NCBI GenBank assembly: GCA_027494055.1
Contig: JAOSJO010000023.1
Span: 377,919 to 441,918, forward strand
Reading direction: 5' to 3'
DNA: 64,000 nt
From: Anaerolineae bacterium
GTDB taxonomy: Bacteria; Chloroflexota; Anaerolineae; Aggregatilineales; JAFGMM01
Part shown: positions 1 to 64,000 of the stretch, one piece after another
How the letters are laid out: each line of letters starts with the position of its first letter
Numbering within the stretch: the stretch's first letter is position 1
The notes under the pieces: model-generated
Database searches by the model: none
Told to the model about the DNA's origin: nothing
The model's input: the letters and a program-made list of their open reading frames with translations, nothing else
Position numbers and translations under genes: made by a program

Positions 1-1169
1 CGCCCAGGTGAACTTGGCAAAGAGCACGACCCCTCACGCCCATCGCCTGAATGTGGGCGATGGCCTCTCTTAGCTCCGCGAACGTGCCCAGGCGTGGGTC
101 GGGGTCATGCGCGGGGTTGCCCTGGTCCTGCCCCCCCATCGTTCCACCCGACCAACTGGATCGCCTTGACGCCGTGCCGCGCGCACGCCTCACCGACCCT
201 GGGGAGATCGACGAAGCGCATCCGCAGTTCGTCCTCCGGCGAGTTGATGTGAAGCTGCTGCCAGGCGTGCGGCGCGCGCGCCCAGGCCGGAACCGGCGGC
301 CTGGACATCCAGCCATCGCGCCACGCCTTGTAGATGTCCACGCCCCGCTGCCAGCCGCCCTGAAAGACCTCCAGCGCGACCGGCGTGAGGGCGCGCCGCT
401 CGCCGGGCTGGATGTAGGGCATGTGCACGGCGGCGAAGCGCGTCGCCACGTCCTTGCCGCTGATGGTCGGCGCTTCCGGCACCCGTGCATCGATCGAACT
501 GCTGTAGCCGGGGCGCAGCTCGCAATGCCAGGCGACCAGTTCATAGTCGGCGGCTGCGACGCCGACGTAAAGCCCCTGGTCGGCGCTGCGCATCAGGAAG
601 AACGGCGACATGGGCGCGCCGACACCCGGACTCCAGGGGGCGAACTGCGTGGGGTAATCCACGCCGAAGTAGCCGCGCAGGTTCTGGAAGGTCGGCCAGA
701 GGTCCCACTCCTGAGCGGTCGCGTAGCTGTAGATGAAAGTGCGGAACCACTCAGCCCCAGGGGGGCGTTGCACATCACCGAGATAGGGGCAGTAGACCGT
801 CTCGACGACGTACTCGGAGCGGTTCTCGACCGTCAGCGCGAACACCGCCTGCCGGCCAACCAGCCTGACCTGAAGCGTGACCTCAACATCGTGCGCTCCG
901 CCGCGTTCAGAGGTCACACCCTGCCACACGAGCGTCGCGCTGCGGCGGTCGGGCGCAACTTCGACGGAAGTCACCCTCTGCTTCTCGCCATAGACCGGGT
1001 TGTTGCGACGTTCCTCGGACAGGGGCATGAGCAGGCGGAACGAAAGGCCCAGGTGCGGCCTGTCGAGGATGCGCCAGCCGCTCTGAGGCGCAGACAGGCC
1101 GACGAGCGCGCCGTTCTCGTGTGCAAACTCCAGGCGGAGCGCCTCGCTCTCAAGCGTGAACGTGTCCAT
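1..1169 (-). CDS. putative glycoside-hydrolase-like protein (beta-sandwich + TIM barrel, DUF6259-like). The 3' end runs off the window and the frame is broken twice as assembled.
   Basis: ORF 105..1169 (MDTFTLESEALRLEF...) ends ...LVGWNDGGAGPGQPRA*. Removing one C from the C7 run at 131-137 continues it as WNDGGQDQGNPAHDPDPRLGTFAELREAIAHIQAMGV. Removing one C from the C4 run at 30-33 gives ...RVVLFAKFTWA up to the window edge. The family name is from memory of similar sequences, not from a search. Confidence 0.7.
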
Positions 1170-1200
1170 GTTTGGCGGCTCCCTTCAGAGAGGTGAGGGA

Positions 1201-1888
1201 TCACCCATGCTGAATCGACGCCCAGAGCGCCATGTCGAAGGGGGCTTGCCGCGAAGGACAGTGCTCGCGCTGGCAGAGCTGGCACGTCTGGAAATCGACC
1301 TCGGTCGGGGAAGCGGACTCCCGACACCGACTGGTTGGGCACCATCAGATAGGAATCGGTCAGTCTGACGCCGATCAGGCCATCCACGTCGCCGAGGAGC
1401 GAGAACAGCTCGCGCTGCTGCTCGATGGGCCACACATTCACGTCGCCAGAGCCAGGACTCATAAACGACGCCTTGGCGAGCCGGTACTTGCGGTCAAGCA
1501 GGCCGGTCAGATAGCTCATGCTGACGCCCAGCAGCGCCGATTTGATCGTGTCCCGCCAGAACCGCCGCATGAAGTCGTCGGGCGGAATGTCGATCTGGTC
1601 GATCTCGGCGCCGCAGGTCGCTACGAAGGCAAAGAGGTGCTCTACGCCGTCCAGGTTCATGCGGAGCGCGCGGCTCGTGAATGTCACATGGTCCACCGTG
1701 ACGCTGTCGCCCACTCTTGCCTCGACAAAGCAGCGCCGGTAGAGCGCCTTCGGTCTGGCGACCCGCTGCGCTTCGTCCACCAGTTCATAGAAGCGCCGTG
1801 CGTCATCGGAATCTGCCGCCAGGTGGACGTTCTGCGCAAGCGCGTCGGCGTCAAGGGTGAAGGGGATATCGCGAAGGGCTTCGAGCAT
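1201..1888 (-). CDS. methionine-synthase activation-domain-like (Met_synt_B12 family) protein, frameshifted as assembled
   Basis: The plausible start is MLEALRDIPFTLDADAL inside ORF 971..2005. After ...NQSVSGVRFP the frame is lost at the G4 run 1307-1310. Removing one base gives FPTEVDFQTCQLCQREHCPSRQAPFDMALWASIQHG*, with the stop at 1201-1203. Confidence 0.65.
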
Positions 1889-2150
1889 GGGCGTGTTCCA
1901 GGCCTCCAGGACTATGGATCGGCGGTGTGCCACCAGAGTGTATTCCAAACGGCGGGTTTGACAAATATCCACGGCGGCATGGCGTTGTCTACGGCGCAGC
2001 CGCACACAGAGACGAGTAGGCCGTGCGGGGGCAACCCGGCGGGCCGCACCTTGACCTGCCCCTAAGCCGCCACAACTGGGAGCGCCCCGCGAGCCTGGGG
2101 CTTGCGGGGGCGCTATGGGATGCCGCTCTCAGGGAGGGCGTCCCGCCGGC

Positions 2151-3245
2151 TCATTCCGGGTAGAGCGCCCTGCCGCTGTCCCGATCGATCCAGCGGATCT
2201 TGTCGGCGGGGAAGCGCAGCCAGATGTCGGAATCGGCGGCCACGTTGAAGTCGGGGTGGGTCGAGACTTTGATGACATCCCCGTGCACCTGGATGGTCAG
2301 CAGGTTCTGCGACCCAAGCGGCTCGACCACGAGCACCCGCACCTTGAGCGCATCCTCCGCCGGCGTGTTGAGCGCATCCATATTTTCGGGCCGGATGCCG
2401 ACGACAATCGGCTTGCCATCGTAGGCGTTTAGCAGCGGCGTCATCACCGGCGCGGGCGTGAGCGCAAAATCGCCGATGTAGGTCTTCAGTTGGCCGTTCT
2501 CGCGCCGGACCTCCCCCACCAGGAAGTTCATCGGCGGCGTCCCGATGAAGCCACCGATAAACTGGTCGGCGGGCATGTCGTAGACCCGCGTCGGTGTGTC
2601 GATCTGCAGGATTGCGCCGTCGCGCATCACGGCGATGCGGTCGCCCATGCTCAGCGCCTCGACCTGGTCATGCGTGACGTAGATGGTGGTACTGTTGATC
2701 TCCGCCAGCAGGCGCTTGAGTTCGGCGCGCATCTCCAGGCGCAGCAGGGCGTCCAGGTTGGAGAGCGGCTCGTCCATCAGCAGCACCTCGGCCTGGACGG
2801 CAATCGCCCGCGCCACCGCCACGCGCTGCCGCTGGCCGCCGCTCATCTGCGACGGGTAGCGGTCGAGCATGGTCTCGATGTGCAGCAGCTCCGCCGCCGA
2901 ACGCACGCGCCGCTCGGTTTCGGCGCTGTCCACCTTCCGCATCTTGAGGCCGAAGGCGATGTTGTCATAGACGCTCATGTGCGGGAAGATGGCGTAACTC
3001 TGGAACACCATCGATATTTTGCGGTCCTTCGGCGGCAGATAGGTCACCTCGCGCCCGCCGATGGTGATCCGGCCCGAATCGGCAAGGCCCAGCCCGGCAA
3101 TGGCGCGCAGCAGCGTGGTCTTGCCGCAGCCGCTCGGCCCCAAGAGCACGACGAACTCCTGGTCGTGCACTGTCAGGCTCACATTGTCCACCGCCCGGAC
3201 CTTGCCGAACGTCTTCACCACGTTTTCGCACTTGATCTCTGCCAT
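2151..3245 (-). CDS. sugar ABC transporter ATP-binding protein (MalK/UgpC type)
   Basis: Intact 364-aa ORF. It has Walker A GPSGCGKTT, signature LSGGQRQRVAVARA, Walker B LLMDEPLSNLD, and a C-terminal MalK-like regulatory domain. Confidence 0.95.
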   Translation of the reverse strand: MAEIKCENVVKTFGKVRAVDNVSLTVHDQEFVVLLGPSGCGKTTLLRAIAGLGLADSGRITIGGREVTYLPPKDRKISMVFQSYAIFPHMSVYDNIAFGLKMRKVDSAETERRVRSAAELLHIETMLDRYPSQMSGGQRQRVAVARAIAVQAEVLLMDEPLSNLDALLRLEMRAELKRLLAEINSTTIYVTHDQVEALSMGDRIAVMRDGAILQIDTPTRVYDMPADQFIGGFIGTPPMNFLVGEVRRENGQLKTYIGDFALTPAPVMTPLLNAYDGKPIVVGIRPENMDALNTPAEDALKVRVLVVEPLGSQNLLTIQVHGDVIKVSTHPDFNVAADSDIWLRFPADKIRWIDRDSGRALYPE

Positions 3246-3260
3246 CGGTGTCTCCTGTGC

Positions 3261-4142
3261 CTACTTGGTGACCTGGCCCCACATGTTGAACAAATACTTG
3301 CGGACGAAGAAGATGAAGATCAACGCCGGGATCATCATGAAGAACGCGCCCGCAAAGCGATACTCCAACGGCGATTGCCCCAGCGCGGTGAAGATCTGCG
3401 CCGGCAGCGTGCGGTTTCGGATGGTCAGGATGACGGCGGCAAAGACCTCGTTCCACGAGAGCACGAACGTGAAGATCGCCGCCGCCGCGACGCCCGGCGC
3501 AGTCAGCGGCATCACGATGCGCAGGAACGACTGCACGGGCGACGCGCCAAAGACCATCGCCGCCTCCTCCAGCTCGCGCGGCACGCTGGCGAACACGCTC
3601 GCAATCACCAGGATGCTGGTCGGCAGCGAGAGCGCCGTGTGCATCAGCGCCAGGCTCAGCAGGCTGTCGCGCATCTGCAGGTTGATGAACATCACCGCCA
3701 ACGGTATTGCCAGGATCACGATGGGGAAGGCGCGGGTGGAAAGGATGGTCAGGCGGTACACGTCGCGCCCCCGGAACACATAGCGCGAGAGCGCGTACCC
3801 CGCCGGCGCGGAGACTATCGTCGAGAGCACGACCGTTATCAGCGCAACGACGATACTCCGCCCCGTCGATGGGATCACGTCTTGCGAGTTCAGGAAGAAA
3901 TCCATCGTCTCCGTGGAAAAGGGCTGCGGGACAATCGGCTTCGGGAAGCTGCGGACGCCCTGAACCGTGCTGAACGCCATCCCGGCGATCAGGAGGATGG
4001 GCAGCAGAATCCACGCCGCCACGAACACCGCGAGCACGTGGGTCAGGATGCGGTTGCGCTGCCGCCGGCGTATGGCCTGGCGCTGCGCCTCGTCCAGCTC
4101 GGCGACTGTTCTGGTTACTACTGCATCGGTCGTCATGCCCAT
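3261..4142 (-). CDS. carbohydrate ABC transporter permease (MalG/UgpE-like)
   Basis: Intact 293-aa multi-TM ORF with the EAA-loop region RELEEAAMVFGASPVQSFLRIVMPL. It lies directly upstream of the ATPase gene. Confidence 0.9.
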   Translation of the reverse strand: MGMTTDAVVTRTVAELDEAQRQAIRRRQRNRILTHVLAVFVAAWILLPILLIAGMAFSTVQGVRSFPKPIVPQPFSTETMDFFLNSQDVIPSTGRSIVVALITVVLSTIVSAPAGYALSRYVFRGRDVYRLTILSTRAFPIVILAIPLAVMFINLQMRDSLLSLALMHTALSLPTSILVIASVFASVPRELEEAAMVFGASPVQSFLRIVMPLTAPGVAAAAIFTFVLSWNEVFAAVILTIRNRTLPAQIFTALGQSPLEYRFAGAFFMMIPALIFIFFVRKYLFNMWGQVTK

Positions 4143-4151
4143 GCCCTCCTG

Positions 4152-5489
4152 TTAAGCCGCCTGCTCTTCCTGAGTGCGCACCGCGCGCAGGTAGAAGACC
4201 GCCGTGACCATCGAGAGCGTGAGGATCAGCAGCGCGTAGGCGGCGGCGACATGCGGATTCTGCAGTTCCCGGTACCAGCGGTAGGTCTCGTTCGCCATCA
4301 CCGTCAGGCCGCGCCCGGCAATCGCGACGACCACCGCAAACACTTGAAACGCGAGGATGGTGCGCAAGATCAGGGCGACCTGGATGCTCGGCCTGAGCAG
4401 CGGCAGGATGACGTAGCGCAGCCGCTGCCAGAACCCCGCCCCCGAACAGCTCGGCGGCTTCCAGCGTTTCCATCGGGATATTCTGCAACCCCGAAACGAT
4501 AATCACCATGACAATTGAGGTCGCGCGCCAGACTTCGGCGAGCACGATGGCGATGTACATCCAGTGCAAGGAGTCGACGCTGAGGTAGACAGGCGGCGCG
4601 TCGATCAGGCCGAGGCCGTGCAGGAGGCTGTTGAGGTAGCCATTCTGGGTGAAGATCGACAGGAAGACGATGCCCACCGCCAGGTCAGAAACCCCCAACG
4701 GGATCGCGAAGATGTAGAGGAAGATCAGGTTGCCGCGCAGGCGCTGTTGCAGCAGGAGCGCCATCGCGATGGCGAGAATGAACTGGAGCGGCAAGATCAG
4801 CACCAGGAGCACGACCGTGGTGCGGAGCGCGGGCACGAAGTCCCGGTCGACGATCATGCGCTCGATCCACTTCAGCGTCCACTCTCCCGCGTCGCCGCGC
4901 TCAATCAGGCCGGTGACGCCGCCTCGTTTTCGGTGAGGATTTTGATGTACTTACCCTCCACCCAACCCGTGACCGGGTCGCTCCCCTCGGCAGCCCCGCT
5001 GATCTCGTACCAGATATCCAGTTCGGCGCGCTCCAGGATACTGACCTCACCGTCTTCGGGCACCACGCCGACAATCGGGCTGAGCGAGCCGGGCGCTTCA
5101 CGCAGTTCGAGGTCACTGCGGCGCACAACCCCCACATCCGGCGTCTCGTCCTCGACCCGGAGGCGCCGCTCACCGCCCCACCCCTCAATCACTGCGCCGG
5201 TGGCGTCCTCACCGCTGAGGCGCAGCCAGACATCCGGCTCGTCGAGGGGGTTCTCAGGCTCAAACGGGACGCCCTGGTTGCCCAGCACGCTGACCTGCAA
5301 GCTCTGCGGCAGTTGCCCGATTGACGCATCGCTCCCCGGCTCAGGGTGGATCACCAGCACGGAGTCATCCGTGCGCAGCGCCAGCGTGATCGACTGCACC
5401 ATCGGCCAGGCGAAGAAAATCGCCATGAAGATCAGCGACGGCGCCAGCAGCATATAGGGAACCCACCAGAGTTTCTTCGTGCTTTTCAC
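4152..5489 (-). CDS. carbohydrate ABC transporter permease (MalF-like) with a large extracytoplasmic insertion, two frameshifts as assembled
   Basis: Three ORF pieces join into one permease: 4905..5489 (MKSTKKLWWVPYMLLAPSLIFMAIFFAWP...), the MIVDRDFVPALRTTVV... part of 2965..4857, and 4152..4367. The breaks are near 4917-4924 and at the C5 run 4439-4443. Corrected, the second reads EAAELFGAGFWQRLRYVILPLLRPSIQVALILRTILAFQVF. Confidence 0.85.
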
Positions 5490-5576
5490 GGGCCCCTCCT
5501 CTGAGAAAAACCTTGAACGTTGCCTTCCCGGCGCACCCGCTACTCTGCCGCCAGCGCCGGGCCGGCGATGTGGACA

Positions 5577-5600
5577 GGGGCACGGCGCGCGCCGTGCCCC
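5577..5600 (-). promoter_or_regulatory. perfect 24-nt GC palindrome (hairpin) immediately after the SBP gene
   Basis: ggggcacggcgcgcgccgtgcccc is its own reverse complement. It lies between the SBP stop (5619) and the permease start (5489) and has no U-tract. Confidence 0.6.
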
Positions 5601-5618
5601 TTGACGGTCAAACCGGTG

Positions 5619-6911
5619 CTAATCGATCTGGCAGATGCCCTCGCTCGGCGGGTCGGGCGGCCAGCAAGCCGCGCCGGTGTCGTCCAGGAGCGCCTGGATA
5701 TTGGCGGCCTCCTCGTCCAGCACGGTCTGGATGTCCTCACCGTCGATCACGATGCGCTCGAAGGCAGCGCGGAAGATCTCGTTCAGTTCGCCGCCGCGCT
5801 CACCGAGGCCGACAGGCAGCAGCGCTGGCAGCGCATTCGGGCTGTTCGCCTGCGCCGTCACGGCCTCCGCCTCGATGGCGACCTCGACGGGCAGCTCTGT
5901 CATATCGACGCCGCTGACGACCGGGAAGAAGGCCAGGTCGCGCAGGACGGCGGCCTGGGTGTCGGGCTGGGTCATGTAGTCAATCAGCGCCATCGCGCCA
6001 TCGGGGTTGGGTGCGGTCTTGGGGATGGAGAGGCCGACGATCACCGGCATGAAGCCAAGCCCCGCCGGGCCGGACGGCGCCGGGAAGGCCACGAAGTCGT
6101 CCGGGGCCTCGCGGAACGCCTCGATCAGGCGCGCGGTGTGGTCAAACGCCACCCAGACCTCACCGGCCAGCAGCGGCTCCTGCATGAAAGCATAGGAGGT
6201 TGACTGCCGATGGATGTTCGGCCAGAGCGTGTCGCGGAGGAACTCGAACATCTCCACCGCCGCCTCGCTCTTGAACTGCGTCACCATGCCGCCGGTGTAC
6301 GACGGGTAGATGTAACCCTCCAGGAAGCGGTGCCACAGGCCACCCTCGCCGAGCGGGAAACCGCAGCGCGCGGAGCCGGTCTCGTCGGTGATGTTCTGGC
6401 ACCACGCGGCAAGCTCGTCCCACGTCATCGCGTTGATGTCCACGCCGTCGGGCAGGTATTCCAGCGCATCCACATGGGCGGCCATGATGTACGTCGCCTG
6501 CATCCACGGGATGTAGTACTGGTAATCGTCGGTGCCCATCAGGCCCAGCTCGACGAAAGCCTCGGCCAGTTCGCGGTCCGCTTCCAGGTCATCCAGCAGG
6601 TCGGTGAGTTCCATCAGCAGGTCCTCGCGCGCCAGCGTGGGGTACCCGCCGTGCAGGATGCCGACCACATCGATGGTGCCCGCGCCCGCTGCGGCCTCGG
6701 CGCGGATCAGGTCGATCAACTCGCCTTCCTGAAGGTTGCTGAAGTACTCAACATCGCCGAACTCGCCCAGGATTGCCTGGAACTTCTCGTTCTCCTCTAC
6801 CGGCGTGAACTGCGTGCCGTAGAAGACAACCCCGTCCTGGGCCAGCACGACAACCGTGCTCAGTACGAGTACGGCGGCGATGAAGGTCAGGCCAAATCGC
6901 TTGAACGTCAT
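5619..6911 (-). CDS. ABC transporter extracellular solute-binding protein (family 1, sugar type)
   Basis: Intact 430-aa ORF. The N-terminal signal or anchor is MTFKRFGLTFIAAVLVLSTVVVLAQDG. It is the first transporter gene after the LacI regulator. Confidence 0.9.
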   Translation of the reverse strand: MTFKRFGLTFIAAVLVLSTVVVLAQDGVVFYGTQFTPVEENEKFQAILGEFGDVEYFSNLQEGELIDLIRAEAAAGAGTIDVVGILHGGYPTLAREDLLMELTDLLDDLEADRELAEAFVELGLMGTDDYQYYIPWMQATYIMAAHVDALEYLPDGVDINAMTWDELAAWCQNITDETGSARCGFPLGEGGLWHRFLEGYIYPSYTGGMVTQFKSEAAVEMFEFLRDTLWPNIHRQSTSYAFMQEPLLAGEVWVAFDHTARLIEAFREAPDDFVAFPAPSGPAGLGFMPVIVGLSIPKTAPNPDGAMALIDYMTQPDTQAAVLRDLAFFPVVSGVDMTELPVEVAIEAEAVTAQANSPNALPALLPVGLGERGGELNEIFRAAFERIVIDGEDIQTVLDEEAANIQALLDDTGAACWPPDPPSEGICQID

Positions 6912-6989
6912 CTCTCACTCCTCCTGTCAATCAGGATAACTCGGCATCACATGGATTGGTTTCAACAGGTTGCATCTGTCAGTGGCAGT

Positions 6990-8013
6990 TCACCTCCTCG
7001 ATCCTACGCGGACGCCAGACGATTCACGCACTACCAGCTCCGGCTTGAGCAGCACGTGCGCGTCGTCGAGCGGCTCGCCGTTGATGACCCGGATCAACAT
7101 CCGGCACGTGAGCCGCCCGATCTCATAGATTGGCTGGCGCACGGTGGTGAGCGGCGGGTTGGCGTACTCGGCGTCAGGCACGTCGTCGAACCCACCCACA
7201 ACAACATCGACGCCGACCTCCAGGCCACGCTGGCGGATGGCGCTCATCACGCCAAACGCCATCGTGTCGTTGCCCGCCAGGATGGCGGTTGGCGGCGGGT
7301 CGAGTTCGAGCAGCACGTCGGCGCAGCCGGCCCCGCCGCGCTGGGTCAGGTGGCCGGGCACCACGAGGCGCTGGTCATAGGGGAGGCCGTTTGCCTCCAG
7401 CGCGTTGCGGTAGCCGGCGATGCGGTGCCGGGTGAAGTTGAGGTCGAGGGGGAGACGCGGCATAGGCAATGCGGCGATGGCCCGTGTCGATGAAGTGCTG
7501 CGTCAGGAGCTGCATCCCGAACGTGCCGTCCACATCGACATAGGGGAAGTCCTCGCGGCGGGCGCGCCCGAAGGCGACGAACGGCGTCCCCTTCTTGATC
7601 AGGTAATCGATGCGCGCGTCCTCGTGGCGCGTGCGCACCACGATCAGGCCGTCGGTCCGCCCGCCTTCCATGCGGCGGTAGGCGTCCAGCTCGCCGGGGC
7701 CGGGCGGCTGCGTGCTCACCAACAGGTCGAAGTTGTGCTCCGCCGCCTCGTTGCCGACGCCGGCCAGCAGTTCGCTGAAAAACGGGTCAGAGAATCGGGG
7801 GCCAAAGGTGGGGATAATCAGCCCGACGGTGTTGGCGCGCTGGAAGCGCAGTTGGCGCGCGGCCTCATTCGGGCGGTAGCCGAGACGCTCCGCCGTATCC
7901 TGTATCAGGCGGCGGGTGGACTCGGCAACGTCATCATAGCCGGCCAGCGCGCGCGAAACCGTGGTAACAGAAAACCCCGTCTCGCGGGCGATGGTCTTCA
8001 GCGTGACACGCAC
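6990..8013 (-). CDS. LacI-family transcriptional regulator, frameshifted as assembled
   Basis: ORF 7375..8013 has the HTH TIARETGFSVTTVSRALAG. After ...GHRRIAY (about 7462-7476) the effector-domain sequence continues in ORF 6990..7469 (LPLDLNFTRHRIAGYRNALEANGLPY...GNDTMAFGVMSAIRQRGLEVG...). Confidence 0.9.
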
Positions 8014-8037
8014 CGGTTACTCCGTGTGTCGAATTAA

Positions 8038-8051
8038 CCAAAACGTTTCGG
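8038..8051. promoter_or_regulatory. LacI-type operator palindrome O2 (CCAAAACGTTTCGG)
   Basis: A 14-mer that matches its own reverse complement at 12 of 14 positions, with a perfect AAACGTTT core. It lies just downstream of the -10 box of the lacI-operon promoter. Confidence 0.65.
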
Positions 8052-8060
8052 ACATTTTTC

Positions 8061-8088
8061 ATTATAGTCCAAAACGTTTCGGAGTCAA
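8061..8088 (-). promoter_or_regulatory. sigma70-type promoter of the LacI/ABC operon
   Basis: Read on the minus strand: TTGACT (8083-8088), a 16-nt spacer, then TATAAT (8061-8066). A GGAG Shine-Dalgarno precedes the GTG start at 8013. Confidence 0.7.
8069..8082. promoter_or_regulatory. LacI-type operator palindrome O1 (CCAAAACGTTTCGG)
   Basis: Identical 14-mer, 31 bp from O2. It fills the spacer between the -35 and -10 boxes. Confidence 0.65.
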
Positions 8089-8153
8089 CTTGAGATTGAC
8101 GAAAGTAGTCGGGAAGTTAAGTAAAGAAACGACAAAGGGCCGCCGGCCTGTCC

Positions 8154-8960
8154 TTACGGCTGGCCCACCACCCGCAACTGCTGCGCTGGGCTGAAGAACG
8201 CGCGATAGGTCAGGAAAGCGGCGCTCAGGCCGGTGAAGGTGTTCGCGCCGACCAGCATGTACATTACGATAAGCTGGAGCTGCACCGCCTCGATGGGCGA
8301 CGCGCCGGCGAGAATCATGCCCGTCATCGCGCCGGGCAGCTTGATGAGGCCGACGGTCTTGGTGGTGTCAATGATAGGCACCATCGCGCTCTGCAGAGCG
8401 CGGCGGAACTGCGTCAGCGAGGCCTGCCGCCCGGTTGCGCCCAGCGCCAGCTTCGTCTCGACCTCATTGCGCTGCGCGGCCAGGTCATCGGACAGGCGCA
8501 CGATGACGAGTGTGGCGGTGGTCATCGCGTTGCCGACGATCATGCCGCCGATGGGGATGATGGCCTGCGGCGTGAAGGCAAACACATCCAGCAGCACCAG
8601 CACCCCGATGGTCAGCGCCGTGCCAAAGCCAATCGACACCAGCGCGATCAGCGTCGCGCGCGGCGTGTTCTCGCCGCGCCGCCCCGTCGTGCGCGCGGCA
8701 ATCAACACCATCACGCCGAGCAGGAGCAGCGTCCAGACGGGGTTGTCCTGCTGGAAGATCAGCTCCAGCAGATAGCCGATGGCGATCAGTTGCACGAAGC
8801 TGCGCACAGTCGCCCAGAACAGGTCTTTCTCCAGGTCGGCCCGCTGCCAGCGCGAGATCAGCGCGGCCACCGCCACGAACAGCATCGCCAGCAGGACGCG
8901 CGAGAGGTCGCCCAGGCCGGCAAACAGGTCGCCGCCAAACAGGTCGTTGAGGATTTCCAT
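8154..8960 (-). CDS. fetB: iron-export ABC transporter permease FetB (YbbM/UPF0014 family)
   Basis: Intact 268-aa ORF, colinear with E. coli FetB as I remember it. Matching segments include IPIGGMIVGNAM, KLALGATGRQAS, TVGLIKLPGAMTGMILAG and LTYRAFF. Confidence 0.85.
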   Translation of the reverse strand: MEILNDLFGGDLFAGLGDLSRVLLAMLFVAVAALISRWQRADLEKDLFWATVRSFVQLIAIGYLLELIFQQDNPVWTLLLLGVMVLIAARTTGRRGENTPRATLIALVSIGFGTALTIGVLVLLDVFAFTPQAIIPIGGMIVGNAMTTATLVIVRLSDDLAAQRNEVETKLALGATGRQASLTQFRRALQSAMVPIIDTTKTVGLIKLPGAMTGMILAGASPIEAVQLQLIVMYMLVGANTFTGLSAAFLTYRAFFSPAQQLRVVGQP

Positions 8961-8980
8961 GCCACTCGCCTCCGGTTGAC

Positions 8981-9733
8981 TCAGGCTGCGCCGGGACCGG
9001 CCTTGGCGCGCGCCGGTTCCTGCCCCTCCATGAAGGCCTTCAGGCGCGGGTCGGCGCTTTCAGCGTCGAGCATCGCCTGCGCCGCGCCCACGCTGACGAC
9101 GCGCCCCTCGTCGAGGAAGAGCACGCGGTCGCCGACGCGGCGCGCCTGCTCGACCGCGTGCGAGACCCACACCATCGTCAGGCCAAGCTGCTCGCGGAGC
9201 GATTGCAGCGACGCCTCCACGTGCTTCGTCGCCACCGGGTCCAGCGCGGAGGTCGGCTCGTCGAGCAGCAGCACCTCCGGCTGGTTCGCGAGCGCCCGCG
9301 CCACCGCGAGCCGCTGCTCCTGCCCGCCCGAAAGCTCGCGCGCGGGCCGGTCGATCAGGTCAGCGTCCAGCGCCGCCAGCTTCATGAGGCGGGCGATCTC
9401 GTCGCGACTGAGCGTCTTGCCGCGCGCGCGCGGCCCGTAGGCGATGTTCTCGGCCACGGTACCCCCAAAGACCGCCGTCTTCTGGAACACCATACCCACG
9501 CGGCAGCGCAGCGTCGTCACCGGTATGGTCGTGATGTCCTGCCCGCGCAGGAACACCGTGTCGGGCGCTGGCTCCTCAAGGCGGTTCAGGCAGCGCAGCA
9601 GCGAGCTTTTCCCGCCCCCGCTGGGACCGATGACCATGAGGACCTCGCCCTCTTCGATGCTCAGACTCACGTGATGCAACACGCGCTCCCCGCCGCGCGC
9701 CAGCGACAGGTCGCGCACTTCGATCACAGACAT
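8981..9733 (-). CDS. fetA: ABC transporter ATP-binding protein FetA-like
   Basis: Intact 250-aa ORF with Walker A GPSGGGKSS, signature LSGGQEQRLAVARAL and Walker B LLLDEPTSALD. It lies directly upstream of fetB. Confidence 0.85.
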   Translation of the reverse strand: MSVIEVRDLSLARGGERVLHHVSLSIEEGEVLMVIGPSGGGKSSLLRCLNRLEEPAPDTVFLRGQDITTIPVTTLRCRVGMVFQKTAVFGGTVAENIAYGPRARGKTLSRDEIARLMKLAALDADLIDRPARELSGGQEQRLAVARALANQPEVLLLDEPTSALDPVATKHVEASLQSLREQLGLTMVWVSHAVEQARRVGDRVLFLDEGRVVSVGAAQAMLDAESADPRLKAFMEGQEPARAKAGPGAA

Positions 9734-9884
9734 GGGCCACGCTCCCTTTCGACAGCAGTGCCGGGACGGAGTCTAGCACGGCGCGGCGCGTTTGGGCACT
9801 GGCCCGGCCCGTGCGCGCTTACGCATTTCGGCGGAATACGGTAAGATCGTGCGAGACTGAGGGGGCTTGATACAGGCGGAGATC

Positions 9885-10648
9885 GTGGACAGGTTCAACC
9901 GATTGGTGGTCGTCGTCCTGCTGCTGCTCGCGCTGCCCGTGTGCACCATCGCGCTGGCAATCCCCGCCGAGGCGGTGCGCTTCGTCGAAGGGCTGGGGCC
10001 GTACTTGCCACGTCGATAGCGGGGCCAGACGTGTCGCTTCTGGAGGCGGCGCAGAGCATCACGATCCCCGGTCGCGTGCTGCTGGCGCTGACGGCCATCA
10101 CCGTTGACCTCGGCATCGGGCTGCTGCTGTTCTACGAGCTGCGCCGGCCCAGGTCTGGCTTCCTCGTCAGGGCGCGGGGCAGCAAGGCCGACGTCTCGCC
10201 CGAATCGATCCAGGCGCAGGTGATGCACCACGTCAGCCAGATCGAGGGCGTGCTCGACCTCGACGTGCGCGTTCAGCCCATGACGGGGGGCCGCGTGGAC
10301 CTCACACTCGACGTGCTCACCCTGCCAGACGTGATGGTGGCGAAGAAGGTGAAGGAGATCACCGGCGTCGTGCGGCAGGTGGTGGTGAAGCACATGGGCC
10401 TGCGCCTGGGCGAGGGTCCCAGCATCCATCTGGAATTGGCCTCGCCCTCCGCTGTGGCCCATGCGGAGGACCTGGTGCGCCAGCCCGTGCCGCTGGAGGC
10501 CCCACTTGAGCCGGTCGCCGCCCTGCCGGCGGCGGAGGCCGCCAACCCGGCTCGCCCTGGCGAGAACTCAGTCGCCCGTGACGGCGCCGCTGAGAACAGC
10601 GCTGCCGTCGTCAATGAGGAGACCGATAACCCGGTAGCTCCCGGCTAG
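9885..10648 (+). CDS. membrane-anchored hypothetical protein (AmaP/Asp23-associated-like), frameshifted as assembled
   Basis: A GTG at 9885 gives VDRFNRLVVVVLLLLALPVCTIALAIPAEAVRFVEGLG. Adding one G to the G4 run 9995-9998 joins it to ORF 9941..10648 (AVLATSIAGPDVSLLEAAQSITIPGRVLLALTAITVDLGIGLLLFYEL...). The family call is tentative. Confidence 0.55.
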
Positions 10649-11158
10649 GCGGTCGTTCAGCGCGCGGAGCGCGTCCTGCACCGCCGCGTTGAGCGATTGC
10701 AGGTCTGCGTCGCCCAGCGTCACCGGGCCGACCTGCGCCGCCGTTATCTGGGCGTCGACCAGGCCCGCCGGCGTCACCGACGGGCGCACGGTGACCAGCG
10801 CCTGGGCCGCCACGCCCCGGTCGTCGTAATCGCCGTAAAGCCGGATCACGCCGTCGTCGAGGTAGATTTGCAGGTTGTCCAGGGGCACCTTCTCGCCGAC
10901 CTGGAGCGCGTATTCGCCGGCGCGGAGCACGACCCAGGAGGTCACCTCCGCCTGGCTCAGCGTGATCGTGAAGCTGCGCGTCTGCGCGGCGGCTTCCAGC
11001 GCCGTCCTGACGGCATGCTCGGCGCGGTCCGCTGCCGCCTCGGAGACCGGGATTTCAGCGCCGGGCCGGGAGGGGCCGCCCACAGGCAGGCTGCACGCCA
11101 GCGCCGCCGCAACGAGCGCGAGCAACGCAACGATTGGCAACAGTGAGGGTTTCCTCAT
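10568..11158 (-). CDS. hypothetical secreted or lipoprotein
   Basis: Intact 196-aa ORF. The signal peptide has a lipobox-like LVAAALAC|S. No domain was recognised with confidence. Its 3' end overlaps the previous gene by 81 nt. Confidence 0.7.
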   Translation of the reverse strand: MRKPSLLPIVALLALVAAALACSLPVGGPSRPGAEIPVSEAAADRAEHAVRTALEAAAQTRSFTITLSQAEVTSWVVLRAGEYALQVGEKVPLDNLQIYLDDGVIRLYGDYDDRGVAAQALVTVRPSVTPAGLVDAQITAAQVGPVTLGDADLQSLNAAVQDALRALNDRLAGSYRVIGLLIDDGSAVLSGAVTGD

Positions 11159-11221
11159 GGGGCAAATCCTGGATCATGGTTGTGTAACGGCAAGCAATTG
11201 TAACACTTAGGTGGCAAGATC

Positions 11222-11971
11222 GTGCCAGAAGAACGTGTGCAGAAACTATTGGCGCGGGCCGGGATCGGCTCGCGCCGACACTGTGAAGAGCTGATCCGCC
11301 AGGGCCGCGTGACGGTCAACGGGCGGGTGGTGAAACTGGGCGACCGCGCCGACCCGGATGCGGACGTCGTCATCGTTGACGGCGAGCGGGTGCGCATCAG
11401 CCCCACGTTCACCTACGTGATGCTCAACAAGCCACGCGGCGTGGTCTCGACGACGACGGCGCAGCGCCAGGAAACCCGCCCGACCGTCCTCGACCTGGTC
11501 GATACGCCGGCGCGGCTCTATCCCGTCGGCCGGCTCGACGCGGAGAGCGAAGGGCTGGTGTTGCTCACCGACGACGGCGACCTCGCCAACCAGCTCACGC
11601 ACCCCCGCTACGGCCACACCAAGACCTACCACGTGCTGGTGAGCGGCCGGCCGACTGAGGAGACGCTCTCGGCGTGGCGGCGCGGCGTCGTGCTCGAAGG
11701 CGTGCGCACCCTCCCCGCCGATATCAAGGTGGTGCGCGTGGAGAACGACAACACCTGGCTGGAAATGGTCCTGCGCGAAGGGCGCAAGCGCCAGGTCCGC
11801 GAGATGTGCGCCGCGCTGGGCCACCCCGTGCGCCGCCTCGTCCGCACGCACATCGGGCCGCTGGCGCTCGGCAACCTGCGCACCGGCGTGTGGCGCGAAC
11901 TCACCCCTGAAGAAGTTGCGCAGTTGAAGAAGGTCAAGGCGCAGGCGCCACGCACCAAGAAACGACGCTAA
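11222..11971 (+). CDS. rluB: rRNA pseudouridine synthase (RsuA/RluB family)
   Basis: Intact 249-aa ORF with a GTG start. It has an N-terminal S4 domain (RVQKLLARAGIGSRRHCEELIRQGRVTVNG), the catalytic motif PVGRLDAESEGLVLLTDDG, and a basic tail. Confidence 0.9.
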   Translation: MPEERVQKLLARAGIGSRRHCEELIRQGRVTVNGRVVKLGDRADPDADVVIVDGERVRISPTFTYVMLNKPRGVVSTTTAQRQETRPTVLDLVDTPARLYPVGRLDAESEGLVLLTDDGDLANQLTHPRYGHTKTYHVLVSGRPTEETLSAWRRGVVLEGVRTLPADIKVVRVENDNTWLEMVLREGRKRQVREMCAALGHPVRRLVRTHIGPLALGNLRTGVWRELTPEEVAQLKKVKAQAPRTKKRR

Positions 11972-11980
11972 GGAGAGCCT

Positions 11981-12676
11981 TTGGACACGGCGACGATCAT
12001 CACCATCGACGGGCCGGCGGCGTCGGGCAAGAGCACCGTCGGGCAGGCGCTCGCGGAGCGGCTTGGCTACCTCTTCTTCGACACCGGCGTGATGTACCGC
12101 GCGGTCACGCTGGCCGCGCTCCGGCAGGGCGTCGCGCCCGGCGACGAGGCGGCGGTGGTGCACGTCGCGGAGACCGCCGACATCGATCTCTGTGCGCCAT
12201 CAGAGCGCGACGGACGGCTCTATACGGTGTTACTCAATGCGGAAGATGTGACGTGGGCGATCCGCGCGGCGGAGATCGACGCGAACGTCTCGCAGGTGAG
12301 CGCCTATCCAGGCGTGCGCACCGCGATGACGCGCCTGCAGCGCCGCATCGGCGAGCGGGGCCGGGTGGTGATGGTGGGGCGGGACATTGGCACCGTCGTC
12401 CTGCCCGAAGCCGGAATCAAGTTCTACCTCGACGCCACGCCGCACGAGCGCGCGCGCCGGCGATGGCGCGAACTCCAGGAGCGCGGCGTCAACCAGCCGT
12501 TCGACGCCGTGCTGGAGGGCATCCGCCACCGCGATCACATCGACAGCACGCGCGCGGTTGCGCCCCTGCGCGCCGCCGCCGACGCAATAATCATCGACAC
12601 GACCGACATGGACTTGCACTCGGTCATAGAAAAGGTGTACGCTTACGTCATAGAAATGACCGATCGCGCACGCTGA
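11981..12676 (+). CDS. cmk: cytidylate kinase
   Basis: Intact 231-aa ORF with the P-loop IITIDGPAASGKSTVGQALAERLGY and typical Cmk length and layout. Confidence 0.95.
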   Translation: MDTATIITIDGPAASGKSTVGQALAERLGYLFFDTGVMYRAVTLAALRQGVAPGDEAAVVHVAETADIDLCAPSERDGRLYTVLLNAEDVTWAIRAAEIDANVSQVSAYPGVRTAMTRLQRRIGERGRVVMVGRDIGTVVLPEAGIKFYLDATPHERARRRWRELQERGVNQPFDAVLEGIRHRDHIDSTRAVAPLRAAADAIIIDTTDMDLHSVIEKVYAYVIEMTDRAR

Positions 12677-12703
12677 AAGATGGCTGAAAAGCAGGAGAGG
12701 TTA

Positions 12704-13455
12704 ATGGCCGAAGAGTTCCACATGCCCCCGGAAGATATCGATTACACGTGGCGGCGGCGCATCGTGCGCTGGCTGCTGCGCAATCTGGCGTTCAAGACCC
12801 TGGTGCAGGTGGAAGCCGAAGGCCTTGAGTACGTGCCCCCCAGGGCGGCACCATCTTAATGTTCAACCACACCGGGTTTGTGGACCCGGTGGCGGTTGCC
12901 GCCCTCGTGGACCGGGAAGACGTGGTCGCGATGTCCAAGATCGAGAACTTCAAAGACCCGCTTTTTTCGGTGTTCGTGCGCACCTGGGGCGCGTTCTCAG
13001 TGCGGCGCGGCATGGTGGACCGCAAGGCGCTGCGCTATGCGGTGCGGCTGCTCAAGAAGGGCGGCTCCATCCTCATGTCGCCAGAAGGGACGCGCGTCCC
13101 GGCGCTGCGCAAGGCGCACCATGGCGTCACCTATGTCGCGGTCAAGGCCAACGCGCTGCTCGTGCCGGTCGCGGTGGAGGGCGCGGACTACTTCCTGAGG
13201 AACCTGAGACGCCTGAAGCGCACGACGTTGAGGGTCCGCTTTGGGATGCCGTTCCGCTTCCGCTACCGCGTCAACGCAGAGGAGGAGCACGTGCCGCGCG
13301 AGCTGCTGGAGGAGATGACCAGCGAGGCGATGTACCAGCTCGCGGCGCTACTGCCCGACTACCGGCGTGGCGTGTACAGCGACCTGACGCAGATGCGCAC
13401 CGACCTGCTGGATTTCTGTGCGGAGTGCGCGCACTCAGAGGCGCGCACGGCGTAA
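12704..13455 (+). CDS. plsC: 1-acyl-sn-glycerol-3-phosphate acyltransferase (PlsC family), frameshifted as assembled
   Basis: An ATG at 12704 follows AGGAGAGG and gives MAEEFHMPPEDIDYTWRRRIVRWLLRNLAFKTLVQVEAEGLEYVPP. Adding one C to the C6 run 12836-12841 joins it to ORF 12859..13455. That ORF carries the HX4D motif NHTGFVD and PEGTR. Confidence 0.85.
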
Positions 13456-13629
13456 GCCCCCTGTTTGCCCTTAACCGAGCGGCCCTCCCGTCGTCTTGTG
13501 AGAGATGCGGGGCTTTTTGATTCGGGCCGGGCCAGAATTTGCCTTCTTATCGGATTAGGTAGATCATATTCACCGTGGCAGGGGTTCGTCGCGCCGTTAA
13601 GTGATACATCAACCTGGAGAGCAGCAGCC

Positions 13630-15398
13630 ATGGCAAGCACACCCTATGACGGCAAGATCGCGATGGTCCATTGGGATGGCCGCGCCGTCGGCGAGCGCAC
13701 CATCGAGGAGATCATCGCCACGCTCAGGCAGTGGGCGCCCAACGTGAAGGCGATTTGGGTGAAGGTTATCGACGGCGACAAGTGGCAGGCCCACTACGAC
13801 AACTCCGGCAAGCACGACCTGCGCATCAGCGGGCCGGCAGACCTGGCGCGCTGGGTGCAGAAGTGCCGCACGGCGGGCATCGACGTCCATGCGTGGTGCG
13901 TCCCGCACGGCCTCAACGTGCCCCAGGAGGCCGCGATGATCGTCGCCTGTTGCCACGTGGAGGGCATCAAGTCGATGATCCTTGACGTCGAGGTGGGCAG
14001 CAATTACTTCAGGGGCGGGCCACGCGCCGCGCGCGAGCTTGGCGAGCGCATCCGCCAGGGCATTCCGGGGCGCTTCCACCTGGCGTTGAACCTGGACGCG
14101 CGCGGCAACCACCCGCGCGACATCCACATCTGGGAGTGGTGGCCGTTTGTCGACAGCCTGCACCCGATGGTGTACCACGAGGTTTTCGGCCTGCCGGCCG
14201 ACCGGGCGGTCGCCAACGCCTTCGAGGCGCTGGCCCAGTTCAACCGGCCCGTCGTGCCCATGCTTCAGGCTTACAGCATCCGCGACGCGGAGAGCATGAA
14301 GGTCGCCGCCAACGCCGCGCTCCGCGATTACAGCGCACCGGGGATTTCGTTCTTCCGCTTCGGGGCCGCCGGGCCAAAGGAGTTCCGGGCGATCCAGGGC
14401 ATCACGGTCCCCCAGCCCGGCAACGGCGAACCAGCCGAGTTCACCAACCAGGACCTCATCAACGCCTTCGGAAAGGCCGCCCAGTTCAAGGGCGAGAACT
14501 ACTGGACCTGGATCGTGAGCGCCGGCCTGGAGTGGATCGCCAGCAACCGGAACGCGATCTACAAAGGCCCGCCCATCGACACGCTGCCCGGCCTGGACGC
14601 GGAAGAGAAGCGCCTCATCAAGCTGGCGCTCGCCGGCGAACCGCTGGACGGCGGCGAGGACGTGGTCGGGCGGTATACGAACCAGCAGATCATCAACGCC
14701 TTCTACGAGGCGGCGCGCGCCCTGGGGCAGAGCGGCAACACCTACTGGCAGTGGATTGTCTCCGCCGGCCTGGCGAGCATCGCCGACAATCGCGGGGCTG
14801 CGTATGCCGGGCCGCCGATCATGTCGCTGCCCAACCTTGCGGCGAACGTCAAGCAGGCGGTGCTGGACGCCATCCGCGCCATGCCGCCGCTCGGCGCGGA
14901 GCGCGTGTTGAGCGTGGGCTGGGTCTCGCAGCTCGATCCCAACTCCACGAAGCCGAACGACTGCGGCCAGGCGTGCGTGCTCATGCTGCTGCGCTTTTAC
15001 GGCAAGGTCGGCAACAACGTGAGCGTTGACGACCTGAGCCGCATCCAGCCGGGAAAGACGACGGCGGCGCAACTGCGCAGCCTCGCCGCGCGCTACGGCC
15101 TGGCGCTGACGGCGGATCGCACGTTTGGCTCGGTGGACAGCCTCCCAGGCTTCATCGACAAGGGGCGTCCGGTGGTCGTGCTGGTCAACTACCTTGACCT
15201 GCACTTCCCGCCCCACCTGTCGAACCCGGACCAGGGCTGGCACTGGCTGTTGGTGATCGGCTACCGGGGGACGAGTTCATCGTCCACGACCCGCTGTGGC
15301 TGCCCTCACAGCGCAACGGCCAGGGCGGGGCAAGCCTGACGATTGCGCGGAGCACGCTGCAAAACGCGCTCGTCGGCAACATCAACGCCCTTTACTAG
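13630..15398 (+). CDS. multidomain putative cell-wall hydrolase: TIM-barrel (GH25-like) domain + two ~65-aa repeats + C39-like cysteine peptidase, frameshifted near the 3' end
   Basis: An ATG at 13630 follows GGAGAG (MASTPYDGKIAMVHWDG...). Alternating strand motifs are AIWVKV / DVHAWCVP / MILDVEVG / LHPMVY. The C-terminal domain has NDCGQACVLMLLRFYG. Adding one G to the G5 run 15266-15270 gives GYRGDEFIVHDPLWLPSQRNGQGGASLTIARSTLQNALVGNINALY*. No signal peptide is visible. Confidence 0.8.
14437..14880 (+). repeat. two tandem copies of an unassigned ~65-aa protein module
   Basis: Copy 1 is FTNQDLINAFGKAAQFKGENYWTWIVSAGLEWIASNRNAIYKGPPIDTLPGL. Copy 2 is YTNQQIINAFYEAARALGQSGNTYWQWIVSAGLASIADNRGAAYAGPPIMSLPNL. 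Confidence 0.8.
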
Positions 15399-15540
15399 GC
15401 GGCGGCGTTACCGGCGTGTACGTTGCGGGCCGGCCCGGACGCTGCGCAGTCTCCGGGCATGGCGCGCGCGCGCCCACCGCCCCAATTTCTGTTGCTCATC
15501 GCCGATGCACCACTGAAGCCTTTGGAGAAGCCGTAACCTC

Positions 15541-15573
15541 GGCGGCGCTGACGCGCAGCGCGCCGCCGTTTTT
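15541..15573 (+). terminator. Rho-independent terminator
   Basis: Stem GGCGGCGC (15541-15548) pairs with GCGCCGCC (15560-15567), followed by GTTTTT (15568-15573). It lies downstream of the 13630..15398 gene. Confidence 0.7.
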
Positions 15574-15664
15574 GGGTTGTGAGCCGCGCGTCACGCAGTG
15601 CGTCGCCGCAGCGCGCGGGCAAAGCTGGACGACTACACGAAATACGAAGAGGAGGCGACTGCTC

Positions 15665-16730
15665 ATGAACCTCGACACCCTCGCGCGCCTGCACCGCGAC
15701 CGTCGCTTTGGCGTATCCAATGGCGGTTGGGCGTATGACGCCTACCCCGAGCTGGAAACCCTCGACGCGGGGCGAGCCATCACCATTGCGGTGATCGAAG
15801 GCCCGGCGGTCATCACGCAAATCCACTCGACGCAGCACTTCATGGCGGACAACTGGTCGTGGAGTCCCGACGTCGGCGCTCAAGCCGCCAGGGGCGTCGT
15901 GCTTGAGGTCTATTATGACGACGCGGCCATCCCGTCGGTGCGCGCCCCGCTGGCGGACTTCTTCGCCGATGGCTGCGGCGGGCGGGCGGTGAATTTCAGC
16001 AGCCTGTTCGTCGAAAAGGCGCCGGGCGCGTACAACTGCTACCTCGCCCATGCCGTTCGCTCACGGCGCGCGCGTCGTGCTCAGGAATGAGACAGACCTC
16101 GACCTGAGGAACTACAGCTTTGTCGAGTTTGAGCGCCTGCCGCGCTGGGATGCCGGCCTGGGCTACTTCCACGCGACCTGGAAACGCTTCGCCTTTCAGC
16201 TTCACGGGCAGACCGACCAGCCGTTCTTCCACGTCGAGGGATGCGGCCACCTGATCGGGCGCGCGTGGAGCATCTGCACGGATGAGCCATTCTTCGCAGA
16301 CTACCGCTTTGTCATGGAGGGCAACAACGAAGTCCGCATCGATGGCGACGCCCGGCCCACTGTGGATTACCTGGGCACCGAAGACTCCTTCGGCTTCAGT
16401 TGGGGCTTTCGCCAGCCGTACAGCGGGCCGTACAACGGCATGAACTACATTCAGCCGGCGGAGCCATCGCTGTTGAGCGTCTACCGCTTCAGGAGGGCCA
16501 ATCCCATCCGGTTCAACAAGAGCCTCGACTGGCGCGTGAACTGGGCGCACGAATGGACGTCAGATGCAGCCTTCCAGCGGCAGATTTCTGACCTCAATCG
16601 TGCGAATCGCTGTTGGGTGGATTACGCGACAACGTACTACTGGTACCAGGACACCGTTGGGTACGCCCACGAGGCCCTGCCCGGCCTGGAGGAACGAAGC
16701 CGCGCGGTGCTGCGCGCGAATCTTGGGTAG
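15665..16730 (+). CDS. DUF2961 / GH172-family protein, frameshifted as assembled
   Basis: An ATG at 15665 follows GAGGAGG (MNLDTLARLHRDRRFG...). The frame is lost near 16046 (AYNCYL|PMPFAHGARVVLRNE) and continues in ORF 16050..16730. Confidence 0.85.
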
Positions 16731-16743
16731 CGGCGGCGAAGTG

Positions 16744-16772
16744 TTGACAATCTTATTATTAGAAACTATAAT
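16744..16772 (+). promoter_or_regulatory. perfect consensus sigma70 promoter
   Basis: TTGACA (16744-16749), a 17-nt AT-rich spacer, then TATAAT (16767-16772). It is bracketed by the inverted repeat TGACAAT (16745-16751) / ATTGTCA (16775-16781). Confidence 0.7.
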
Positions 16773-16954
16773 ATCATTGTCACTCATGGCCGCGCCGGAC
16801 AAGCGAAACGCGCGCTTACGACGGCCAGTGTGCGCCAAACGCCCCGCGCCCCCGAACCCAGCGCCGAGGGGGACGCGCTCGGTTCGCCAGGCCTGAAGCG
16901 CGCGTTTGGCAGCCTTTCGTATCCTTCAGCCTTCGCCACAAGGAGTAGCCAGAG

Positions 16955-18073
16955 ATGAAAAGACCGACGCGCTTATCCCTCCTGAGTGTGATCTCGCTGA
17001 CCCTGCTCTTGACCCTGGCCGCCAGCCCCGCCGCCGCCGCGCCAGACATCGCGCCTGTCTCCGCAGCAAACACGCAGTGCACGCGCGTGCTCCCGCCGCT
17101 GCTTGAGGTCGGCGGATTTGGCATGGTGCGGAACAACTCCATCCCGATCCGCGTGCGCGCCGCCGCCGGCGGCCCCGTGTCAGTGGGGCACATCAACACC
17201 GGCGATTATTTCGAGGTGCTGGAAGGGCCGGAATGTGTCAACCCCGGCGACGGCATCCACTACAACTGGTGGAAGATCCGCGTGCCGTCCAAAGGCGACC
17301 TGGAAGGCTGGGTGCCAGAGGCCTCGCCCTACTCGCGCTGGCTGTGGCCCTATCCCGGCGACTGCGCCGGCGCGCCGGCGCAGCAACTCGCGTTCGGACA
17401 GGTCGGGAAGGCGACCGGAAACGGCATTCCCATCCGGGTGCGGAACGCGCCGGGCGGCAGCCGGCTCAGCTACATCTACCGGGGCGACACCTTCGACGTG
17501 GTCGGTGGGCCGATCTGCGCCGACCCCGGCGATGGGATCGTCTATAGCTGGTGGCAGATCCGCCCGCACCGCCAGCCGACCCTCATCGGCTGGGTGCCGG
17601 AGGCGTCACCCTACTCGCGCTGGCTCACCGCCAGCGGCATTGTCAAGCCCGACCCGGTGCAGGTCGTCGTGGAGTTCACCGACGTCATCGTAACCGACGT
17701 CACGAACACGGCAACGACCACCACCATCCCGGACGATGCAGAATGGCGCGTGCAGGCGAACTTCACCATTGGCGGGGACCCGTTGGAGGCGACGCTCGCA
17801 GTCGCCGCAATGGCGCTGGACGGCGTGGAGTGGACCTACACGCTGACCGCGACCCCAGTGGGCGGCGGCGCTGACGTGACCCTCGGCACGGCCACCGGTC
17901 CCGTCATCAACGACGAGTTGGAGTACAACGCACTGGGCGACGCGCCGATCATCACCATCCCCGCCGGCACGCTCGCCGCCGGCGACTGGGAACTGAGCGG
18001 CGCGCTGAGCTTCAGCGCGGACCGACAATCGGGGCGGTACCATACACCGCCAGCCACAGCGGGCCAACCGTGA
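16955..18073 (+). CDS. secreted hypothetical protein with two SH3b-like modules
   Basis: Intact 372-aa ORF with signal peptide MKRPTRLSLLSVISLTLLLTLAASPAAAAP. Two paralogous modules lie at about 17108-17360 and 17393-17640. Both contain IPIRVR...GD.F.V..GP.C..PGDGI.Y.WW.IR...GWVPEASPYSRWL. Confidence 0.8.
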   Translation: MKRPTRLSLLSVISLTLLLTLAASPAAAAPDIAPVSAANTQCTRVLPPLLEVGGFGMVRNNSIPIRVRAAAGGPVSVGHINTGDYFEVLEGPECVNPGDGIHYNWWKIRVPSKGDLEGWVPEASPYSRWLWPYPGDCAGAPAQQLAFGQVGKATGNGIPIRVRNAPGGSRLSYIYRGDTFDVVGGPICADPGDGIVYSWWQIRPHRQPTLIGWVPEASPYSRWLTASGIVKPDPVQVVVEFTDVIVTDVTNTATTTTIPDDAEWRVQANFTIGGDPLEATLAVAAMALDGVEWTYTLTATPVGGGADVTLGTATGPVINDELEYNALGDAPIITIPAGTLAAGDWELSGALSFSADRQSGRYHTPPATAGQP

Positions 18074-18120
18074 GCATCACGCCGTAAGCGTGCGTGCGCT
18101 GGCCCCGTTGATAGCCAGAC

Positions 18121-18150
18121 GCAGCGCCGGCGGTCGCGGGCCGGCGCTGC
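18121..18150 (+). terminator. terminator-like GC hairpin with a weak U-tract
   Basis: Perfect 11-bp stem gcagcgccggc / gccggcgctgc with an 8-nt loop, followed by gtgaatttct. Confidence 0.45.
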
Positions 18151-18286
18151 GTGAATTTCTCCCCAAAAACTGGGCATATCCGGCGCAAGCCATTGACGCC
18201 ATACTTTATTGATTCTATCTTAATAGCGAGGCAGACGTACTGGTCGCCGCCGTTGGCCGCACGGTCGTTGTAGAAGGAGCGCCGGC

Positions 18287-19795
18287 GTGACCCTGAACCT
18301 GAAATGCCCTCGCTGTGACCACTTCATGACACTCGACGTTGCCAGGGGGACGGTCAAGTGCCGCCACTGCGGCTACGTCCCGCTCTACGACGGCAACGCC
18401 ATCCGTGACGAGCCGCCAGCCCAGCAGCCCGCAGTCACCGACCTGAACAACGTGCCCATCGTCAGCCAGAAGCGCCCCAGCAACAGGCAGGAGTCTCTCT
18501 TCCGCGAGGGGATGCGCGCGCTCAAGCAGGGCGACCCTGCCGCCGCCCGCGAGAGCTTCTTCGGCGCGCTGGAGCTGGGCAAGGACTTCATCGACCCGTG
18601 GCTGTGGCTGGTGTCCACGACCGACGACCCCAACGAGCAGCGCCAGTATATGGAATGGGCGCTGGCCCACGAGCCGAACAACTTCCGCGTGATCGAAGCG
18701 CGCAACCGCCTCGATGGGCGCCTCAAGAACAAGGCCGGCGCGGCGAAGCACCGCGGAGGCGGCCACGGCATTCGCCGCCTCCAGCCAGACGCGCCGGTCC
18801 AGGCCGAGTCGGACACGATGAACTGCCCCCACTGCGGCGGGCGCATGGTCTACGACATCGCCGGCGGGGCGGTGCTCTGCGCGCACTGCAACACGCGCAC
18901 GGTCATCGACGTGGACGGCTACGGCCAGCACACTACGCTCGTCGAGGCGCTGCTCAAGCGCAAGTACCAGGCGCAGTACTGGGAAGCGGCCGACCGCGTG
19001 GTGACGTGCCAGAACTGCGGCGCGCAGGTCACGTTCCCGCCGCGCGCGCTGGTCAAGCAGTGCTTCTTCTGCGACTCGCGCCACGTCATCGTCGCCGACA
19101 ACGCCGAATCGTTCGAGCAGCCCGACGGCATCGTGCCATTCAAGCTCGACGAGGAGAAAGCGGTCCAGGCGGTCTACGAGGCGATGCACGGCGGCGTCAT
19201 CCGGCGGCTGACACGCTTCATGCGCGACCCGATCAGCTACCACGAAGCGCACGCCATCTACATCCCCTTCTGGGCGTTCGACGCGACCGTGACCGTCAAG
19301 TGGAACTACCCCGGCCCGGTCGAGGATCGCGGCGAGTACCCGTATATATTGTATGACGTGCTCGCGTGCGGCTCTGACACGCTGGACCGCAAGCTGATGG
19401 CGCGCATCGAGCCGTTCGACCTGAAGCAGATGCGCCGCTACGACCCGCGCTACCTGGCGAGCCAGCCGGCGGAGATTTATCGCCTCGACGTGGATGAAGC
19501 CTCGCTCAACGCACGCGCACAGATGTCCGAGACAGCGCGTGCGCGGTTGCGGTCGCGGATGCCCGCGCGCAAGCAGGTCGCCGTGCGGGCCGGCTACACG
19601 GTGGGCAAGGACTACGTTACCGAGACGGTCGAGCTGGTGCTGTCGGCGCTCATCAACGACATGACCTACCGCCTCGTGCTCCTCCCGGTGTGGAACGTCA
19701 TGCTGCACGAGGACGACGGCGACATCCGGCGCGCGCTGGTCAACGGTCAGACGGGCGCGGTGGCGCTTGGCGGGCCGCTGGGCGGGCTTTTATAA
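18287..19795 (+). CDS. hypothetical protein with three zinc-ribbon motifs and a TPR-like segment
   Basis: Intact 502-aa ORF with a GTG start after AAGGAG. The three ribbons are CPRCDHFM..CRHCGY, CPHCGGRM..CAHCNTR and CQNCGAQV..CFFCDSRH. The C-terminal region ends in LLPVWNVMLHEDDGDIRRALVNGQTGAV. Confidence 0.8.
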   Translation: MTLNLKCPRCDHFMTLDVARGTVKCRHCGYVPLYDGNAIRDEPPAQQPAVTDLNNVPIVSQKRPSNRQESLFREGMRALKQGDPAAARESFFGALELGKDFIDPWLWLVSTTDDPNEQRQYMEWALAHEPNNFRVIEARNRLDGRLKNKAGAAKHRGGGHGIRRLQPDAPVQAESDTMNCPHCGGRMVYDIAGGAVLCAHCNTRTVIDVDGYGQHTTLVEALLKRKYQAQYWEAADRVVTCQNCGAQVTFPPRALVKQCFFCDSRHVIVADNAESFEQPDGIVPFKLDEEKAVQAVYEAMHGGVIRRLTRFMRDPISYHEAHAIYIPFWAFDATVTVKWNYPGPVEDRGEYPYILYDVLACGSDTLDRKLMARIEPFDLKQMRRYDPRYLASQPAEIYRLDVDEASLNARAQMSETARARLRSRMPARKQVAVRAGYTVGKDYVTETVELVLSALINDMTYRLVLLPVWNVMLHEDDGDIRRALVNGQTGAVALGGPLGGLL

Positions 19796-19859
19796 TATCC
19801 CCTATAATACAAAGCAGAATATCGTTCCCGCGACGCGCCAATAGAGACAGGATGCAGAC

Positions 19860-20369
19860 TTGACCGCTGACGATATCATCAAACTGCTCAAACTGATCCC
19901 ACTGCCCGGCGAGGGCGGCCTTTACGGTGAGAGCTACCGCGCCAGCGAGGTCATCCCACGCCATGCCCTGCCGTCGCGCTACACCAGCGACAAAGAATTC
20001 GCCACCGCCATGTACTACCTCCTCACGCCCGACACGTTCTCGGCGCTGCACCGGCTCCCCACCGACGAGGTGTATCACTTCTACCTCGGCGACCCGGTGG
20101 AGATGCTGCAACTCCACCCCGACGGCGGCTCCGAGGTCATCACCCTGGGGCCGCGCATCGCCCAGGGGCAGCGCGTGCAGACCGTCGTGCGGCGCGGCGT
20201 CTGGCAGGGATCATACCTCACGGACGGGGGTGCGTTCGCGTTGCTGGGCACGACCGTGGCCCCGGCCTATGACTTCTCCGATTATGTCGGCGGCGAGCGC
20301 GCCGCGCTGGTGGCGCAATACTCCGACCGCGCCGACCTCATCACCCGGTTGACGCCGCCGGCGACATGA
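19860..20369 (+). CDS. cupin-fold protein (DUF985-like)
   Basis: Intact 169-aa ORF with a TTG start. The sequence is LIPLPGEGGLYGESYRAS...AMYYLL...FSALHRLPTDEVYHFYLGDP. Confidence 0.75.
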   Translation: MTADDIIKLLKLIPLPGEGGLYGESYRASEVIPRHALPSRYTSDKEFATAMYYLLTPDTFSALHRLPTDEVYHFYLGDPVEMLQLHPDGGSEVITLGPRIAQGQRVQTVVRRGVWQGSYLTDGGAFALLGTTVAPAYDFSDYVGGERAALVAQYSDRADLITRLTPPAT

Positions 20370-20415
20370 GGTCAGGGGGCGGACCGGGCCAGCCATTGCA
20401 GCCCAGTCCCCGCCT

Positions 20416-22294
20416 TTACGCGCCGCGATAGCTGTCCCGCAGTCTCTCCATGCGCCGGGCGCTGTCTTCCAGACCGCCGGGCCGGCTGCGCGCCAGCCAA
20501 AGCCTTCGATATTCGGGCAGAATCGCCTCCAGGTCTGCGGCAAGTGCGGCGCGCTCCCCGCCGGGAGGTCCGCAATCGCGCCGCCGCCCGCCGCGAAGCG
20601 CGCCAGCCCCAGGCGGCACGCATGGCGCAGCAGCGCCGCGGCGTTGCGGTACTCGTCCACGATCAATGCGGCGTCCGGTCGGGCCATGCGCGCCTCCGCA
20701 AGCGGCGCAGCCACCCGGTCGATATAGGCCAGAGTCTGCGCCAACGCTTCAGGCGTCAGCCCCTCCAGCCGCCCGGCGTCGATGGGCAGGTCGGGATTGA
20801 GCAGGATGTACGCCAGCGCCGACCGGTAGCTGATGCGCACGCCCGTCTCCCGGTACGCATTGCCCAGGTCGAAGGCCACGCGCCCCATCACGCCGGCGGC
20901 GTCCTGGAACACGTGCACATCCAGCGCGCGGGGCAGGTCGATGTCCTTGTTCGCGCCCGCCGCCCAACTCACCGCCGCGCCATACGCAAAGCCGAGAAAC
21001 GACGTGGGAAGGTGCTGCCAGTGGCCCTCGTCGCCCCAGTCCGTGTTCAGATAACCGATTGCGCCATGGCGCAGACCGGTTTCGGCGGCGTTGCGCAGGT
21101 TGCCGAGCGCGTTCTCGGTGCGCCCCGCGATGGAGAGAAACGTAGCAGCGCTGGGACATACGTAGAACGGGATGCCCGCCTGCGCCAGCCGCTCACACGC
21201 ACGTCGAAGGGGTGGTCGGCCTCGTAGCCCCACTCCAGCGCAATGATGTCGCCCGGCAGTTCGGGGATCAGCTCCGGGTGGTTCTGCACGATGTCGCCCC
21301 AGAACTGCATCGTGCGCCCATGCCGCTGCACCAGCGCATGGATTTTGTGCAGGAATTCCAGATACACGCGCCCTACGCCGCGCGCTTCGCAGGCGGTTTT
21401 GCTCTTGCCGAACCCCAGTTCGTACGTCTCGTCGCAGCCCACGTTGAACTGCCGGCTGGTGAAGTGCGGCAGGAGTTCCTCGTAAAGCCCGGCGAGCAGC
21501 GCCAGCGAACCCGGCTCAAGCGGGCACAGGCTGAACGGCCCTTCATACCAGCCGCCGCGAAACGGGAACCCCTCAGGCGATTCGGCCAGGTCGATATAGC
21601 GCGGGTGGTTCAGCCAGCGCTCCATGTGCCCGAACGAATTCTGATTCGGCACCAGCTCGATGAACCGCTCATGGCAGTAGGCGTCCAGCGCCATGACCTC
21701 CGCCGCCGTCAGCGGCGAAGCGTGCTCCCACACCGCGCGGTGGTCGCGGTATGCAAACGTGTGCTCCATGTAGAGCTGGAACTGGTTGACCTTCCACTCG
21801 GCCAGCATATCGACCAGCATGTAGAGGGTTTCCATCGTGGGCACCCGGTCCCGGCTGATGTCGAACATCACGCCCCGGTTGGCGAAATCCGGCCAGTCCT
21901 CGACATACAGGCAGGGCAGCGCGCCCGCGCCCGCGGACTGCCGCGCGAGCTGCCGCAGTGTCATGGCGGCGTGGAACGCGCCTGGGGCGTCATGCGCGAC
22001 GACGCGAATCCCGTCAGGCCGGATCGTGAGGCGGTAGCCTTCAGGCTGCGCCACCTGGGCCGGGTCCACCTGGATCACTGCCCCCAGCCAGTTGGGGTCG
22101 CTGCCCCGCGCCATCGTCAGCTCCCAGCGCGGGCCAACCGCCGCCAGCGCGTCACGCACCACTGCCCCCACGCGCAGCGCGGTGGCGGTGTCCGCGCCCT
22201 CGACGCACACGAAACGCCCCGCCTTGAGCGCGAGCGCGCCCTCCCAACGCGCGAGGCGCTGCGGCTGCGGCAGGAGGAGCCATTGATCTGCCAT
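20416..22294 (-). CDS. beta-N-acetylhexosaminidase (GH20 family), two frameshifts as assembled
   Basis: ORF 21047..22294 carries RGVMFDISRDRVP, NQFQLYMEHTF, LVPNQNSFGHMERW and FNVGCDETYELG. The sequence continues in ORF 20211..21233 after a break near 21200. It then continues in ORF 20416..20619 after the C4 run 20556-20559 (DLPAGERAALAADLEAILPEYRRLWLARS...). Confidence 0.9.
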
Positions 22295-22374
22295 TGTGGT
22301 TTCCGTCCTTTCAGTGGATCACGTGCCAGTCGGTGGACGCGCCGCAGCGGCAGCCGCGCCCCGACCGGGTTCGG

Positions 22375-23870
22375 TCAGGCGTCGGCGCGCCGCGCCCACC
22401 GGCCCGGCGTGACGCCCACGCGCGCCGAAAACTGGCGGATGAAGTAACTCACGCTGTCGTAGCCGATCTCGCCGGCGACCTCCGTCACGCCCAGCCCTTC
22501 GTCGCGGAGCAGGTGCTTCGCGCGCGCAATGCGCAGGTCGATGAGGCGGTCGATGGGGCTTTGCCCCATCTCTTCACGGAAGATCTGCGAGAAGTACGAC
22601 GGACTCAGGGCGACATGGTCCGCAAGGTCTTGCAGGCGGATCGGGTCGGCGTAGTGCGCCTGCATGTAGCGCTCGACCTCCTGTACCACCTGTTGCCGCC
22701 ACTGCCTGAGCTGCCCGATGGTCTGGTGCATCCGCTCCAGGTCGGCGGCCTGCCGCAGGTTTTGCTCGGCGAGATCGGCGATGGTGCCCGACACCAAGCG
22801 CAACATGCGGAGGCTGGCCTGCAACTGCGCCCTGGAGAGCGTGGGGACTCGCCGCATCGCGCGCCAGTACGCCGCCGCGCTGACCACGCCGCGCGCCTCA
22901 AGCTCGCCCGCCCAACGTTCGTGCCATTCCAGGTCAGGCGCGTCACAGAAGACCGCGCTCCACGTCAGCAGCGACCCCAACACCTCGCCAGAGACCACGA
23001 CCGGCGCAAACAGGTGGGCCAGGTTCCCGGCATGGACCACGAGTTCCGGCGCGCCCGTGCGGCTGACGCGAAAGGCCGCCGCCCGCGCCGCGCTGAAAAC
23101 CCGGTCGGCTTCGGTGCGCGCCGTGACCATGCTCAGGAAGCCCTCCGGCGCGGCGTAATCGGCGGTCGCCTCGGCGTACTCGCGCCGCCGCGCCGCGTCG
23201 AGATACTGCTCAACGCCCGGCCAGTCGTTGCCCGCGTAGACCTGCGGGACAGCGAACACGCCCAGCTTCGTGACAGTCTGGAAATCGCGCAGGAAGTCCC
23301 ACAAGCGCGCCGGCTCCAACAACTGGAACAGACGCGGCGCCGACAGGGGTTCCAGCCAGGGCGGCGCGCCGCCGGCGTCGCCCTCGTGGAACGCGCCCAA
23401 CCAGGCCAGGGAGATGTAGCCATCCCTCCCCCTGACTCGCCGATCAGCCGGAGCGCAGTGACCTGCACCGGGTCGAACTGAACCGCGTAGGGCTGGAAAG
23501 GTTGTTTCTCCCAGAACGTGTCGGCGAAGTCGTAGGTCGGCGTGACGCGCAGGCCGGTCACCGGCTGCCACGCGCCATCGCCGCGCTTCACCTCGACGTC
23601 GAAGGACCGCCACCAGCCGCCGTCGGTGAACAGCCCGCCGTGCGCAAACCCGACCGTATCCACCCAGACCGGCTGCGGGAAGCTGGCGGCGTACCAGTCC
23701 TCCCCGCAGGGTGACCCCGGCCCCTGCCAGGTCGTGCGGTAGCGGTAGCCGACCTCGTACAAAGAGGGACGGCAGAGCAACGCCAGCTCATCGGGAGGCC
23801 CCGTGAGGGTCCTGGCGAAGCGCGCCTCCAGGCGCACACCCGGCGCGGCCAGCAGATTCACAGCGCACAC
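22375..23870 (-). CDS. AraC-family transcriptional regulator with a long N-terminal sensor region, frameshifted as assembled
   Basis: The C-terminal AraC HTH is LQDLADHVALSPSYFSQIFREEMGQSPIDRLIDLRIARAKHLL...YDSVSYFIRQFSARVGVTPGRW. The N-terminal piece, ORF 23133..23870, joins at the C5 run 23428-23432 (RLIGESGG|RDGYISLAWLGAF). The start is a GTG at 23870 or 23861. Confidence 0.85.
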
Positions 23871-24086
23871 TCCTGGATCAATCTTACATCAGAGCATCGT
23901 CTTAATTGTAGCAATACCACAAGATCAGACAATTTTCTCGTAAACTTGGGCAAGACGACGGCAGGCGCACATGGTAGCCTAGGCTTGGCGTTCGTCTCCC
24001 TGGACAAAGCGCAACGTCAGTCGCATGTCCACCACCGCCACCGACCCACAGCATCCGTTCCTGGGGACACGACAGGTGCACGCGCC

Positions 24087-24612
24087 ATGCACGACATGCT
24101 TGTGAGGCTGTACGACCTCCCCGATCTCGCGCCGTATCTCGCCCGGCAGAGCGCGGACGGCATCGACATCCGTCGCCCGCTCCCCGCCTGAGAGGCAGGT
24201 CGTCGTGGACTGGGTGCTGGCGCACTTCGACCCGGTGTGGAGCAACGAGTGTGAGGTGGCTTTCGCCAACCAACCCGTTTCCTGCTTCATCGCCGTAGAC
24301 GCGCAACGGGAGGCAATCGTCGGGTTCAGTTGTTACGAGGTCGTCTACAAGGATTTCTTTGGGCCAATCGGCGTCCTTGCGGCCTATCGTGGCCGGGACA
24401 TCGGCGCGGCCCTGCTGCTGGCTTGCCTGCACGCGATGCACGAAATGGGCTACGCCTACGCCATCATCGCCGGCGTGGGGCCCACAGCGTTCTACGCCAG
24501 GGTGGTCGGCGCGGTTGACATCGCGGGTTCGACGCCGGGCGTCTACCGTGGCGTGCTGTGGGACCAGATCAAAGCGCCGGCGCGGCACGACAGCGGCGCG
24601 CAGCCAACATGA
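24087..24612 (+). CDS. GNAT-family N-acetyltransferase, frameshifted as assembled
   Basis: The N-terminal part is MHDMLVRLYDLPDLAPYLARQSADGIDIRRPLP. Removing one C from the C4 run 24182-24185 joins it to PERQVVVDWVLAHFDPVWSNECEVAF.... The acetyl-CoA-site-like motif is YRGRDIGAALLLACLHAM. Confidence 0.75.
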
Positions 24613-24646
24613 CAGGCGCCATGGGAGCCTTCAGGAGGCCCACGCG

Positions 24647-25503
24647 GTGAAGGTGTACATCATGTACGAGGTCGGCGGGGCGATGGGCATTGTCTCGACC
24701 GCACAGATGCACGGGATGTTTCCCGCGCAGCGGGCGGGCGGCTCCTCAATTCCGCTGGAGACGCGCAAGATCGTCACCGACGAGGTGAACGCCGCCATCG
24801 CCGGCGCGGCGGAGGCGGGCGCAACCGCGTTCCTGGTGAACACCGGCTGCCCCAACGGGCGCTTCATCCTCCCTGACGCGCTGGACGAGCGCGCCGAACT
24901 CATCCAGGGGTCGTGGAAGCCCGACGGGACGATGGAAGGCATCGACGAGAGCTTCGACGCGGCCATGCTGCTCAGTATGCACGCCAGGGCGGGCACGCCC
25001 CGCGGCGTCTTTGCGCATAGCTGGTCCGAAGGAATTTGCGACTACAGGGTCAACGGCGTCTCGGTCGGCGAAGTCGGCATGGCGATCTACTTCGCCGGCG
25101 CGGTTGGCGTCCCCGTGGTGATGGTCTCCGGCGACAGCCACGCCTGCCAGGAGGCCATCGACATCCTGGGCGATGTGGAAACCGCCCCGACCAAGCACGG
25201 CATCTCGCGCGCCGCGGCGCGCAGCGTCCATCCCAACAAAGTCCTGTGCGCCATCCGCGACGCGGCCCGGCGCGCGGTGGCGCGGATTGGCGCGTTCCGG
25301 CCCGCGCGCCTGGATGCGCCCGTGACCGTCGAGATGGAGATGACTGACGGACGCCTGATCCCCTGGTGGCTGCACATCCCGACGGTTGAACCCCTGGGGC
25401 GCGCGGCGTGCGCTGGCAGGCGGCGGATTACCGGGCCGCGCACCGGCTCTTCATCGTCATGGATATGCTGCACGCTGCCTACGCCGAATTGGAGGAGTGG
25501 TAG
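24647..25503 (+). CDS. M55-family (DppA-like) D-aminopeptidase, frameshifted as assembled
   Basis: A GTG at 24647 follows AGGAGG (VKVYIMYEVGGAMGIV...). DppA-like segments include LSMHARAGTPRGVFAHSW, VNGVSVGEVGMAIYFAGAVGVPVVMVSGD and ACQEA. Adding one G at the G4 run 25396-25399 gives ...VEPLGARGVRWQAADYRAAHRLFIVMDMLHAAYAELEEW*, with the stop at 25501-25503. Confidence 0.8.
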
Positions 25504-25564
25504 CCTCCAGGAGGTGGGCCTGGAGGCTCGCACCGGTTCTCGCGTTCTGAGAGGAGGGACGACT

Positions 25565-26839
25565 ATGGCAGGCAGGTTATCACGCCGAGGTTTTTTGCAG
25601 ACGGGCACGCTCGCAGGCGGCGCGCTGCTCGTCGGTTCCCGCATCCCTGGCGTCGCGAGGGGCGCGCCACGGCTTGCCGCGCCGCCGCGTCAGGAGGGTC
25701 GCCCGGTCACGCTGCGCTACATCACGCACTGGACCGGCGGCGACGGCCATGCGGGCACCATGCAGTGGCTATACGAAGCGTTCCAGGGGCGCAACCCCGC
25801 TGTGGCGCTCGAAGTGTTTGAGATTCCGAGCTACGAAGAGGCCCAGGCGACCACGCTGGCGGAATGCCAGGAGCAATGCCCGGACGTGCTGCACGCCGTG
25901 ACGACGACCTACGCCGAATCGGGATTCCTGCTCGACCTGACCGCGTGGATGACGGCCAACAGCGAGCGCTTCGTCCCCGCCGCCCAGGAGGGCATGGTCA
26001 TTGACGGCAAGCACTACGGGTGGTCGGCGGAGTACTCGCCCGTCATCCCGGTCTGGAACACGGCGCTGCTCGAAGAGGCCGGCGTCAGCGAGATACCGCT
26101 GACGTGGGACGATCTGCTGGCTGCGGGCGAAGCGTTGAGGGCCAACGGGAAGTACCTGACCAGCTTCGGCGCCAACCCCATGAGCTACATCGACGTGATT
26201 GTGTTCACGCTGCCGGGCGGGCCAGAGGCGATGGCCGCGCTGGACTTCACCGCGCAGCCCTTCCTCGATGCGCTCGCGAGGCTCCAGGAGTTGATGCCCT
26301 ACCTGCCCGAAAACGACGCCGAGAACCACTGGGACGAGGCGATGCAGCTCTTCGTGAGCGAGCAGATGGCGTTTGAGCTGAACGGCGCGTGGACCATCGG
26401 GAACGAGATCGTGAGCGACGTGGCCCCGGAGGGCTTCGCCGACCGGGTCGCGTTCGCGCCCTTCCCCAGCGTGGGCGGCGGCACGGCGGTCTACGTGGAC
26501 ACGTTCACCTTCATCGGCGCTTCCGCCGCCGTCGCCGAGGACCCCGCCAAGCTCGCGGCGGTCTACCACTTCTTCGACTTCTGGACCGGCCCGGAGGCGG
26601 CGACGCGCTTCATCACGGAGGCGCAATCGCCGATGGGCGTGACGACTGGCGACTTCGCGCAGGCCGATCCCCTGCTCGGCGGGTTCTTCGGCGTGACTGG
26701 CGATGTCACCTTTACATATCCGCCCGCGCTGCGCACCGGCAACACCTACGGCGCGGGAGAGGCAGCGACTCAGGCCCTGCTCTTGGGCATGAGCGTGGAG
26801 GAGGCCGCCCAGTTCTACGCGGAGAACTTCTCCGCGTGA
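25565..26839 (+). CDS. ABC transporter solute-binding protein (family 1) with a Tat-type signal
   Basis: It starts MAGRLSRRGFLQTGTLAGGALLVGS, is of typical SBP length, and is followed by two permease genes. Confidence 0.9.
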   Translation: MAGRLSRRGFLQTGTLAGGALLVGSRIPGVARGAPRLAAPPRQEGRPVTLRYITHWTGGDGHAGTMQWLYEAFQGRNPAVALEVFEIPSYEEAQATTLAECQEQCPDVLHAVTTTYAESGFLLDLTAWMTANSERFVPAAQEGMVIDGKHYGWSAEYSPVIPVWNTALLEEAGVSEIPLTWDDLLAAGEALRANGKYLTSFGANPMSYIDVIVFTLPGGPEAMAALDFTAQPFLDALARLQELMPYLPENDAENHWDEAMQLFVSEQMAFELNGAWTIGNEIVSDVAPEGFADRVAFAPFPSVGGGTAVYVDTFTFIGASAAVAEDPAKLAAVYHFFDFWTGPEAATRFITEAQSPMGVTTGDFAQADPLLGGFFGVTGDVTFTYPPALRTGNTYGAGEAATQALLLGMSVEEAAQFYAENFSA

Positions 26840-26854
26840 GACGACCTTCTCCGA

Positions 26855-26892
26855 CGGAGGGACGTGCGTTGTAGAGAGCGCACGTCCCTCCG
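26855..26892 (+). promoter_or_regulatory. perfect 14-bp GC hairpin immediately after the SBP gene
   Basis: cggagggacgtgcg (26855-26868) pairs with cgcacgtccctccg (26879-26892) across a 10-nt loop. There is no U-tract. Confidence 0.6.
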
Positions 26893-26947
26893 AGGCTCGG
26901 CTGTCGCTGCCCGGCAGGGCTTGATGTTAGGGGAGAGTGCCGCAGCC

Positions 26948-27892
26948 ATGCACCGCACAGCCGCGCAGCGCAGCCTCCGCTCGCGCCTTACCGGGTATGG
27001 CAATCCCCTGAGCCTGTTTCTGTTCCTGCTGCCCGGCTTCGGCGTGTACCTCCTGCTGATGCTGTGGCCGAGCATGCAATCGCTCTACTACAGCCTCGTC
27101 GAGTGGAACGGCCTGTCAACGAACATCACCTTCGTCGGCCTGGAGAACTTCACGCGCATGGCCGGCGACCGGGTCGTGCGCATCGCCCTGGAGAACGGGC
27201 TGCGCAACCTGTTCCTGCTCCTGGCGTTCCAGGTGCCGGTCGGTTTCCTGCTCGCCTACCTGTTGAGTCAGCAGGTGCGCGGGCGGCGCGTGTTCGTGTT
27301 CTGCTACTTCCTGCCCATCCTGATCTCAGAAGCCACCATGGCCCTGCTCTGGAGCCTGATCTACAACGGGCGCGCGGGGCTGCTCAACGGCGTTCTGACC
27401 TCCATCGGTCTCGAAGCACTCATCGTTCCCTGGCTCAGCCGGAACGGCACGGTGCAGTGGGCGGTCTTGATCCCAGGCGTGCTGCAATGGTTGGGCTTCA
27501 ACGTCGTGCTCTTCCTGGCGGCCATCGACGGCATCCCGCAGGAGCTTTTCGAAGTCGCCCGCCTGGAAGGCGCGACCGCGCTTCAGGAGGTGCGGCACGT
27601 CACGCTGCCGGGGGTGCGGGGCGTTTACGTCACAGCGGTCATCCTGGCGATTGCGGGCGGCATCTCGCCCTTCCTCTACCCCTTCATCCTGACCAACGCC
27701 GGGCCGCTCGACCTCACGCAAACCCTGATGACGTACAGCTTCGAGAAGATATACGCTGCCGGCGGCCTGAACCGCAACCTCGAATGGGGCTACGGCAGCG
27801 CGCTTGGCGTGTTGCACCTGGTCATCGGCCTTGCGCTCAGCGGGCTGACGTGGTACCTGGGCCGGCTGAACCGTGAGAGGTGGCAGGCGTGA
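26948..27892 (+). CDS. carbohydrate ABC transporter permease
   Basis: Multi-TM ORF. The start is an ATG at 26948, or upstream at 26864/26924. The EAA-loop region is ELFEVARLEGATALQEVRHVTLPGV. Confidence 0.9.
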   Translation: MHRTAAQRSLRSRLTGYGNPLSLFLFLLPGFGVYLLLMLWPSMQSLYYSLVEWNGLSTNITFVGLENFTRMAGDRVVRIALENGLRNLFLLLAFQVPVGFLLAYLLSQQVRGRRVFVFCYFLPILISEATMALLWSLIYNGRAGLLNGVLTSIGLEALIVPWLSRNGTVQWAVLIPGVLQWLGFNVVLFLAAIDGIPQELFEVARLEGATALQEVRHVTLPGVRGVYVTAVILAIAGGISPFLYPFILTNAGPLDLTQTLMTYSFEKIYAAGGLNRNLEWGYGSALGVLHLVIGLALSGLTWYLGRLNRERWQA

Positions 27893-28734
27893 GCGCGGCG
27901 GCGCAGCGCTTATTGCATCCCGTGTGGCGGGCGCTGCTGTATGCGGCCCTCATCGCCTGGGCGGTGGTGGACATCTACCCGATGATCTGGACCGCGCTCA
28001 CGTCGGTCAAGACCAACCGCGAGTATTTCGATAACCCATTCGGGCTGCCGGCAGAGTGGCACTTCCAGAACTACCCCGACGCCTGGAGCCAGGGGCGGAT
28101 GAACCTGTACTTCCTCAACACGGTGGCGCTGGCGGCTGGCGTCGTGCTGCTGAGCCTGGCGCTGGCGTCGTCTACGTCGTTCGTGTTCGCCCGCTTCCGA
28201 TTTCGCGGCTCGTGGGTGCTGTGGACTCTCCTCATGGCCGGGTTCCTGATGCCGGTGACGACGCGCATGGTGCCCATCGTCGTCTTCATGCGCCGCCTGG
28301 GCCTGTACGGCAACATGCTGTCGATCATCGTCGTGCTGGCGGCGGCAGCGGTGCCGTTCTCGGCGTTCTTCCTGCGCGCGTACATGGAGACTATCCCGCG
28401 CGAACTCGAAGAGGCGGCCATCGTGGACGGCGCGAACATGTGGCAGGTGTACACGCGCATCATCCTACCCCTGGCGCAGCCGGCGCTGGCGACGCTCGGC
28501 ACGTTCAACTTCATCACGGCCTGGAACGAATTCACGATGGTTATCCTGCTCTCGCGCAGCGACAGCACGTTTACGCTGCCGGTCGGTATCCGCTTCCTGA
28601 ACTCGTCGCGCGCTGCCGACATCACGGGTACCGCCGCCGGCCTCGTCATCACGATTGTGCCGGTGGCGCTCGTCTTCCTGTTCTTGCAGCGGTTCGTGGT
28701 CAAGGGCATGACCGCTGGCGCGCTCAAGGGGTAG
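27880..28734 (+). CDS. carbohydrate ABC transporter permease
   Basis: Intact 284-aa ORF overlapping the previous gene by 13 nt. The EAA loop is RELEEAAIVDGANMWQVYTRIILPLAQP. Confidence 0.9.
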   Translation: MAGVSAAAQRLLHPVWRALLYAALIAWAVVDIYPMIWTALTSVKTNREYFDNPFGLPAEWHFQNYPDAWSQGRMNLYFLNTVALAAGVVLLSLALASSTSFVFARFRFRGSWVLWTLLMAGFLMPVTTRMVPIVVFMRRLGLYGNMLSIIVVLAAAAVPFSAFFLRAYMETIPRELEEAAIVDGANMWQVYTRIILPLAQPALATLGTFNFITAWNEFTMVILLSRSDSTFTLPVGIRFLNSSRAADITGTAAGLVITIVPVALVFLFLQRFVVKGMTAGALKG

Positions 28735-28740
28735 CAGCTT

Positions 28741-29613
28741 ATGGAATACTCAGGCTCGCTCGTGCCGATCAGCCCCGCCCGGCTGGACGGCTATGGCCCC
28801 TACCCGGCGTCACGCCGGGGCATCGTGCTCTTCGAGGTGGGCAACGACTTCGAGGATCACGGCCCCGCGCTCGCGCCAGACGTGGACACGATCTTCGTGC
28901 AGTACTTCGCCGTGCACCTGGCGGCGCGCACGGGCGTGCGCTACCAGGGCCACATCCCCTTCACCACCGACAAGGTCGATATTGCGCCGGCGTGGTGCCC
29001 GGCCTACCTCCCGCCCAACGAGTTCTACGCGCGCACGGCGGCCTTTCTGGAGCAGCAGCTTGCGCACCACACTGATGCGCCGCGCGCGGTGCTCATCATC
29101 GCGGGGCATGGCGGCGACGTGCTTGAGGCGCAGCGCGACGACCTGAGCCAACGTCTGGGCGCGCCCGTGACCATCACCGGGAACAAGCTGCACGAGGGGT
29201 TGGCGCGCCTGACCGCGCTCGACATCTACACCTCGCCGATTGCGCCCATTGCGCGCGAGATGCAGGTCCTCGGCTACTTCGACCACGCCGCCTGCCTGGA
29301 CTACTCCGTCGCCGCTGCGATGGGCGTCCTCGATCATGAGAAGCTGCGCCGCCTCGCCGACGCGGCAGTCCGGGACCCACGCGGTACGCTGCGGCAGTGG
29401 CCGGCGATTGCCGGCCTGGGCGGCTACATCGCGTATGGCGGGGCGCGCTTCGCGCCGCTGCGCGAGATCGCCGCGCTCGAATACTGTCTTGCCCTCTATA
29501 AGCGCAACCCGCGCGGGTCGCAGTCCGCCGACGCCACGCTCGGCAGCCGCATCATCGCCGGCGCGCTGGAGGCGCTGGTCGCGGTGGTCGAGTCCCTCGA
29601 TCCGGGAGGCTGA
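28741..29613 (+). CDS. creatininase-family amidohydrolase-like protein
   Basis: Intact 290-aa ORF. The motifs FEDHGPALAPDVDT and IIAGHGGD resemble the creatininase E-x-H-G...D and GHGG metal-site motifs. The assignment is from motif memory only. Confidence 0.6.
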   Translation: MEYSGSLVPISPARLDGYGPYPASRRGIVLFEVGNDFEDHGPALAPDVDTIFVQYFAVHLAARTGVRYQGHIPFTTDKVDIAPAWCPAYLPPNEFYARTAAFLEQQLAHHTDAPRAVLIIAGHGGDVLEAQRDDLSQRLGAPVTITGNKLHEGLARLTALDIYTSPIAPIAREMQVLGYFDHAACLDYSVAAAMGVLDHEKLRRLADAAVRDPRGTLRQWPAIAGLGGYIAYGGARFAPLREIAALEYCLALYKRNPRGSQSADATLGSRIIAGALEALVAVVESLDPGG

Positions 29614-29614
29614 C

Positions 29615-30325
29615 ATGCTGGAGCTGAGCGGGCGCTATATCCGCGCCGGCGCGGGGCCGCAGGCCGAGCCACTGCGCCTGGCGCCCGCCGAGACGGCGCT
29701 GCTGCTGGTGGACGTCTACTACGATGACCAGGCGCGCGGGCGCTGGGGGCCGCCCGAAGACCCGTTCACCGCCCGGTTCGCCGCGATGGAAGGCGCCATC
29801 GCGACCGCCCTTGACGCAGCGCGGGCCGCCGCCCTGCAGGTGATCTACGCCACGAACAGCGCACCGCGCATCGGGGTGCCGCGCTCGGCCTTCGGGCGTC
29901 ACTTCCGCCGGGCATGGGGCGACGAGTTCGACGCGGCGTTCGCGGAAGGCGGCGTGGACCCGCGCGAATACCACCAGGGCAATCGCGCCACGCCGCTCAA
30001 GTTCGCGCCACGCCTCGCGCCGCTGCCGGCCGAGCTTTACCTCCGCAAGCACACCTACAGCGCGTTCTTCGACACGCGCCTGGACACGGCGCTGCGCAAC
30101 CTGGGCATCCATACGCTCGTGTGCGCCGGGCTGTGGGCAAACGTCTGCCTGGCGGCGACATCCCTCGACGCGCTGTACCGGAACTATGAGGTGATCTGGC
30201 TGCGCGATGGTACACTAGCGGGCAGCGAGGATACAGGTCGGTGGATCGCCTGGTTCGAAGAAGTGGTGGGCTTCACGGTGTCGAGCGCCGAGTTCGCGGC
30301 GGCCTGCCGCCGGCTGACGCCTTGA
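29615..30325 (+). CDS. isochorismatase-family cysteine hydrolase
   Basis: The sequence is MLELSGRYI...TALLLVDVYYD...KHTYSAFFDTRLDTALRNLGIHTLVCAGLWANVCLAATSLDA. This gives the D/K/C triad pattern typical of the family. Confidence 0.8.
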   Translation: MLELSGRYIRAGAGPQAEPLRLAPAETALLLVDVYYDDQARGRWGPPEDPFTARFAAMEGAIATALDAARAAALQVIYATNSAPRIGVPRSAFGRHFRRAWGDEFDAAFAEGGVDPREYHQGNRATPLKFAPRLAPLPAELYLRKHTYSAFFDTRLDTALRNLGIHTLVCAGLWANVCLAATSLDALYRNYEVIWLRDGTLAGSEDTGRWIAWFEEVVGFTVSSAEFAAACRRLTP

Positions 30326-30375
30326 AGACAGGCGAGGGCGATCAGGGGCCAACCGGGTAAGGAGGGACATCCCCG

Positions 30376-31103
30376 ATGCGCGAACCCGCGCCGCAGGTCA
30401 AGAGCGTGCTGGCTGTTGGCGCGCACCCCGACGACATCGAAATCCTGTGCGCCGGCACGCTCGCCCGGTACGCGCAGGCGGGCGTGCGTGTGGTCATCGG
30501 CGTGGCGACCGACGGCAGCGCCGGCCACATGGCCATCCCGCCAGACGAACTGGCCGGCATCCGCCGCGCCGAGGCGGAGCGCGCCGCCGCCGTGATCGGC
30601 GCGGAACTCATCTGGATGGGCTACACCGACGAGTTGCTCTTTTTGAGGACATCGCGACGCGGCTGCGCTTCGTGGACCTCGTGCGCGTGGCAAAGCCTGA
30701 TGTCATCCTGACGCACGACCCGCATGACTATCACCCCGACCACCGCGCCGTCAGCCGCCTGCTCTTCGACGCCTCGTTCCTCTCCGGCGTGCCCCACGTC
30801 GAGACGGCGCACGCGGCGCACCCCGGCGTGCCCGCGCTCTACTACTATGACGTGCTCACGGGGGTTGGCTTCAACCCGACAGAGTACGTGGACATCGGGG
30901 AGACGTTCAAGCTCAAACACAAGATGCTGTCGTGCCACGAGAGCCAGATCGGCTGGCTGATGGATCATGACGGTATCGACGTGCTTGACCTGATGACGGT
31001 GATGGCGCGCTCCCGTGGCGTGCAGTGCGGCGTCGCGTACGCGGAGGGCTTCCGCCCCGAAATGGGTTGGGGGCGGGTCCGCCCGTACCGCGTCTTGCCT
31101 TGA
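30376..31103 (+). CDS. PIG-L/LmbE-family N-acetylglucosaminyl deacetylase, frameshifted as assembled
   Basis: [18 protein letters not shown] is the AHPDD motif. The frame is lost at the T5 run 30640-30644 and continues as ...[35 protein letters not shown]... in ORF 30447..31103. Confidence 0.85.
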
Positions 31104-31123
31104 CCTGGAGCGGAGGGTAGGGA

Positions 31124-32049
31124 ATGCGGAACATAAGCAAAGTCGCGCCGGGGTGGTGGGACTACACCACGCTGGACCGCGCCATTCTCGACGATGCGGC
31201 GCGGCTCACTGCCGACGACCTGTTCGGGCTGCGCCGTGAGGGCTTCTCGGTCGTGTTCTACGACACGGTAGAGGATTTCTACCTTGCGGAGGCGCTGGAG
31301 TACATCACGGCATGGCGGCAAGCCACCGAGCACGCGCCGGCCGGCATCTGCGGCCCGATCGGCCCCACCGAGCAGCTCCCGCTGGTCGCCCGGCTGGTGA
31401 ACGAACTGGAGCTGGACCTGCGCCACTGTCACTTCTGGGGCATGGATGAATGGGTGGTGGACGGGAAAGAGGCGGGGATGGACTTCCCGCTCAGCTTTGC
31501 CCGCGCCGACATGGAACTCTGCTTCAACCGGATACGGCCCGATCTGCGGATGCCGCCGGGGCAGATTCACTTCCCGGCGGTGGAACGGCCCCCTACATCG
31601 AGAGCTGGAACCACGCGCGCTGCGTGATTATGCAGGGCGGCCAGGGTGAGGTAAAGCACTGGGCCTTCAACGACCCGCCCCGGCGCGAGGCGCCCTACCA
31701 TGAGGATCCGCCGCCGCCGGAAATGTATCGCAGACTGACGACGCGGGTCGTGGACCTGCACCCCATCACGATGATTCAGAACGCGCGGACTTCGGGCGGC
31801 GGCGTGGTCCAGACCGTGCCGGACCAGGCGATCACCGTCGGGCCGGTGGAAACGTGGAAGGCCGAGAAGGTTTCGATCTGGCACGCCGGCGCGCACGACA
31901 ACCCGTTCGGGATGCGCCTGACCACGCTGATGATCTCGAAGCGGGTTGTCGATACCGCCGTCCCGATGTCGCTGCTCGCGGACCACCCGAACGTGCAGTT
32001 CAATTTCCTCCGGCCCGCCATCGGCACGGTCGCGGCGGAGATGCACTGA
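31124..32049 (+). CDS. glucosamine-6-phosphate deaminase/isomerase-like (NagB superfamily) protein, frameshifted as assembled
   Basis: The N-terminal part is ORF 31124..31627. After a break near 31575 it continues in ORF 31450..32049, which has [17 protein letters not shown] (the G-x-G-x-x-x-H-x-AFN-[DE]-P signature). Confidence 0.7.
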
Positions 32050-32064
32050 ACGCTGCCGGACCGG

Positions 32065-33048
32065 TCAGCCCCCGAAGCAGGCGGCGCACGCGCGCTCGAC
32101 GGCGGCCCGGTCCGGCACCGCCTCCGTGCCGCCGGGGCCGCGCAGGCTCATCGCCGCGACGGTGCTGGCGAACTGCCCGCACCGCGCCAGCGGCCACCCC
32201 TCCAGGACGCCGTAGAGGAAGCCCGCGTCGAAGGCGTCGCCCGCGCCGATGGAGTCGGAAACCTCCGCCTCCGGGACCGGATACGGCGGCTGCGCGATGC
32301 GCTCCCCGCCGGCGTGGTAGATGAGCGACCCCTGCGCGCCGCGCTTGATCACGACGGTGTGCGGGCCGGCCGCCAGCAGCGCCGCCGCCGCGCGGTCCAG
32401 GTCATCGATGCCGACGATGCTGCGGGCCTCGTCCTCGTCGGAGAGAAACACATCGACGTGCGCGATCAACCCCTCCAGCCCAACCATCCAGGGCGGATCC
32501 ACGGGGACGAGCGGGAACTGCGGGTCGAGCGAGACGATCAGCCCGCGCGTCCTGGCGTGCTGGCAGAGTTCGGCCATGTACGCGCCCCACATGTCCGGGT
32601 AGTGGAGATAGCCCGCCACGTGCAGCAGGCGCGCCCCGGCGACGCAGGCGAAATCCGCGTCGGAGAATACCGCCGGCCAGGGCGCGTGCGTCGCGACCTG
32701 GCCGGTCAGGGGCCGTTTCTTGCTGCCGAACAGCAGCATGTAGATGGCGATGGCGCTCGTGGTGCCGGGCTGGACGCGCACGCGCGCGGTGTCCACGCCG
32801 GCGTCGTGCAACGCGCGCATCAGGAAGGCGCTCAGCGGGTCAGACCCCACCGTCGAGATCACGCCACAACGCACGCCGAGCCGCTGGAGGTCCATGAGCA
32901 CGTAGCCCGCCGACCCGGCGGCGTTGACGGAGACCTTGCTCAGCCCCATCCACTGCTGCAACGCCTCAGGCTCCAGCGGGGCCTGGCCTACGGCAATGAT
33001 GTCGATGTTCAGCGGGCCGACAATCACAAGCTCCGGTTGGTGAGACAT
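32065..33048 (-). CDS. PfkB-family carbohydrate kinase
   Basis: An ATG at 33048 follows GGGAGG (MSHQPELVIVGPLNIDII...). The C-terminal signature is DSIGAGDAFDAGFLYG. Confidence 0.9.
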   Translation of the reverse strand: MSHQPELVIVGPLNIDIIAVGQAPLEPEALQQWMGLSKVSVNAAGSAGYVLMDLQRLGVRCGVISTVGSDPLSAFLMRALHDAGVDTARVRVQPGTTSAIAIYMLLFGSKKRPLTGQVATHAPWPAVFSDADFACVAGARLLHVAGYLHYPDMWGAYMAELCQHARTRGLIVSLDPQFPLVPVDPPWMVGLEGLIAHVDVFLSDEDEARSIVGIDDLDRAAAALLAAGPHTVVIKRGAQGSLIYHAGGERIAQPPYPVPEAEVSDSIGAGDAFDAGFLYGVLEGWPLARCGQFASTVAAMSLRGPGGTEAVPDRAAVERACAACFGG

Positions 33049-33076
33049 TGCGCGCCTCCCTGTGGCAGCGCCGCGC

Positions 33077-34324
33077 CTAGTGCGTGCCCGGCGGGAAGAA
33101 CATGTTCCACACGCGGGCGTGCTTGGGGATGTTGGCGCGCTGGCAGTCCGGGTTGATGCCGCCAAGCTCGACCGCGCTCCAGTAGGGCAGCAGTTGCCCC
33201 GGCAGGATCGCCAGCAGCGTGAACAGGTTCTCGTCGTCGGTGGGGAGGCGGATGACGTAATCGCACAGCGGCGCAATCTCGGTGTCGTCCTCGCTGACAA
33301 TCCCGACCGAGGGCGTCTTCAGCATCACGGTCGCTCTGGCGATGTCGGCCAGCTCTTTGTACGTCGGCCCCGGCGGCGCGACGATGATGGTCAGGATGCG
33401 GTGGTCGGTCAGGCCGAGCGCGCCGTGGATGTGGCGGCCAGGGCACATACCCTTGGTGGGGATGTGCGCCATCTCGTCATACTTGAGCGCGATCTCCTCC
33501 GCAGTGCCCAGGTTTGGCCCGCCCCCCACCACCAGCGCGGCGCGCACGTCTTTGAACTGCCGCGCGATGGTGTGGCACCGCGCGTCCACGTAGTCGAAGA
33601 CCTCGGCGAGCCGGTCCGGAATCGCCATCAGCCGCGCGTACATGGCGTCGTAGTCCATCGCGTCGGGGCGTCGCCGCCGGCCGATCTCCAGCGCCAGGAA
33701 GAGGGACACGCCCAGGCGGGTGGTGTAGTGAAACGTGTCCGAGCCGCCCGTGTCGAACCCGCCCGCGCACAGTATGACGTCTTCACAGAGCTGCGTGATC
33801 GGGCTGCCCGCCACCGACGTGAGCGCAATCGCGTAAGCGCCGGCCTCGGCGGCCTTCCGGGCGGCGCGGTTCGAGTCGACCGTGGAGCCTGACCCAGAGT
33901 AGGCAAAGTACACCATCTTGGACCAGTCATACGGGCGCGCCGTGGAGATGAATTCGAGCGAGTCGATGCCCTCCATGTCCATGCCGGCCCACGCCCAGAA
34001 CGCGCCGGCCGCGGCCATCGCGACAAACTGCGAGGTCCCCAGGCCGGTGCCCAGCCCGCGCGTGAGGCCCCGGTCCACAATCTTCTGCGCCAGCGCCGGG
34101 ATCACGTCCTTGGTGTGCGCGAACGTATCACGCAGCGCCTGTGGCTGCGACTTGATGTCGCCGTACAGGTTGTACGGGTGCCCGGTCTGCGGCTCCGTGC
34201 CCAGCGCGATGTACATGATCGGGTGTTCGCCGGTCGCCTCGACCAGCCGGTCAACGTCCCCCTCCTTCCAGTCTGCCCAGCGCGTGATGCGTCTCCCCAG
34301 CGAGCGGTCATAATCTTGCGCCAT
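33077..34324 (-). CDS. SIS-domain sugar-phosphate isomerase/deglycase-like protein (GlmS-isomerase/FrlB-like)
   Basis: Intact 415-aa ORF with two SIS-like halves (GLGTSQFVAMAAAGAFW...YFAYSGSGSTVDS and VVGGGPNLGTAEEIALKYDEMAHIP). Confidence 0.8.
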   Translation of the reverse strand: MAQDYDRSLGRRITRWADWKEGDVDRLVEATGEHPIMYIALGTEPQTGHPYNLYGDIKSQPQALRDTFAHTKDVIPALAQKIVDRGLTRGLGTGLGTSQFVAMAAAGAFWAWAGMDMEGIDSLEFISTARPYDWSKMVYFAYSGSGSTVDSNRAARKAAEAGAYAIALTSVAGSPITQLCEDVILCAGGFDTGGSDTFHYTTRLGVSLFLALEIGRRRRPDAMDYDAMYARLMAIPDRLAEVFDYVDARCHTIARQFKDVRAALVVGGGPNLGTAEEIALKYDEMAHIPTKGMCPGRHIHGALGLTDHRILTIIVAPPGPTYKELADIARATVMLKTPSVGIVSEDDTEIAPLCDYVIRLPTDDENLFTLLAILPGQLLPYWSAVELGGINPDCQRANIPKHARVWNMFFPPGTH

Positions 34325-34378
34325 TCAGATGAATCTCCTTTCGCGATTTGCGTTTCATGAGTCCGGTTGGGCGTCGCG

Positions 34379-35896
34379 TCAGCGCGGCTGATCCGCCACA
34401 TCCTGCGCCCCCAGCGCGTGACGCAGGATGTCGTCGGCGCGCGCGGTGAAGCCGTCGAGTTCGGCAGCGAGCGCGCCGGCCCGCATCACGAGCACCCGGT
34501 GCGCCAGGCCCAGCACCTCAGGCAGCTCGGAGGCGACCAGCAGGATCGCGTTGCCCTCGCGCGCGAGGCGGGCGATCAACTCGTAGATTTCGAACTTGAC
34601 GCCGACATCGATGCCCTGGGTCGGCTCCATCAGGATGAAGATCCGCGCGTGGACCGCCAGCCACTTCCCCAGCGCGACCTTCTGCTGGTTGCCACCGCTG
34701 AGGTTGCCCACCTTCTGGACGAGAGACGGCGTCTTGATGTCCAGCTCTTCGACCTGCTGCGCCGCGATGGCACGCTCCTGCGCCCGGTTCACCACCCCGG
34801 CGCGGGCGATGCGCCCCAGCGAGGCAAGCGCGATGTTGCGCTGCACGCTGAGGTTCTGGATCACGCCCTCGACCTTGCGGTCCTCCGGCACGCAGATGAC
34901 GCCGGCGGCAATCGCGCTGGAGGGGCTGGGCGCAAACGGCTGCCCGCCCACGCTGATGCGCCCGGCGCGGATGGGATAGTCCCCGAAGATGGCCTTCGCA
35001 AGCTCGGTCTTGCCGGAGCCGCCCACGCCCGTAAGCGCCAGCACCTCCCGGCGCGGAGCGCAAAGCTCACGTCGGTAAACGCGCCATCGGCAGCGGTCAG
35101 CTCTTCCACGCGCAGCAGCGGCGCGCCCGGCGCGGGATTGCGCGCGGGGAAGACCGTCTCCAGCCGGCGACCGATCATATCGGTGATGAGCAGGTCGGCA
35201 GTGACCTCGCCGATGGGCGCGGTGCGCACGTGTTTGCCGTCGCGCAGCACCGTGACCGTGTCGGCAAGCTGGAAGATTTCCTCCAGCCGGTGCGAGACGT
35301 AGAGGATGGTCGCGCCCCGCGCCTTGAGGATGGCGATCACGTCAAACAGCGCATCGACCTCCTGCTGGTTGAGCGCGGCGGTCGGCTCATCCATGATGAA
35401 CAGCGTCGCCTCGTTCAGCAACGCCTTGGCGATCTCGACCAACTGCTTCTCGCTGACCTTGAGGCTCTCGACCGGGGCGCGCACGTCCATGTGCCCGGCC
35501 TTGAGCGTCGCCAGGATCGACTCGGTCTCGCGGCGCATGGCGCGGTGGTCGATGACGCCCAGGCCGCGCCTCGGCTCCTTGCCCAGCATCACGTTGCTCA
35601 TCACGCTGCGCGTGGGCAGGAGGTTGAGTTCCTGGTAGATGGTGGACACGCCCGCCGCGAATGCGTCCTTCGGGGGTGTGGGGGTTGTAGGGCCGGCCGT
35701 CCAGGACGATCTCGCCGGCGTCGCGCGGGATCGCGCCGGAGAGCACCTTGATGAGCGTGGACTTGCCCGCGCCGTTCTCGCCGATCAGGGCGTGCACGTG
35801 GCCGGCCGCGACCGCAAACGACACGCCGTCGAGCGCCTGCACGCCAGGGAAGCGCTTGCTGATGTCGGTGAGCGTGAGCTTCGTGCTGTGCGCCAT
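34379..35896 (-). CDS. sugar ABC transporter ATP-binding protein with two ATPase domains (RbsA/MglA type), two frameshifts as assembled
   Basis: The pieces are 35387..35896 ([10 protein letters not shown]), 34861..35649 ([25 protein letters not shown]) and 34379..35044 ([35 protein letters not shown]). They join at the G5 run 35672-35676 and the C3 run 35047-35049. Confidence 0.9.
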
Positions 35897-35897
35897 C

Positions 35898-36863
35898 TCA
35901 GCGGACCATCACGCGCAGCCGGTCGAGCGAGAGCGCGACGATCAGGATCGCGCCGGAGACGATGCGCTGGATGTTGATGTCCGCGCCGAGGTGGATCAGG
36001 CCGTTGTCGATTGCCATCAGGAAGATCGCCGCCGCCAGCACATTCAGCACCCGCCCGCGCCCGCCGGAAAGGCTGATGCCGCCCAGGATCACGGCGGTGA
36101 GGATCGGAAACAGGAAGTTGCCGCCCATGCCCGCCCCCGCCGACCCCCGGCGCGCCGCCGCCATCACGCCGCCGAACCCGGCCAGCAGGCCCGCGATCAC
36201 GAAGGCGTACAGGCGGATGCGCGCGGTCTTGATGCCGGAGAGCCAGGTGGCCTTGTCGTTCGAGCCGGTGGCGTAGATGTAGGCCCCGAAGGTGGTATAC
36301 GAGAGTACGAAGTGCGCGATCAGGTAGAACAAGAACAACAGGATCACCGGCACCGGCACCGGGCCGACCCACCCCGTGTAGAGAAACTCGATCGGGTCGA
36401 TTGCATCCCCGTAGATGGTATGGCCGCCGGTGTACGTCAGGCCCAGGCCATCGAGGATGGTCATCATGCCCAACGTGGCGATGATCGGGTTGATGCCGAT
36501 CAGGGTCACGAGCAGGCCGTTGACCAGGCCGATCAGCCCGCCGGCCCCAACCGCGATGAGCACCGCCAGCGCCGGCGGCAGGGAGAAGTCCACGATGCCG
36601 GCCGCGACGATGATGGCGGTCAACCCCAGCGTGGACGCGACCGAGACATCCATGGTCCCCAGCATGACGATCAGGCTCTCGCCGATGGCGACGATGCCGA
36701 TGATGGCGGCCTGCCGCACGACCTTGGAGGCGTTGTCCCAGGTCATGAACGTGTTGGTCTGTAGCGCCAGGAACAACACCCAGAGCAAGAAGATGACGTA
36801 GAAGCCATTCTCGCTGATGAAATCGACCACTCTGCGCCGGTCTAGTTTGAGCGAAGCGTCCAT
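35898..36863 (-). CDS. ribose-type ABC transporter permease (RbsC/BPD_transp_2 family)
   Basis: Intact 321-aa multi-TM ORF. Its stop abuts the ATPase start. Confidence 0.9.
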
Positions 36864-36892
36864 TTTTCCTCGCGTTGTGACGCGCCGGTCAG

Positions 36893-36924
36893 GGCGGGGG
36901 CGCGCAGACGGTCGCGCCCCCGCC
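36893..36924 (-). promoter_or_regulatory. perfect 12-bp GC hairpin immediately after the SBP gene
   Basis: ggcgggggcgcg (36893-36904) pairs with cgcgcccccgcc (36913-36924) across an 8-nt loop. It lies between the SBP stop (36945) and the permease start (36863). Confidence 0.6.
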
Positions 36925-36944
36925 GGTCCCTCAGTACAAGATGG

Positions 36945-38881
36945 TTACGGGTTCAGTGTCTCGGCGGTGATGAGTTCGATGGGGACGCGGACGTTGGCGG
37001 GCGCGTCCGCGCCGACCAGCAGCTTCACCACCGCGTTTGCGGCGAGCAGACCGTTCGCGTCCGGCGCGGTCGAGACCGTCCCCCGGAAGTAGTAGCCGTC
37101 CTGCAGGTATTGCAGCGCCTGCGCTTCCGCGTCGATCCCCACCACGATCACCTCATCCGCCCCTTCCCGGCGGCCTCCAACGCCTGCACCGCCCCATACG
37201 CCCCCGCGTCGTTGATCGACACCACCACGTCGATGTCCGGGTGCGCCTGCAGCGCGCTCTCCATGCTCGTCAGCCCGAAGTCCGCCGTCCCGCCCAGGTA
37301 CCGACCCACCACCGTCGCCCCTGGCGCGCCCTCCAGCAACGCCGCCTCGATGTTGTCCGCTCGGATCACCACGTTCGGCAGGTCAGGGTAGTCCAGGATC
37401 GCCACCACCGCCTCCCCGCCCAGCTCCTCCGCAATGAGCTGCCCGGCATACTCCCCAGCGGCCCACCCCAGGTCGGCGTCCTCAATCGCGATCGACACCC
37501 CGCCGAACTGCTGCGCGCTCCCCGCCCCGCGTACTGCACGATCGCGATCCCGGCCTCCGCCGCCTCCCTGCAGCGCATTCGCCACCGCTGGCGGGTCCAG
37601 CACGCAGATCACCAGCGCGCTCACACCCCGCGCTGTGAAGCTCTCGATCCCCGAGATCTGCAGCTCCGTGTCCGCCTGCAGATCGAAGATCTCCGCCCGC
37701 AGCCCAACTTCCGCCAGCCGCGCCGCCGCCGCCTCCGCCGCCGCCGCGTGCCACTCGTTGCCCATCGTGCACGACACGACGCCCACCACGCCATCGCCCA
37801 GCGCCGCCTGCGCCGCCGCGATCTCCTCCGCCGTCGGCTCCAGGTCCGCCGCCGTCCCCATTGCCTGGGCGGCCAGCGTCTCGGCGGTGATGAGTTCGAT
37901 GGGGACGCGGACGTTGGCGGGCGCGTCCGCGCCGGCCAGCAGCTTCACCACCGCGTTTGCGGCGAGCAGACCGTTCGCGTCCGGCGCGGTCGAGACCGTC
38001 CCCCGGAAGTAGTAGCCGTCCTGCAGGTATTGCAGCGCCTGCGCTTCCGCGTCGATCCCCACCACGATCACCTCATCCGCCCCCTTCCCGGCGGCCTCCA
38101 ACGCCTGCACCGCCCCATACGCCCCCGCGTCGTTGATCGACACCACCACGTCGATGTCCGGGTGCGCCTGCAGCGCGCTCTCCATGCTCGTCAGCCCGAA
38201 GTCCGCCGTCCCGCCCAGGTACCGACCCACCACCGTCGCCCCTGGCGCGCCCTCCAGCAACGCCGCCTCGATGTTGTCCGCCCGGATCACCACGTTCGGC
38301 AGGTCAGGGTAGTCCAGGATCGCCACCACCGCCTCCCCGCCCAGTTCCTCCGCGATGAGCTGCCCGGCGTACTCCCCAGCAGCCCACCCCAGGTCGGCGT
38401 CCTCAATCGCGATCGACACCCCGCCGAACTGCTGCGCGCTCTCCCGCCCCGCGTACTGCACGATCGCGATCCCGGCCTCCGCCGCCTCCTGCAGCGCGTT
38501 CGCCACCGCTGGCGGGTCCAGCACGCAGATCACCAGCGCGCTCACGCCCCGCGCCGTGAAGCTCTCGATCCCCGAGATCTGCAACTCCGTGTCCGCCTGC
38601 GAATCGAAGATCTCCGCTCGCAGCCCAACTTCCGCCAGCCGCGCCGCCGCCGCCTCCGCCGCCGCCGCGTGCCACTCGTTGCCCATCGTGCACGACACGA
38701 CGCCCACCACGCCATCGCCCAGCGCCGCCTGCGCCGCCGCGATCTCCTCCGCCGTCGGCTCCAGATCCGCCGCCGTCCCCATCGGCTCTTCCTGCGCCTG
38801 GACCCGCGCCAATCCGGGCAGCCCCGCGATCAGCAGCAGGCAGACCAGGCTCGTCACCGCGTACAAGGTCGCCTTTTTCAT
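36945..38881 (-). CDS. periplasmic sugar-binding protein (type I PBP, RbsB-like) containing two tandem near-identical binding modules. The C-terminal module carries three indels as assembled.
   Basis: An ATG at 38881 follows GGAGGAG (MKKATLYAVTSLVCLLLIAGLPGLARVQAQEEP). The ~303-aa module MGTAADLEPTAEEIAAAQ...VPIELITAETL then occurs twice, joined by AAQA. The stop is at 36945-36947. Indels in the lower copy are at 37160-37163, about 37520 and 37566-37568. Confidence 0.85.
36954..38782 (-). repeat. 920-bp-period direct tandem duplication (units 36954-37861 and 37874-38782, 12-nt linker)
   Basis: By hand alignment the two units differ at 15 substitution positions and 3 single-base indels. Confidence 0.95.
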
Positions 38882-38992
38882 CGCCGTTTCTCCTCCGCAT
38901 TCCGTGCGAATATCAACCGAGATCAGAAGCCTGACGCATGTTTTCCGGGACACCTCCTTACCCTGCGAACAGCAAAGCGCCGGTCAACAGTC

Positions 38993-39961
38993 CTATCCGC
39001 CGGCGCTTTCGCTCTGGTCGGCCAGGTCAAGGACCTGGTGCGCCGTGTTCTCGTCGGTGACAACCACGTTCACGAAGCCGCCGCGCAGCGCGCCAAGCAA
39101 GGGAGCGACTTTCGCGGGGTCGCCCGCGACCCCGATGCTCAGCAGCGCGCGGCGCAGGTCCTCAAGCTCGATGCCGACCACGCGGTCATCGAAACTGGAG
39201 GGCATCGCTGCCCCCTGAATGTCGAAAAAGCGACCGCAGATGTCGCCGACAGCGCCGTGCTGCTCGACGGCGTTCAGTTCCTGGGCCGTCACAATCCCCG
39301 CGCGCACGTACACGTGATCGACCGCCGGGCAGCCGACCCCGACGACGTACACGTCCGCCGAGTGCGCCAGCCGCAGGGACTCCGCGATGCTCGGATTGGC
39401 GGCGGCCAGTTCGGCGGCGGCCCCAGAGCCGAGCACCGCCGGGGCGTTGAGGTAGGAAACCCGCGCGCCAAGCGCCTGGGCGGCGAGGCGGGCCAGCTCG
39501 TTGAAGTCGATGTCAGACGCCTCGTGCCCCAGCGCCCCCATCGCCTGCACCACCGTCACGTTCTCGACCGGGTGCGGCCTCAGCCAGCGAACCGTCTCGC
39601 GCAGGGTGCGCCCAGACCCGATGCACACGCGCTGGCCCGGCGCGATGTGCTCACAGAGATACTCGGCGCAGGCGCGCCCGATGGACTTGAGGACGACTGG
39701 CGGCTGGGTGGCGAAAAGCGGCGTCACGACCGCCTCTCTCAGGTTGGCGAAGCGCGCCTTAAGCGCGTCCTCTGCGTGGTTGACGCGCGCATCCGGGCTG
39801 ACGATGCGGATCTGGACGATGCCCACCTCGCGCGCCTCGGACAGATAGCGCGACACCTGGGAACGCGACAGCCCCAGCATCTGCGCGATCTCCTGCTGGG
39901 TATAGCCATTCTCGTAGTAGGCATGCGCCACTTCGAGGAGAAGGGTTGTCCGTTGATTCAC
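38993..39961 (-). CDS. SorC/DeoR-type sugar-binding transcriptional regulator
   Basis: Intact 322-aa ORF. The N-terminal HTH is LLLEVAHAYYENGYTQQEIAQMLGLSRSQVSRYLSEAREVGIVQIRIV, followed by a sugar-binding domain. Confidence 0.85.
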   Translation of the reverse strand: MNQRTTLLLEVAHAYYENGYTQQEIAQMLGLSRSQVSRYLSEAREVGIVQIRIVSPDARVNHAEDALKARFANLREAVVTPLFATQPPVVLKSIGRACAEYLCEHIAPGQRVCIGSGRTLRETVRWLRPHPVENVTVVQAMGALGHEASDIDFNELARLAAQALGARVSYLNAPAVLGSGAAAELAAANPSIAESLRLAHSADVYVVGVGCPAVDHVYVRAGIVTAQELNAVEQHGAVGDICGRFFDIQGAAMPSSFDDRVVGIELEDLRRALLSIGVAGDPAKVAPLLGALRGGFVNVVVTDENTAHQVLDLADQSESAGG

Positions 39962-40182
39962 ATTTGTGCATTCACATCTGTGCTGCGCATCTACAGCATA
40001 TTACAGGTCGCCCTGCGCTGTCAAGGGGCGCGCGCGGCCCAACACCGGGCAAGGGGTTGACCCTTTGTGATTGACGGGTATGCTTGACCCTGAATCCGCG
40101 AACGCGCCGAGCGTTGCCCGGCGCGCCCCGGCAGAGGTCGGGGCGCGCGTGCTTAACTGCATCCACGAAAGGGAGATTGGCC

Positions 40183-43625
<3,443 letters not shown>

Positions 43626-43765
43626 CGGCGCAACCGCGCCGCCTCGGCGAACTGCCCGCCAACTGGAGCCGGCGGGCCGCGAAAGACGCAGCACCGCTCG
43701 CCTGGAGTAAAACGGCGGCTACGAGGCAATGGGCCACACTATTGCATGACGACAGCGCAGAGTTG

Positions 43766-43831
43766 GAAACACGAAGCCACGAAAGGCGGGAAAAGTAAAA
43801 CGCCCATGCCATTCGTGGCTTCGCGTGTTTC
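43766..43831 (+). terminator. long hairpin with a T-rich tail downstream of lacZ
   Basis: gaaacacgaagccacgaa (43766-43783) pairs with ttcgtggcttcgCGtgtttc (43812-43831). That is 18 bp with a 2-nt bulge, followed by gtgctttcgtttt. Confidence 0.5.
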
Positions 43832-43908
43832 GTGCTTTCGTTTTACGCATCTGGGTGCCTGCATCGCTGTTCCCGGACTCCGTCATGCTATCCCCGCCGA
43901 CGAGTTAC

Positions 43909-43938
43909 TTGACACGCGCCCCCAAAAGCCTTTAGAAT
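43909..43938 (+). promoter_or_regulatory. sigma70-type promoter of the second LacI regulon
   Basis: TTGACA (43909-43914), an 18-nt spacer, then TAGAAT (43933-43938). Confidence 0.6.
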
Positions 43939-43940
43939 AC

Positions 43941-43967
43941 ATAAAACGGTTTACTAAAACGATTTGT
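43941..43967. promoter_or_regulatory. possible LacI-type operator pair (ATAAAACGGTTTAC / CTAAAACGATTTGT)
   Basis: Two adjacent imperfect AAAACG.TTT half-palindromes lie directly downstream of the -10 box. The symmetry is weaker than at 8038-8082. Confidence 0.35.
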
Positions 43968-44997
43968 GCGGCATTTGATGGGACGCAAGGCCAGCATCCG
44001 GGACGTCGCCAGGCGCGCCAGGGTCTCCCCGACGACCGTGTCCTTTGTGCTCAATGGCAGGGGGCAGGTCAGTGAGGAGACGCGCAAGCGCGTGCTTGCC
44101 GCGGTCGAGGCGCTGGACTACTCGCCAGACCTGCGCGCGCGCAGCCTGAAGAGCCAGCGGATCCAGACGCTTGCGCTCCTGTTCCTCTACTCAGAGGAGT
44201 CGCTGACGTCATCGCGCTACTTCCGGGACCTGACGGCCTCGATCTGCGCCAGGGCCAGCCGGTTCGACTACCGGGTGATGATCTCGCTCCTCCAGCGGAG
44301 CCAGTCCCTGGCCGATCACATCAAGATGCTGCGGCAGGATGGCCTCTCCAGCGGGCTGATCGTGGCCGCGCCCAGCCCGGAACAGGTCGAACTCATCGCC
44401 GACAACCTGGCGGAGTTCCCCGGCATCGTTGTGAGCGCCACCTCGCCCTACCCCAACCTCGGCTTTGTCGATGTGGACAACACCAACGCCATGGGCCAGG
44501 CAATCGAACACCTGATGACGCTCGGCCACCAGCGCATCGCCTATGTGACGCCGCAGGCGACCAGCAGCCACACGGTCGCGCGCCAGGCCGCGTACACCGA
44601 AGCGATGGCCGGTGTCGGGCTTGGCGGGTACGAGCGGGTTTTCATCGTGCCGCCCAACGGCGAAATCGCGGAGTCGGGGCTGTTGGATACCGCGCCGACA
44701 GCCGTCATCGCTTTCGACGATGTGCGGGCCATCCAGATCATGGACTTCCTGCGGCAGCGCGGCGTGCGCGTGCCGGAGGACATCGCAGTGATCGGCTTTG
44801 ACGATGAGGACTTCGGCCTGCACATCTCCCCGCGCCTGACGACGCTGGCGCAGCCCTTCTCAGAGATGGGCTGCCTTGTCGCCGACAGGCTCATCCAGCA
44901 GATCGAAGACCCGTCGCTGGAACCGGCGCAGTGCATCCTGTCGCTGCAACTGATCGTCCGCGAGTCGTGCGGCGCGGCGGAGACCGGGCGCCCCTGA
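43966..44997 (+). CDS. LacI-family transcriptional regulator
   Basis: Intact ORF with the HTH ASIRDVARRARVSPTTVSFVLNG and a periplasmic-binding-protein-like effector domain. The true start may be the ATG at 43978. Confidence 0.9.
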   Translation: MRHLMGRKASIRDVARRARVSPTTVSFVLNGRGQVSEETRKRVLAAVEALDYSPDLRARSLKSQRIQTLALLFLYSEESLTSSRYFRDLTASICARASRFDYRVMISLLQRSQSLADHIKMLRQDGLSSGLIVAAPSPEQVELIADNLAEFPGIVVSATSPYPNLGFVDVDNTNAMGQAIEHLMTLGHQRIAYVTPQATSSHTVARQAAYTEAMAGVGLGGYERVFIVPPNGEIAESGLLDTAPTAVIAFDDVRAIQIMDFLRQRGVRVPEDIAVIGFDDEDFGLHISPRLTTLAQPFSEMGCLVADRLIQQIEDPSLEPAQCILSLQLIVRESCGAAETGRP

Positions 44998-45072
44998 CAC
45001 ATCGCTGAAACAGGACGCCGTCGCCGGCGCGCCGGCGGCATTGCACAGGCTGAAACGCGAGGCGGTGACATC

Positions 45073-46101
45073 ATGGAGAAGATTCGCGTCGGATTGGTGG
45101 GGCTGGCCCAGGGCTGGTACGCCACGCTCTATTCGCGGGCCTGCGCGCAGATGCGCGACGTGGCGTTCGTCGGCGTGTGCGACCTCGGCGCTTCCGAGGC
45201 ATACGTCCAGGCCTGCGCCGAGACCAGCGCCGCCGCGTTCGCGGCGGAGTTGGGCGTGCCCCTGGTCCACGACTTTGACGCGCTGCTCGCCCACGAGCCG
45301 CACGCGCTCATCATCACGAGCGAGACCGCCGACCACCATCGCCACGCCGTGCCCGCCATCGAGGCCGGCATCCACGTGTTCATCGGCAAGCCCATGACCA
45401 CCTCCCTCGCCGCCGCGCAGGCCATCGTGGCGGCGGCGGAGAGGCAGCCGTCGGTCGTCGTCCTGCCGGGCGAGCCGGCGCGCTACGAAGACGGCATGAT
45501 CGAGGCGCGCGCGCGCCTCCAGGAGGGGCAGATTGGCCGCCCGCTGGTGGCGCACGTGTATGTCAACCACCTGGCGATGACAAACCACGCCTGGGAGATG
45601 AGCGCCGCGCGCAGCGGCAGCCCGCTCATCGAGTTCGGCAGCTACCCGGCTGACCTTGCCGAATGGATCGTCGGCGCGCCGATCACGTCGGTGTACGCCC
45701 TTGCGGACAACTTCTGCACGCCCCAGATCGAAGGGCCGGACAACGTGAAGATGCTCTGCCGCCACCAGAACGGCGCGATCAGCACGCTGGGTGTGTATTC
45801 CTCCATCACCTGGGATTATCCCTTCCTGGGCCTGGAGATCATCGGGGAGCGCGGTTGCCTCCGCGCCGATTACCACAACTACCCGGTCTACGTCCACCGG
45901 AAAGACGCGGTCCTGGTTTCGAGTCCGCGCTACTCACCTATGAACGCGCGCGAGATCGAGCACTTCATGGACTGCGTGCGCGGCAGGGCAACGCCCGTCA
46001 TTACGCCGCAGGAGTACGTGAGCACCATCCGGGTGCTGGAGGCGGCGCAACGGAGCATCGCGCACGGGCAGCCGGTTGAGATTGCGCGCGGGGAGACATG
46101 A
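45073..46101 (+). CDS. Gfo/Idh/MocA-family oxidoreductase
   Basis: Intact 342-aa ORF. It has an N-terminal Rossmann segment (IRVGLVGLAQGWYA) and EKP-like FIGKPMT. Confidence 0.9.
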   Translation: MEKIRVGLVGLAQGWYATLYSRACAQMRDVAFVGVCDLGASEAYVQACAETSAAAFAAELGVPLVHDFDALLAHEPHALIITSETADHHRHAVPAIEAGIHVFIGKPMTTSLAAAQAIVAAAERQPSVVVLPGEPARYEDGMIEARARLQEGQIGRPLVAHVYVNHLAMTNHAWEMSAARSGSPLIEFGSYPADLAEWIVGAPITSVYALADNFCTPQIEGPDNVKMLCRHQNGAISTLGVYSSITWDYPFLGLEIIGERGCLRADYHNYPVYVHRKDAVLVSSPRYSPMNAREIEHFMDCVRGRATPVITPQEYVSTIRVLEAAQRSIAHGQPVEIARGET

Positions 46102-47144
46102 AGCAGGTACGGATTGGCTTCATCGGCTGCGGCGAAATCGCCGAGATGCACCGGGAAGCGCTGGCGCGCATCCCGGAGGCGGCGCTGTGCGCCGTGCACG
46201 ACCGCGACACGGGCGCAGCCGAGGCGTTTGCCGCCCGCGAGGGCGTGCAGGCGGTCGGCGACGCTGCGGCGTTGCTCGCCGATGCGTCGCTCGACGCGGT
46301 CTACATCCTGACGCGGCACGATTCGCACCCGGAACTGACCATGCGGGCAGTCGCGGCGGGCAAGGCCGTCTTCTGCGAGAAGCCGCTCGCGCTCACGGTC
46401 GCGGAGGCCGATGCGGTCGTCAGCCAGGTCGAAAGCGCCGGCGCGACCGTGATGGTCGGCTTCAGCCACCGCTGGGACCCGGTCGTCCGGCGCGCGAAGG
46501 CGTGGGCCGACCGCCAGGCCACGCCCCCCATGACCCTGCACGTGTCATTTGTCACCTCGCCCTTCCTCGAAAGCTGGGCCGGGCTGCCTGACGAGGGCGG
46601 CGGCGTGTTCCACTGCCTGGGCAGCCATGCGGTTGACCTGGCCCAGTACCTGATGGGGCGCGCGTTCACCCGCGTCGAGGCCACGCAGGCGCGGCTGCGC
46701 CTCCCCGAACCGTACCTGCCGGACACCGCCGCGCTTCTGTTGCAGGCCGACGACGGCGCGCTGGCGAGCGTGCTCCTGCATGACCACGCCCCGGTCAGCT
46801 ACATCCAGTACGACACGGGGGAGGACAGCCACCTGCTGCGCGCGGAGCTGTTCGGCGACGGGTGGGCGGTCGTGATCGACAGCCTCTCGCGCCTCCGCTG
46901 CTACGACGCGCAGGGCTGCCACGAGGTTGCGGTTCGGTGCGACAGCCGCATCGAGCGTTTCGGCATCCTCGCTGAGAACCAACACTTTGTTCAGTGCGTG
47001 CTCCAGAGCGCGCCCCCTTCTCCGGGCGTGCGCGATGGAGCCAGCGTTGTCGCGTTGATCGAAACCGCCGCGAAGACCGCACAAAGCCGGTGGGGGCGTA
47101 TTCCGCAGCATGAGGCGATCGCCGCCGCGCGCAACTGGTCGTGA
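46098..47144 (+). CDS. Gfo/Idh/MocA-family oxidoreductase
   Basis: Intact 348-aa ORF with a 4-nt overlap on the previous gene. It has VRIGFIGCGEIAEMH and VFCEKPLA. Confidence 0.9.
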   Translation: MKQVRIGFIGCGEIAEMHREALARIPEAALCAVHDRDTGAAEAFAAREGVQAVGDAAALLADASLDAVYILTRHDSHPELTMRAVAAGKAVFCEKPLALTVAEADAVVSQVESAGATVMVGFSHRWDPVVRRAKAWADRQATPPMTLHVSFVTSPFLESWAGLPDEGGGVFHCLGSHAVDLAQYLMGRAFTRVEATQARLRLPEPYLPDTAALLLQADDGALASVLLHDHAPVSYIQYDTGEDSHLLRAELFGDGWAVVIDSLSRLRCYDAQGCHEVAVRCDSRIERFGILAENQHFVQCVLQSAPPSPGVRDGASVVALIETAAKTAQSRWGRIPQHEAIAAARNWS

Positions 47145-47271
47145 AACCGCTGCGCTGCCCCTCGCTCGCGAAGGTGCAAGGAGGAGCCTATCGGGAAGAT
47201 GCATGAAAGCCCATTATTTTCCGCAGTGTCGTTTGTTCTCTGCGCCCAGACACATTAAGGAGAGAGAGGAA

Positions 47272-48550
47272 ATGCGCAAGCTTACGGCGATTCTCCTGGC
47301 TCTGACCCTGGTCATTGGAGCAGCGCCTGCCATCGCGCAGGAGGAGCCGATCACCATCAGCTTCTTCCACATGACCTGGCTCGAAGCCGGCCAACAGGCG
47401 CTCGACGAGGCGATTGCCGCGTTCGAGGCCGAAAACCCCAACATCAAGGTTGAGCAGATCATCGTCTCGTGGGGCGAGGCGCACTCCCAGTTCATGACCT
47501 CGATGGCCGCCGGCGTCGCGCCGGACATCGCCATGATGGGCGGCACCTGGCCGGTCGAGTTCCAGAACATGGGGGCGTGGGCGCCGGCGGGCGATTATCT
47601 GCCCGCTGACTTCGCCGACTGGTTCGTCCCCGCTGCCCTGGCGACCATCCAGTATGACGGGGAGCTTTACGGCGCTCCCTGGGAAGGTGGAACGTGGGGC
47701 TTCTTCTACCGCAAGGACCTGTTCGAAGCCGCCGGCCTCGACCCGGAGCAGCCCCCCACGACCTGGGAAGAGATGGTCGAGTTCGGCCAGAAGCTGACGG
47801 TTGACGAGGACGGCGACGGCACCCCCGACCAGTGGGGCCTGGTCTTCCCGGCTGCCGGCTGGGAGCCGGACGACTACTTCCTGCCCATCGCCTGGCAGGT
47901 AGACTGCCCGGTCGCCGAGCTGACGGACGTCGGCTGGGTCTCGGCCTTCGACCAGCCGAACTGCCTGGAGGCCCTGCAGTTCTACTATGACCTCGTGCAC
48001 ACCTACAAGATCACGCCCACCGACATCGTAGGCTACACCTGGGAGGAGGCCAAGAACGCCTTCGCCTTTGGCGACGCCGCGATGATGTACAACGGCGGTT
48101 GGGCGGCGGGCACGCTGCCCGCGGAGATCGAGGGGATGTGGGGGGACCGCCCTCAACCCCGCCGGCCCGCGCGGGACCATCGCCGCGATGGGGTATCCCA
48201 ACACGCTCATGGTCACCGCCCAGTCTGACCACCCGGCGGAGGCCTACCAGTTCCTGGCGTTCCTGCACGAAGGCTTCCCAAGCTGGGCCGACGAGTACGC
48301 CCTGGCCCATGCGTCGCTCAACTGGTCGGCGGGTTACGCCGACCTGGACTTCGCCAAGGACCCGCTCATCGCGCCGCTGGTCGAGGCGATGAACTACAGC
48401 CAGAACCGGCCCTTCGCGCCGCAGTACGAGCAGTTCCGCCAGGGGTACTTCTGCCCTGGCCTGCAGGCGCTTGTCCTCGGCGAGACGACGCCGGAGGCGG
48501 CAGCCGCCGAGTTCGTTGAGGCGTTCAACAAGCTTCACGGCACGCACTAA
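47272..48550 (+). CDS. ABC transporter solute-binding protein (family 1), frameshifted as assembled
   Basis: An ATG at 47272 follows AAGGAGAGAGAGG (MRKLTAILLALTLVIGAAPAIAQEEP). Removing one G from the G6 run 48140-48145 joins EIEGMWG to TALNPAGPRGTIAAMGYPNTLMV... in ORF 48188..48550. Confidence 0.9.
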
Positions 48551-48565
48551 CGCACGCATCGTTCC

Positions 48566-48599
48566 GCCGTAGGGGCACGGAAGGCCGTGCCCCTACGGC
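48566..48599 (+). promoter_or_regulatory. perfect 15-bp GC hairpin immediately after the SBP gene
   Basis: gccgtaggggcacgg (48566-48580), loop aagg, then ccgtgcccctacggc (48585-48599). There is no U-tract. Confidence 0.6.
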
Positions 48600-48751
48600 C
48601 ACGCCGGCGCTTTCGCGCATCCGGCCAACGACAACGCCCGGCCCGCGAGCCTGCGAATGGTGAAGGTACAGCGCTTGTGAAACAAGACCGCGCGACTACA
48701 GCAATCCTATCGACGCCCTCCGCGTCCACCCCAGAGGGCAGACGCGCCATC

Positions 48752-49623
48752 ATGCAGCGGCTCAGCCCTTATCTGCTCATTCTTCCTGCCGCCGCCCTGA
48801 TGGCGATCCTCATTCTCTTCCCGCTGGTGCGCGGGGTGGTGATGAGTTTCACCGAGGTCAATCTGGCAAACCAGGGCAGCATGACGTTCGTCGGCGTGCA
48901 ACAGTACATGAAACTCCCGGACGACCCCGTGTTCTGGCGCGCGCTGGGGAACACGGTGAAGTGGACCCTGGGCGTGGTCGTGTTTCAATACGTGTTCGGG
49001 CTGGGGATTGCGCTGCTGCTCAACGAGCCGATCCCCTTCCGCGGGCTGTTCCGGGGCTGATCCTCGTGCCGTGGGTCGTGCCGTCGGTGGTGGCGGCGCT
49101 GTGCTGGCGCTGGATTTATGCAGGCGAGTACGGCATCCTCAACCACATGCTGCAACAGGTCGGCCTGATCCAGAGGCCGCTCCAGTGGCTATCGACGCCA
49201 GACCTGGCAATGCCGGCCGTCATCGCGGTCGGCATCTGGAAGTGGGTGCCGTTCATGGCGGTGGTGATGCTGGCGGGGTTGCAGTCGATCCCGAAGGAAC
49301 TCTATGAAGCGGCGGAGGTGGACGGCGCGAACATCGTCCAGCGCTTCCGGCAAATCACCATGCCGCACGTGCGGAACCTCAGCCTGATCGCCACGCTGCT
49401 ATCGTTCATCTGGACGTTCAACCACTTCGACATCGTGTACGTCATGACCAAGGGCGGGCCGGCGAACGCCACCCACCTGCTGTCCACCTACTCGTACCTG
49501 TCCGCCTTCGCCTATTTCGATATCGGCTACGCGGCGGCGATGGCGGTGGTCATGTTGGTCGCGCTTACCGTGCTCGCAGTGCCGTATCTGCGGCTCATGC
49601 GCGGCGAGAGCCAGACGGTCTAG
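48752..49623 (+). CDS. carbohydrate ABC transporter permease, frameshifted as assembled
   Basis: It starts MQRLSPYLLILPAAALMAILILFPLVRG.... Adding one G at the G4 run 49053-49056 gives PFRGLFRGLILVPWVVPSVV... in ORF 48961..49623. The start could be the upstream GTG at 48677. Confidence 0.85.
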
Positions 49624-49635
49624 CAGGAGGAAGCC

Positions 49636-50468
49636 ATGCGGCGACGCACGCGAATCCGGCAAGCCATCGTGATGACCCTCCTGACCATTGTGGTGATTGT
49701 GCTGCTCTTCCCCTTCCTGTGGATGTTCTCCACCGCCCTGAAGCCACCGGACGAGGTCTTCACGCCGTCCCCGCGCTGGATCCCGGCCAACCCCACGCTG
49801 GACAACTTCACCCACATCCTCGGCTCAACCGCCTTCCCGCGCTACTTCGCGAACTCGGTGCTGGTCGCGTTCATCACGATGGCGCTGTCGGTGCTCATCA
49901 CGATCTTCGCCGGCTACGCGCTCTCGCGATACAACTTCCGGGGCAAGGGGACGTTCTCGCTGTGGCTGCTCGTCTCGCAGATGTTCCCGCCGATGCTGCT
50001 CATCATCCCGATCTTCGTGCTCATGCTGGAGACGGGCCTCTACAACACCTACGCCTCCCTCATCATCACCTACGGGACCTTTGCGCTCCCGTTCAGCACG
50101 TGGATGATGCGCTCTTATTTCGACACCGTGCCCCCGATCTGGAAGAGGCGGCGATGGTGGACGGGTGCACGCGCCTGCAGGCGCTGGCGCGCGTGGTGCT
50201 GCCCCTCGCCGCGCCGGGGATCGCGACGGTGGCGCTGTTCATCTTCATCCTGGCGTGGCAGGAGTACATGTTCGCCCTCACCCTGACGCGCACCACGGAG
50301 ATGCGCACCCTGCCGGTGGGCATCAGCCTGTTCCTGGGCGAGTATCGCGTGCTGGGGGGGTCGCTCATGGCCGGCTCGGTGGTGGTGACGGTCCCGGTCA
50401 TCCTCCTGTTCGGCTATCTGCAGAGGTACATCGTGCAGGGCCTCACGCTGGGCGCGGTGAAGGGATAG
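49636..50468 (+). CDS. carbohydrate ABC transporter permease, frameshifted as assembled
   Basis: It starts MRRRTRIRQAIVMTLLTIVVIVLLFPFLWMF.... The frame is lost near 50133-50136 (YFDTVP|RDLEEAAMVDGCTRLQALARVVLPLAAP) and continues in ORF 49719..50468. Confidence 0.85.
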
Positions 50469-50476
50469 GCGGGGCG

Positions 50477-51466
50477 ATGCGTGAGCTGCGCGCGGGCGTC
50501 ATCGGGTGCGGGTGGGCCGGGCAGTACCATGCCCAGGCTTACGCCGAGCATCCGCGCGCGCGGCTGGCCGCCGTCTGCGATGTGCGCCCGGAACGCGCGG
50601 AGACGCTGGCCGCGCGGTATGGCTGCCGCGCTTACGCCGCCGCCGAGACGATGCTGGCGCAGGAGAGTCTCGATCTGGTGAGCGTCGCCACGACGACGGA
50701 GACGCACGCCGAGATGGTGGAACGCGGCCTGCACGCCGGCGCGGCGGTGTTCTGCGAGAAACCGCTGGCCCAGGACGTGCGCGCCGCCGAGGCGATGGCC
50801 CGCGCCGCCGGCGCACGGCTCGGCGTCAACTACAACCGGCGCTACGCGGCGGGATACGCCAGGGCCAAAGCGTGGGTCGCTGAGGCAGGACGCATCCACT
50901 ACGTCACCGCCACCCTGGCGCAGAACGTCCCCCTGGCCCGCACCGAAGCGCTGCGCGCCAACCTGCCGAGGGATTTCCTCATTTTCGACGCCGCGTCGCA
51001 CCTGGTCGATCTCTTCCGCTTCCTGGTCGGTGAGCCTGAAACGCTCTGCGCCCAGGCATCGCCGCCCGCGCCGGGCGCGTTCCTGACCGACCTCAGCGTG
51101 AGCCTGCGCTTCGCCAGCGGGTGCGTGGGCAGCCTGGTCTGTAGCTTCGCCGGCCCGGAGTGGGGGCAGCTCCCCATCGAGCGCCTGGAGATCGGCGGCG
51201 CGTCGGAACGGCTGGTCGTGGACAACCTCACCCAGGCGGTATCGTGGTGCGGCTACCAGGACGACGTGATGCGCACGTGGCAGCCGTCCATCTTCGAACC
51301 GACCGGGTACGGACAGAGTATGCTCGCGTCTGTGCACGGCTGGATCGACGCCTGTCTGGCGGGGCAGCCGCCCCCGGTCAGCGGCGACGACGCGCTCCGC
51401 ACCCTTCAGCTCTGCAGCCAGATCGCGGCCTCTGTGGCGGCGGAGACGGCGCAGGGCGCGGGCTAG
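50477..51466 (+). CDS. Gfo/Idh/MocA-family oxidoreductase
   Basis: It has MRELRAGVIGCGWAGQYHAQAY and VFCEKPLA, inside ORF 50165..51466. Confidence 0.85.
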   Translation: MRELRAGVIGCGWAGQYHAQAYAEHPRARLAAVCDVRPERAETLAARYGCRAYAAAETMLAQESLDLVSVATTTETHAEMVERGLHAGAAVFCEKPLAQDVRAAEAMARAAGARLGVNYNRRYAAGYARAKAWVAEAGRIHYVTATLAQNVPLARTEALRANLPRDFLIFDAASHLVDLFRFLVGEPETLCAQASPPAPGAFLTDLSVSLRFASGCVGSLVCSFAGPEWGQLPIERLEIGGASERLVVDNLTQAVSWCGYQDDVMRTWQPSIFEPTGYGQSMLASVHGWIDACLAGQPPPVSGDDALRTLQLCSQIAASVAAETAQGAG

Positions 51467-51549
51467 GCGCGGCGATTGGGAACGCGCATGGGCGGGCGGC
51501 GCGCGCGCCAGAGAACCCGCACGCAGAGCAGATTGGAGTCTTTGCCGGC

Positions 51550-52752
51550 ATGATGATTAGCCAGAGAACTCTCGCCGAAACGCTGGACCTGCTCCACCGA
51601 GACGCCCTCGTTGCGCTGGCGAGCGACCTGATCCGGATTCCGAGCGTCAGCCCGCGAGACACCGCCGACTGCGCGCGGCTGGGGATCGCGCCGGGCGAGA
51701 AGGCCGTCGCCGAGGCGCTGGCCGACCGGTTGCGCAAGGCCGGCGCGGAAGTGACGCTCCAGGAGGTGGTCGCCGACCGGCCCAACCTGCTGGCGCGGCT
51801 GCGCGGCGCTGGCGATGGGCGCGTGCTGTGCTTCAACGGCCACCTGGACACCGTCGGCGCGTTTGACATGGGCGCGCGGGCGTTCCAACCGGAGGTGCGC
51901 GAGGGCCGCCTGTACGGGCGCGGGGCCGCGGACGTGAAAGGCTCGCTGGCCTGCTTCACGCTGGTCCTGGAAACGCTGGCCCGGACCGGGATCACGCTGC
52001 CGAACGACATTGTGTTCACCGCCGTGATCGGCGAAGAGGGGCCGCCAAGCGGCACGGAGTTCCTGATCAAAAGCGGGTTCAGGGCCGACGCCGCCATCGT
52101 CGGCGAGCCGTCAGGGTGCCGCGTGTTTGTCGGCCAGCGCGGCGGCCAGTTCGTGCGCCTGACGACCCACGGCAAGACCGCGCACGGGAGCACACCCCAT
52201 GCCGGCGTCAACGCGATTGAGCACATGGTCCGCCTGCTGGCCGCCATCCCGGAGATGCCCATCTTCAGCGGGGCGGCCAACGCCTACGGCGTCCCGTCGT
52301 TCTGCATCGGCACGATCAACGGCGGGTTGCGGATCAACGTCGTGCCGGACCGGTGCGAAGCCACCATCGATGTCCGGATGCCGCCCGGCATTGGCCCTGA
52401 AGACGTGCTGGCCGGCTTCAGCGCGCAGATGGAGCGGCTGGGCATTGGCGGGGAGGTCGAACCGCTGGAGCCGGGACACCCGGCCTACCTGACCCCTGAG
52501 ACCGCGCCCATCGCGCGGGCGGCAGTCCAGGCCGCGCAGGCGCTGGGGATCGATGCGCGCCCGACCCTCGCCCCCTACTGGTCGGACCTGGCGCACCTGC
52601 ACCGCGCCGGCATCCCGACCCTGATTATCGGGCCGGGAAGCATCCTCCAGGCCCATTCCGCCGACGAGTACGTGCCGGTTGACGACCTCGTAACCTGCGC
52701 GCGCCTCTACCTGTATACCGCGTTGCGCTTCGCCGGGGAGGTGGAGGCATGA
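51550..52752 (+). CDS. M20-family metallopeptidase/deacylase (ArgE/DapE-like)
   Basis: The start is MMISQRTLAETLDLL.... Motifs are FNGHLDTV, GRGAADVKG and VIGEEG. Confidence 0.85.
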   Translation: MMISQRTLAETLDLLHRDALVALASDLIRIPSVSPRDTADCARLGIAPGEKAVAEALADRLRKAGAEVTLQEVVADRPNLLARLRGAGDGRVLCFNGHLDTVGAFDMGARAFQPEVREGRLYGRGAADVKGSLACFTLVLETLARTGITLPNDIVFTAVIGEEGPPSGTEFLIKSGFRADAAIVGEPSGCRVFVGQRGGQFVRLTTHGKTAHGSTPHAGVNAIEHMVRLLAAIPEMPIFSGAANAYGVPSFCIGTINGGLRINVVPDRCEATIDVRMPPGIGPEDVLAGFSAQMERLGIGGEVEPLEPGHPAYLTPETAPIARAAVQAAQALGIDARPTLAPYWSDLAHLHRAGIPTLIIGPGSILQAHSADEYVPVDDLVTCARLYLYTALRFAGEVEA

Positions 52753-53504
52753 CCGGCGGCATCCGGCTCACGCCACAGGTCGCCCTGGTCGGCAGCGGCG
52801 AAATCGGCCTGTCGGAGGCGTGCGATAGCCACGTCTACCTGGTGGACGCCGGCGGCCCCCTGGTCATGGTCGACGCGGGGGCCGGGATCGCGCCGGAGCG
52901 CATCGAGGCGAATATCCGCAGCCTCGGCTATGCGCCGGAGCAGATCACCCACCTGTTGCTCACGCACGGCCACGCCGACCATGCCGGGGGCGCGGCGCAT
53001 TTCAGCGCGCAGTACCTGTCGCTGCGCGTGTGCGCGGGGCGCCTTACGGCCTCTTTTCTGGGCGCGGGCGATGAACACGCCATTGCGCTGGACGCGGCGC
53101 GCAGCGCCGGCGTCTACCCGCCAGACTACCGCCTGCGCCCGGTGGCGGTTGCGCACGCGCTGCGCGACGGCGAGCGCCTCCAGATCGGCGGCTGCACGGT
53201 CCAGGTGATCGAGACCCCCGGCCACAGCGCCGACTCGGTCTGCTATCGCGTCGCGTTTGCGGACGGCGCGGCGCTTTTCTGCGGCGACACGCTGTTTGCG
53301 AGCGGCCTCGTGCCGCTGCTCAACACGCACGACTCCGACCTGGCCGCGTACCGCCGCAGCCTGGAAAGCCTGGCTGCGCGGGAGGTCGATGGGCTGTACC
53401 CCGGCCATGGGCTTTTCATGGTTGGCGGCGGCAGCGCCGCGATCCGGCAGCAGCACGAACGGCTGCAAGGTTCGATCTACCTGCCGCCTGTACTGAATGG
53501 ATAG
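52749..53504 (+). CDS. MBL-fold metallo-hydrolase
   Basis: Intact 251-aa ORF with a 4-nt overlap on the previous gene. It has the HxHxDH motif LLLTHGHADHAGG. Confidence 0.85.
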   Translation: MTGGIRLTPQVALVGSGEIGLSEACDSHVYLVDAGGPLVMVDAGAGIAPERIEANIRSLGYAPEQITHLLLTHGHADHAGGAAHFSAQYLSLRVCAGRLTASFLGAGDEHAIALDAARSAGVYPPDYRLRPVAVAHALRDGERLQIGGCTVQVIETPGHSADSVCYRVAFADGAALFCGDTLFASGLVPLLNTHDSDLAAYRRSLESLAAREVDGLYPGHGLFMVGGGSAAIRQQHERLQGSIYLPPVLNG

Positions 53505-53522
53505 TTACGAGGGGAGCGCACC

Positions 53523-54146
53523 ATGAGCAAAGAAACCATACGGCTGAAGTTTGACCCTGCCGAAATACCCGAAGACGACTCTTACCCGGTCTTCGTACCC
53601 AGCGTGGCGGTGATGATCAGCTTTGCCTCACCTGAAGGCCGCGCCAGCATCACGCCGATTGTCGCCTGGTCCATCGTATCGCGTTTCCCGTTCATGGCCG
53701 TGATCGCCCTGTGCCACGGCCACTACACCGACAATTACTTTCCGCGCTACTCGAACCGCACCATCCGCGAGGCCGGCGAGTTCGTGTTGAACATTCCGCA
53801 CGACGGCCTGCGCGACGCGATCTCCAAGACCGGCGATGTCAGCGGCAACGACCCCACCGTGGACAAGTTCGCCTATGCCGGGCTGACCCCTGGGCCGGCG
53901 CAGACGGTGAAGTGCCCGATTATCGTGGAATGCCCGATCAATCTCGAATGCAAGGTGACGTCGATTGTCCGCACCGGCAGCCACGACCTCTTCATCGCCG
54001 AGGTGACGGCAATCCAGCACGACCCGATCCTGAGCCGCGACATCCAGGACGACATGATGGTTGTGAAGATGCTCCTCAAGGACGCGGAGACGGGCGCAAC
54101 GCAAGAACGGCAGATGCTCTGGCGCACGCTGCCCACGTTCTCCTGA
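53523..54146 (+). CDS. flavin-reductase-like (FMN-binding split-barrel) protein
   Basis: Intact 207-aa ORF. Its size and the segments ITPIVAWSIVSRFPFMAVIAL...HDLFIAEV resemble flavin reductase domains. The call is tentative. Confidence 0.6.
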   Translation: MSKETIRLKFDPAEIPEDDSYPVFVPSVAVMISFASPEGRASITPIVAWSIVSRFPFMAVIALCHGHYTDNYFPRYSNRTIREAGEFVLNIPHDGLRDAISKTGDVSGNDPTVDKFAYAGLTPGPAQTVKCPIIVECPINLECKVTSIVRTGSHDLFIAEVTAIQHDPILSRDIQDDMMVVKMLLKDAETGATQERQMLWRTLPTFS

Positions 54147-54182
54147 GAGGCGTCGCGTCGCCAGGCGTCCCCATCACAGGTT

Positions 54183-55355
54183 GTGAGCACGATGCGCAAG
54201 GACCTGAACCCAACCGTGGTGCAGATGCCGCGATCCGGCATCCGGGTGGTGCTCGACGCGGCAAACAAGCTGCCGGATGTCGTCTACCACCTCGAAATCG
54301 GCCAGCCTGACCTGCCGACCCCGCCGCACATCGTGGAAGCGGCAGTGGAGGCGGCCCGGCAGGGCTACACCGGATACACGCCGAACGCCGGCTTCCCCAG
54401 CCTGCGCCAGGCGTTCGCCGCGCGCCTGAACGCAGAACGCGGGCTGCGCGTGGACCCGGAGCAGGTCGTCGTGACGGTCGGGGCGATGGGGGCGATCTTC
54501 TCCGCGCTGTGCGCCACGGTCGCGCCGGGCGACGAGGTCCTGATCCCTGACCCCGGCTACCCGAACTACCTGATGCCCGTCAACCTGTTGGGCGCGCGAA
54601 GCGTCCGGTACCCGCTCGACGCCAGGGCCGGGTTCGCCTTCCGCGCAGCGGCGATTCAGGAGCGGATCGGGCCGCGCACGAAGGCCATCATCATCAACAG
54701 CCCGTCAAACCCAACCGGCACGATGATCGACCGGGCAGAGCTTGAGGCCGTCGTCGCGCTGGTGCAGCGACACGGGCTGTACCTCATCTCGGATGAGGCC
54801 TACGCGCACGTGTGCTTCGGCGGGACGCACCTCACGCCGCTGAGTTACGCGGCCGGCGAGCACGTCATCGCCGTCTATAGCTGCTCGAAGACGTACTCGA
54901 TGACGGGCTGGCGCGTGGGGTTTGCCGTGAGCGCGCCGGAGATCGCCACTCTGTTGTCGAAGTTGCAGGAAGCCTACGTGGCCTGCGCGCCGAGCGTGTC
55001 GCAGAAAGCGGCGGAGGCCGCCCTGCGCGGCCCGCAGGATTGCGTCGAGGCGATGGCGAAGACGTACTGGCGTCGCCGGGACCTGGCGCTGGCGCTGTGC
55101 GCGGAGTACGGGCTGGCGGCTGTGCCGCCACAGGGCGCTTTCTACCTGCTCATCGCGCTGCCGGCCCCGGAGGGCGCGGACTCAACCGCATACGCCCTGC
55201 GCCTGCTGGCCGAGAAGCACGTCGCGGTTGCCCCAGGACGGACGTTCGGTCCGAGCGGCGAGGGGTACATCCGCATCGCCCTCTGCGCGCCTGAGAGCGC
55301 CATTCGCGAAGGTCTGGAGCGCATCGCCGCGTTCCAGCGGCAAACGTCCGGGTGA
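54183..55355 (+). CDS. class I/II pyridoxal-phosphate-dependent aminotransferase
   Basis: Intact 390-aa ORF with the PLP-lysine motif SCSKTYSMTGWRVGF and NPTG. The start is the GTG at 54183 or the ATG at 54192. Confidence 0.9.
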   Translation: MSTMRKDLNPTVVQMPRSGIRVVLDAANKLPDVVYHLEIGQPDLPTPPHIVEAAVEAARQGYTGYTPNAGFPSLRQAFAARLNAERGLRVDPEQVVVTVGAMGAIFSALCATVAPGDEVLIPDPGYPNYLMPVNLLGARSVRYPLDARAGFAFRAAAIQERIGPRTKAIIINSPSNPTGTMIDRAELEAVVALVQRHGLYLISDEAYAHVCFGGTHLTPLSYAAGEHVIAVYSCSKTYSMTGWRVGFAVSAPEIATLLSKLQEAYVACAPSVSQKAAEAALRGPQDCVEAMAKTYWRRRDLALALCAEYGLAAVPPQGAFYLLIALPAPEGADSTAYALRLLAEKHVAVAPGRTFGPSGEGYIRIALCAPESAIREGLERIAAFQRQTSG

Positions 55356-55387
55356 GATTCACCACCCTCCGCATCCCAAACATTGAC

Positions 55388-55402
55388 AACGCGCTGACGT
55401 TT
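55388..55402 (+). repeat. 15-bp direct repeat, left copy (aacgcgctgacgttt)
   Basis: Exact match to 58283-58297. It lies 24 nt beyond the WD40 gene stop. Confidence 0.9.
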
Positions 55403-55426
55403 GGCCGTAGACTGATGACCTTCCCG

Positions 55427-58215
55427 TTAGCGGCGATTCCCAGGGCACCCCGGCGGTTCGCTAGCTTGGTTGCGCGGATAGCTGGCGGAGCGCATCGTGG
55501 TCCTACTGACAATCGGAGGTAAACCCTCCGGGCATGTCAGATCGTCGGTCAGAAACCGGCGATCCACAGCCGCTCGTAGCTGGGATACGGGTTGGCGTTT
55601 TCGTGCCAAACCTGATACCACGACCCGTCGGCATTCTGGCCGATCAGGATTAGCTCCTCGCCTTCGACGGCGGCCCTGATGTACGAGTTGTCGGCGTCGG
55701 GCGCGTCCCGGAGTTAGCCCGCTTGCGGCATTGGTCGTCGCCGTGCAGGACATATCCGTCACGCGCCAGAGCCGCACGTGCCGTCGTCGCCTCCCTGACC
55801 AGATATTCACCATCAGGCGACCAGTCTATCGAGTTCACCCAACTGGTGTGGCCGACCAGAGTGGCTAGCCGCTCGCCCGTGAGTGCGTCCCAGACGTAAA
55901 TCATGTCATGAAAGCCACCAGCCACGCGCATCCCATCCGGCGACCACATCGCATCATTGCCCTCAAACTCTATGAGAAGCTGACCGCTGACGGCATCCCA
56001 AAAGCGGAGGCTACGGTAATAGCCTCCAGTAGCGAGGCGCTCGCCATCCGGCAGCCACGCCACCCAGCCCCCGTCATTCAGCTGCACCTCAAACTCGTTA
56101 GCTGCTCGCCACTAATCGTGCTCCAGATACGCACCATAATCCTGCCATCAACGGAACCGACGCCCGCGAGGCGCGTCCCATCCGGCGACCAAGCCAGGCT
56201 TCTTTCACAGAAACCCCAATCGCAGTCGAACACGGCAAGCTGCGCCCCGCTGACCACGTCCCAAATAAACACCTTGTCGTCAGTTCCGGCGCTTGCCAGG
56301 CGCGTCCCATCCGGCGACCACCACGCGGATGACCAGAAAGCGTCGGTGTGGCCTTTTAACACGGCGAGCTTGTCGCCAGTCGCCACGTCCCAAACAACGA
56401 GGTCGAAGCCCTCCGCATACGCAAAAACCGCCCGATGGCCGGAGGCAGCCCAGGCGCTTTCACCGCCTTCATGGTCGGAAAAAGCCAGCGTCCATGTGAC
56501 CGGGTTGTAATAACTCCCCAAAGAGGTCATCCGTCAGGACACCCAGTTGCTCCCACTACTGGTATCCCAGACGAATACCGCGTCATCGAAAATCACGTTT
56601 CCGCCAACCGCCAAACGTGTTCCATCGGGTGACCATTTCATCGCAGTGGCCTGCGCTCCTGGGTTGAGAGCGGAAGCCGTCGCCCAGTGGCGGCATCCCA
56701 GATATAGACCGTGTCGTGTTCGTCCCAAACCACGCCCGCCAGACGCGATCCGTCCGGTGACCACGACACCCACTCGACCTCTTCGTCGAAGCTGTCTATA
56801 ACTGCCGGCAATGGAGCGATGGCGCTGCCGCCGTTGGCGTCGGGGTTGCAGTTTGAGCGGGGATGGCCGGGCGTCCTTGTGGTGACGGGCGTAGGTGTGG
56901 TGTGACCGTCGGTGCGGCGGTGACGCCGCTACCTGCACCGGCGTCACGGGCGTGACCGTCCAGGCCGCCTCGACATCGGTGATGACGGGCAGGGCGACGC
57001 CATCAGGACAGGTCAGCGCGTCGACCAGGCTGGCTGCAATCCAGGGCCTGGGTATCCCGCTCAGGTTACGGTGCCAGAGTTGAACCCATTCTCCGGCAGC
57101 ATCCTGCCCCGCCACGACCACCAGCATCCCCGCCCCATGGGTCCATCTTCGCGTAATCCCCGCCGGGGAGCGCAGATTTGCGTTCGTGTTGACGACCGCT
57201 GTACAGAGATTGCTCCCCACATTCCAGAGCAGGACAACGCCGTCCTGGGTTCCGAGGGCTAAGCGCGCGCTGTCGGGCGACCAGGCCAGCGCATTCGCCC
57301 TGCCGCATGGCCTATCGGAATGGACGATGGTTCCCAGGCGGACGTATCCCAATAATGCACCGCACCAACGCCACCGCTCGCAAGGTACGCGCCATCGGTG
57401 ACCAGGCCATCCCGCCATAAAGCTCTCCAGACGGACACTCTAGAGCGGCCAATTCCCGACCGTCGATGACATCCCAAACGTAAATACACTCCTCCACCCG
57501 ATCGCCACATTCACGCCGCCAGAGGACCAGGCGACCCTATCAATCCCGGATACACAACAATCGACCTGGACGAAGCCGATGCTGTCCCAGAGGCTCAACC
57601 AGTTCGATGTGTCCCCATACACCCAATCATTCCCATCCCAGCAGATCACGCGAGGCCCCTCTTCCCACCAACTTACATCACCCATGTTCTCACAATACTG
57701 CCACTCGTACTCGCGCACCTCCTGTGCCACGTCCCAGACATTCATATAGTTCCGATAATCCAGCGTGACAACGTGGTGCTGTCAGGCGACCAAAACACCT
57801 GGGAGATACCGCGCCAGCGGGAACGATCCGTCAGCGCGGTCAGTTGGACGCCCGGCATGGCGACGTCCCAAATGCGTACGTCCTCGTCTTCTATGCCGCC
57901 AGTCGCCAAGGCGTCCCATCGGGCGACCACGCCACCGAGACCGCACCGTAGCTGTGAGCTTTCCAGGCGGCAAGGTGTTCGCCGCTGGCGGCGTCCCAGA
58001 GATGCACGGTCCCATCGCTGCCGCCGCTCGCCAGTTGTGTCCCATCCGGCGACCACACCACAGAGGTGACCTCGCCCACATGCCCTTCCAACACAACCGG
58101 CAGATCGATGGACGTTTGCGCCTCGGCGGTAGGGCGCACCACCCTCAAGTGAGAAAACGAAAACGGCCACAAGGACTATAACCAGGGCACGCAATCCCTT
58201 ATTTATGCGCATCAT
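55427..58215 (-). pseudogene. WD40-repeat protein with two SH3b-like domains and an N-terminal membrane anchor, heavily frame-disrupted as assembled
   Basis: GGAGG precedes ATGATG at 58215 ([21 protein letters not shown]). At least twelve minus-strand ORF fragments then each carry WSPDG..LA.GG...V..WD repeats (for example 57891..58172, 57440..57745, 56078..56530 and 55650..56087). Two SH3b-like segments each end in W-I-A-x-x-L-x-D-x-LTCP-x-G (about 57000-57200 and 55500-55700). Confidence 0.75.
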
Positions 58216-58253
58216 TTCACAACCTCCTTTCTCATTATACTTGAAAAATGGCT

Positions 58254-58282
58254 TTGAAAAGCCTCCCGCGCTGCACTATAAT
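58254..58282 (+). promoter_or_regulatory. sigma70-type promoter upstream of alaS
   Basis: TTGAAA (58254-58259), a 17-nt spacer, then TATAAT (58277-58282). The alaS ATG is at 58326. Confidence 0.6.
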
Positions 58283-58297
58283 AACGCGCTGACGTTT
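58283..58297 (+). repeat. 15-bp direct repeat, right copy (aacgcgctgacgttt)
   Basis: Exact match to 55388-55402. It starts at the base after the alaS -10 box. Confidence 0.9.
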
Positions 58298-58325
58298 AAC
58301 CCTGAGTCCGAAAGCGAATCACGCG

Positions 58326-61016
58326 ATGAAGCAGATGACCAGTGCAGAAGCGCGCGAGGCGTTTCTGAGTTTCTTTGAAGAGATGGGGCACAAGCGGGTG
58401 GCGTCGTCGTCCCTGGTGCCGGGCAACGACCCAACCCTGCTGTTCACCAACGCCGGCATGGTCCAGTTCAAGGATGTGTTCCTCGGCACGGACAATCGCC
58501 CTTACAAACGCGCCACGACCGCGCAGAAGTGCATGCGCGTGAGCGGCAAGCACAACGACCTGGAGGAGGTCGGCCCCTCGCCCAGGCACCACACGTTCTT
58601 CGAGATGCTGGGCAACTTCAGCTTTGGCGACTACTTCAAGCGCGAGGCGATCCGCTTCGCGTATGACCTGCTGACGATGGTCTACGAGCTGCCGAAAGAG
58701 CGGCTGATCTTCACCGTGCACGACTCGGATGACGAGGCGCACGACATCTGGGTCAATGAAATCGGCGCGGACCCGTCGCAGGTCTACCGCCTGGGCGACA
58801 AAGACAACTTCTGGCAGATGGCCGATGTGGGGCCGTGCGGGCCAACCTCGGAGATTCACTTCGACCTGCACCCGGAACGGGGGCCAGAGGAATTCGACCC
58901 GGACTCGAGCCGGTGGATCGAAATCTGGAACCTGGTGTTCATGCAGTTCAACCAGGACGAGACGGGCGCGCGCCACCCGCTGCCCGCGCCGGGCGTGGAC
59001 ACAGGCATGGGCTTCGAGCGCATTGTGTCGGTGTTGCAGAACAAGGATGTGAACTACGAGACCGACCTGTTCATGCCCATCATCCGCCGCACGCAGGAAC
59101 TCGCCGGGCAGACCGACGCCGCGCGCGACGCGAGCATCGTGCCGTACCGCGTGATCGCGGACCACGTGCGCGCGGCGACGTTCCTGATCGCGGACGGGGT
59201 GACGCCGGGCAACACCGGGCGCAACTACATCACGCGCATGGTGCTGCGGCGCGCGGCGCGCTTCGGGCGCAAGCTCGGCTTCACCGACCCGTTCATGGCA
59301 GAGGTGGCGGAGGTCGTCATCGAGGAGATGGGCGGCCATTACACCGAGCTTGAGGAGAAGCGCGAGGCGATCCGGCGCGCGATCACGCAGGAAGAGGAGC
59401 GCTTCGGGCGCACGCTCGACCGGGGACTGTCCGAACTCGAAGGGATGCTCGACCAGCTTGAGGCGGAGGGCAAGAAACAGCTCTCCGGGGCGCTGGCGTT
59501 CTTCCTCTACTCGACGCTCGGCCTGCCGCTGGAGCTGACGCGCGACGTGGCCGGCGAGCGCGGCTTCACCATCGACGAGGCCGGCTATTACGCGGAGATG
59601 GAACAACACGCCATCGCGAGCGGCGGCGGCAAGGCGATGGGCGAGATTGCGCGCCAGGAGGCGTACAGCGAGGTCCTGGCGGCGCTCAAGGCCGACGGTC
59701 TGCTCGGCGACGCCGGCGTGATCCACAACCCCTACGGCCCGCTCAGCGTCGAAGGCCGCGTGCTCGCCATCATGCGCGATGGGCAGCGCGTGGAGGCGGC
59801 GATCACCGGCGAGCGCGTGGCGGTAGTGCTGCCGCAGACGCCCTTCTACGTGGAGGCCGGCGGCCAGGTCAGCGACACGGGCACGATCAGGCGGCAAGGC
59901 GAGGGCGCGCGCTGGGAGATCGACGTTGAGGACACGCAGCGGCCCGTCGCCGGGCTGGTGGTGCACATCGGCGAGGTGGTCGAAGGGACGCCGCACGTGG
60001 GCGACCTGGCGTGCGCCTCGGTGGACGCGACGCGGCGCTGGGACATCATGCGCAACCACACCGCCACGCACCTGCTGCACAGCCGGCTGCGCGCGGTGCT
60101 GGGGCCGCACGTGCAGCAGGCGGGGTCGCTGGTCGCGCCAGACCGGCTGCGCTTTGACTTCAGCCACGGCGCGGCGCTGACGCCCGCCGAACTGTCGGAA
60201 GTGGCGGCGCAGGTGAACGAGGCAATCCTGGCGAACATGCCGGTCGCGCCGATGATCAAGGCGCTGGAGGCGGCGCGCGCCGAGGGCGCGATGGCGCTGT
60301 TCGGCGAGAAGTACGGCGAGGAGGTGCGCACGATCACCGTCGGCGAGCAAACGCACCGCTTCAGCTACGAGCTGTGCGGCGGCACGCACGTCAGCCAGAC
60401 CGCCGAGATCGGGCCGTTCATCATCACGAGCGAGGAGAGCGTGGCGGCGGGCGTGCGCCGCATCGAGGCGGTGACCGGGCGCGGCGCGCTGGCGCTGATG
60501 CGCGAGCGCTTCGAACTGCTTCATAGCATCGCCTCGGCGCTGGAGACGACGCCGGCGCAGATCCACCGGCGGCTGCGGACGCTCAACGAGGTGCTGCAAT
60601 CGTCGCAGAAAGAGGTGGAACGGCTGCGGCGGCAGTTGGCGCGCGCGCAGTTCGAGCGGCTGCTGGCGGAGCACGTCGAGCAGGTGGACGGCGTGCGCGT
60701 GGTCTCGGCGCACGTGGAAGTGGCGAGCATGGCGGTGCTGCGCGAGATGGGCGACTGGTTCCGCGACCGGGTGGAAGGCGGCGTGATGGTGCTCGGCACC
60801 GTGACGGACGACAGGCCGCAGTTGCTCGCCGCCGTGACCGACGACCTGGTCAAGCGCGGGATCAAAGCCGGCGACCTGGTGAAGCAGGTGGCGCAGGTGG
60901 TGGGCGGCGGCGGAGGTGGCCGCCCGCAACTGGCGACCGCCGGGGGTCGCGACGCCGGCAAGCTCGACGAGGCGCTGGCGCAGGTGGCAGGGTTGGTGCG
61001 CCAGGCGCTGAAATAG
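58326..61016 (+). CDS. alaS: alanine--tRNA ligase
   Basis: Intact 896-aa ORF with FTNAGMVQFK, KCMRVSGKHNDLEEVG, WNLVFMQF, the editing-domain HTATHLLH and the C-terminal DHHA1-like GGGGGGRPQLATAGG. Confidence 0.98.
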   Translation: MKQMTSAEAREAFLSFFEEMGHKRVASSSLVPGNDPTLLFTNAGMVQFKDVFLGTDNRPYKRATTAQKCMRVSGKHNDLEEVGPSPRHHTFFEMLGNFSFGDYFKREAIRFAYDLLTMVYELPKERLIFTVHDSDDEAHDIWVNEIGADPSQVYRLGDKDNFWQMADVGPCGPTSEIHFDLHPERGPEEFDPDSSRWIEIWNLVFMQFNQDETGARHPLPAPGVDTGMGFERIVSVLQNKDVNYETDLFMPIIRRTQELAGQTDAARDASIVPYRVIADHVRAATFLIADGVTPGNTGRNYITRMVLRRAARFGRKLGFTDPFMAEVAEVVIEEMGGHYTELEEKREAIRRAITQEEERFGRTLDRGLSELEGMLDQLEAEGKKQLSGALAFFLYSTLGLPLELTRDVAGERGFTIDEAGYYAEMEQHAIASGGGKAMGEIARQEAYSEVLAALKADGLLGDAGVIHNPYGPLSVEGRVLAIMRDGQRVEAAITGERVAVVLPQTPFYVEAGGQVSDTGTIRRQGEGARWEIDVEDTQRPVAGLVVHIGEVVEGTPHVGDLACASVDATRRWDIMRNHTATHLLHSRLRAVLGPHVQQAGSLVAPDRLRFDFSHGAALTPAELSEVAAQVNEAILANMPVAPMIKALEAARAEGAMALFGEKYGEEVRTITVGEQTHRFSYELCGGTHVSQTAEIGPFIITSEESVAAGVRRIEAVTGRGALALMRERFELLHSIASALETTPAQIHRRLRTLNEVLQSSQKEVERLRRQLARAQFERLLAEHVEQVDGVRVVSAHVEVASMAVLREMGDWFRDRVEGGVMVLGTVTDDRPQLLAAVTDDLVKRGIKAGDLVKQVAQVVGGGGGGRPQLATAGGRDAGKLDEALAQVAGLVRQALK

Positions 61017-61054
61017 AGTAGAATTCCAAACGTCAAGCTCTGCGCAGAAGAATG

Positions 61055-61082
61055 GGGCGGACCGGCGGTTCGCCCTGTTTTT
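61055..61082 (+). terminator. possible Rho-independent terminator after alaS
   Basis: GGGCG (61055-61059) pairs with CGCCC (61071-61075), followed by TGTTTTT. The stem is short. Confidence 0.45.
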
Positions 61083-61136
61083 CAGAACCAATGTAAGGCT
61101 GCCTGTCCCCCCGGAATGCCATGATCGGAGGTGTGA

Positions 61137-62379
61137 ATGTCACCAACGATGCAATTCTTGCTCGTCCTGGCTGTAATCATCGTCGCCGCCAAGATCGGCG
61201 GCTATATCAGCTTGCGGTTGGGGCAGCCCTCGGTGCTCGGCGAGTTGTTGGTGGGCCTGCTCCTGGGTCCGTCGCTGCTGGACTTCCTGCATGCGTCATT
61301 CATCACGGATGTGCACCTGAGCGAAACCATCCACAACCTGGCCGAGGTGGGCGTGCTGCTGTTGATGTTCATCGCCGGTTTGAGCCTGCACATCTCCGAT
61401 TTGGTCCAATCGGGGGAAGGTGTCGGCGCTGGCAGGCACGCTGGGAGTCGTCGCACCGGTGGCGCTCGGCTTTGTCGTGGGGCAGGCCTTTGGCTTTGGG
61501 GCCGAGCCGGCGCTGTTCATCGGCCTGATCCTGGCCGCGACGAGCGTGAGCATCTCAGCGCAGACGCTAATGGAGTTAAAGGTGCTCCGGAGCCGCGTGG
61601 GCATCAGCATGTTGGGCGCGGCGGTCTTTGACGACATCCTGGTGGTGCTGGGCCTGTCGGTGTTTGTGGCGCTGGCCGGCGGCGGCGCGGACAGTGGCGG
61701 CCTCGGCAGCGTGGCCGTGATCATGGTGCAGATGGCGTTGTTCCTGGTGATCGCCTCGGTGGTGGGGTTCCTGCTGCTGCCGACGCGCCTGACCCGGGTG
61801 GTTGACAGGCTGCCGATCAGCGAAGGGCTGGTCGCGTTCGTGTTTGTGGTGATCCTGTTCTATAGCTGGGCCGCCGAAGAACTGGGCAGCATGGCGGCGA
61901 TTACGGGCGCGTTCCTCGCCGGTTTGATCCTGGCGCGCAGCCCCCTGCGCGACCGGATCGAGGCGAGTACATCGGCGCTGGCCTACGGGGTGTTCGTGCC
62001 GATCTTCTTCGTGAACATCGGGTTGGTCGCCAACATCCGCGACCTCACCTCCGACGGTGTGGCGCTGCTGGTTGCGATGGTGGTCGTCGCCGTGATCAGC
62101 AAGGTGCTCGGCGCAGGGCTGGGCGCGCGTCTCGGCGGGTTGACGAACCGCGAGTCGCTTCAACTCGGCGTGGGGATGATGTCGCGCGGCGAGGTCGGCC
62201 TTATTGTCGCAACGGTGGGCGTTGACAACGGCTTAATCAACGCCGAGGTGTTTGCGGCAGTTGTCGGCGTGGTGATTCTCACCACCCTGCTGACCCCGCT
62301 GCTGCTGCGCAGCCTGTTCCGCGGCCAAACGCCAGCAACGCAGCAAGTAAGAGAAATCAGCGCAGGAGAGACATCATGA
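61137..62379 (+). CDS. cation:proton antiporter (CPA2/Kef-type Na+/H+ exchanger family), frameshifted as assembled
   Basis: It starts MSPTMQFLLVLAVIIVAAKIGGYISLRLGQPSVLGELLVGLLLGPS.... Removing one G from the G5 run 61412-61416 joins DLVQSG to KVSALAGTLGVVAPVALGF... in ORF 61420..62379. Confidence 0.9.
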
Positions 62380-62771
62380 GACAAATGGTGATCCTGGTAT
62401 TGAACAATCCCGATTACTGCATGATGCTGCTGGAGGCCTGGGAGGCGGGCGGCGCGACGGGCATTACAATCCTGGAAAGCACCGGACTGCAGACCCTCCG
62501 GGAGGCCGGTATGCGCGACAACCTGCCGCTCCTGCCCAGCCTCGCGGATCTCTTCCGCAGCCAGGAAACCCACCACCGGACAATTTTCACCGTCGTCGAT
62601 GACGAGGCGCAGGCGCAGGCCATTGTCGAGGCGACCGAGCGCGCCTTTGACGAGATGGACACCCTGAACCTGGATAACAGCGGCGTGCTCTTCGTGCTGC
62701 CGGTCAGTGAGGCGCACCGGTTCACGACGCAGCGGGCGGCCCGAGAAGCAGGACGCGACGCGAAGACATAA
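62376..62771 (+). CDS. small PII-like (ferredoxin-fold) protein of unknown function
   Basis: Intact 131-aa ORF. Its ATG overlaps the antiporter stop (ATGA at 62376-62379), and AGGAGAG lies upstream. The sequence pattern fits beta-alpha-beta, a long loop, then beta-alpha-beta (MVILVLNNPDYCMMLLEAWEAGGATGITILESTG...HHRTIFTVVDDEAQAQAIVEATERAF...GVLFVLPV). Confidence 0.6.
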   Translation: MRQMVILVLNNPDYCMMLLEAWEAGGATGITILESTGLQTLREAGMRDNLPLLPSLADLFRSQETHHRTIFTVVDDEAQAQAIVEATERAFDEMDTLNLDNSGVLFVLPVSEAHRFTTQRAAREAGRDAKT

Positions 62772-62828
62772 GACGCCCGCATTCGTCCATCGCACACCTG
62801 AATCAAGACATTGGCACCTGGACATAAC

Positions 62829-62866
62829 GCACCGGGCGTTCGAAGCGCCCGGTGCGCTCTTTTTTT
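62829..62866 (+). terminator. Rho-independent terminator
   Basis: gcaccgggcg (62829-62838) pairs with cgcccggtgc (62846-62855) across a 7-nt loop, followed by gctcttttttt. Confidence 0.85.
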
Positions 62867-62968
62867 GCGTGAGGCCGATGCGGTTGCACAACGCAATAGC
62901 GTGGTCGCTCCTTTCGGTGCTCTTCTGCCGCTACATGTAATCCCATGTTCTGCATCTAGACCACGCGA

Positions 62969-64000
62969 TTATGCAGAACTACCGCCAATGCGGCTTCCCT
63001 GAAGCATCGCGGCATTGGGCGCGCAGCGGGCGCATCTCTGGATGTGGGGCGAGGTCAGGGGGTTGATCCAGTTGACCTGAACGGTGTACTGCAACTGAAA
63101 ACAGCCATTTGGGCAGCCTGTGGTCGGGCCGCTCGTGATGCTCTGCGCGCCTCCCTGGCTACCCCAGGCATCGGCGCTTGAGTGCACCCGCGACGCCGTG
63201 CCCATCGACGTGATGGGCGAACTGCCATAGTAGTCCTCGGCCTGCGTGCCGTTCACGCTGATGATGAGGTTCTGCCCCTCGGTGAGGAGCACGGTGAAGG
63301 ACTGCGCCACAGGCGTCGGAACGCCGAGGTCGACGCCGGTCGCTTCGCTGGTCGGCCAGCGACCCAGCTTCTGGTCCACGGGCTGGCCGGCGACGGTGCG
63401 CGCCTCGACGCGGAAGTCGAGCCACATGTACCCCTGGCCTTCGCTGACGAGCGAGGCGTCGGGGAACTGCTGCACGAAAAGCTGGTTAAACGTCACCTGC
63501 ACGTTCGCCGAGCGCGGCGCGAGCGTGGCGGTGGGCGTCGGGCTGGGCGTCCACGTGGGCGAGATCGGCGGCGGCGCGACTGTCAGGGTAAGGGGTGGGC
63601 GTCGCCGGGGTCTGGCTCGCGAGCGAAGGGTTGAACGGGTCGAGCGGGTCAGGGTCCACGTTGTCCGGGAGGCCGTCGCCGTCGGTGTCCGGGTTCTTGG
63701 GGTTGGTGCCCAGCTCCACCTCCCTGCCGTCGGTCAGGTTGTCGTCGTCCGTGTCCATGTCGAGCGGGTCGGTGTTGAGCGAGTTCACCTCCTGGCCGTC
63801 GGTGAGCGTGTCGCCGTCGGTGTCCGGGTTCTGCGGATTGGTGTTCAGTTCGGCCTCGCGCACGTTCGAGAGGCCGTCGCGGTCGTCGTCGCCCAGGGCG
63901 ATGGCCGTCATCGCGGCGTTTGTCGCCGTGGCGTCCACGTCGGCGAACTGCGTGAGTTCGACGTTGACGCGCGCTTCCTCGGTAAACAGCGTGTTCTGCG
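62969..64000 (-). CDS. secreted protein with thrombospondin-type-3-like calcium-binding repeats, a Pro/Thr linker and an unassigned C-terminal domain. The 5' end lies outside the window and there is one frameshift as assembled.
   Basis: ORF 63486..63938 has repeated DTDGD/DxDxD motifs (NPQNPDTDGDTLTDGQE, NPKNPDTDGDGLPDNVDPDP). After the G4 run 63592-63595 the sequence continues as ...LTLTVAPPPISPTWTPSPTPTATLAPRSANVQVTFNQLFV... into ORF 62969..63502. Confidence 0.8.

Follow-up and report, generated by a model that had tools for sequence, protein, structure and literature searches.

The locus and its repeated binding domain

The window, meaning the whole 64-kb stretch of DNA analysed here, carries a sugar transporter operon on its minus strand. 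A SorC/DeoR-type sugar-binding regulator (38993-39961; PF04198 at 211 bits, and 226 bits against the NCBIfam DeoR model, under its cut-off of 420) lies directly upstream of a gene for an RbsB-like binding protein. Behind that gene follow an intact 321-aa RbsC-type permease of the BPD_transp_2 family (35898-36863, minus strand; PF02653 at 112 bits) and an RbsA-type double ABC ATPase (34379-35896, minus strand), which is split into three ORFs with partial PF00005 matches. The operon has a SIS-domain protein and a PfkB kinase in place of RbsK and RbsD. The 81-nt intergenic region between the binding-protein and permease genes contains a perfect 12-bp GC stem-loop without a U tract (36893-36924, minus strand), and the RNA fold has a minimum free energy of -40.8 kcal/mol over an 87-nt stretch (z = -2.2). 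On the plus strand a 1007-aa ORF (37037-40060) was considered as a gene and rejected; it is an Arg/Pro-rich antisense frame of a high-GC gene.

The binding-protein gene begins with an ATG at 38881. A Shine-Dalgarno-like GGAGGAG, read from the sequence, lies 8 nt 5′ of it (38890-38896, minus strand) and is identical in the orthologous contig L005. The 33-codon leader, MKKATLYAVTSLVCLLLIAGLPGLARVQAQEEP in translation (38783-38881, minus strand), looks like a putative Sec-type signal peptide with an AxA site (VQA/Q) and without a lipobox. Leaders of homologues end in ASAQEE, AAAQEA or VFAQEEA right before MGT. The leader is followed by 303 intact codons encoding a complete RbsB-like type-I binding domain (module 1, N-terminal; 37874-38782, minus strand), a 12-nt linker, GCCGCCCAGGCA, that encodes AAQA and keeps the frame (37862-37873), and a second, C-terminal module of 908 nt (module 2; 36954-37861) that is 98.4% identical to the first and carries three single-base indels. 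The native C-terminus, Asn-Pro-stop (AAC CCG TAA, 36945-36953), is in the frame of module 2 only after correction of these indels; L005 and the Logan contigs L001 and L002 share the ETLNP* ending. A head-to-tail repeat of the whole mature domain is thus present in the assembled sequence. BLASTN aligns the modules with 892 identities in 910 positions and 3 gaps, which bears out the in-frame duplication and the linker described in a sequence-only reading of this DNA. The "lower copy" of that reading is the C-terminal module, the gene being on the minus strand.

Each module carries the Peripla_BP_4 domain (PF13407); module 1 scores 137.4 bits, the gathering score being 35.1, over profile positions 1-257 of 258. 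An AlphaFold2 model of the 303-aa unit from a 60-sequence alignment has a pLDDT of 96 and a pTM of 0.88, with the N-terminal 25 residues ordered too. The best structural matches by Foldseek are the ribose-binding proteins 2ioy and 2fn9 (TM 0.73-0.88, E about 1e-20), and phmmer against the PDB gives E = 3.5e-23. The unit is predicted to be one compact RbsB-like domain with two alpha/beta lobes. AlphaFold2 modelling of the corrected two-module protein without an alignment reached a pLDDT of 51, too poor for use. The binding protein is a member of the type-I CUT2/RbsB-like family without the status of a ribose-specific RbsB equivalog: it misses the cut-off of NF007936 (87.4 bits against 337), and none of the other sugar-specific equivalogs is reached. 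It shares the Peripla_BP_4 domain and the RbsB fold with RbsB-type proteins (2ioy, 2fn9, 2dri) at 22-28% identity, and in RbsB-type systems, as here, an RbsC-type permease and an RbsA-type double ATPase adjoin the gene. All solved relatives, however, are single modules of about 270-320 residues, whereas two modules are assembled here, and about 25 additional residues at the N-terminus, conserved and ordered, set the subfamily apart.

Indels and substitutions between the modules

As assembled, the reading frame stops early. The ORF (37148-38953, minus strand) comprises 601 aa from a GTG or 577 aa from the ATG at 38881, and the last 68 codons of the assembled gene lie in a different frame. NCBI annotates the gene as fragments of 577 and 68 aa (locus tag M5R40_; MCZ7545524.1 and MCZ7545525.1). 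Exact look-up of the 577-aa product returned no contig record; the protein is present in the cluster table. All three indels fall in module 2 and none in module 1. The C run at 37566-37568 has gained a base, one base has been lost at about 37521, and the run at 37160-37163 reads C4 in place of C5. The +1/-1 pair, 47 nt apart, scrambles 16 codons of module 2, and the -1 in the last C run brings the assembled ORF to its end at 37148-37150. With three single-base corrections a continuous 645-aa frame with two modules is obtained.

The indels had been taken as probable sequencing errors, and the neighbouring genes agree with this. Compared with its intact L005 orthologue, the beta-galactosidase gene carries six coding indels with at least three frame changes, including a compensated pair 26 nt apart. 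The RbsA gene, also intact in L005, has two single-base indels (about 35672 and 35047), and the SorC-type regulator gene has a compensated pair 8 nt apart. The rate of single-base indels in the coding sequence of the broken neighbouring genes is about 1 per kb, and three in 908 nt are within expectation (Poisson probability of at least three = 0.08 for a mean of 1). Since like indels break beta-galactosidase and RbsA, the likeliest cause of those in module 2 would be consensus errors of an indel-prone, probably long-read, assembly.

Apart from the three indels, a codon-aware comparison of the modules finds 15 substitutions, all of them transitions. Twelve are synonymous, two are adjacent in codon 61 (S to L, window positions 37680-37681) and one changes codon 283 (A to V, 37015), in agreement with the earlier hand count of 12 synonymous changes and two altered codons. 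At position 61 Ser is the family majority. The change to Leu comes from the exchange of two neighbouring bases (GA/AG) and could itself be an error of the consensus. A formal estimate by Nei-Gojobori, which the sequence-only reading had called for, gives dS 0.054, dN 0.0038 and an omega of 0.07. The proportion of synonymous changes (12/15) has a binomial p of 2e-5, or 5e-4 against a transitions-only expectation. Transitions only, combined with an omega of 0.07, indicate biological variation rather than read noise. The synonymous bias itself is borne out, but it does not demonstrate purifying selection on both copies inside a single genome. The omega of each module against the orthologue of the ~96%-identical MAG is 0.08-0.09, and because the two comparisons are alike the bias cannot tell paralogues from strain alleles.

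This equality of omega between modules and between strains is what would be seen if the gene were a single-copy 338-aa gene, doubled by a mis-join or chimeric path, with polishing from two strains sorting their alleles onto the copies. In a polished long-read consensus from mixed strains, the two copies of a repeat can draw their reads from different strains in this way. The assembly is demonstrably indel-prone, which fits such an origin. Module 2, on the other hand, is well polished, with 0.3% indels and only transitions, and so rests on many reads and not on one raw chimeric read. An artefact of this kind is considered unlikely. Were it the right explanation, the locus would be a warning that mostly synonymous differences between repeat copies in a polished metagenome consensus are no proof of selection in one genome.

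The differences are unevenly spread, as had been noted before. A block of 337 nt contains 12 of the 15 substitutions (p about 0.013 by scan statistic), and identity is uninterrupted over at most 347 nt (p about 0.012). The 1.6% divergence, concentrated in one block, is best read as the probable outcome of recombination, either gene conversion between the modules or the acquisition of a divergent allele, and not as a steady build-up of changes after the duplication. Gene conversion had been suggested earlier. It is plausible in the two-module gene by analogy, because three-module orthologues (see below) evolve in concert, and this is not a demonstration for the gene here. With L005 as the outgroup, module 2 carries 12 derived changes, including both that alter an amino acid, and module 1 carries three, an inequality of branch lengths with a binomial p of 0.035.

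Tandem duplications are intrinsically unstable, and the longer branch of module 2 could mean that a real duplication is decaying there. The frameshifts would then be genuine and the product a 577-aa protein in which one module is good and the second scrambled and truncated, or loss or collapse of the repeat by recombination would be under way. The three indels and both amino-acid changes sit in module 2, one of them (S61L) at the Ser-majority position, as this explanation predicts. However, synonymous changes make up nine of the 12 on the module-2 branch, and an omega of 0.07 gives no hint of relaxed constraint. Neighbouring genes with intact counterparts in the relative, among them the ATPase gene of this transporter, carry indels of the same kind, and the compensating pair 47 nt apart resembles those of the SorC-type regulator and beta-galactosidase genes and looks like a property of the consensus. 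Decay of module 2 is accordingly rated improbable.

The junction and its relatives

The junction reads ...GAGACGCTG-GCCGCCCAGGCA-ATGGGGACG... and the 30-mer GAGACGCTGGCCGCCCAGGCAATGGGGACG marks the duplicated form, the joins of a single-copy gene being GAAGAGCCGATGGGGACG and GAGACACTGAACCCGTAA. Of the 12 linker positions, 4 agree with the end of the leader, CAGGAAGAGCCG, and 5 with the tail, AACCCGTAACCA, and by this comparison the linker appears homologous to neither repeat flank. At the protein level AAQA is like the ends of homologue leaders (AAQEA/MGT in P0004). A template elsewhere in the window was considered and rejected: there are four matches with at most one mismatch against 1.8 expected, none of them adjacent, and the 12-mer is not enriched within the window. 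A linker that matches neither flank and keeps the frame speaks for a real junction, since a plain overlap or collapse error adds no new sequence. The junction does not consist of flank sequence only, and a mis-join should not make 12 nt of novel, codon-like sequence in frame.

The breakpoints are also well placed. The repeat unit starts at the first residue of the family-conserved N-terminal motif LGTAEDLEPTxxEIAAA, in which G2, D6, L7 and E13 are invariant or nearly so, and it ends two codons before the stop. For randomly placed breakpoints, the chance of falling this close to the domain edges, 0 and 2 codons away, is estimated very roughly at 1e-4, which weighs against a mis-join. That the unit corresponds exactly to a conserved domain, folded according to the model, argues for a real event. 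So does the rest of the window: the binding-protein duplication is the only long near-identical repeat in the 64 kb, and no further one hints at a duplication-prone assembly. The repeat unit exceeds the longest period of Tandem Repeats Finder (500), which for that reason did not list it.

The relatives point in the other direction. L005 (GCA_054679365.1), the only other genome of the species-level group, has about 96% nucleotide identity and the same gene order, and encodes a single-module 338-aa protein (P0001) on an unbroken contig; module 1 differs from this orthologue at 26 of 909 nt. The best 120 of the 379 homologues listed are all single-module proteins of 302-456 aa, and the four closest among the matches listed (79-99% identity) are single-module as well. 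The comparison of homologue lengths proposed in the sequence-only reading thus comes out against a doubled gene. A single-copy closest relative with identical synteny is as an assembly artefact would have it, and it counts against a real event together with the apparent confinement of the junction to one error-prone assembly. The junction 23-mer was absent from the genome and metagenome contig collections in an exact scan, and no protein cluster representative spans the junction when a 227-aa junction query is used. A 117-aa junction peptide matched nothing, the orthologue included, and is uninformative as a query. In the GTDB representative set and the JGI contigs the species is not represented at this locus, with best matches 82% and 69% identical, respectively.

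The exact permease protein is found in five Logan contigs. These are about 1.2 kb long, with ends 20-80 nt before or beyond the repeat's 3′ boundary, and for this reason cannot decide its copy number. At least four other samples contain strains with 99.3-99.6% identity to the window, which makes mixed populations, and with them two-strain polishing, plausible. The short-read runs SRR23375771, SRR23375769, SRR24152391 and DRR771675 hold the same strain. In its terminal copy, Logan contig L001 agrees with module 1 at 37015 and with module 2 at 36957. This mixture marks ordinary population polymorphism, at least at that site, and is a further point on the side of an artefact.

The single copy in L005 could also be secondary, produced by recombinational deletion between the repeats or by short-read collapse from an old two-module gene that gene conversion has kept uniform. 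This is a sub-case of a real junction and differs only in the age of the duplication. It would explain why the modules are 98.4% identical while the linker and today's end of the leader disagree at 5-6 of 12 positions and by an indel, and would also account for the mosaic of substitutions and the long identical run. Diverged linkers with homogenised modules are also seen in three-module proteins. Nevertheless, relatives at 79-84% identity are all single-module, L005 is unbroken through the gene, and 12 nt are too few for dating. An old two-module gene is rated improbable.

Weighing these lines together, we consider it likely that the junction exists in real DNA. That the locus holds an intact two-module gene of this Anaerolineae MAG lineage, with the indels of module 2 as errors, is given a probability of roughly 0.55. 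Against an intact gene count the ORF broken as assembled, the distribution of indels (three against none by module) and the unequal branches; the linker, with only four residues between two domains that appear compact, also counts against it.

Multi-module binding proteins elsewhere

In the preferred reading, a real in-frame duplication, the whole mature domain of a CUT2-family, RbsB-like binding protein has been doubled, giving a gene of the form leader, module 1, AAQA, module 2 and NP-stop that would encode about 645 aa. The product would be exported by its putative Sec-type leader and offer two near-identical sugar sites per chain, provided that the modules fold independently across the four-residue linker. 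Either module could dock on the single transporter formed by the RbsC permease and RbsA ATPase encoded downstream. The number of binding sites per exported polypeptide would be doubled and the local receptor concentration at the translocator raised, presumably to the benefit of uptake; no new specificity would be expected. If the junction is real, it represents a young case in which the complete receptor domain of a sugar ABC import system has been doubled in frame, and the single-copy relative at hand would allow a direct test of the effect of receptor multivalency on uptake.

GlnPQ of Lactococcus lactis has two substrate-binding domains per polypeptide on one ABC translocator (PMC8025302; Fulyani et al. 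2013, via PMC4245157). GlnPQ and related importers with such tandem domains are the only experimentally studied model known for docking competition between tandem receptors and for raised local receptor concentration. In GlnPQ both domains bind amino acids and belong to type II (class F); they are covalently joined to the membrane domain, and their specificities and affinities are not the same. In contrast, the modules here are type-I sugar binders, nearly identical, and lie on a free, putatively exported protein with the permease as a separate gene. The gene is therefore not a tandem of the GlnPQ type, which is fused and of type-II fold; if real and intact, it would be a soluble counterpart of those membrane-fused tandem domains.

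Free binding proteins with more than one module do occur. Among the best 150 cluster representatives, 12 match in two stretches, and nine of these have two clearly homologous full modules with an internal identity of 76-100% in half-against-half alignments. P0220 has an internal identity of 30% and P0251 only an 84-column match; P0247 was left out of the module comparison, and neither P0251 nor P0247 is counted as two-module. Pfam finds PF13407 twice in all five two-stretch proteins scanned. The lengths of such multi-module Peripla_BP_4 proteins are 577 aa (P0183), 595 aa (P0129), 630 aa (P0140), 622 aa (P0145) and 638 aa (P0178). P0183 is identical in four short-read contigs from three samples and belongs to a LacI-RbsK-RbsD-RbsA-RbsC operon, and thus rests on several independent short-read assemblies, whereas the gene here rests on a single one. 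The sequence-only reading knew of no described example. No paper describing multi-module type-I binding proteins was found in the literature searched, but the architecture itself has precedents such as P0183.

Three-module proteins are known as well, the clearest examples coming from Chloroflexota MAGs. A 998-aa protein in the short-read MAG JPNG_maxbin.037 (L028) adjoins an RbsA-type ATPase, and its modules and those of its orthologue in a second MAG (L027) are 91-97% identical at the nucleotide level within a species and 86-88% between species, a pattern that indicates concerted evolution of the pair. P0129 (L166) shows mosaic differences between its modules. Whatever the outcome for the window, type-I binding proteins with several modules are a recurrent find in metagenomes, and one orthologous pair appears to evolve in concert. 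By analogy, these two- and three-module precedents favour a real event at this locus. Whether the gene encodes a genuine, intact two-module secreted receptor, belonging to an apparently undescribed class of free binding proteins with two or three near-identical type-I modules, homogenised across speciation by gene conversion in at least one orthologous pair, and reflecting selection for multivalent CUT2 receptors, we regard as an even call.

As proposed for the gene here, the multi-module Peripla_BP_4 proteins combine a single leader with two or three full binding domains inside one ORF. Near-identity between modules is frequent (76-100% where they were compared), and CUT2 transporter genes lie alongside. 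They are only about 30% identical to the present protein, which points to independent duplications. Their linkers are about 12-20 residues long and rich in Ala, Pro and Glu, as opposed to the four residues here, and several of them are lipoproteins with LSAC or LAAC in place of the AxA site.

Tandem copies of a sugar-binding domain

The binding-protein gene on the minus strand contains the same unit twice in tandem. The N-terminal, higher-coordinate copy (module 1; 37874-38782, 909 nt, 303 codons) is joined to the C-terminal, lower-coordinate copy (module 2; 36954-37861, 908 nt) by a 12-nt linker (37862-37873) that reads GCC GCC CAG GCA, encodes AAQA and keeps the frame. Nucleotide alignment gives 892/910 identities with three 1-nt gaps. 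The repeat observation is thus confirmed as a whole, its sequence-only description being correct to within one base, and the module pair is the sole long near-identical repeat within the 64-kb window. At 55912-58073, minus-strand ORFs contain a family of diverged direct repeats, 40-90 nt long, 63-80% identical and spaced 111-1735 nt apart; the region appears to encode a protein with internal repeats, perhaps of beta-propeller type.

All 15 substitutions between the modules are transitions and 12 are synonymous. The only amino-acid differences are S61L, from two adjacent substitutions (37680-37681), and A283V, from one (37015). Read on the plus strand, S61L exchanges two neighbouring bases, with CGA in the other copy against CAG at 37680-37681. 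The exchange might be a consensus error made of an insertion paired with a deletion instead of two substitutions, in which case a single amino-acid difference would be left. Module 2 holds all three indels separating the copies: an extra base within 37566-37568, a base absent at about 37521 and C4 in place of C5 at 37160-37163. As assembled, the two modules do not form a single open frame. The ORF spans 37148-38953 (577 aa if translation starts at the 38881 ATG), with the final 68 codons in a different frame; the two fragments are exact NCBI proteins, MCZ7545525.1 and MCZ7545524.1 (locus tag M5R40_19270). Opposite the binding-protein and regulator genes, a 1007-aa antisense ORF occupies 37037-40060 on the plus strand, and its Arg/Pro-rich translation is typical of spurious antisense frames of 68% GC DNA.

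Upstream of the leader (38783-38881, minus; MKKATLYAVTSLVCLLLIAGLPGLARVQAQEEP) is GGAGGAG, and by its sequence the leader resembles a Sec signal peptide that has an AxA site. Pfam Peripla_BP_4 matches the 303-aa unit with 137 bits (cut-off 35), and solved ribose-binding proteins match it by sequence at E = 3.5e-23. Its AlphaFold2 model, built from a 60-sequence alignment, has a pLDDT of 96 and is closest to the ribose-binding protein folds 2ioy and 2fn9 (TM 0.73-0.88). The initial 25 residues (MGTAADLEPTAEEIAAAQAALGDG) are conserved throughout the subfamily and ordered in the model. The unit opens with the first conserved residues of the domain, and two codons separate its end from the stop; the conserved folded domain is exactly the duplicated unit. 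None of the sugar-specific NCBIfam equivalogs was reached (RbsB 87 bits vs a cut-off of 337).

The gene is second in a minus-strand operon, between a SorC/DeoR-type regulator (38993-39961) and an RbsC-type permease (35898-36863), which is followed by an RbsA-type ATPase (34379-35896) and, last, an SIS-domain protein and a PfkB kinase. Upstream on the opposite strand are a GH2 beta-galactosidase, a LacI regulator and two GFO/IDH/MocA oxidoreductases. Within the 81 nt that separate the binding-protein gene from the permease gene is a perfect 12-bp GC stem-loop that lacks a U tract (36893-36924, minus). Its outline is conserved in Logan contigs and in L005, a contig of a second MAG, and it may act as an intercistronic mRNA stabiliser or as an attenuator, setting the receptor:permease ratio.

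Indels and substitutions between the modules

L005 (GCA_054679365.1, BAAHIC010000063.1, 11.7 kb) is collinear with window positions 34554-47184 at 95.7-96.5% identity, and every gene on it is intact. Scored relative to L005, the coding indels of the window are single-base, now and then 2-nt: six in the beta-galactosidase (40183-43619, plus), which falls into at least three frame segments; two that split the ATPase gene between frames; two in the SorC-type regulator, which lie 8 nt from each other and compensate (39203/39211); and the three of module 2. A LacI-like gene at 7014-8010 (minus) is also divided between frames. Short homopolymer runs hold several, though not most, of these indels. 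With roughly 1 indel per kb of coding sequence, three in 908 nt are unremarkable (Poisson P = 0.08). Since indels also interrupt neighbouring genes that are intact in L005, the consensus looks indel-prone across the window, and the indels, those of module 2 included, are most likely consensus errors of what is presumably a long-read assembly. Decay of the second module, the other reading of its three indels, is judged quite improbable.

The formal dN/dS (Nei-Gojobori) is in line with the bias noticed earlier: dS is 0.054, dN 0.0038 and omega 0.07 between the modules, and omega is 0.08-0.09 for either module against the L005 orthologue. The synonymous excess is significant (p = 2e-5; 5e-4 against a transitions-only expectation). 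The inference that both copies are under purifying selection is weakened, however. Two alleles from two strains are expected to leave the same signature, as the sequence-only description itself allowed, and in a polished metagenome consensus the reads of co-existing strains can sort onto two repeat copies, so the synonymous pattern cannot establish purifying selection within one genome.

With L005 as outgroup, 12 derived changes fall in module 2 and 3 in module 1 (binomial p = 0.035). The clustering noticed from the sequence is borne out as a mosaic of the recombination-like kind, with 12 of the 15 substitutions inside 337 nt (scan p about 0.013) and an identical run of 347 nt (p about 0.012). 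Four other sequencing runs hold strains 99.3-99.6% identical to the window. In one such Logan contig, position 37015 has the module-1 allele and position 36957 that of module 2, and at least that site is ordinary population polymorphism.

Other multi-module binding proteins

When the assembled 577-aa product was compared by HMMER with the full set of 1.84 billion cluster representatives, 12 of the best 150 proteins showed two matched stretches, and Pfam confirmed two PF13407 domains in 5/5 checked. Half-against-half alignments, with P0247 left out, give internal identities of 100% (P0145, P0178), 98.9% (P0129), 98.2% (P0173), 93.8% (P0234), 91.7% (P0140), 83% (P0208), 82% (P0242), 76% (P0183) and 30% (P0220); for P0251 the value is 36%, over an 84-column alignment only. 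In P0129 the inter-module differences gather at both ends, with a long identical core between. P0183, a two-module RbsB-like protein of 577 aa, recurs unchanged on four short-read contigs belonging to three Logan runs (L167 5001-6734, also L168 and L169; SRR30802112, SRR30802113, SRR25893914), where its gene is the last of a classical operon, LacI - RbsK - RbsD - RbsA - RbsC - binding protein. Because it recurs across these runs in an rbs operon, a two-module receptor serving one RbsC/RbsA transporter is a reproducible natural arrangement.

In two Chloroflexota MAGs a three-module Peripla_BP_4 lipoprotein adjoins a 500-aa RbsA-type ATPase. It is 998 aa long on a short-read contig (L028 5599-8595, plus) and has the same layout, with a frameshift in the third module, on the other (L027 4870 to about 7700, plus). 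The modules are 91-97% identical in nucleotides within each protein vs 86-88% between species, a pattern that indicates concerted evolution, putatively by gene conversion.

The claim of an unprecedented architecture therefore fails against the sequence databases, and the interpretation as a whole holds in part. In the literature searched, no paper on type-I binding proteins that are free and multi-module was found, and the architecture appears to be uncharacterised there. The described analogue is GlnPQ. Its two domains differ in being type-II and fused in tandem to the membrane domain, and they have differing specificities (PMC8025302; Fulyani et al. 2013, as cited in PMC4245157).

Many other relatives of the binding domain (P0133, P0137, P0148 and other matches of 650-690 aa) are Ser/Thr protein kinases with Pkinase and Peripla_BP_4 domains. 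Peripla_BP_4 forms their C-terminal extracellular part, and by domain content they are putative receptor kinases with an RbsB-like sensor.

The junction and a possible two-module receptor

The evidence for the duplicated gene is one error-prone assembly. Several comparisons count against the junction. The L005 contig is unbroken and the orthologue on it is a single gene of 338 aa, and the best 120 of 379 homologues, those at 79-84% identity included, are 302-456 aa long, so that the proposed length of about 640 aa, as opposed to about 330, finds no match among them. The junction 23-mer is absent from genome and metagenome collections, and a 227-aa junction-centred protein query reached the orthologue at 48% coverage and no protein spanning the junction.

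Other features count for it. The linker keeps the frame, uses typical codons and has no match in the leader end (CAGGAAGAGCCG) or the 3' tail (AACCCGTAA), whereas an assembly artefact that concatenated overlapping haplotypes does not predict new linker sequence. Because it resembles the leader ends of homologues at the protein level (AAQEA|MGT, ASAQEE|MGT, VFAQEEA|MGT), the linker may have descended from a leader end and diverged. Each breakpoint falls at the edge of the conserved domain, module 2 rests on many reads since it differs by transitions only, and the clear precedent for the architecture also counts for the junction. By judgement, not computation, as for the decayed module, the junction probably exists in the sampled DNA, an intact two-module gene has a probability of roughly 0.55 and an assembly artefact is unlikely.

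If the gene is intact, the exported protein would carry two near-identical binding sites on one chain, and the RbsC dimer could accept either module for docking. Extra binding sites per exported chain and a raised local receptor concentration would be a plausible benefit; new specificity would not be the one expected. The significance is somewhat greater for the class of multi-module receptors than for this gene. An AlphaFold2 model of both modules, made without an alignment, is unusable (pLDDT 51). The linker here places 4 residues between compact domains, compared with about 12-20 in the other natural multi-module examples.

What the first reader, a model, noticed from the sequence alone, without database searches (positions are those of the whole stretch)
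55388..58297. Lower-GC WD40/SH3b gene bracketed by an exact 15-bp direct repeat in front of alaS
The 2.8-kb minus-strand gene has three unusual properties.

(a) It is visibly less GC-rich than its surroundings. Single 60-nt lines I counted were about 55% GC inside the gene against about 70% in alaS.

(b) It is flanked by aacgcgctgacgttt at 55388-55402 and 58283-58297. Both copies lie in the short intergenic spacers right at the gene ends. A chance 15-mer match confined to these two spacers (about 70 and 110 nt) is very unlikely.

(c) It carries far more frame breaks than the rest of the window: at least twelve in 2.8 kb. Many are single-base deletions outside long homopolymers.

The right repeat copy begins at the base after the alaS -10 box (TATAAT 58277-58282). 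The left copy overlaps a TTGACA.

The encoded protein has an internally duplicated architecture: TM anchor, WD40 repeats, SH3b, Pro/Thr linker, WD40 repeats, SH3b. Both SH3b segments end in W-I-A-x-x-L-x-D-x-LTCP-x-G.

There are two readings. It may be a horizontally inserted cargo gene with a target-site-like duplication that supplied or rewired the alaS promoter. Or the 15-mer may be a shared cis element. No integrase or transposase accompanies it.
Basis: partly seen in the sequence, partly recalled or inferred. Interest (0 to 1): 0.6.

Follow-up and report, generated by a model that had tools for sequence, protein, structure and literature searches.

The report
Strain-specific WD40 gene inserted before alaS
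A 2.9-kb piece of foreign-looking DNA carrying one WD40-repeat surface-protein gene sits between an aminotransferase gene and alaS in this Anaerolineae genome but is cleanly absent from a second genome of the same species. The 15-bp repeat is a scar of that insertion, not a regulatory element, so this is an ordinary strain-level gene gain with an unusual junction.

Summary
All three observations hold.

- **Repeat.** AACGCGCTGACGTTT occurs exactly twice in the window, at 55388 and 58283.
- **Composition.** The segment between the copies is the most atypical stretch of the window. GC is 61.6% against 67.2%, and GC3 is 0.715 against 0.864±0.034.
- **Frame breaks.** The WD40 gene has at least 15 frame changes in 2.8 kb, against about 1 per 4 kb in the flanks.

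The decisive result is an empty site. A second MAG of the same species (GCA_054679365.1, about 96.5% nucleotide identity) reads aminotransferase stop, 31 nt, alaS promoter, one 15-mer, alaS.

- The extra DNA is window ~55389-58244.
- TTGA is present at both junctions.
- The right 15-mer is the native alaS leader.
- The left 15-mer sits 1 nt inside the left junction. It is a promoter-less second copy of the target.
- The alaS promoter (TTGAAA-17-TATAAT) is native. It is conserved in relatives and in the empty site, so the insert did not supply it.
- There are no terminal inverted repeats, no recombinase gene, and no donor or orthologue found.

Best reading: an illegitimate, microhomology or template-switch type insertion of a foreign single gene. 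The frame breaks are nearly all -1, with no internal nonsense codon. They are more likely unpolished long-read errors in a strain-variable segment than real decay. This was not tested with reads.

The parts
54183..55355 (+). Class I/II aminotransferase gene. It is the last gene of the left synteny block.
   Evidence: Pfam Aminotran_1_2, E = 4e-74. The window is collinear with relative L081 over 44221-55343 at 84% nucleotide identity, and with conspecific L087 up to 55389.
55356..55386 (.). 31-nt spacer after the aminotransferase stop. It is shared with the empty-site allele and ends in the left TTGA (55383-55386).
   Evidence: L087 carries the same spacer with 2 substitutions.
55388..55402 (+). 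Left copy of AACGCGCTGACGTTT. It lies 1 nt inside the left junction and is absent from the empty site. I read it as a promoter-less second copy of the target.
   Evidence: In alignment A1 the left junction equals the empty-site sequence minus the 36-37 nt promoter core.
55403..58240 (.). Foreign DNA proper (2838 nt). It is absent from the conspecific genome and from all relatives fetched.
   Evidence: blastn breakpoints are L087 4294 = window 55389 and L087 4291 = window 58245. It has no counterpart in L081-L085. GC is 61.6% and it has the most atypical tetranucleotide signature in the window. There are no terminal inverted repeats.
55427..58215 (-). WD40-repeat gene. Its layout is an N-terminal membrane anchor followed by two collinear halves. 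Each half is a WD40 propeller plus a small beta module ending in WIAxxLxDxLTCPxG, and a Pro/Thr linker joins the halves. As assembled it is broken by at least 15 frame changes.
   Evidence: Pfam WD40, E = 1e-15 to 1e-19 per fragment. Frames. Internal duplication. SH3_3/SH3_16 score only 16-20 bits against a cut-off of 26-27. The structure model is low-confidence and its fold search is not significant.
58241..58244 (.). Right TTGA. Together with 55383-55386 it forms the 4-nt repeat at the two junctions. The empty site has it once, as TCGA.
58245..58282 (+). Native alaS promoter: -35 TTGAAA at 58254-58259, a 17-nt spacer, and -10 TATAAT at 58277-58282. The -35 lies in the near-palindrome GGCTTTGAAAAGCC (58250-58263).
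   Evidence: It is the only strong sigma-70 match in 55200-58500, with 11 of 12 positions. It is conserved in L083, L084 and L087. Homology to relatives starts at 58251.
58283..58297 (+). Right copy of AACGCGCTGACGTTT. It is the native start of the alaS leader, around the expected transcription start.
   Evidence: It is present once, 15 of 15 positions, in the empty-site allele. 9 of 15 positions are shared with L084 at the same place (my own reading of the sequence returned).
58326..61016 (+). alaS (alanine-tRNA ligase), intact. It is the first gene of the right synteny block, followed by a Na+/H+ exchanger and a P-II-like gene.
   Evidence: Pfam tRNA-synt_2c, E = 3e-189. 100% identical to MCZ7545548.1. 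Collinear with L084 and L086.

Best explanation
**What it is.** The window carries a strain-specific single-gene insertion.

**Ancestral state (shown).** A conspecific genome displays it directly: the aminotransferase stop codon, a 31-nt spacer ending in T(T/C)GA, the alaS promoter, the 15-mer and then alaS.

**The insertion (inferred).** In the window's lineage about 2.84 kb of compositionally foreign DNA was joined in by illegitimate recombination, not by a dedicated recombinase. This DNA is one complete gene for a membrane-anchored, internally duplicated WD40 protein, with only about 25 nt of flank on each side.

**The junctions.** The target stretch 'TTGA ... AACGCGCTGACGTTT' now stands on both sides of the foreign DNA. 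It is complete on the right, as the native promoter plus leader. On the left it lacks the 37-nt promoter core. There are two ways to describe this:
- a template-switch or break-repair event that re-copied nearby target sequence, that is 4-nt microhomology plus a 15-nt templated filler;
- a 56-nt target duplication followed by loss of the left promoter copy.

Either way the 15-mer pair is a junction scar. It is not an operator and not a recombination core.

**Effect on alaS.** alaS keeps its own promoter. The insertion only separates it from possible read-through out of the aminotransferase gene and places a divergent gene against its -35 region.

**Frame breaks (inferred, not shown).** The dense frame breaks are most likely consensus errors. 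The assembly is indel-prone, and a segment that part of the population lacks would be poorly covered or poorly polished. On this view the gene is probably intact in the cell.
For: **Empty site.** One contig of GCA_054679365.1 (L087) spans the M20 peptidase, lactamase_B, flavin reductase and aminotransferase genes, the alaS promoter, a single 15-mer and the start of alaS. It is 96-97% identical to the window on both sides.

**Breakpoints.** They fall at window 55389 and 58245, with TTGA at both.

**The left junction** equals the empty-site sequence minus the promoter core.

**The right copy is native.** It is present in the empty site and partly conserved in L084. The promoter is conserved in L083, L084 and L087.

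**No mobile-element signs.**
- No terminal inverted repeats.
- The repeat flanks are not homologous.
- No Rfam match.
- No integrase or transposase among the genes called next to it.

**Foreign composition**.

**No orthologue or donor found.**
- The best hits among 5.8 billion clusters are generic WD40 proteins at 26-43% identity.
- Nothing in the JGI metagenomes.
- One weak hit in 1.84 billion representatives for the atypical blades.

**Frame breaks as artefacts.**
- The window has 1-nt indels in G, C and T runs relative to short-read-like relatives. These break ABC-transporter and antiporter genes that are intact in those relatives.
- The WD40 frame changes are mostly -1.
- There is no internal nonsense codon in about 810 codons, although 3.9% of random substitutions would create one.
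- All blades keep their WD40 motifs.
Against: **Polarity is inferred from one empty-site genome.** A 2.86-kb deletion between the two TTGA copies in that strain gives the same pair of alleles. Outgroups do not help, because in them the aminotransferase gene and alaS are not neighbours at all.

**The junctions show no clear priming microhomology** for a templated copy, and one base (C at 55387) is unexplained.

**The artefact reading is untested.**
- No reads, coverage or quality values were available.
- A 20-fold local excess of errors needs an extra assumption, namely low coverage or failed polishing of a minority allele.
- The flank indels lean towards insertions in G runs, whereas the gene's breaks lean towards deletions. 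The two error spectra are therefore not obviously the same.

**Templated filler DNA** is documented in the papers found here for plant T-DNA integration and yeast break repair (PMC8395108, PMC1976456). I found no bacterial example.
Confidence: 0.6

Rival explanations
1. The WD40 gene is ancestral at this locus. It is a real, decaying pseudogene in the window's strain. It was removed from the other strain by a 2.86-kb deletion between the two TTGA tetranucleotides.
For: - A deletion between short direct repeats is the simplest single step linking the two alleles.
- A gene broken in one strain and absent from another is the usual course of gene loss.
- There are at least 15 frame changes.
- The region downstream of the aminotransferase gene and the region upstream of alaS are both variable in relatives.
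Against: - The deletion would have had to remove the gene, both its short flanks and the left 15-mer. It left no remnant, and its left end fell 1 nt from a copy of a sequence that lies next to its right end.
- TTGA and the 15-mer occur in the same order on both sides, as expected for a duplicated target.
- There are no nonsense codons and the motifs are well preserved, which does not fit long decay.
- The apparent homology of the insert's left end to the L081 spacer is at background level.
Confidence: 0.2
2. The 15-mer is a shared cis-regulatory element, such as an operator, that acts at both the alaS start and the site downstream of the aminotransferase and WD40 genes.
For: - The right copy covers the expected alaS transcription start.
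- The word contains a small inverted repeat, AACG-N6-CGTT.
- From my own knowledge, E. coli AlaRS represses its own gene at a palindrome around the start site.
Against: - This stretch is the least conserved part of the leader in relatives whose promoter is almost identical.
- There are no further copies in the window with up to 2 mismatches, and none in the 85 loci held when searched.
- The left copy lies between two convergent gene ends. No properly spaced -10 follows the junction-made TTGACA.
- The left copy is absent from the empty-site strain.
- Folding is not significant.
Confidence: 0.04
3. The 15-mer pair is the att-like core of a site-specific integration, carried out by a tyrosine or serine recombinase or a Xer-type system encoded elsewhere.
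For: An exact direct repeat brackets a single cargo gene and there is an empty site in a conspecific genome.
Against: - Crossing over between the two 15-mers would give spacer, 15-mer, alaS without the promoter. The observed empty site keeps the 37-nt promoter between the junction and the 15-mer.
- No recombinase gene is nearby.
- No inverted-repeat arms surround the core.
Confidence: 0.03
4. The segment is an assembly artefact: a low-quality or foreign read stretch wrongly threaded into the contig.
For: - Local indel density is about 20-fold above the flanks.
- Composition is atypical.
- The window also contains a suspicious 921-bp near-identical tandem duplication.
Against: - Both junctions are clean.
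- The segment is one complete gene with a start codon, ribosome-binding site and stop codon.
- A false insertion would need two chimeric joins in the same place.
- Joins at 4 and 15 nt do not match assembler overlaps.
Confidence: 0.05

Closest known systems
Illegitimate (microhomology-mediated) integration of foreign DNA in bacteria, including homology-facilitated illegitimate recombination during natural transformation
   Same: - No recombinase and no inverted repeats.
- A few bases of microhomology (TTGA) at the junctions.
- A clean empty site in a conspecific genome.
- A compositionally foreign cargo.
   Different: - Here a 15-nt copy of nearby target sequence sits at one junction, which is not the usual description of such events.
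- No homologous anchor segment from a donor can be shown, because no donor was found.
- The mechanism is inferred from sequence alone.
Filler DNA or templated insertions at end-joining and template-switch junctions (T-DNA integration, polymerase-theta end joining, MMBIR/FoSTeS)
   Same: A short stretch at the junction is an exact copy of sequence lying a few tens of nucleotides away, and it is combined with microhomology (PMC8395108 and PMC1976456 for the eukaryotic cases).
   Different: - The documented cases retrieved here are eukaryotic.
- Whether this Anaerolineae has Ku/LigD or a comparable pathway was not examined.
- No priming microhomology is evident.
Target-site duplications of insertion sequences and transposons
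   Same: Direct repeats of target sequence lie on both sides of inserted DNA, and TTGA is duplicated.
   Different: - No transposase.
- No terminal inverted repeats.
- The 15-mer copies do not both abut the ends.
- If read as one duplication, the duplicated target is 56 nt with an internal 37-nt loss. That is far outside transposase-made duplications.
Strain-variable accessory genes ('flexible genomic islets') seen as structural microdiversity in long-read metagenomes
   Same: A single-gene presence/absence polymorphism between genomes of about 96.5% identity. Other small indels lie nearby. PMC9426551 describes such microdiversity generally.
   Different: Nothing essential. This is the category it belongs to.

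Membership tests
Strain-specific insertion (presence/absence polymorphism) | A conspecific genome with the two flanks directly joined (an empty site) | tested here: met
   L087 (GCA_054679365.1) is 96-97% identical on both sides. It joins window 55389 to 58245 within one contig.
Horizontally acquired DNA | Composition departs from the host genome | tested here: met
   GC is 61.6% against 67.2%, the lowest of 555 windows. Tetranucleotide distance is beyond all 112 controls. GC3 z = -4.4.
Horizontally acquired DNA | An identifiable donor or closer homologue in another lineage | tested here: not met
   Only generic WD40 hits at 26-43% identity. Nothing in the JGI metagenomes. One weak hit among 1.84 billion representatives.
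Transposable element with target-site duplication | Transposase gene or terminal inverted repeats | tested here: not met
   The only gene in the insert is the WD40 gene. The terminal inverted repeat test scores at background, with 489 of 500 shuffles as good.
Transposable element with target-site duplication | Short direct repeats of target directly abutting both ends | tested here: inconclusive
   TTGA abuts both ends. The 15-mer does not, lying 1 nt from the left junction and 38 nt from the right junction.
Integrative element with an att core (site-specific recombinase) | Empty site equals left flank plus one core plus right flank, and a recombinase gene is present | tested here: not met
   The empty site keeps 37 nt of promoter between the junction and the 15-mer. 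No recombinase is among the neighbouring genes.
Integron gene cassette | An attC site (imperfect palindrome with RYYYAAC and GTTRRRY cores) downstream of the ORF, and intI/attI nearby | tested here: not met
   Only 24 nt plus the 15-mer follow the stop codon. By inspection there is no GTTRRRY core. No integrase is present in the window region examined.
Illegitimate insertion with templated junction sequence | Junction microhomology plus a junction stretch identical to nearby target sequence | tested here: met
   TTGA is at both junctions. 15 of 15 nt at the left junction are identical to 58283-58297, which lies 38 nt from the right junction.
Cis-regulatory operator shared by two sites | Conservation of the motif at the orthologous site in relatives, or further copies in the genome | tested here: not met
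   9 of 15 positions or fewer are conserved in the L083 and L084 leaders, while the promoter is conserved. No other copy in the window or in the 85 loci held when searched. The whole genome was not available.
WD40 repeat protein | Pfam WD40 (PF00400) above the gathering score | tested here: met
   57-68 bits against a cut-off of 27 in three fragments.
Bacterial SH3 (SH3b) domain | Pfam SH3_3 or SH3_16 above the gathering score, or an SH3-like fold | tested here: inconclusive
   - Module 2 scores 16-20 bits against a cut-off of 26-27. Module 1 gives no hit.
- PDB sequence search is not significant.
- The AlphaFold model has pLDDT 61 and four strands.
- Foldseek gives nothing at E <= 0.001.
Pseudogene (real decay) | Frameshifts accompanied by nonsense and missense decay, and confirmed by accurate reads | tested here: inconclusive
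   There are at least 15 frameshifts but 0 internal nonsense codons in about 810 codons, and the motifs are intact. Reads were not available.

The most novel reading that the evidence does not exclude
The frame breaks are real and belong to the same event as the junction. On this reading the insert was laid down by error-prone, template-switching repair synthesis, of the break-induced-replication or DinB type. Such synthesis could leave both a templated 15-nt copy of nearby sequence and a dense trail of single-base deletions across the 2.8 kb it copied. That would be a natural mutational scar of how a bacterium acquired a gene.
Probability: 0.06. Interest if true: 0.7.

Novelty: new member of a known kind. 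Interest (0 to 1): 0.3.

Why it matters
It gives a fully resolved example, with both alleles in hand, of how an uncultured Chloroflexota (Anaerolineae) genome gained one surface-protein gene without any mobile-element machinery. Its junction shows re-copied target sequence, which is rarely described for bacteria.

In practice it is also a warning. A cluster of frame breaks confined to a strain-variable segment of a long-read MAG should not be read as a pseudogene until the reads are checked. Likewise, an exact repeat next to a housekeeping promoter need not be regulatory.

Tried and rejected
**Searches that did not help**
- Exact-sequence look-ups of the window's AlaS and aminotransferase, with two start choices each, found nothing. 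P0121 was also not found.
It returned only relatives of 63% identity or less, with no synteny.
- The homologue search with the stitched WD40 protein was swamped by generic WD40 proteins.
- Both metagenome scans found nothing: the WD40 protein and the alaS promoter plus 15-mer as an exact 24-mer.
- Rfam found nothing in the region or in the L081 spacer.

**Ideas tested and dropped**
- Extended homology around the 15-mer: none.
- Terminal inverted repeats: none.
- Homology of the insert's left end, or of the alaS leader, to the spacer after the aminotransferase gene in L081. It looked suggestive but is at background level when scored against 2100 control tiles.
- A terminator or hairpin role for the left copy: the fold is not better than shuffles, z = -1.3.
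- A codon-usage dynamic-programming parse of the frameshifts chose some wrong frames. I replaced it with homologue-guided frames.
- Structure prediction of the small C-terminal module gave a low-confidence model and no meaningful fold match.
Full report
**1. Checking the observation**

The word AACGCGCTGACGTTT occurs exactly twice in the 64-kb window, at 55388-55402 and 58283-58297. This holds even when two mismatches are allowed, and none of 100 shuffles gave two copies.

The left copy lies in the 71-nt spacer between the aminotransferase stop codon (55355) and the stop codon of the minus-strand gene (55427-55429). The right copy lies in the 110-nt spacer between that gene's start (58215) and the alaS start (58326). 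It begins right after TATAAT (58277-58282). The sequences on either side of the two copies are unrelated.

One caveat applies. Exact words of 15 nt or more shared by unrelated places are frequent in this GC-rich window. There are about 35 direct and 36 inverted pairs, against 11-14 in Markov simulations. The match itself is therefore unremarkable, and only its position is unusual.

The compositional claim is right in direction and overstated in size.
- The segment is 61.6% GC against 67.2% for the rest. It is the lowest of 555 equally long windows and the most deviant in tetranucleotide use.
- Third-position GC in the reconstructed reading frames is 0.715 against 0.864±0.034 in 37 other genes.

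The frame-break claim is confirmed. Three-frame translation and frame assignment guided by 120 WD40 homologues give at least 15 frame changes, mostly -1. The aminotransferase gene (390 codons) and alaS (896 codons) on either side are intact.

**2. What the gene is**

The fragments hit Pfam WD40 well above threshold. The N-terminus is a hydrophobic anchor.

The two halves of the stitched protein align collinearly at 31% identity, E = 7e-44. Each half ends in W-I-A-x-x-L-x-D-x-L-T-C-P-x-G.

The 'SH3b' label is not established.
- Only the second module hits SH3_3/SH3_16, and it does so below the curated cut-off.
- A PDB sequence search, a single-sequence AlphaFold model (pLDDT 61) and a Foldseek search added nothing.

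The gene has no close relative.
- The best hits among 5.8 billion clusters are generic WD40 proteins at 26-43% identity.
- Nothing turned up in the JGI metagenomes.
- Its atypical blades (57500-57742) have a single weak hit in 1.84 billion representatives.

**3. Where the window comes from and how good the sequence is**

AlaS and the aminotransferase are 100% identical to MCZ7545548.1 and MCZ7545543.1. Both come from a 681-kb contig of an 'Anaerolineae bacterium' MAG.

Compared with relatives whose genes are intact, the window carries 1-nt indels that break several genes.
- A sugar-binding protein gene and two permease genes are broken at 48148, 49054 and 50136, relative to L081.
- The Na+/H+ exchanger gene is broken at 61412, relative to L086.

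These indels are mostly in G, C or T runs. That amounts to about 4 coding frameshifts in 15.7 kb, the pattern expected of residual long-read errors (general background: PMC9262707). The WD40 gene has about 20 times that density.

**4. Synteny and the empty site**

A relative at 84% nucleotide identity (L081, ENA ERZ4756918) is collinear with window 44221-55343. It then continues with unrelated genes.

Relatives with 80-82% identical AlaS have other divergent genes upstream of alaS. These are L083 and L084, the latter from GCA_034435135.1. Their homology to the window starts at 58251, the -35 region. The promoter is almost identical in all of them, CTTTGAAAA(g/c)CCC(C)TCCC(C/G)(G/C)(T/G)(G/C)… CACTATAAT. 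The stretch occupied by the 15-mer is the most diverged part of the leader, with 9 of 15 positions shared with L084 (my own reading of the sequences returned).

The decisive sequence came from the 90% clusters of the two flanking proteins. A second MAG, GCA_054679365.1, is 96-97% identical to the window. One of its contigs (L087) reads: aminotransferase stop, GATTCACCACCCTCCGCATTCCAAACATCGA, AAATGGCTTTGAAAAGCCTCCCGCGCTGCACTATAAT, AACGCGCTGACGTTT, ATAACCC…, then ATG of alaS.

**5. Anatomy of the junctions**

blastn places the breakpoints at window 55389 and 58245.
- In the window the left junction reads …ACATTGA-C-AACGCGCTGACGTTT-GGCCGTAG….
- The right junction reads …CATTATAC-TTGA-AAAATGGCTTTGAAAAG….
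- TTGA therefore stands at both junctions and once (as TCGA) in the empty site.

In the three-way alignment the window's left junction is the empty-site sequence with the 36-37 nt promoter core missing. So the target stretch 'TTGA … 15-mer' is present on both sides of the foreign DNA (55403-58240). It is whole on the right and promoter-less on the left.

The foreign DNA has no terminal inverted repeats. It carries only about 24 nt beyond the stop codon and about 25 nt before the start codon. The latter includes AAGGAGG and a TATAAT on the minus strand.

**6. Interpretation**

*Shown:* the presence/absence polymorphism, the junction sequences, the native status of the alaS promoter and of the right 15-mer, and the compositional oddity.

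*Inferred:*
- **Polarity is insertion, at about 0.8.** The order-preserving double match (TTGA, then the 15-mer) on both sides is what a duplicated target looks like. A deletion would have had to end 1 nt from that copy and leave no remnant.
- **The mechanism is illegitimate.** It could be a template-switch or end-joining event with a templated filler. It could equally be a 56-nt target duplication followed by loss of the left promoter copy. No bacterial precedent for such filler was found in the papers searched. The documented cases are T-DNA integration and yeast break repair (PMC8395108, PMC1976456).
- **The 15-mer is not a recombination core.** Crossing over between the copies would remove the alaS promoter, which the empty site retains.
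- **The 15-mer is not a conserved operator**.

**7. The frame breaks**

Real decay producing 15-20 indels should also have produced many substitutions. In this ORF 3.9% of random substitutions would create stop codons. At a substitution-to-indel ratio of 5-10 (my assumption from general knowledge) that predicts 3-6 nonsense codons. None is seen in about 810 codons, and every blade keeps its motifs.

The segment is known to be absent from part of the species, and the assembly is indel-prone. The economical reading is a poorly covered or poorly polished minority segment. I put this at about 0.65.

It is not proven. No reads were available, and the flank errors lean towards insertions in G runs while the gene's breaks lean towards deletions.

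**8. Verdict**

This is an ordinary strain-level gene gain with an unusual, fully resolved junction. The insertion reading is supported, the promoter-supply idea is refuted, and the cis-element reading is not supported.

Noticed in passing
window 36954-38795: A 921-bp near-identical tandem duplication lies inside a periplasmic binding protein gene (Peripla_BP_4, ORF 37148-38983, minus strand). The two copies differ by 15 substitutions, all of them transitions, and by 3 single-base indels in C runs. It could be a real recent duplication or two strain haplotypes concatenated by the assembler.
   Followed up: partly
window 62885-62988: A 104-nt non-coding insertion relative to the conspecific L086. 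It is flanked by the near-identical direct repeats GCCGATGC and GCCAATGC and contains a hairpin (GTTCTGCAT…ATGCAGAAC). This is a second strain-specific indel with flanking short repeats.
   Followed up: partly
L087 2189-2412 (corresponds to window ~53511, between the lactamase_B and flavin reductase genes): The conspecific genome has a 225-nt insertion that the window lacks. It carries a G/C-rich palindromic element (…CCTCACCCCCC…CTCTCCATCAAATGGAGAGGGGGG…GGGGGGTGAGG…). A similar motif starts locus L085.
   Followed up: no
window 48148, 49054, 50136, 61412: Single-base indels break a sugar-binding protein gene, two ABC permease genes and the Na+/H+ exchanger gene. All four are intact in relatives L081 and L086. 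Most of the indels are in G or C runs, consistent with residual long-read errors.
   Followed up: yes
window 58250-58263: The alaS -35 region lies in a near-palindrome, GGCTTTGAAAAGCC. The inserted gene's own TATAAT (58240-58235, minus strand) faces it, but no well-spaced -35 exists for that strand.
   Followed up: partly
window 55343-55355 and L081 11140-11155: Collinearity with the 84%-identical relative L081 ends 12 nt before the aminotransferase stop, and the last residues differ (…AAFQRQTSG against …AEFSGNL). In L081, L082, L083 and L084 the aminotransferase gene and alaS are not neighbours. Their adjacency in this species is therefore itself the product of an older rearrangement.
   Followed up: partly
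window 55390-55399 and 55423-55433: The core of the left 15-mer (CGCGCTGACG) has an imperfect inverted copy (CGTTAGCGGCG) 23 nt downstream, overlapping the WD40 stop codon. The predicted hairpin (-24.6 kcal/mol) is not better than shuffles, z = -1.3.
   Followed up: yes
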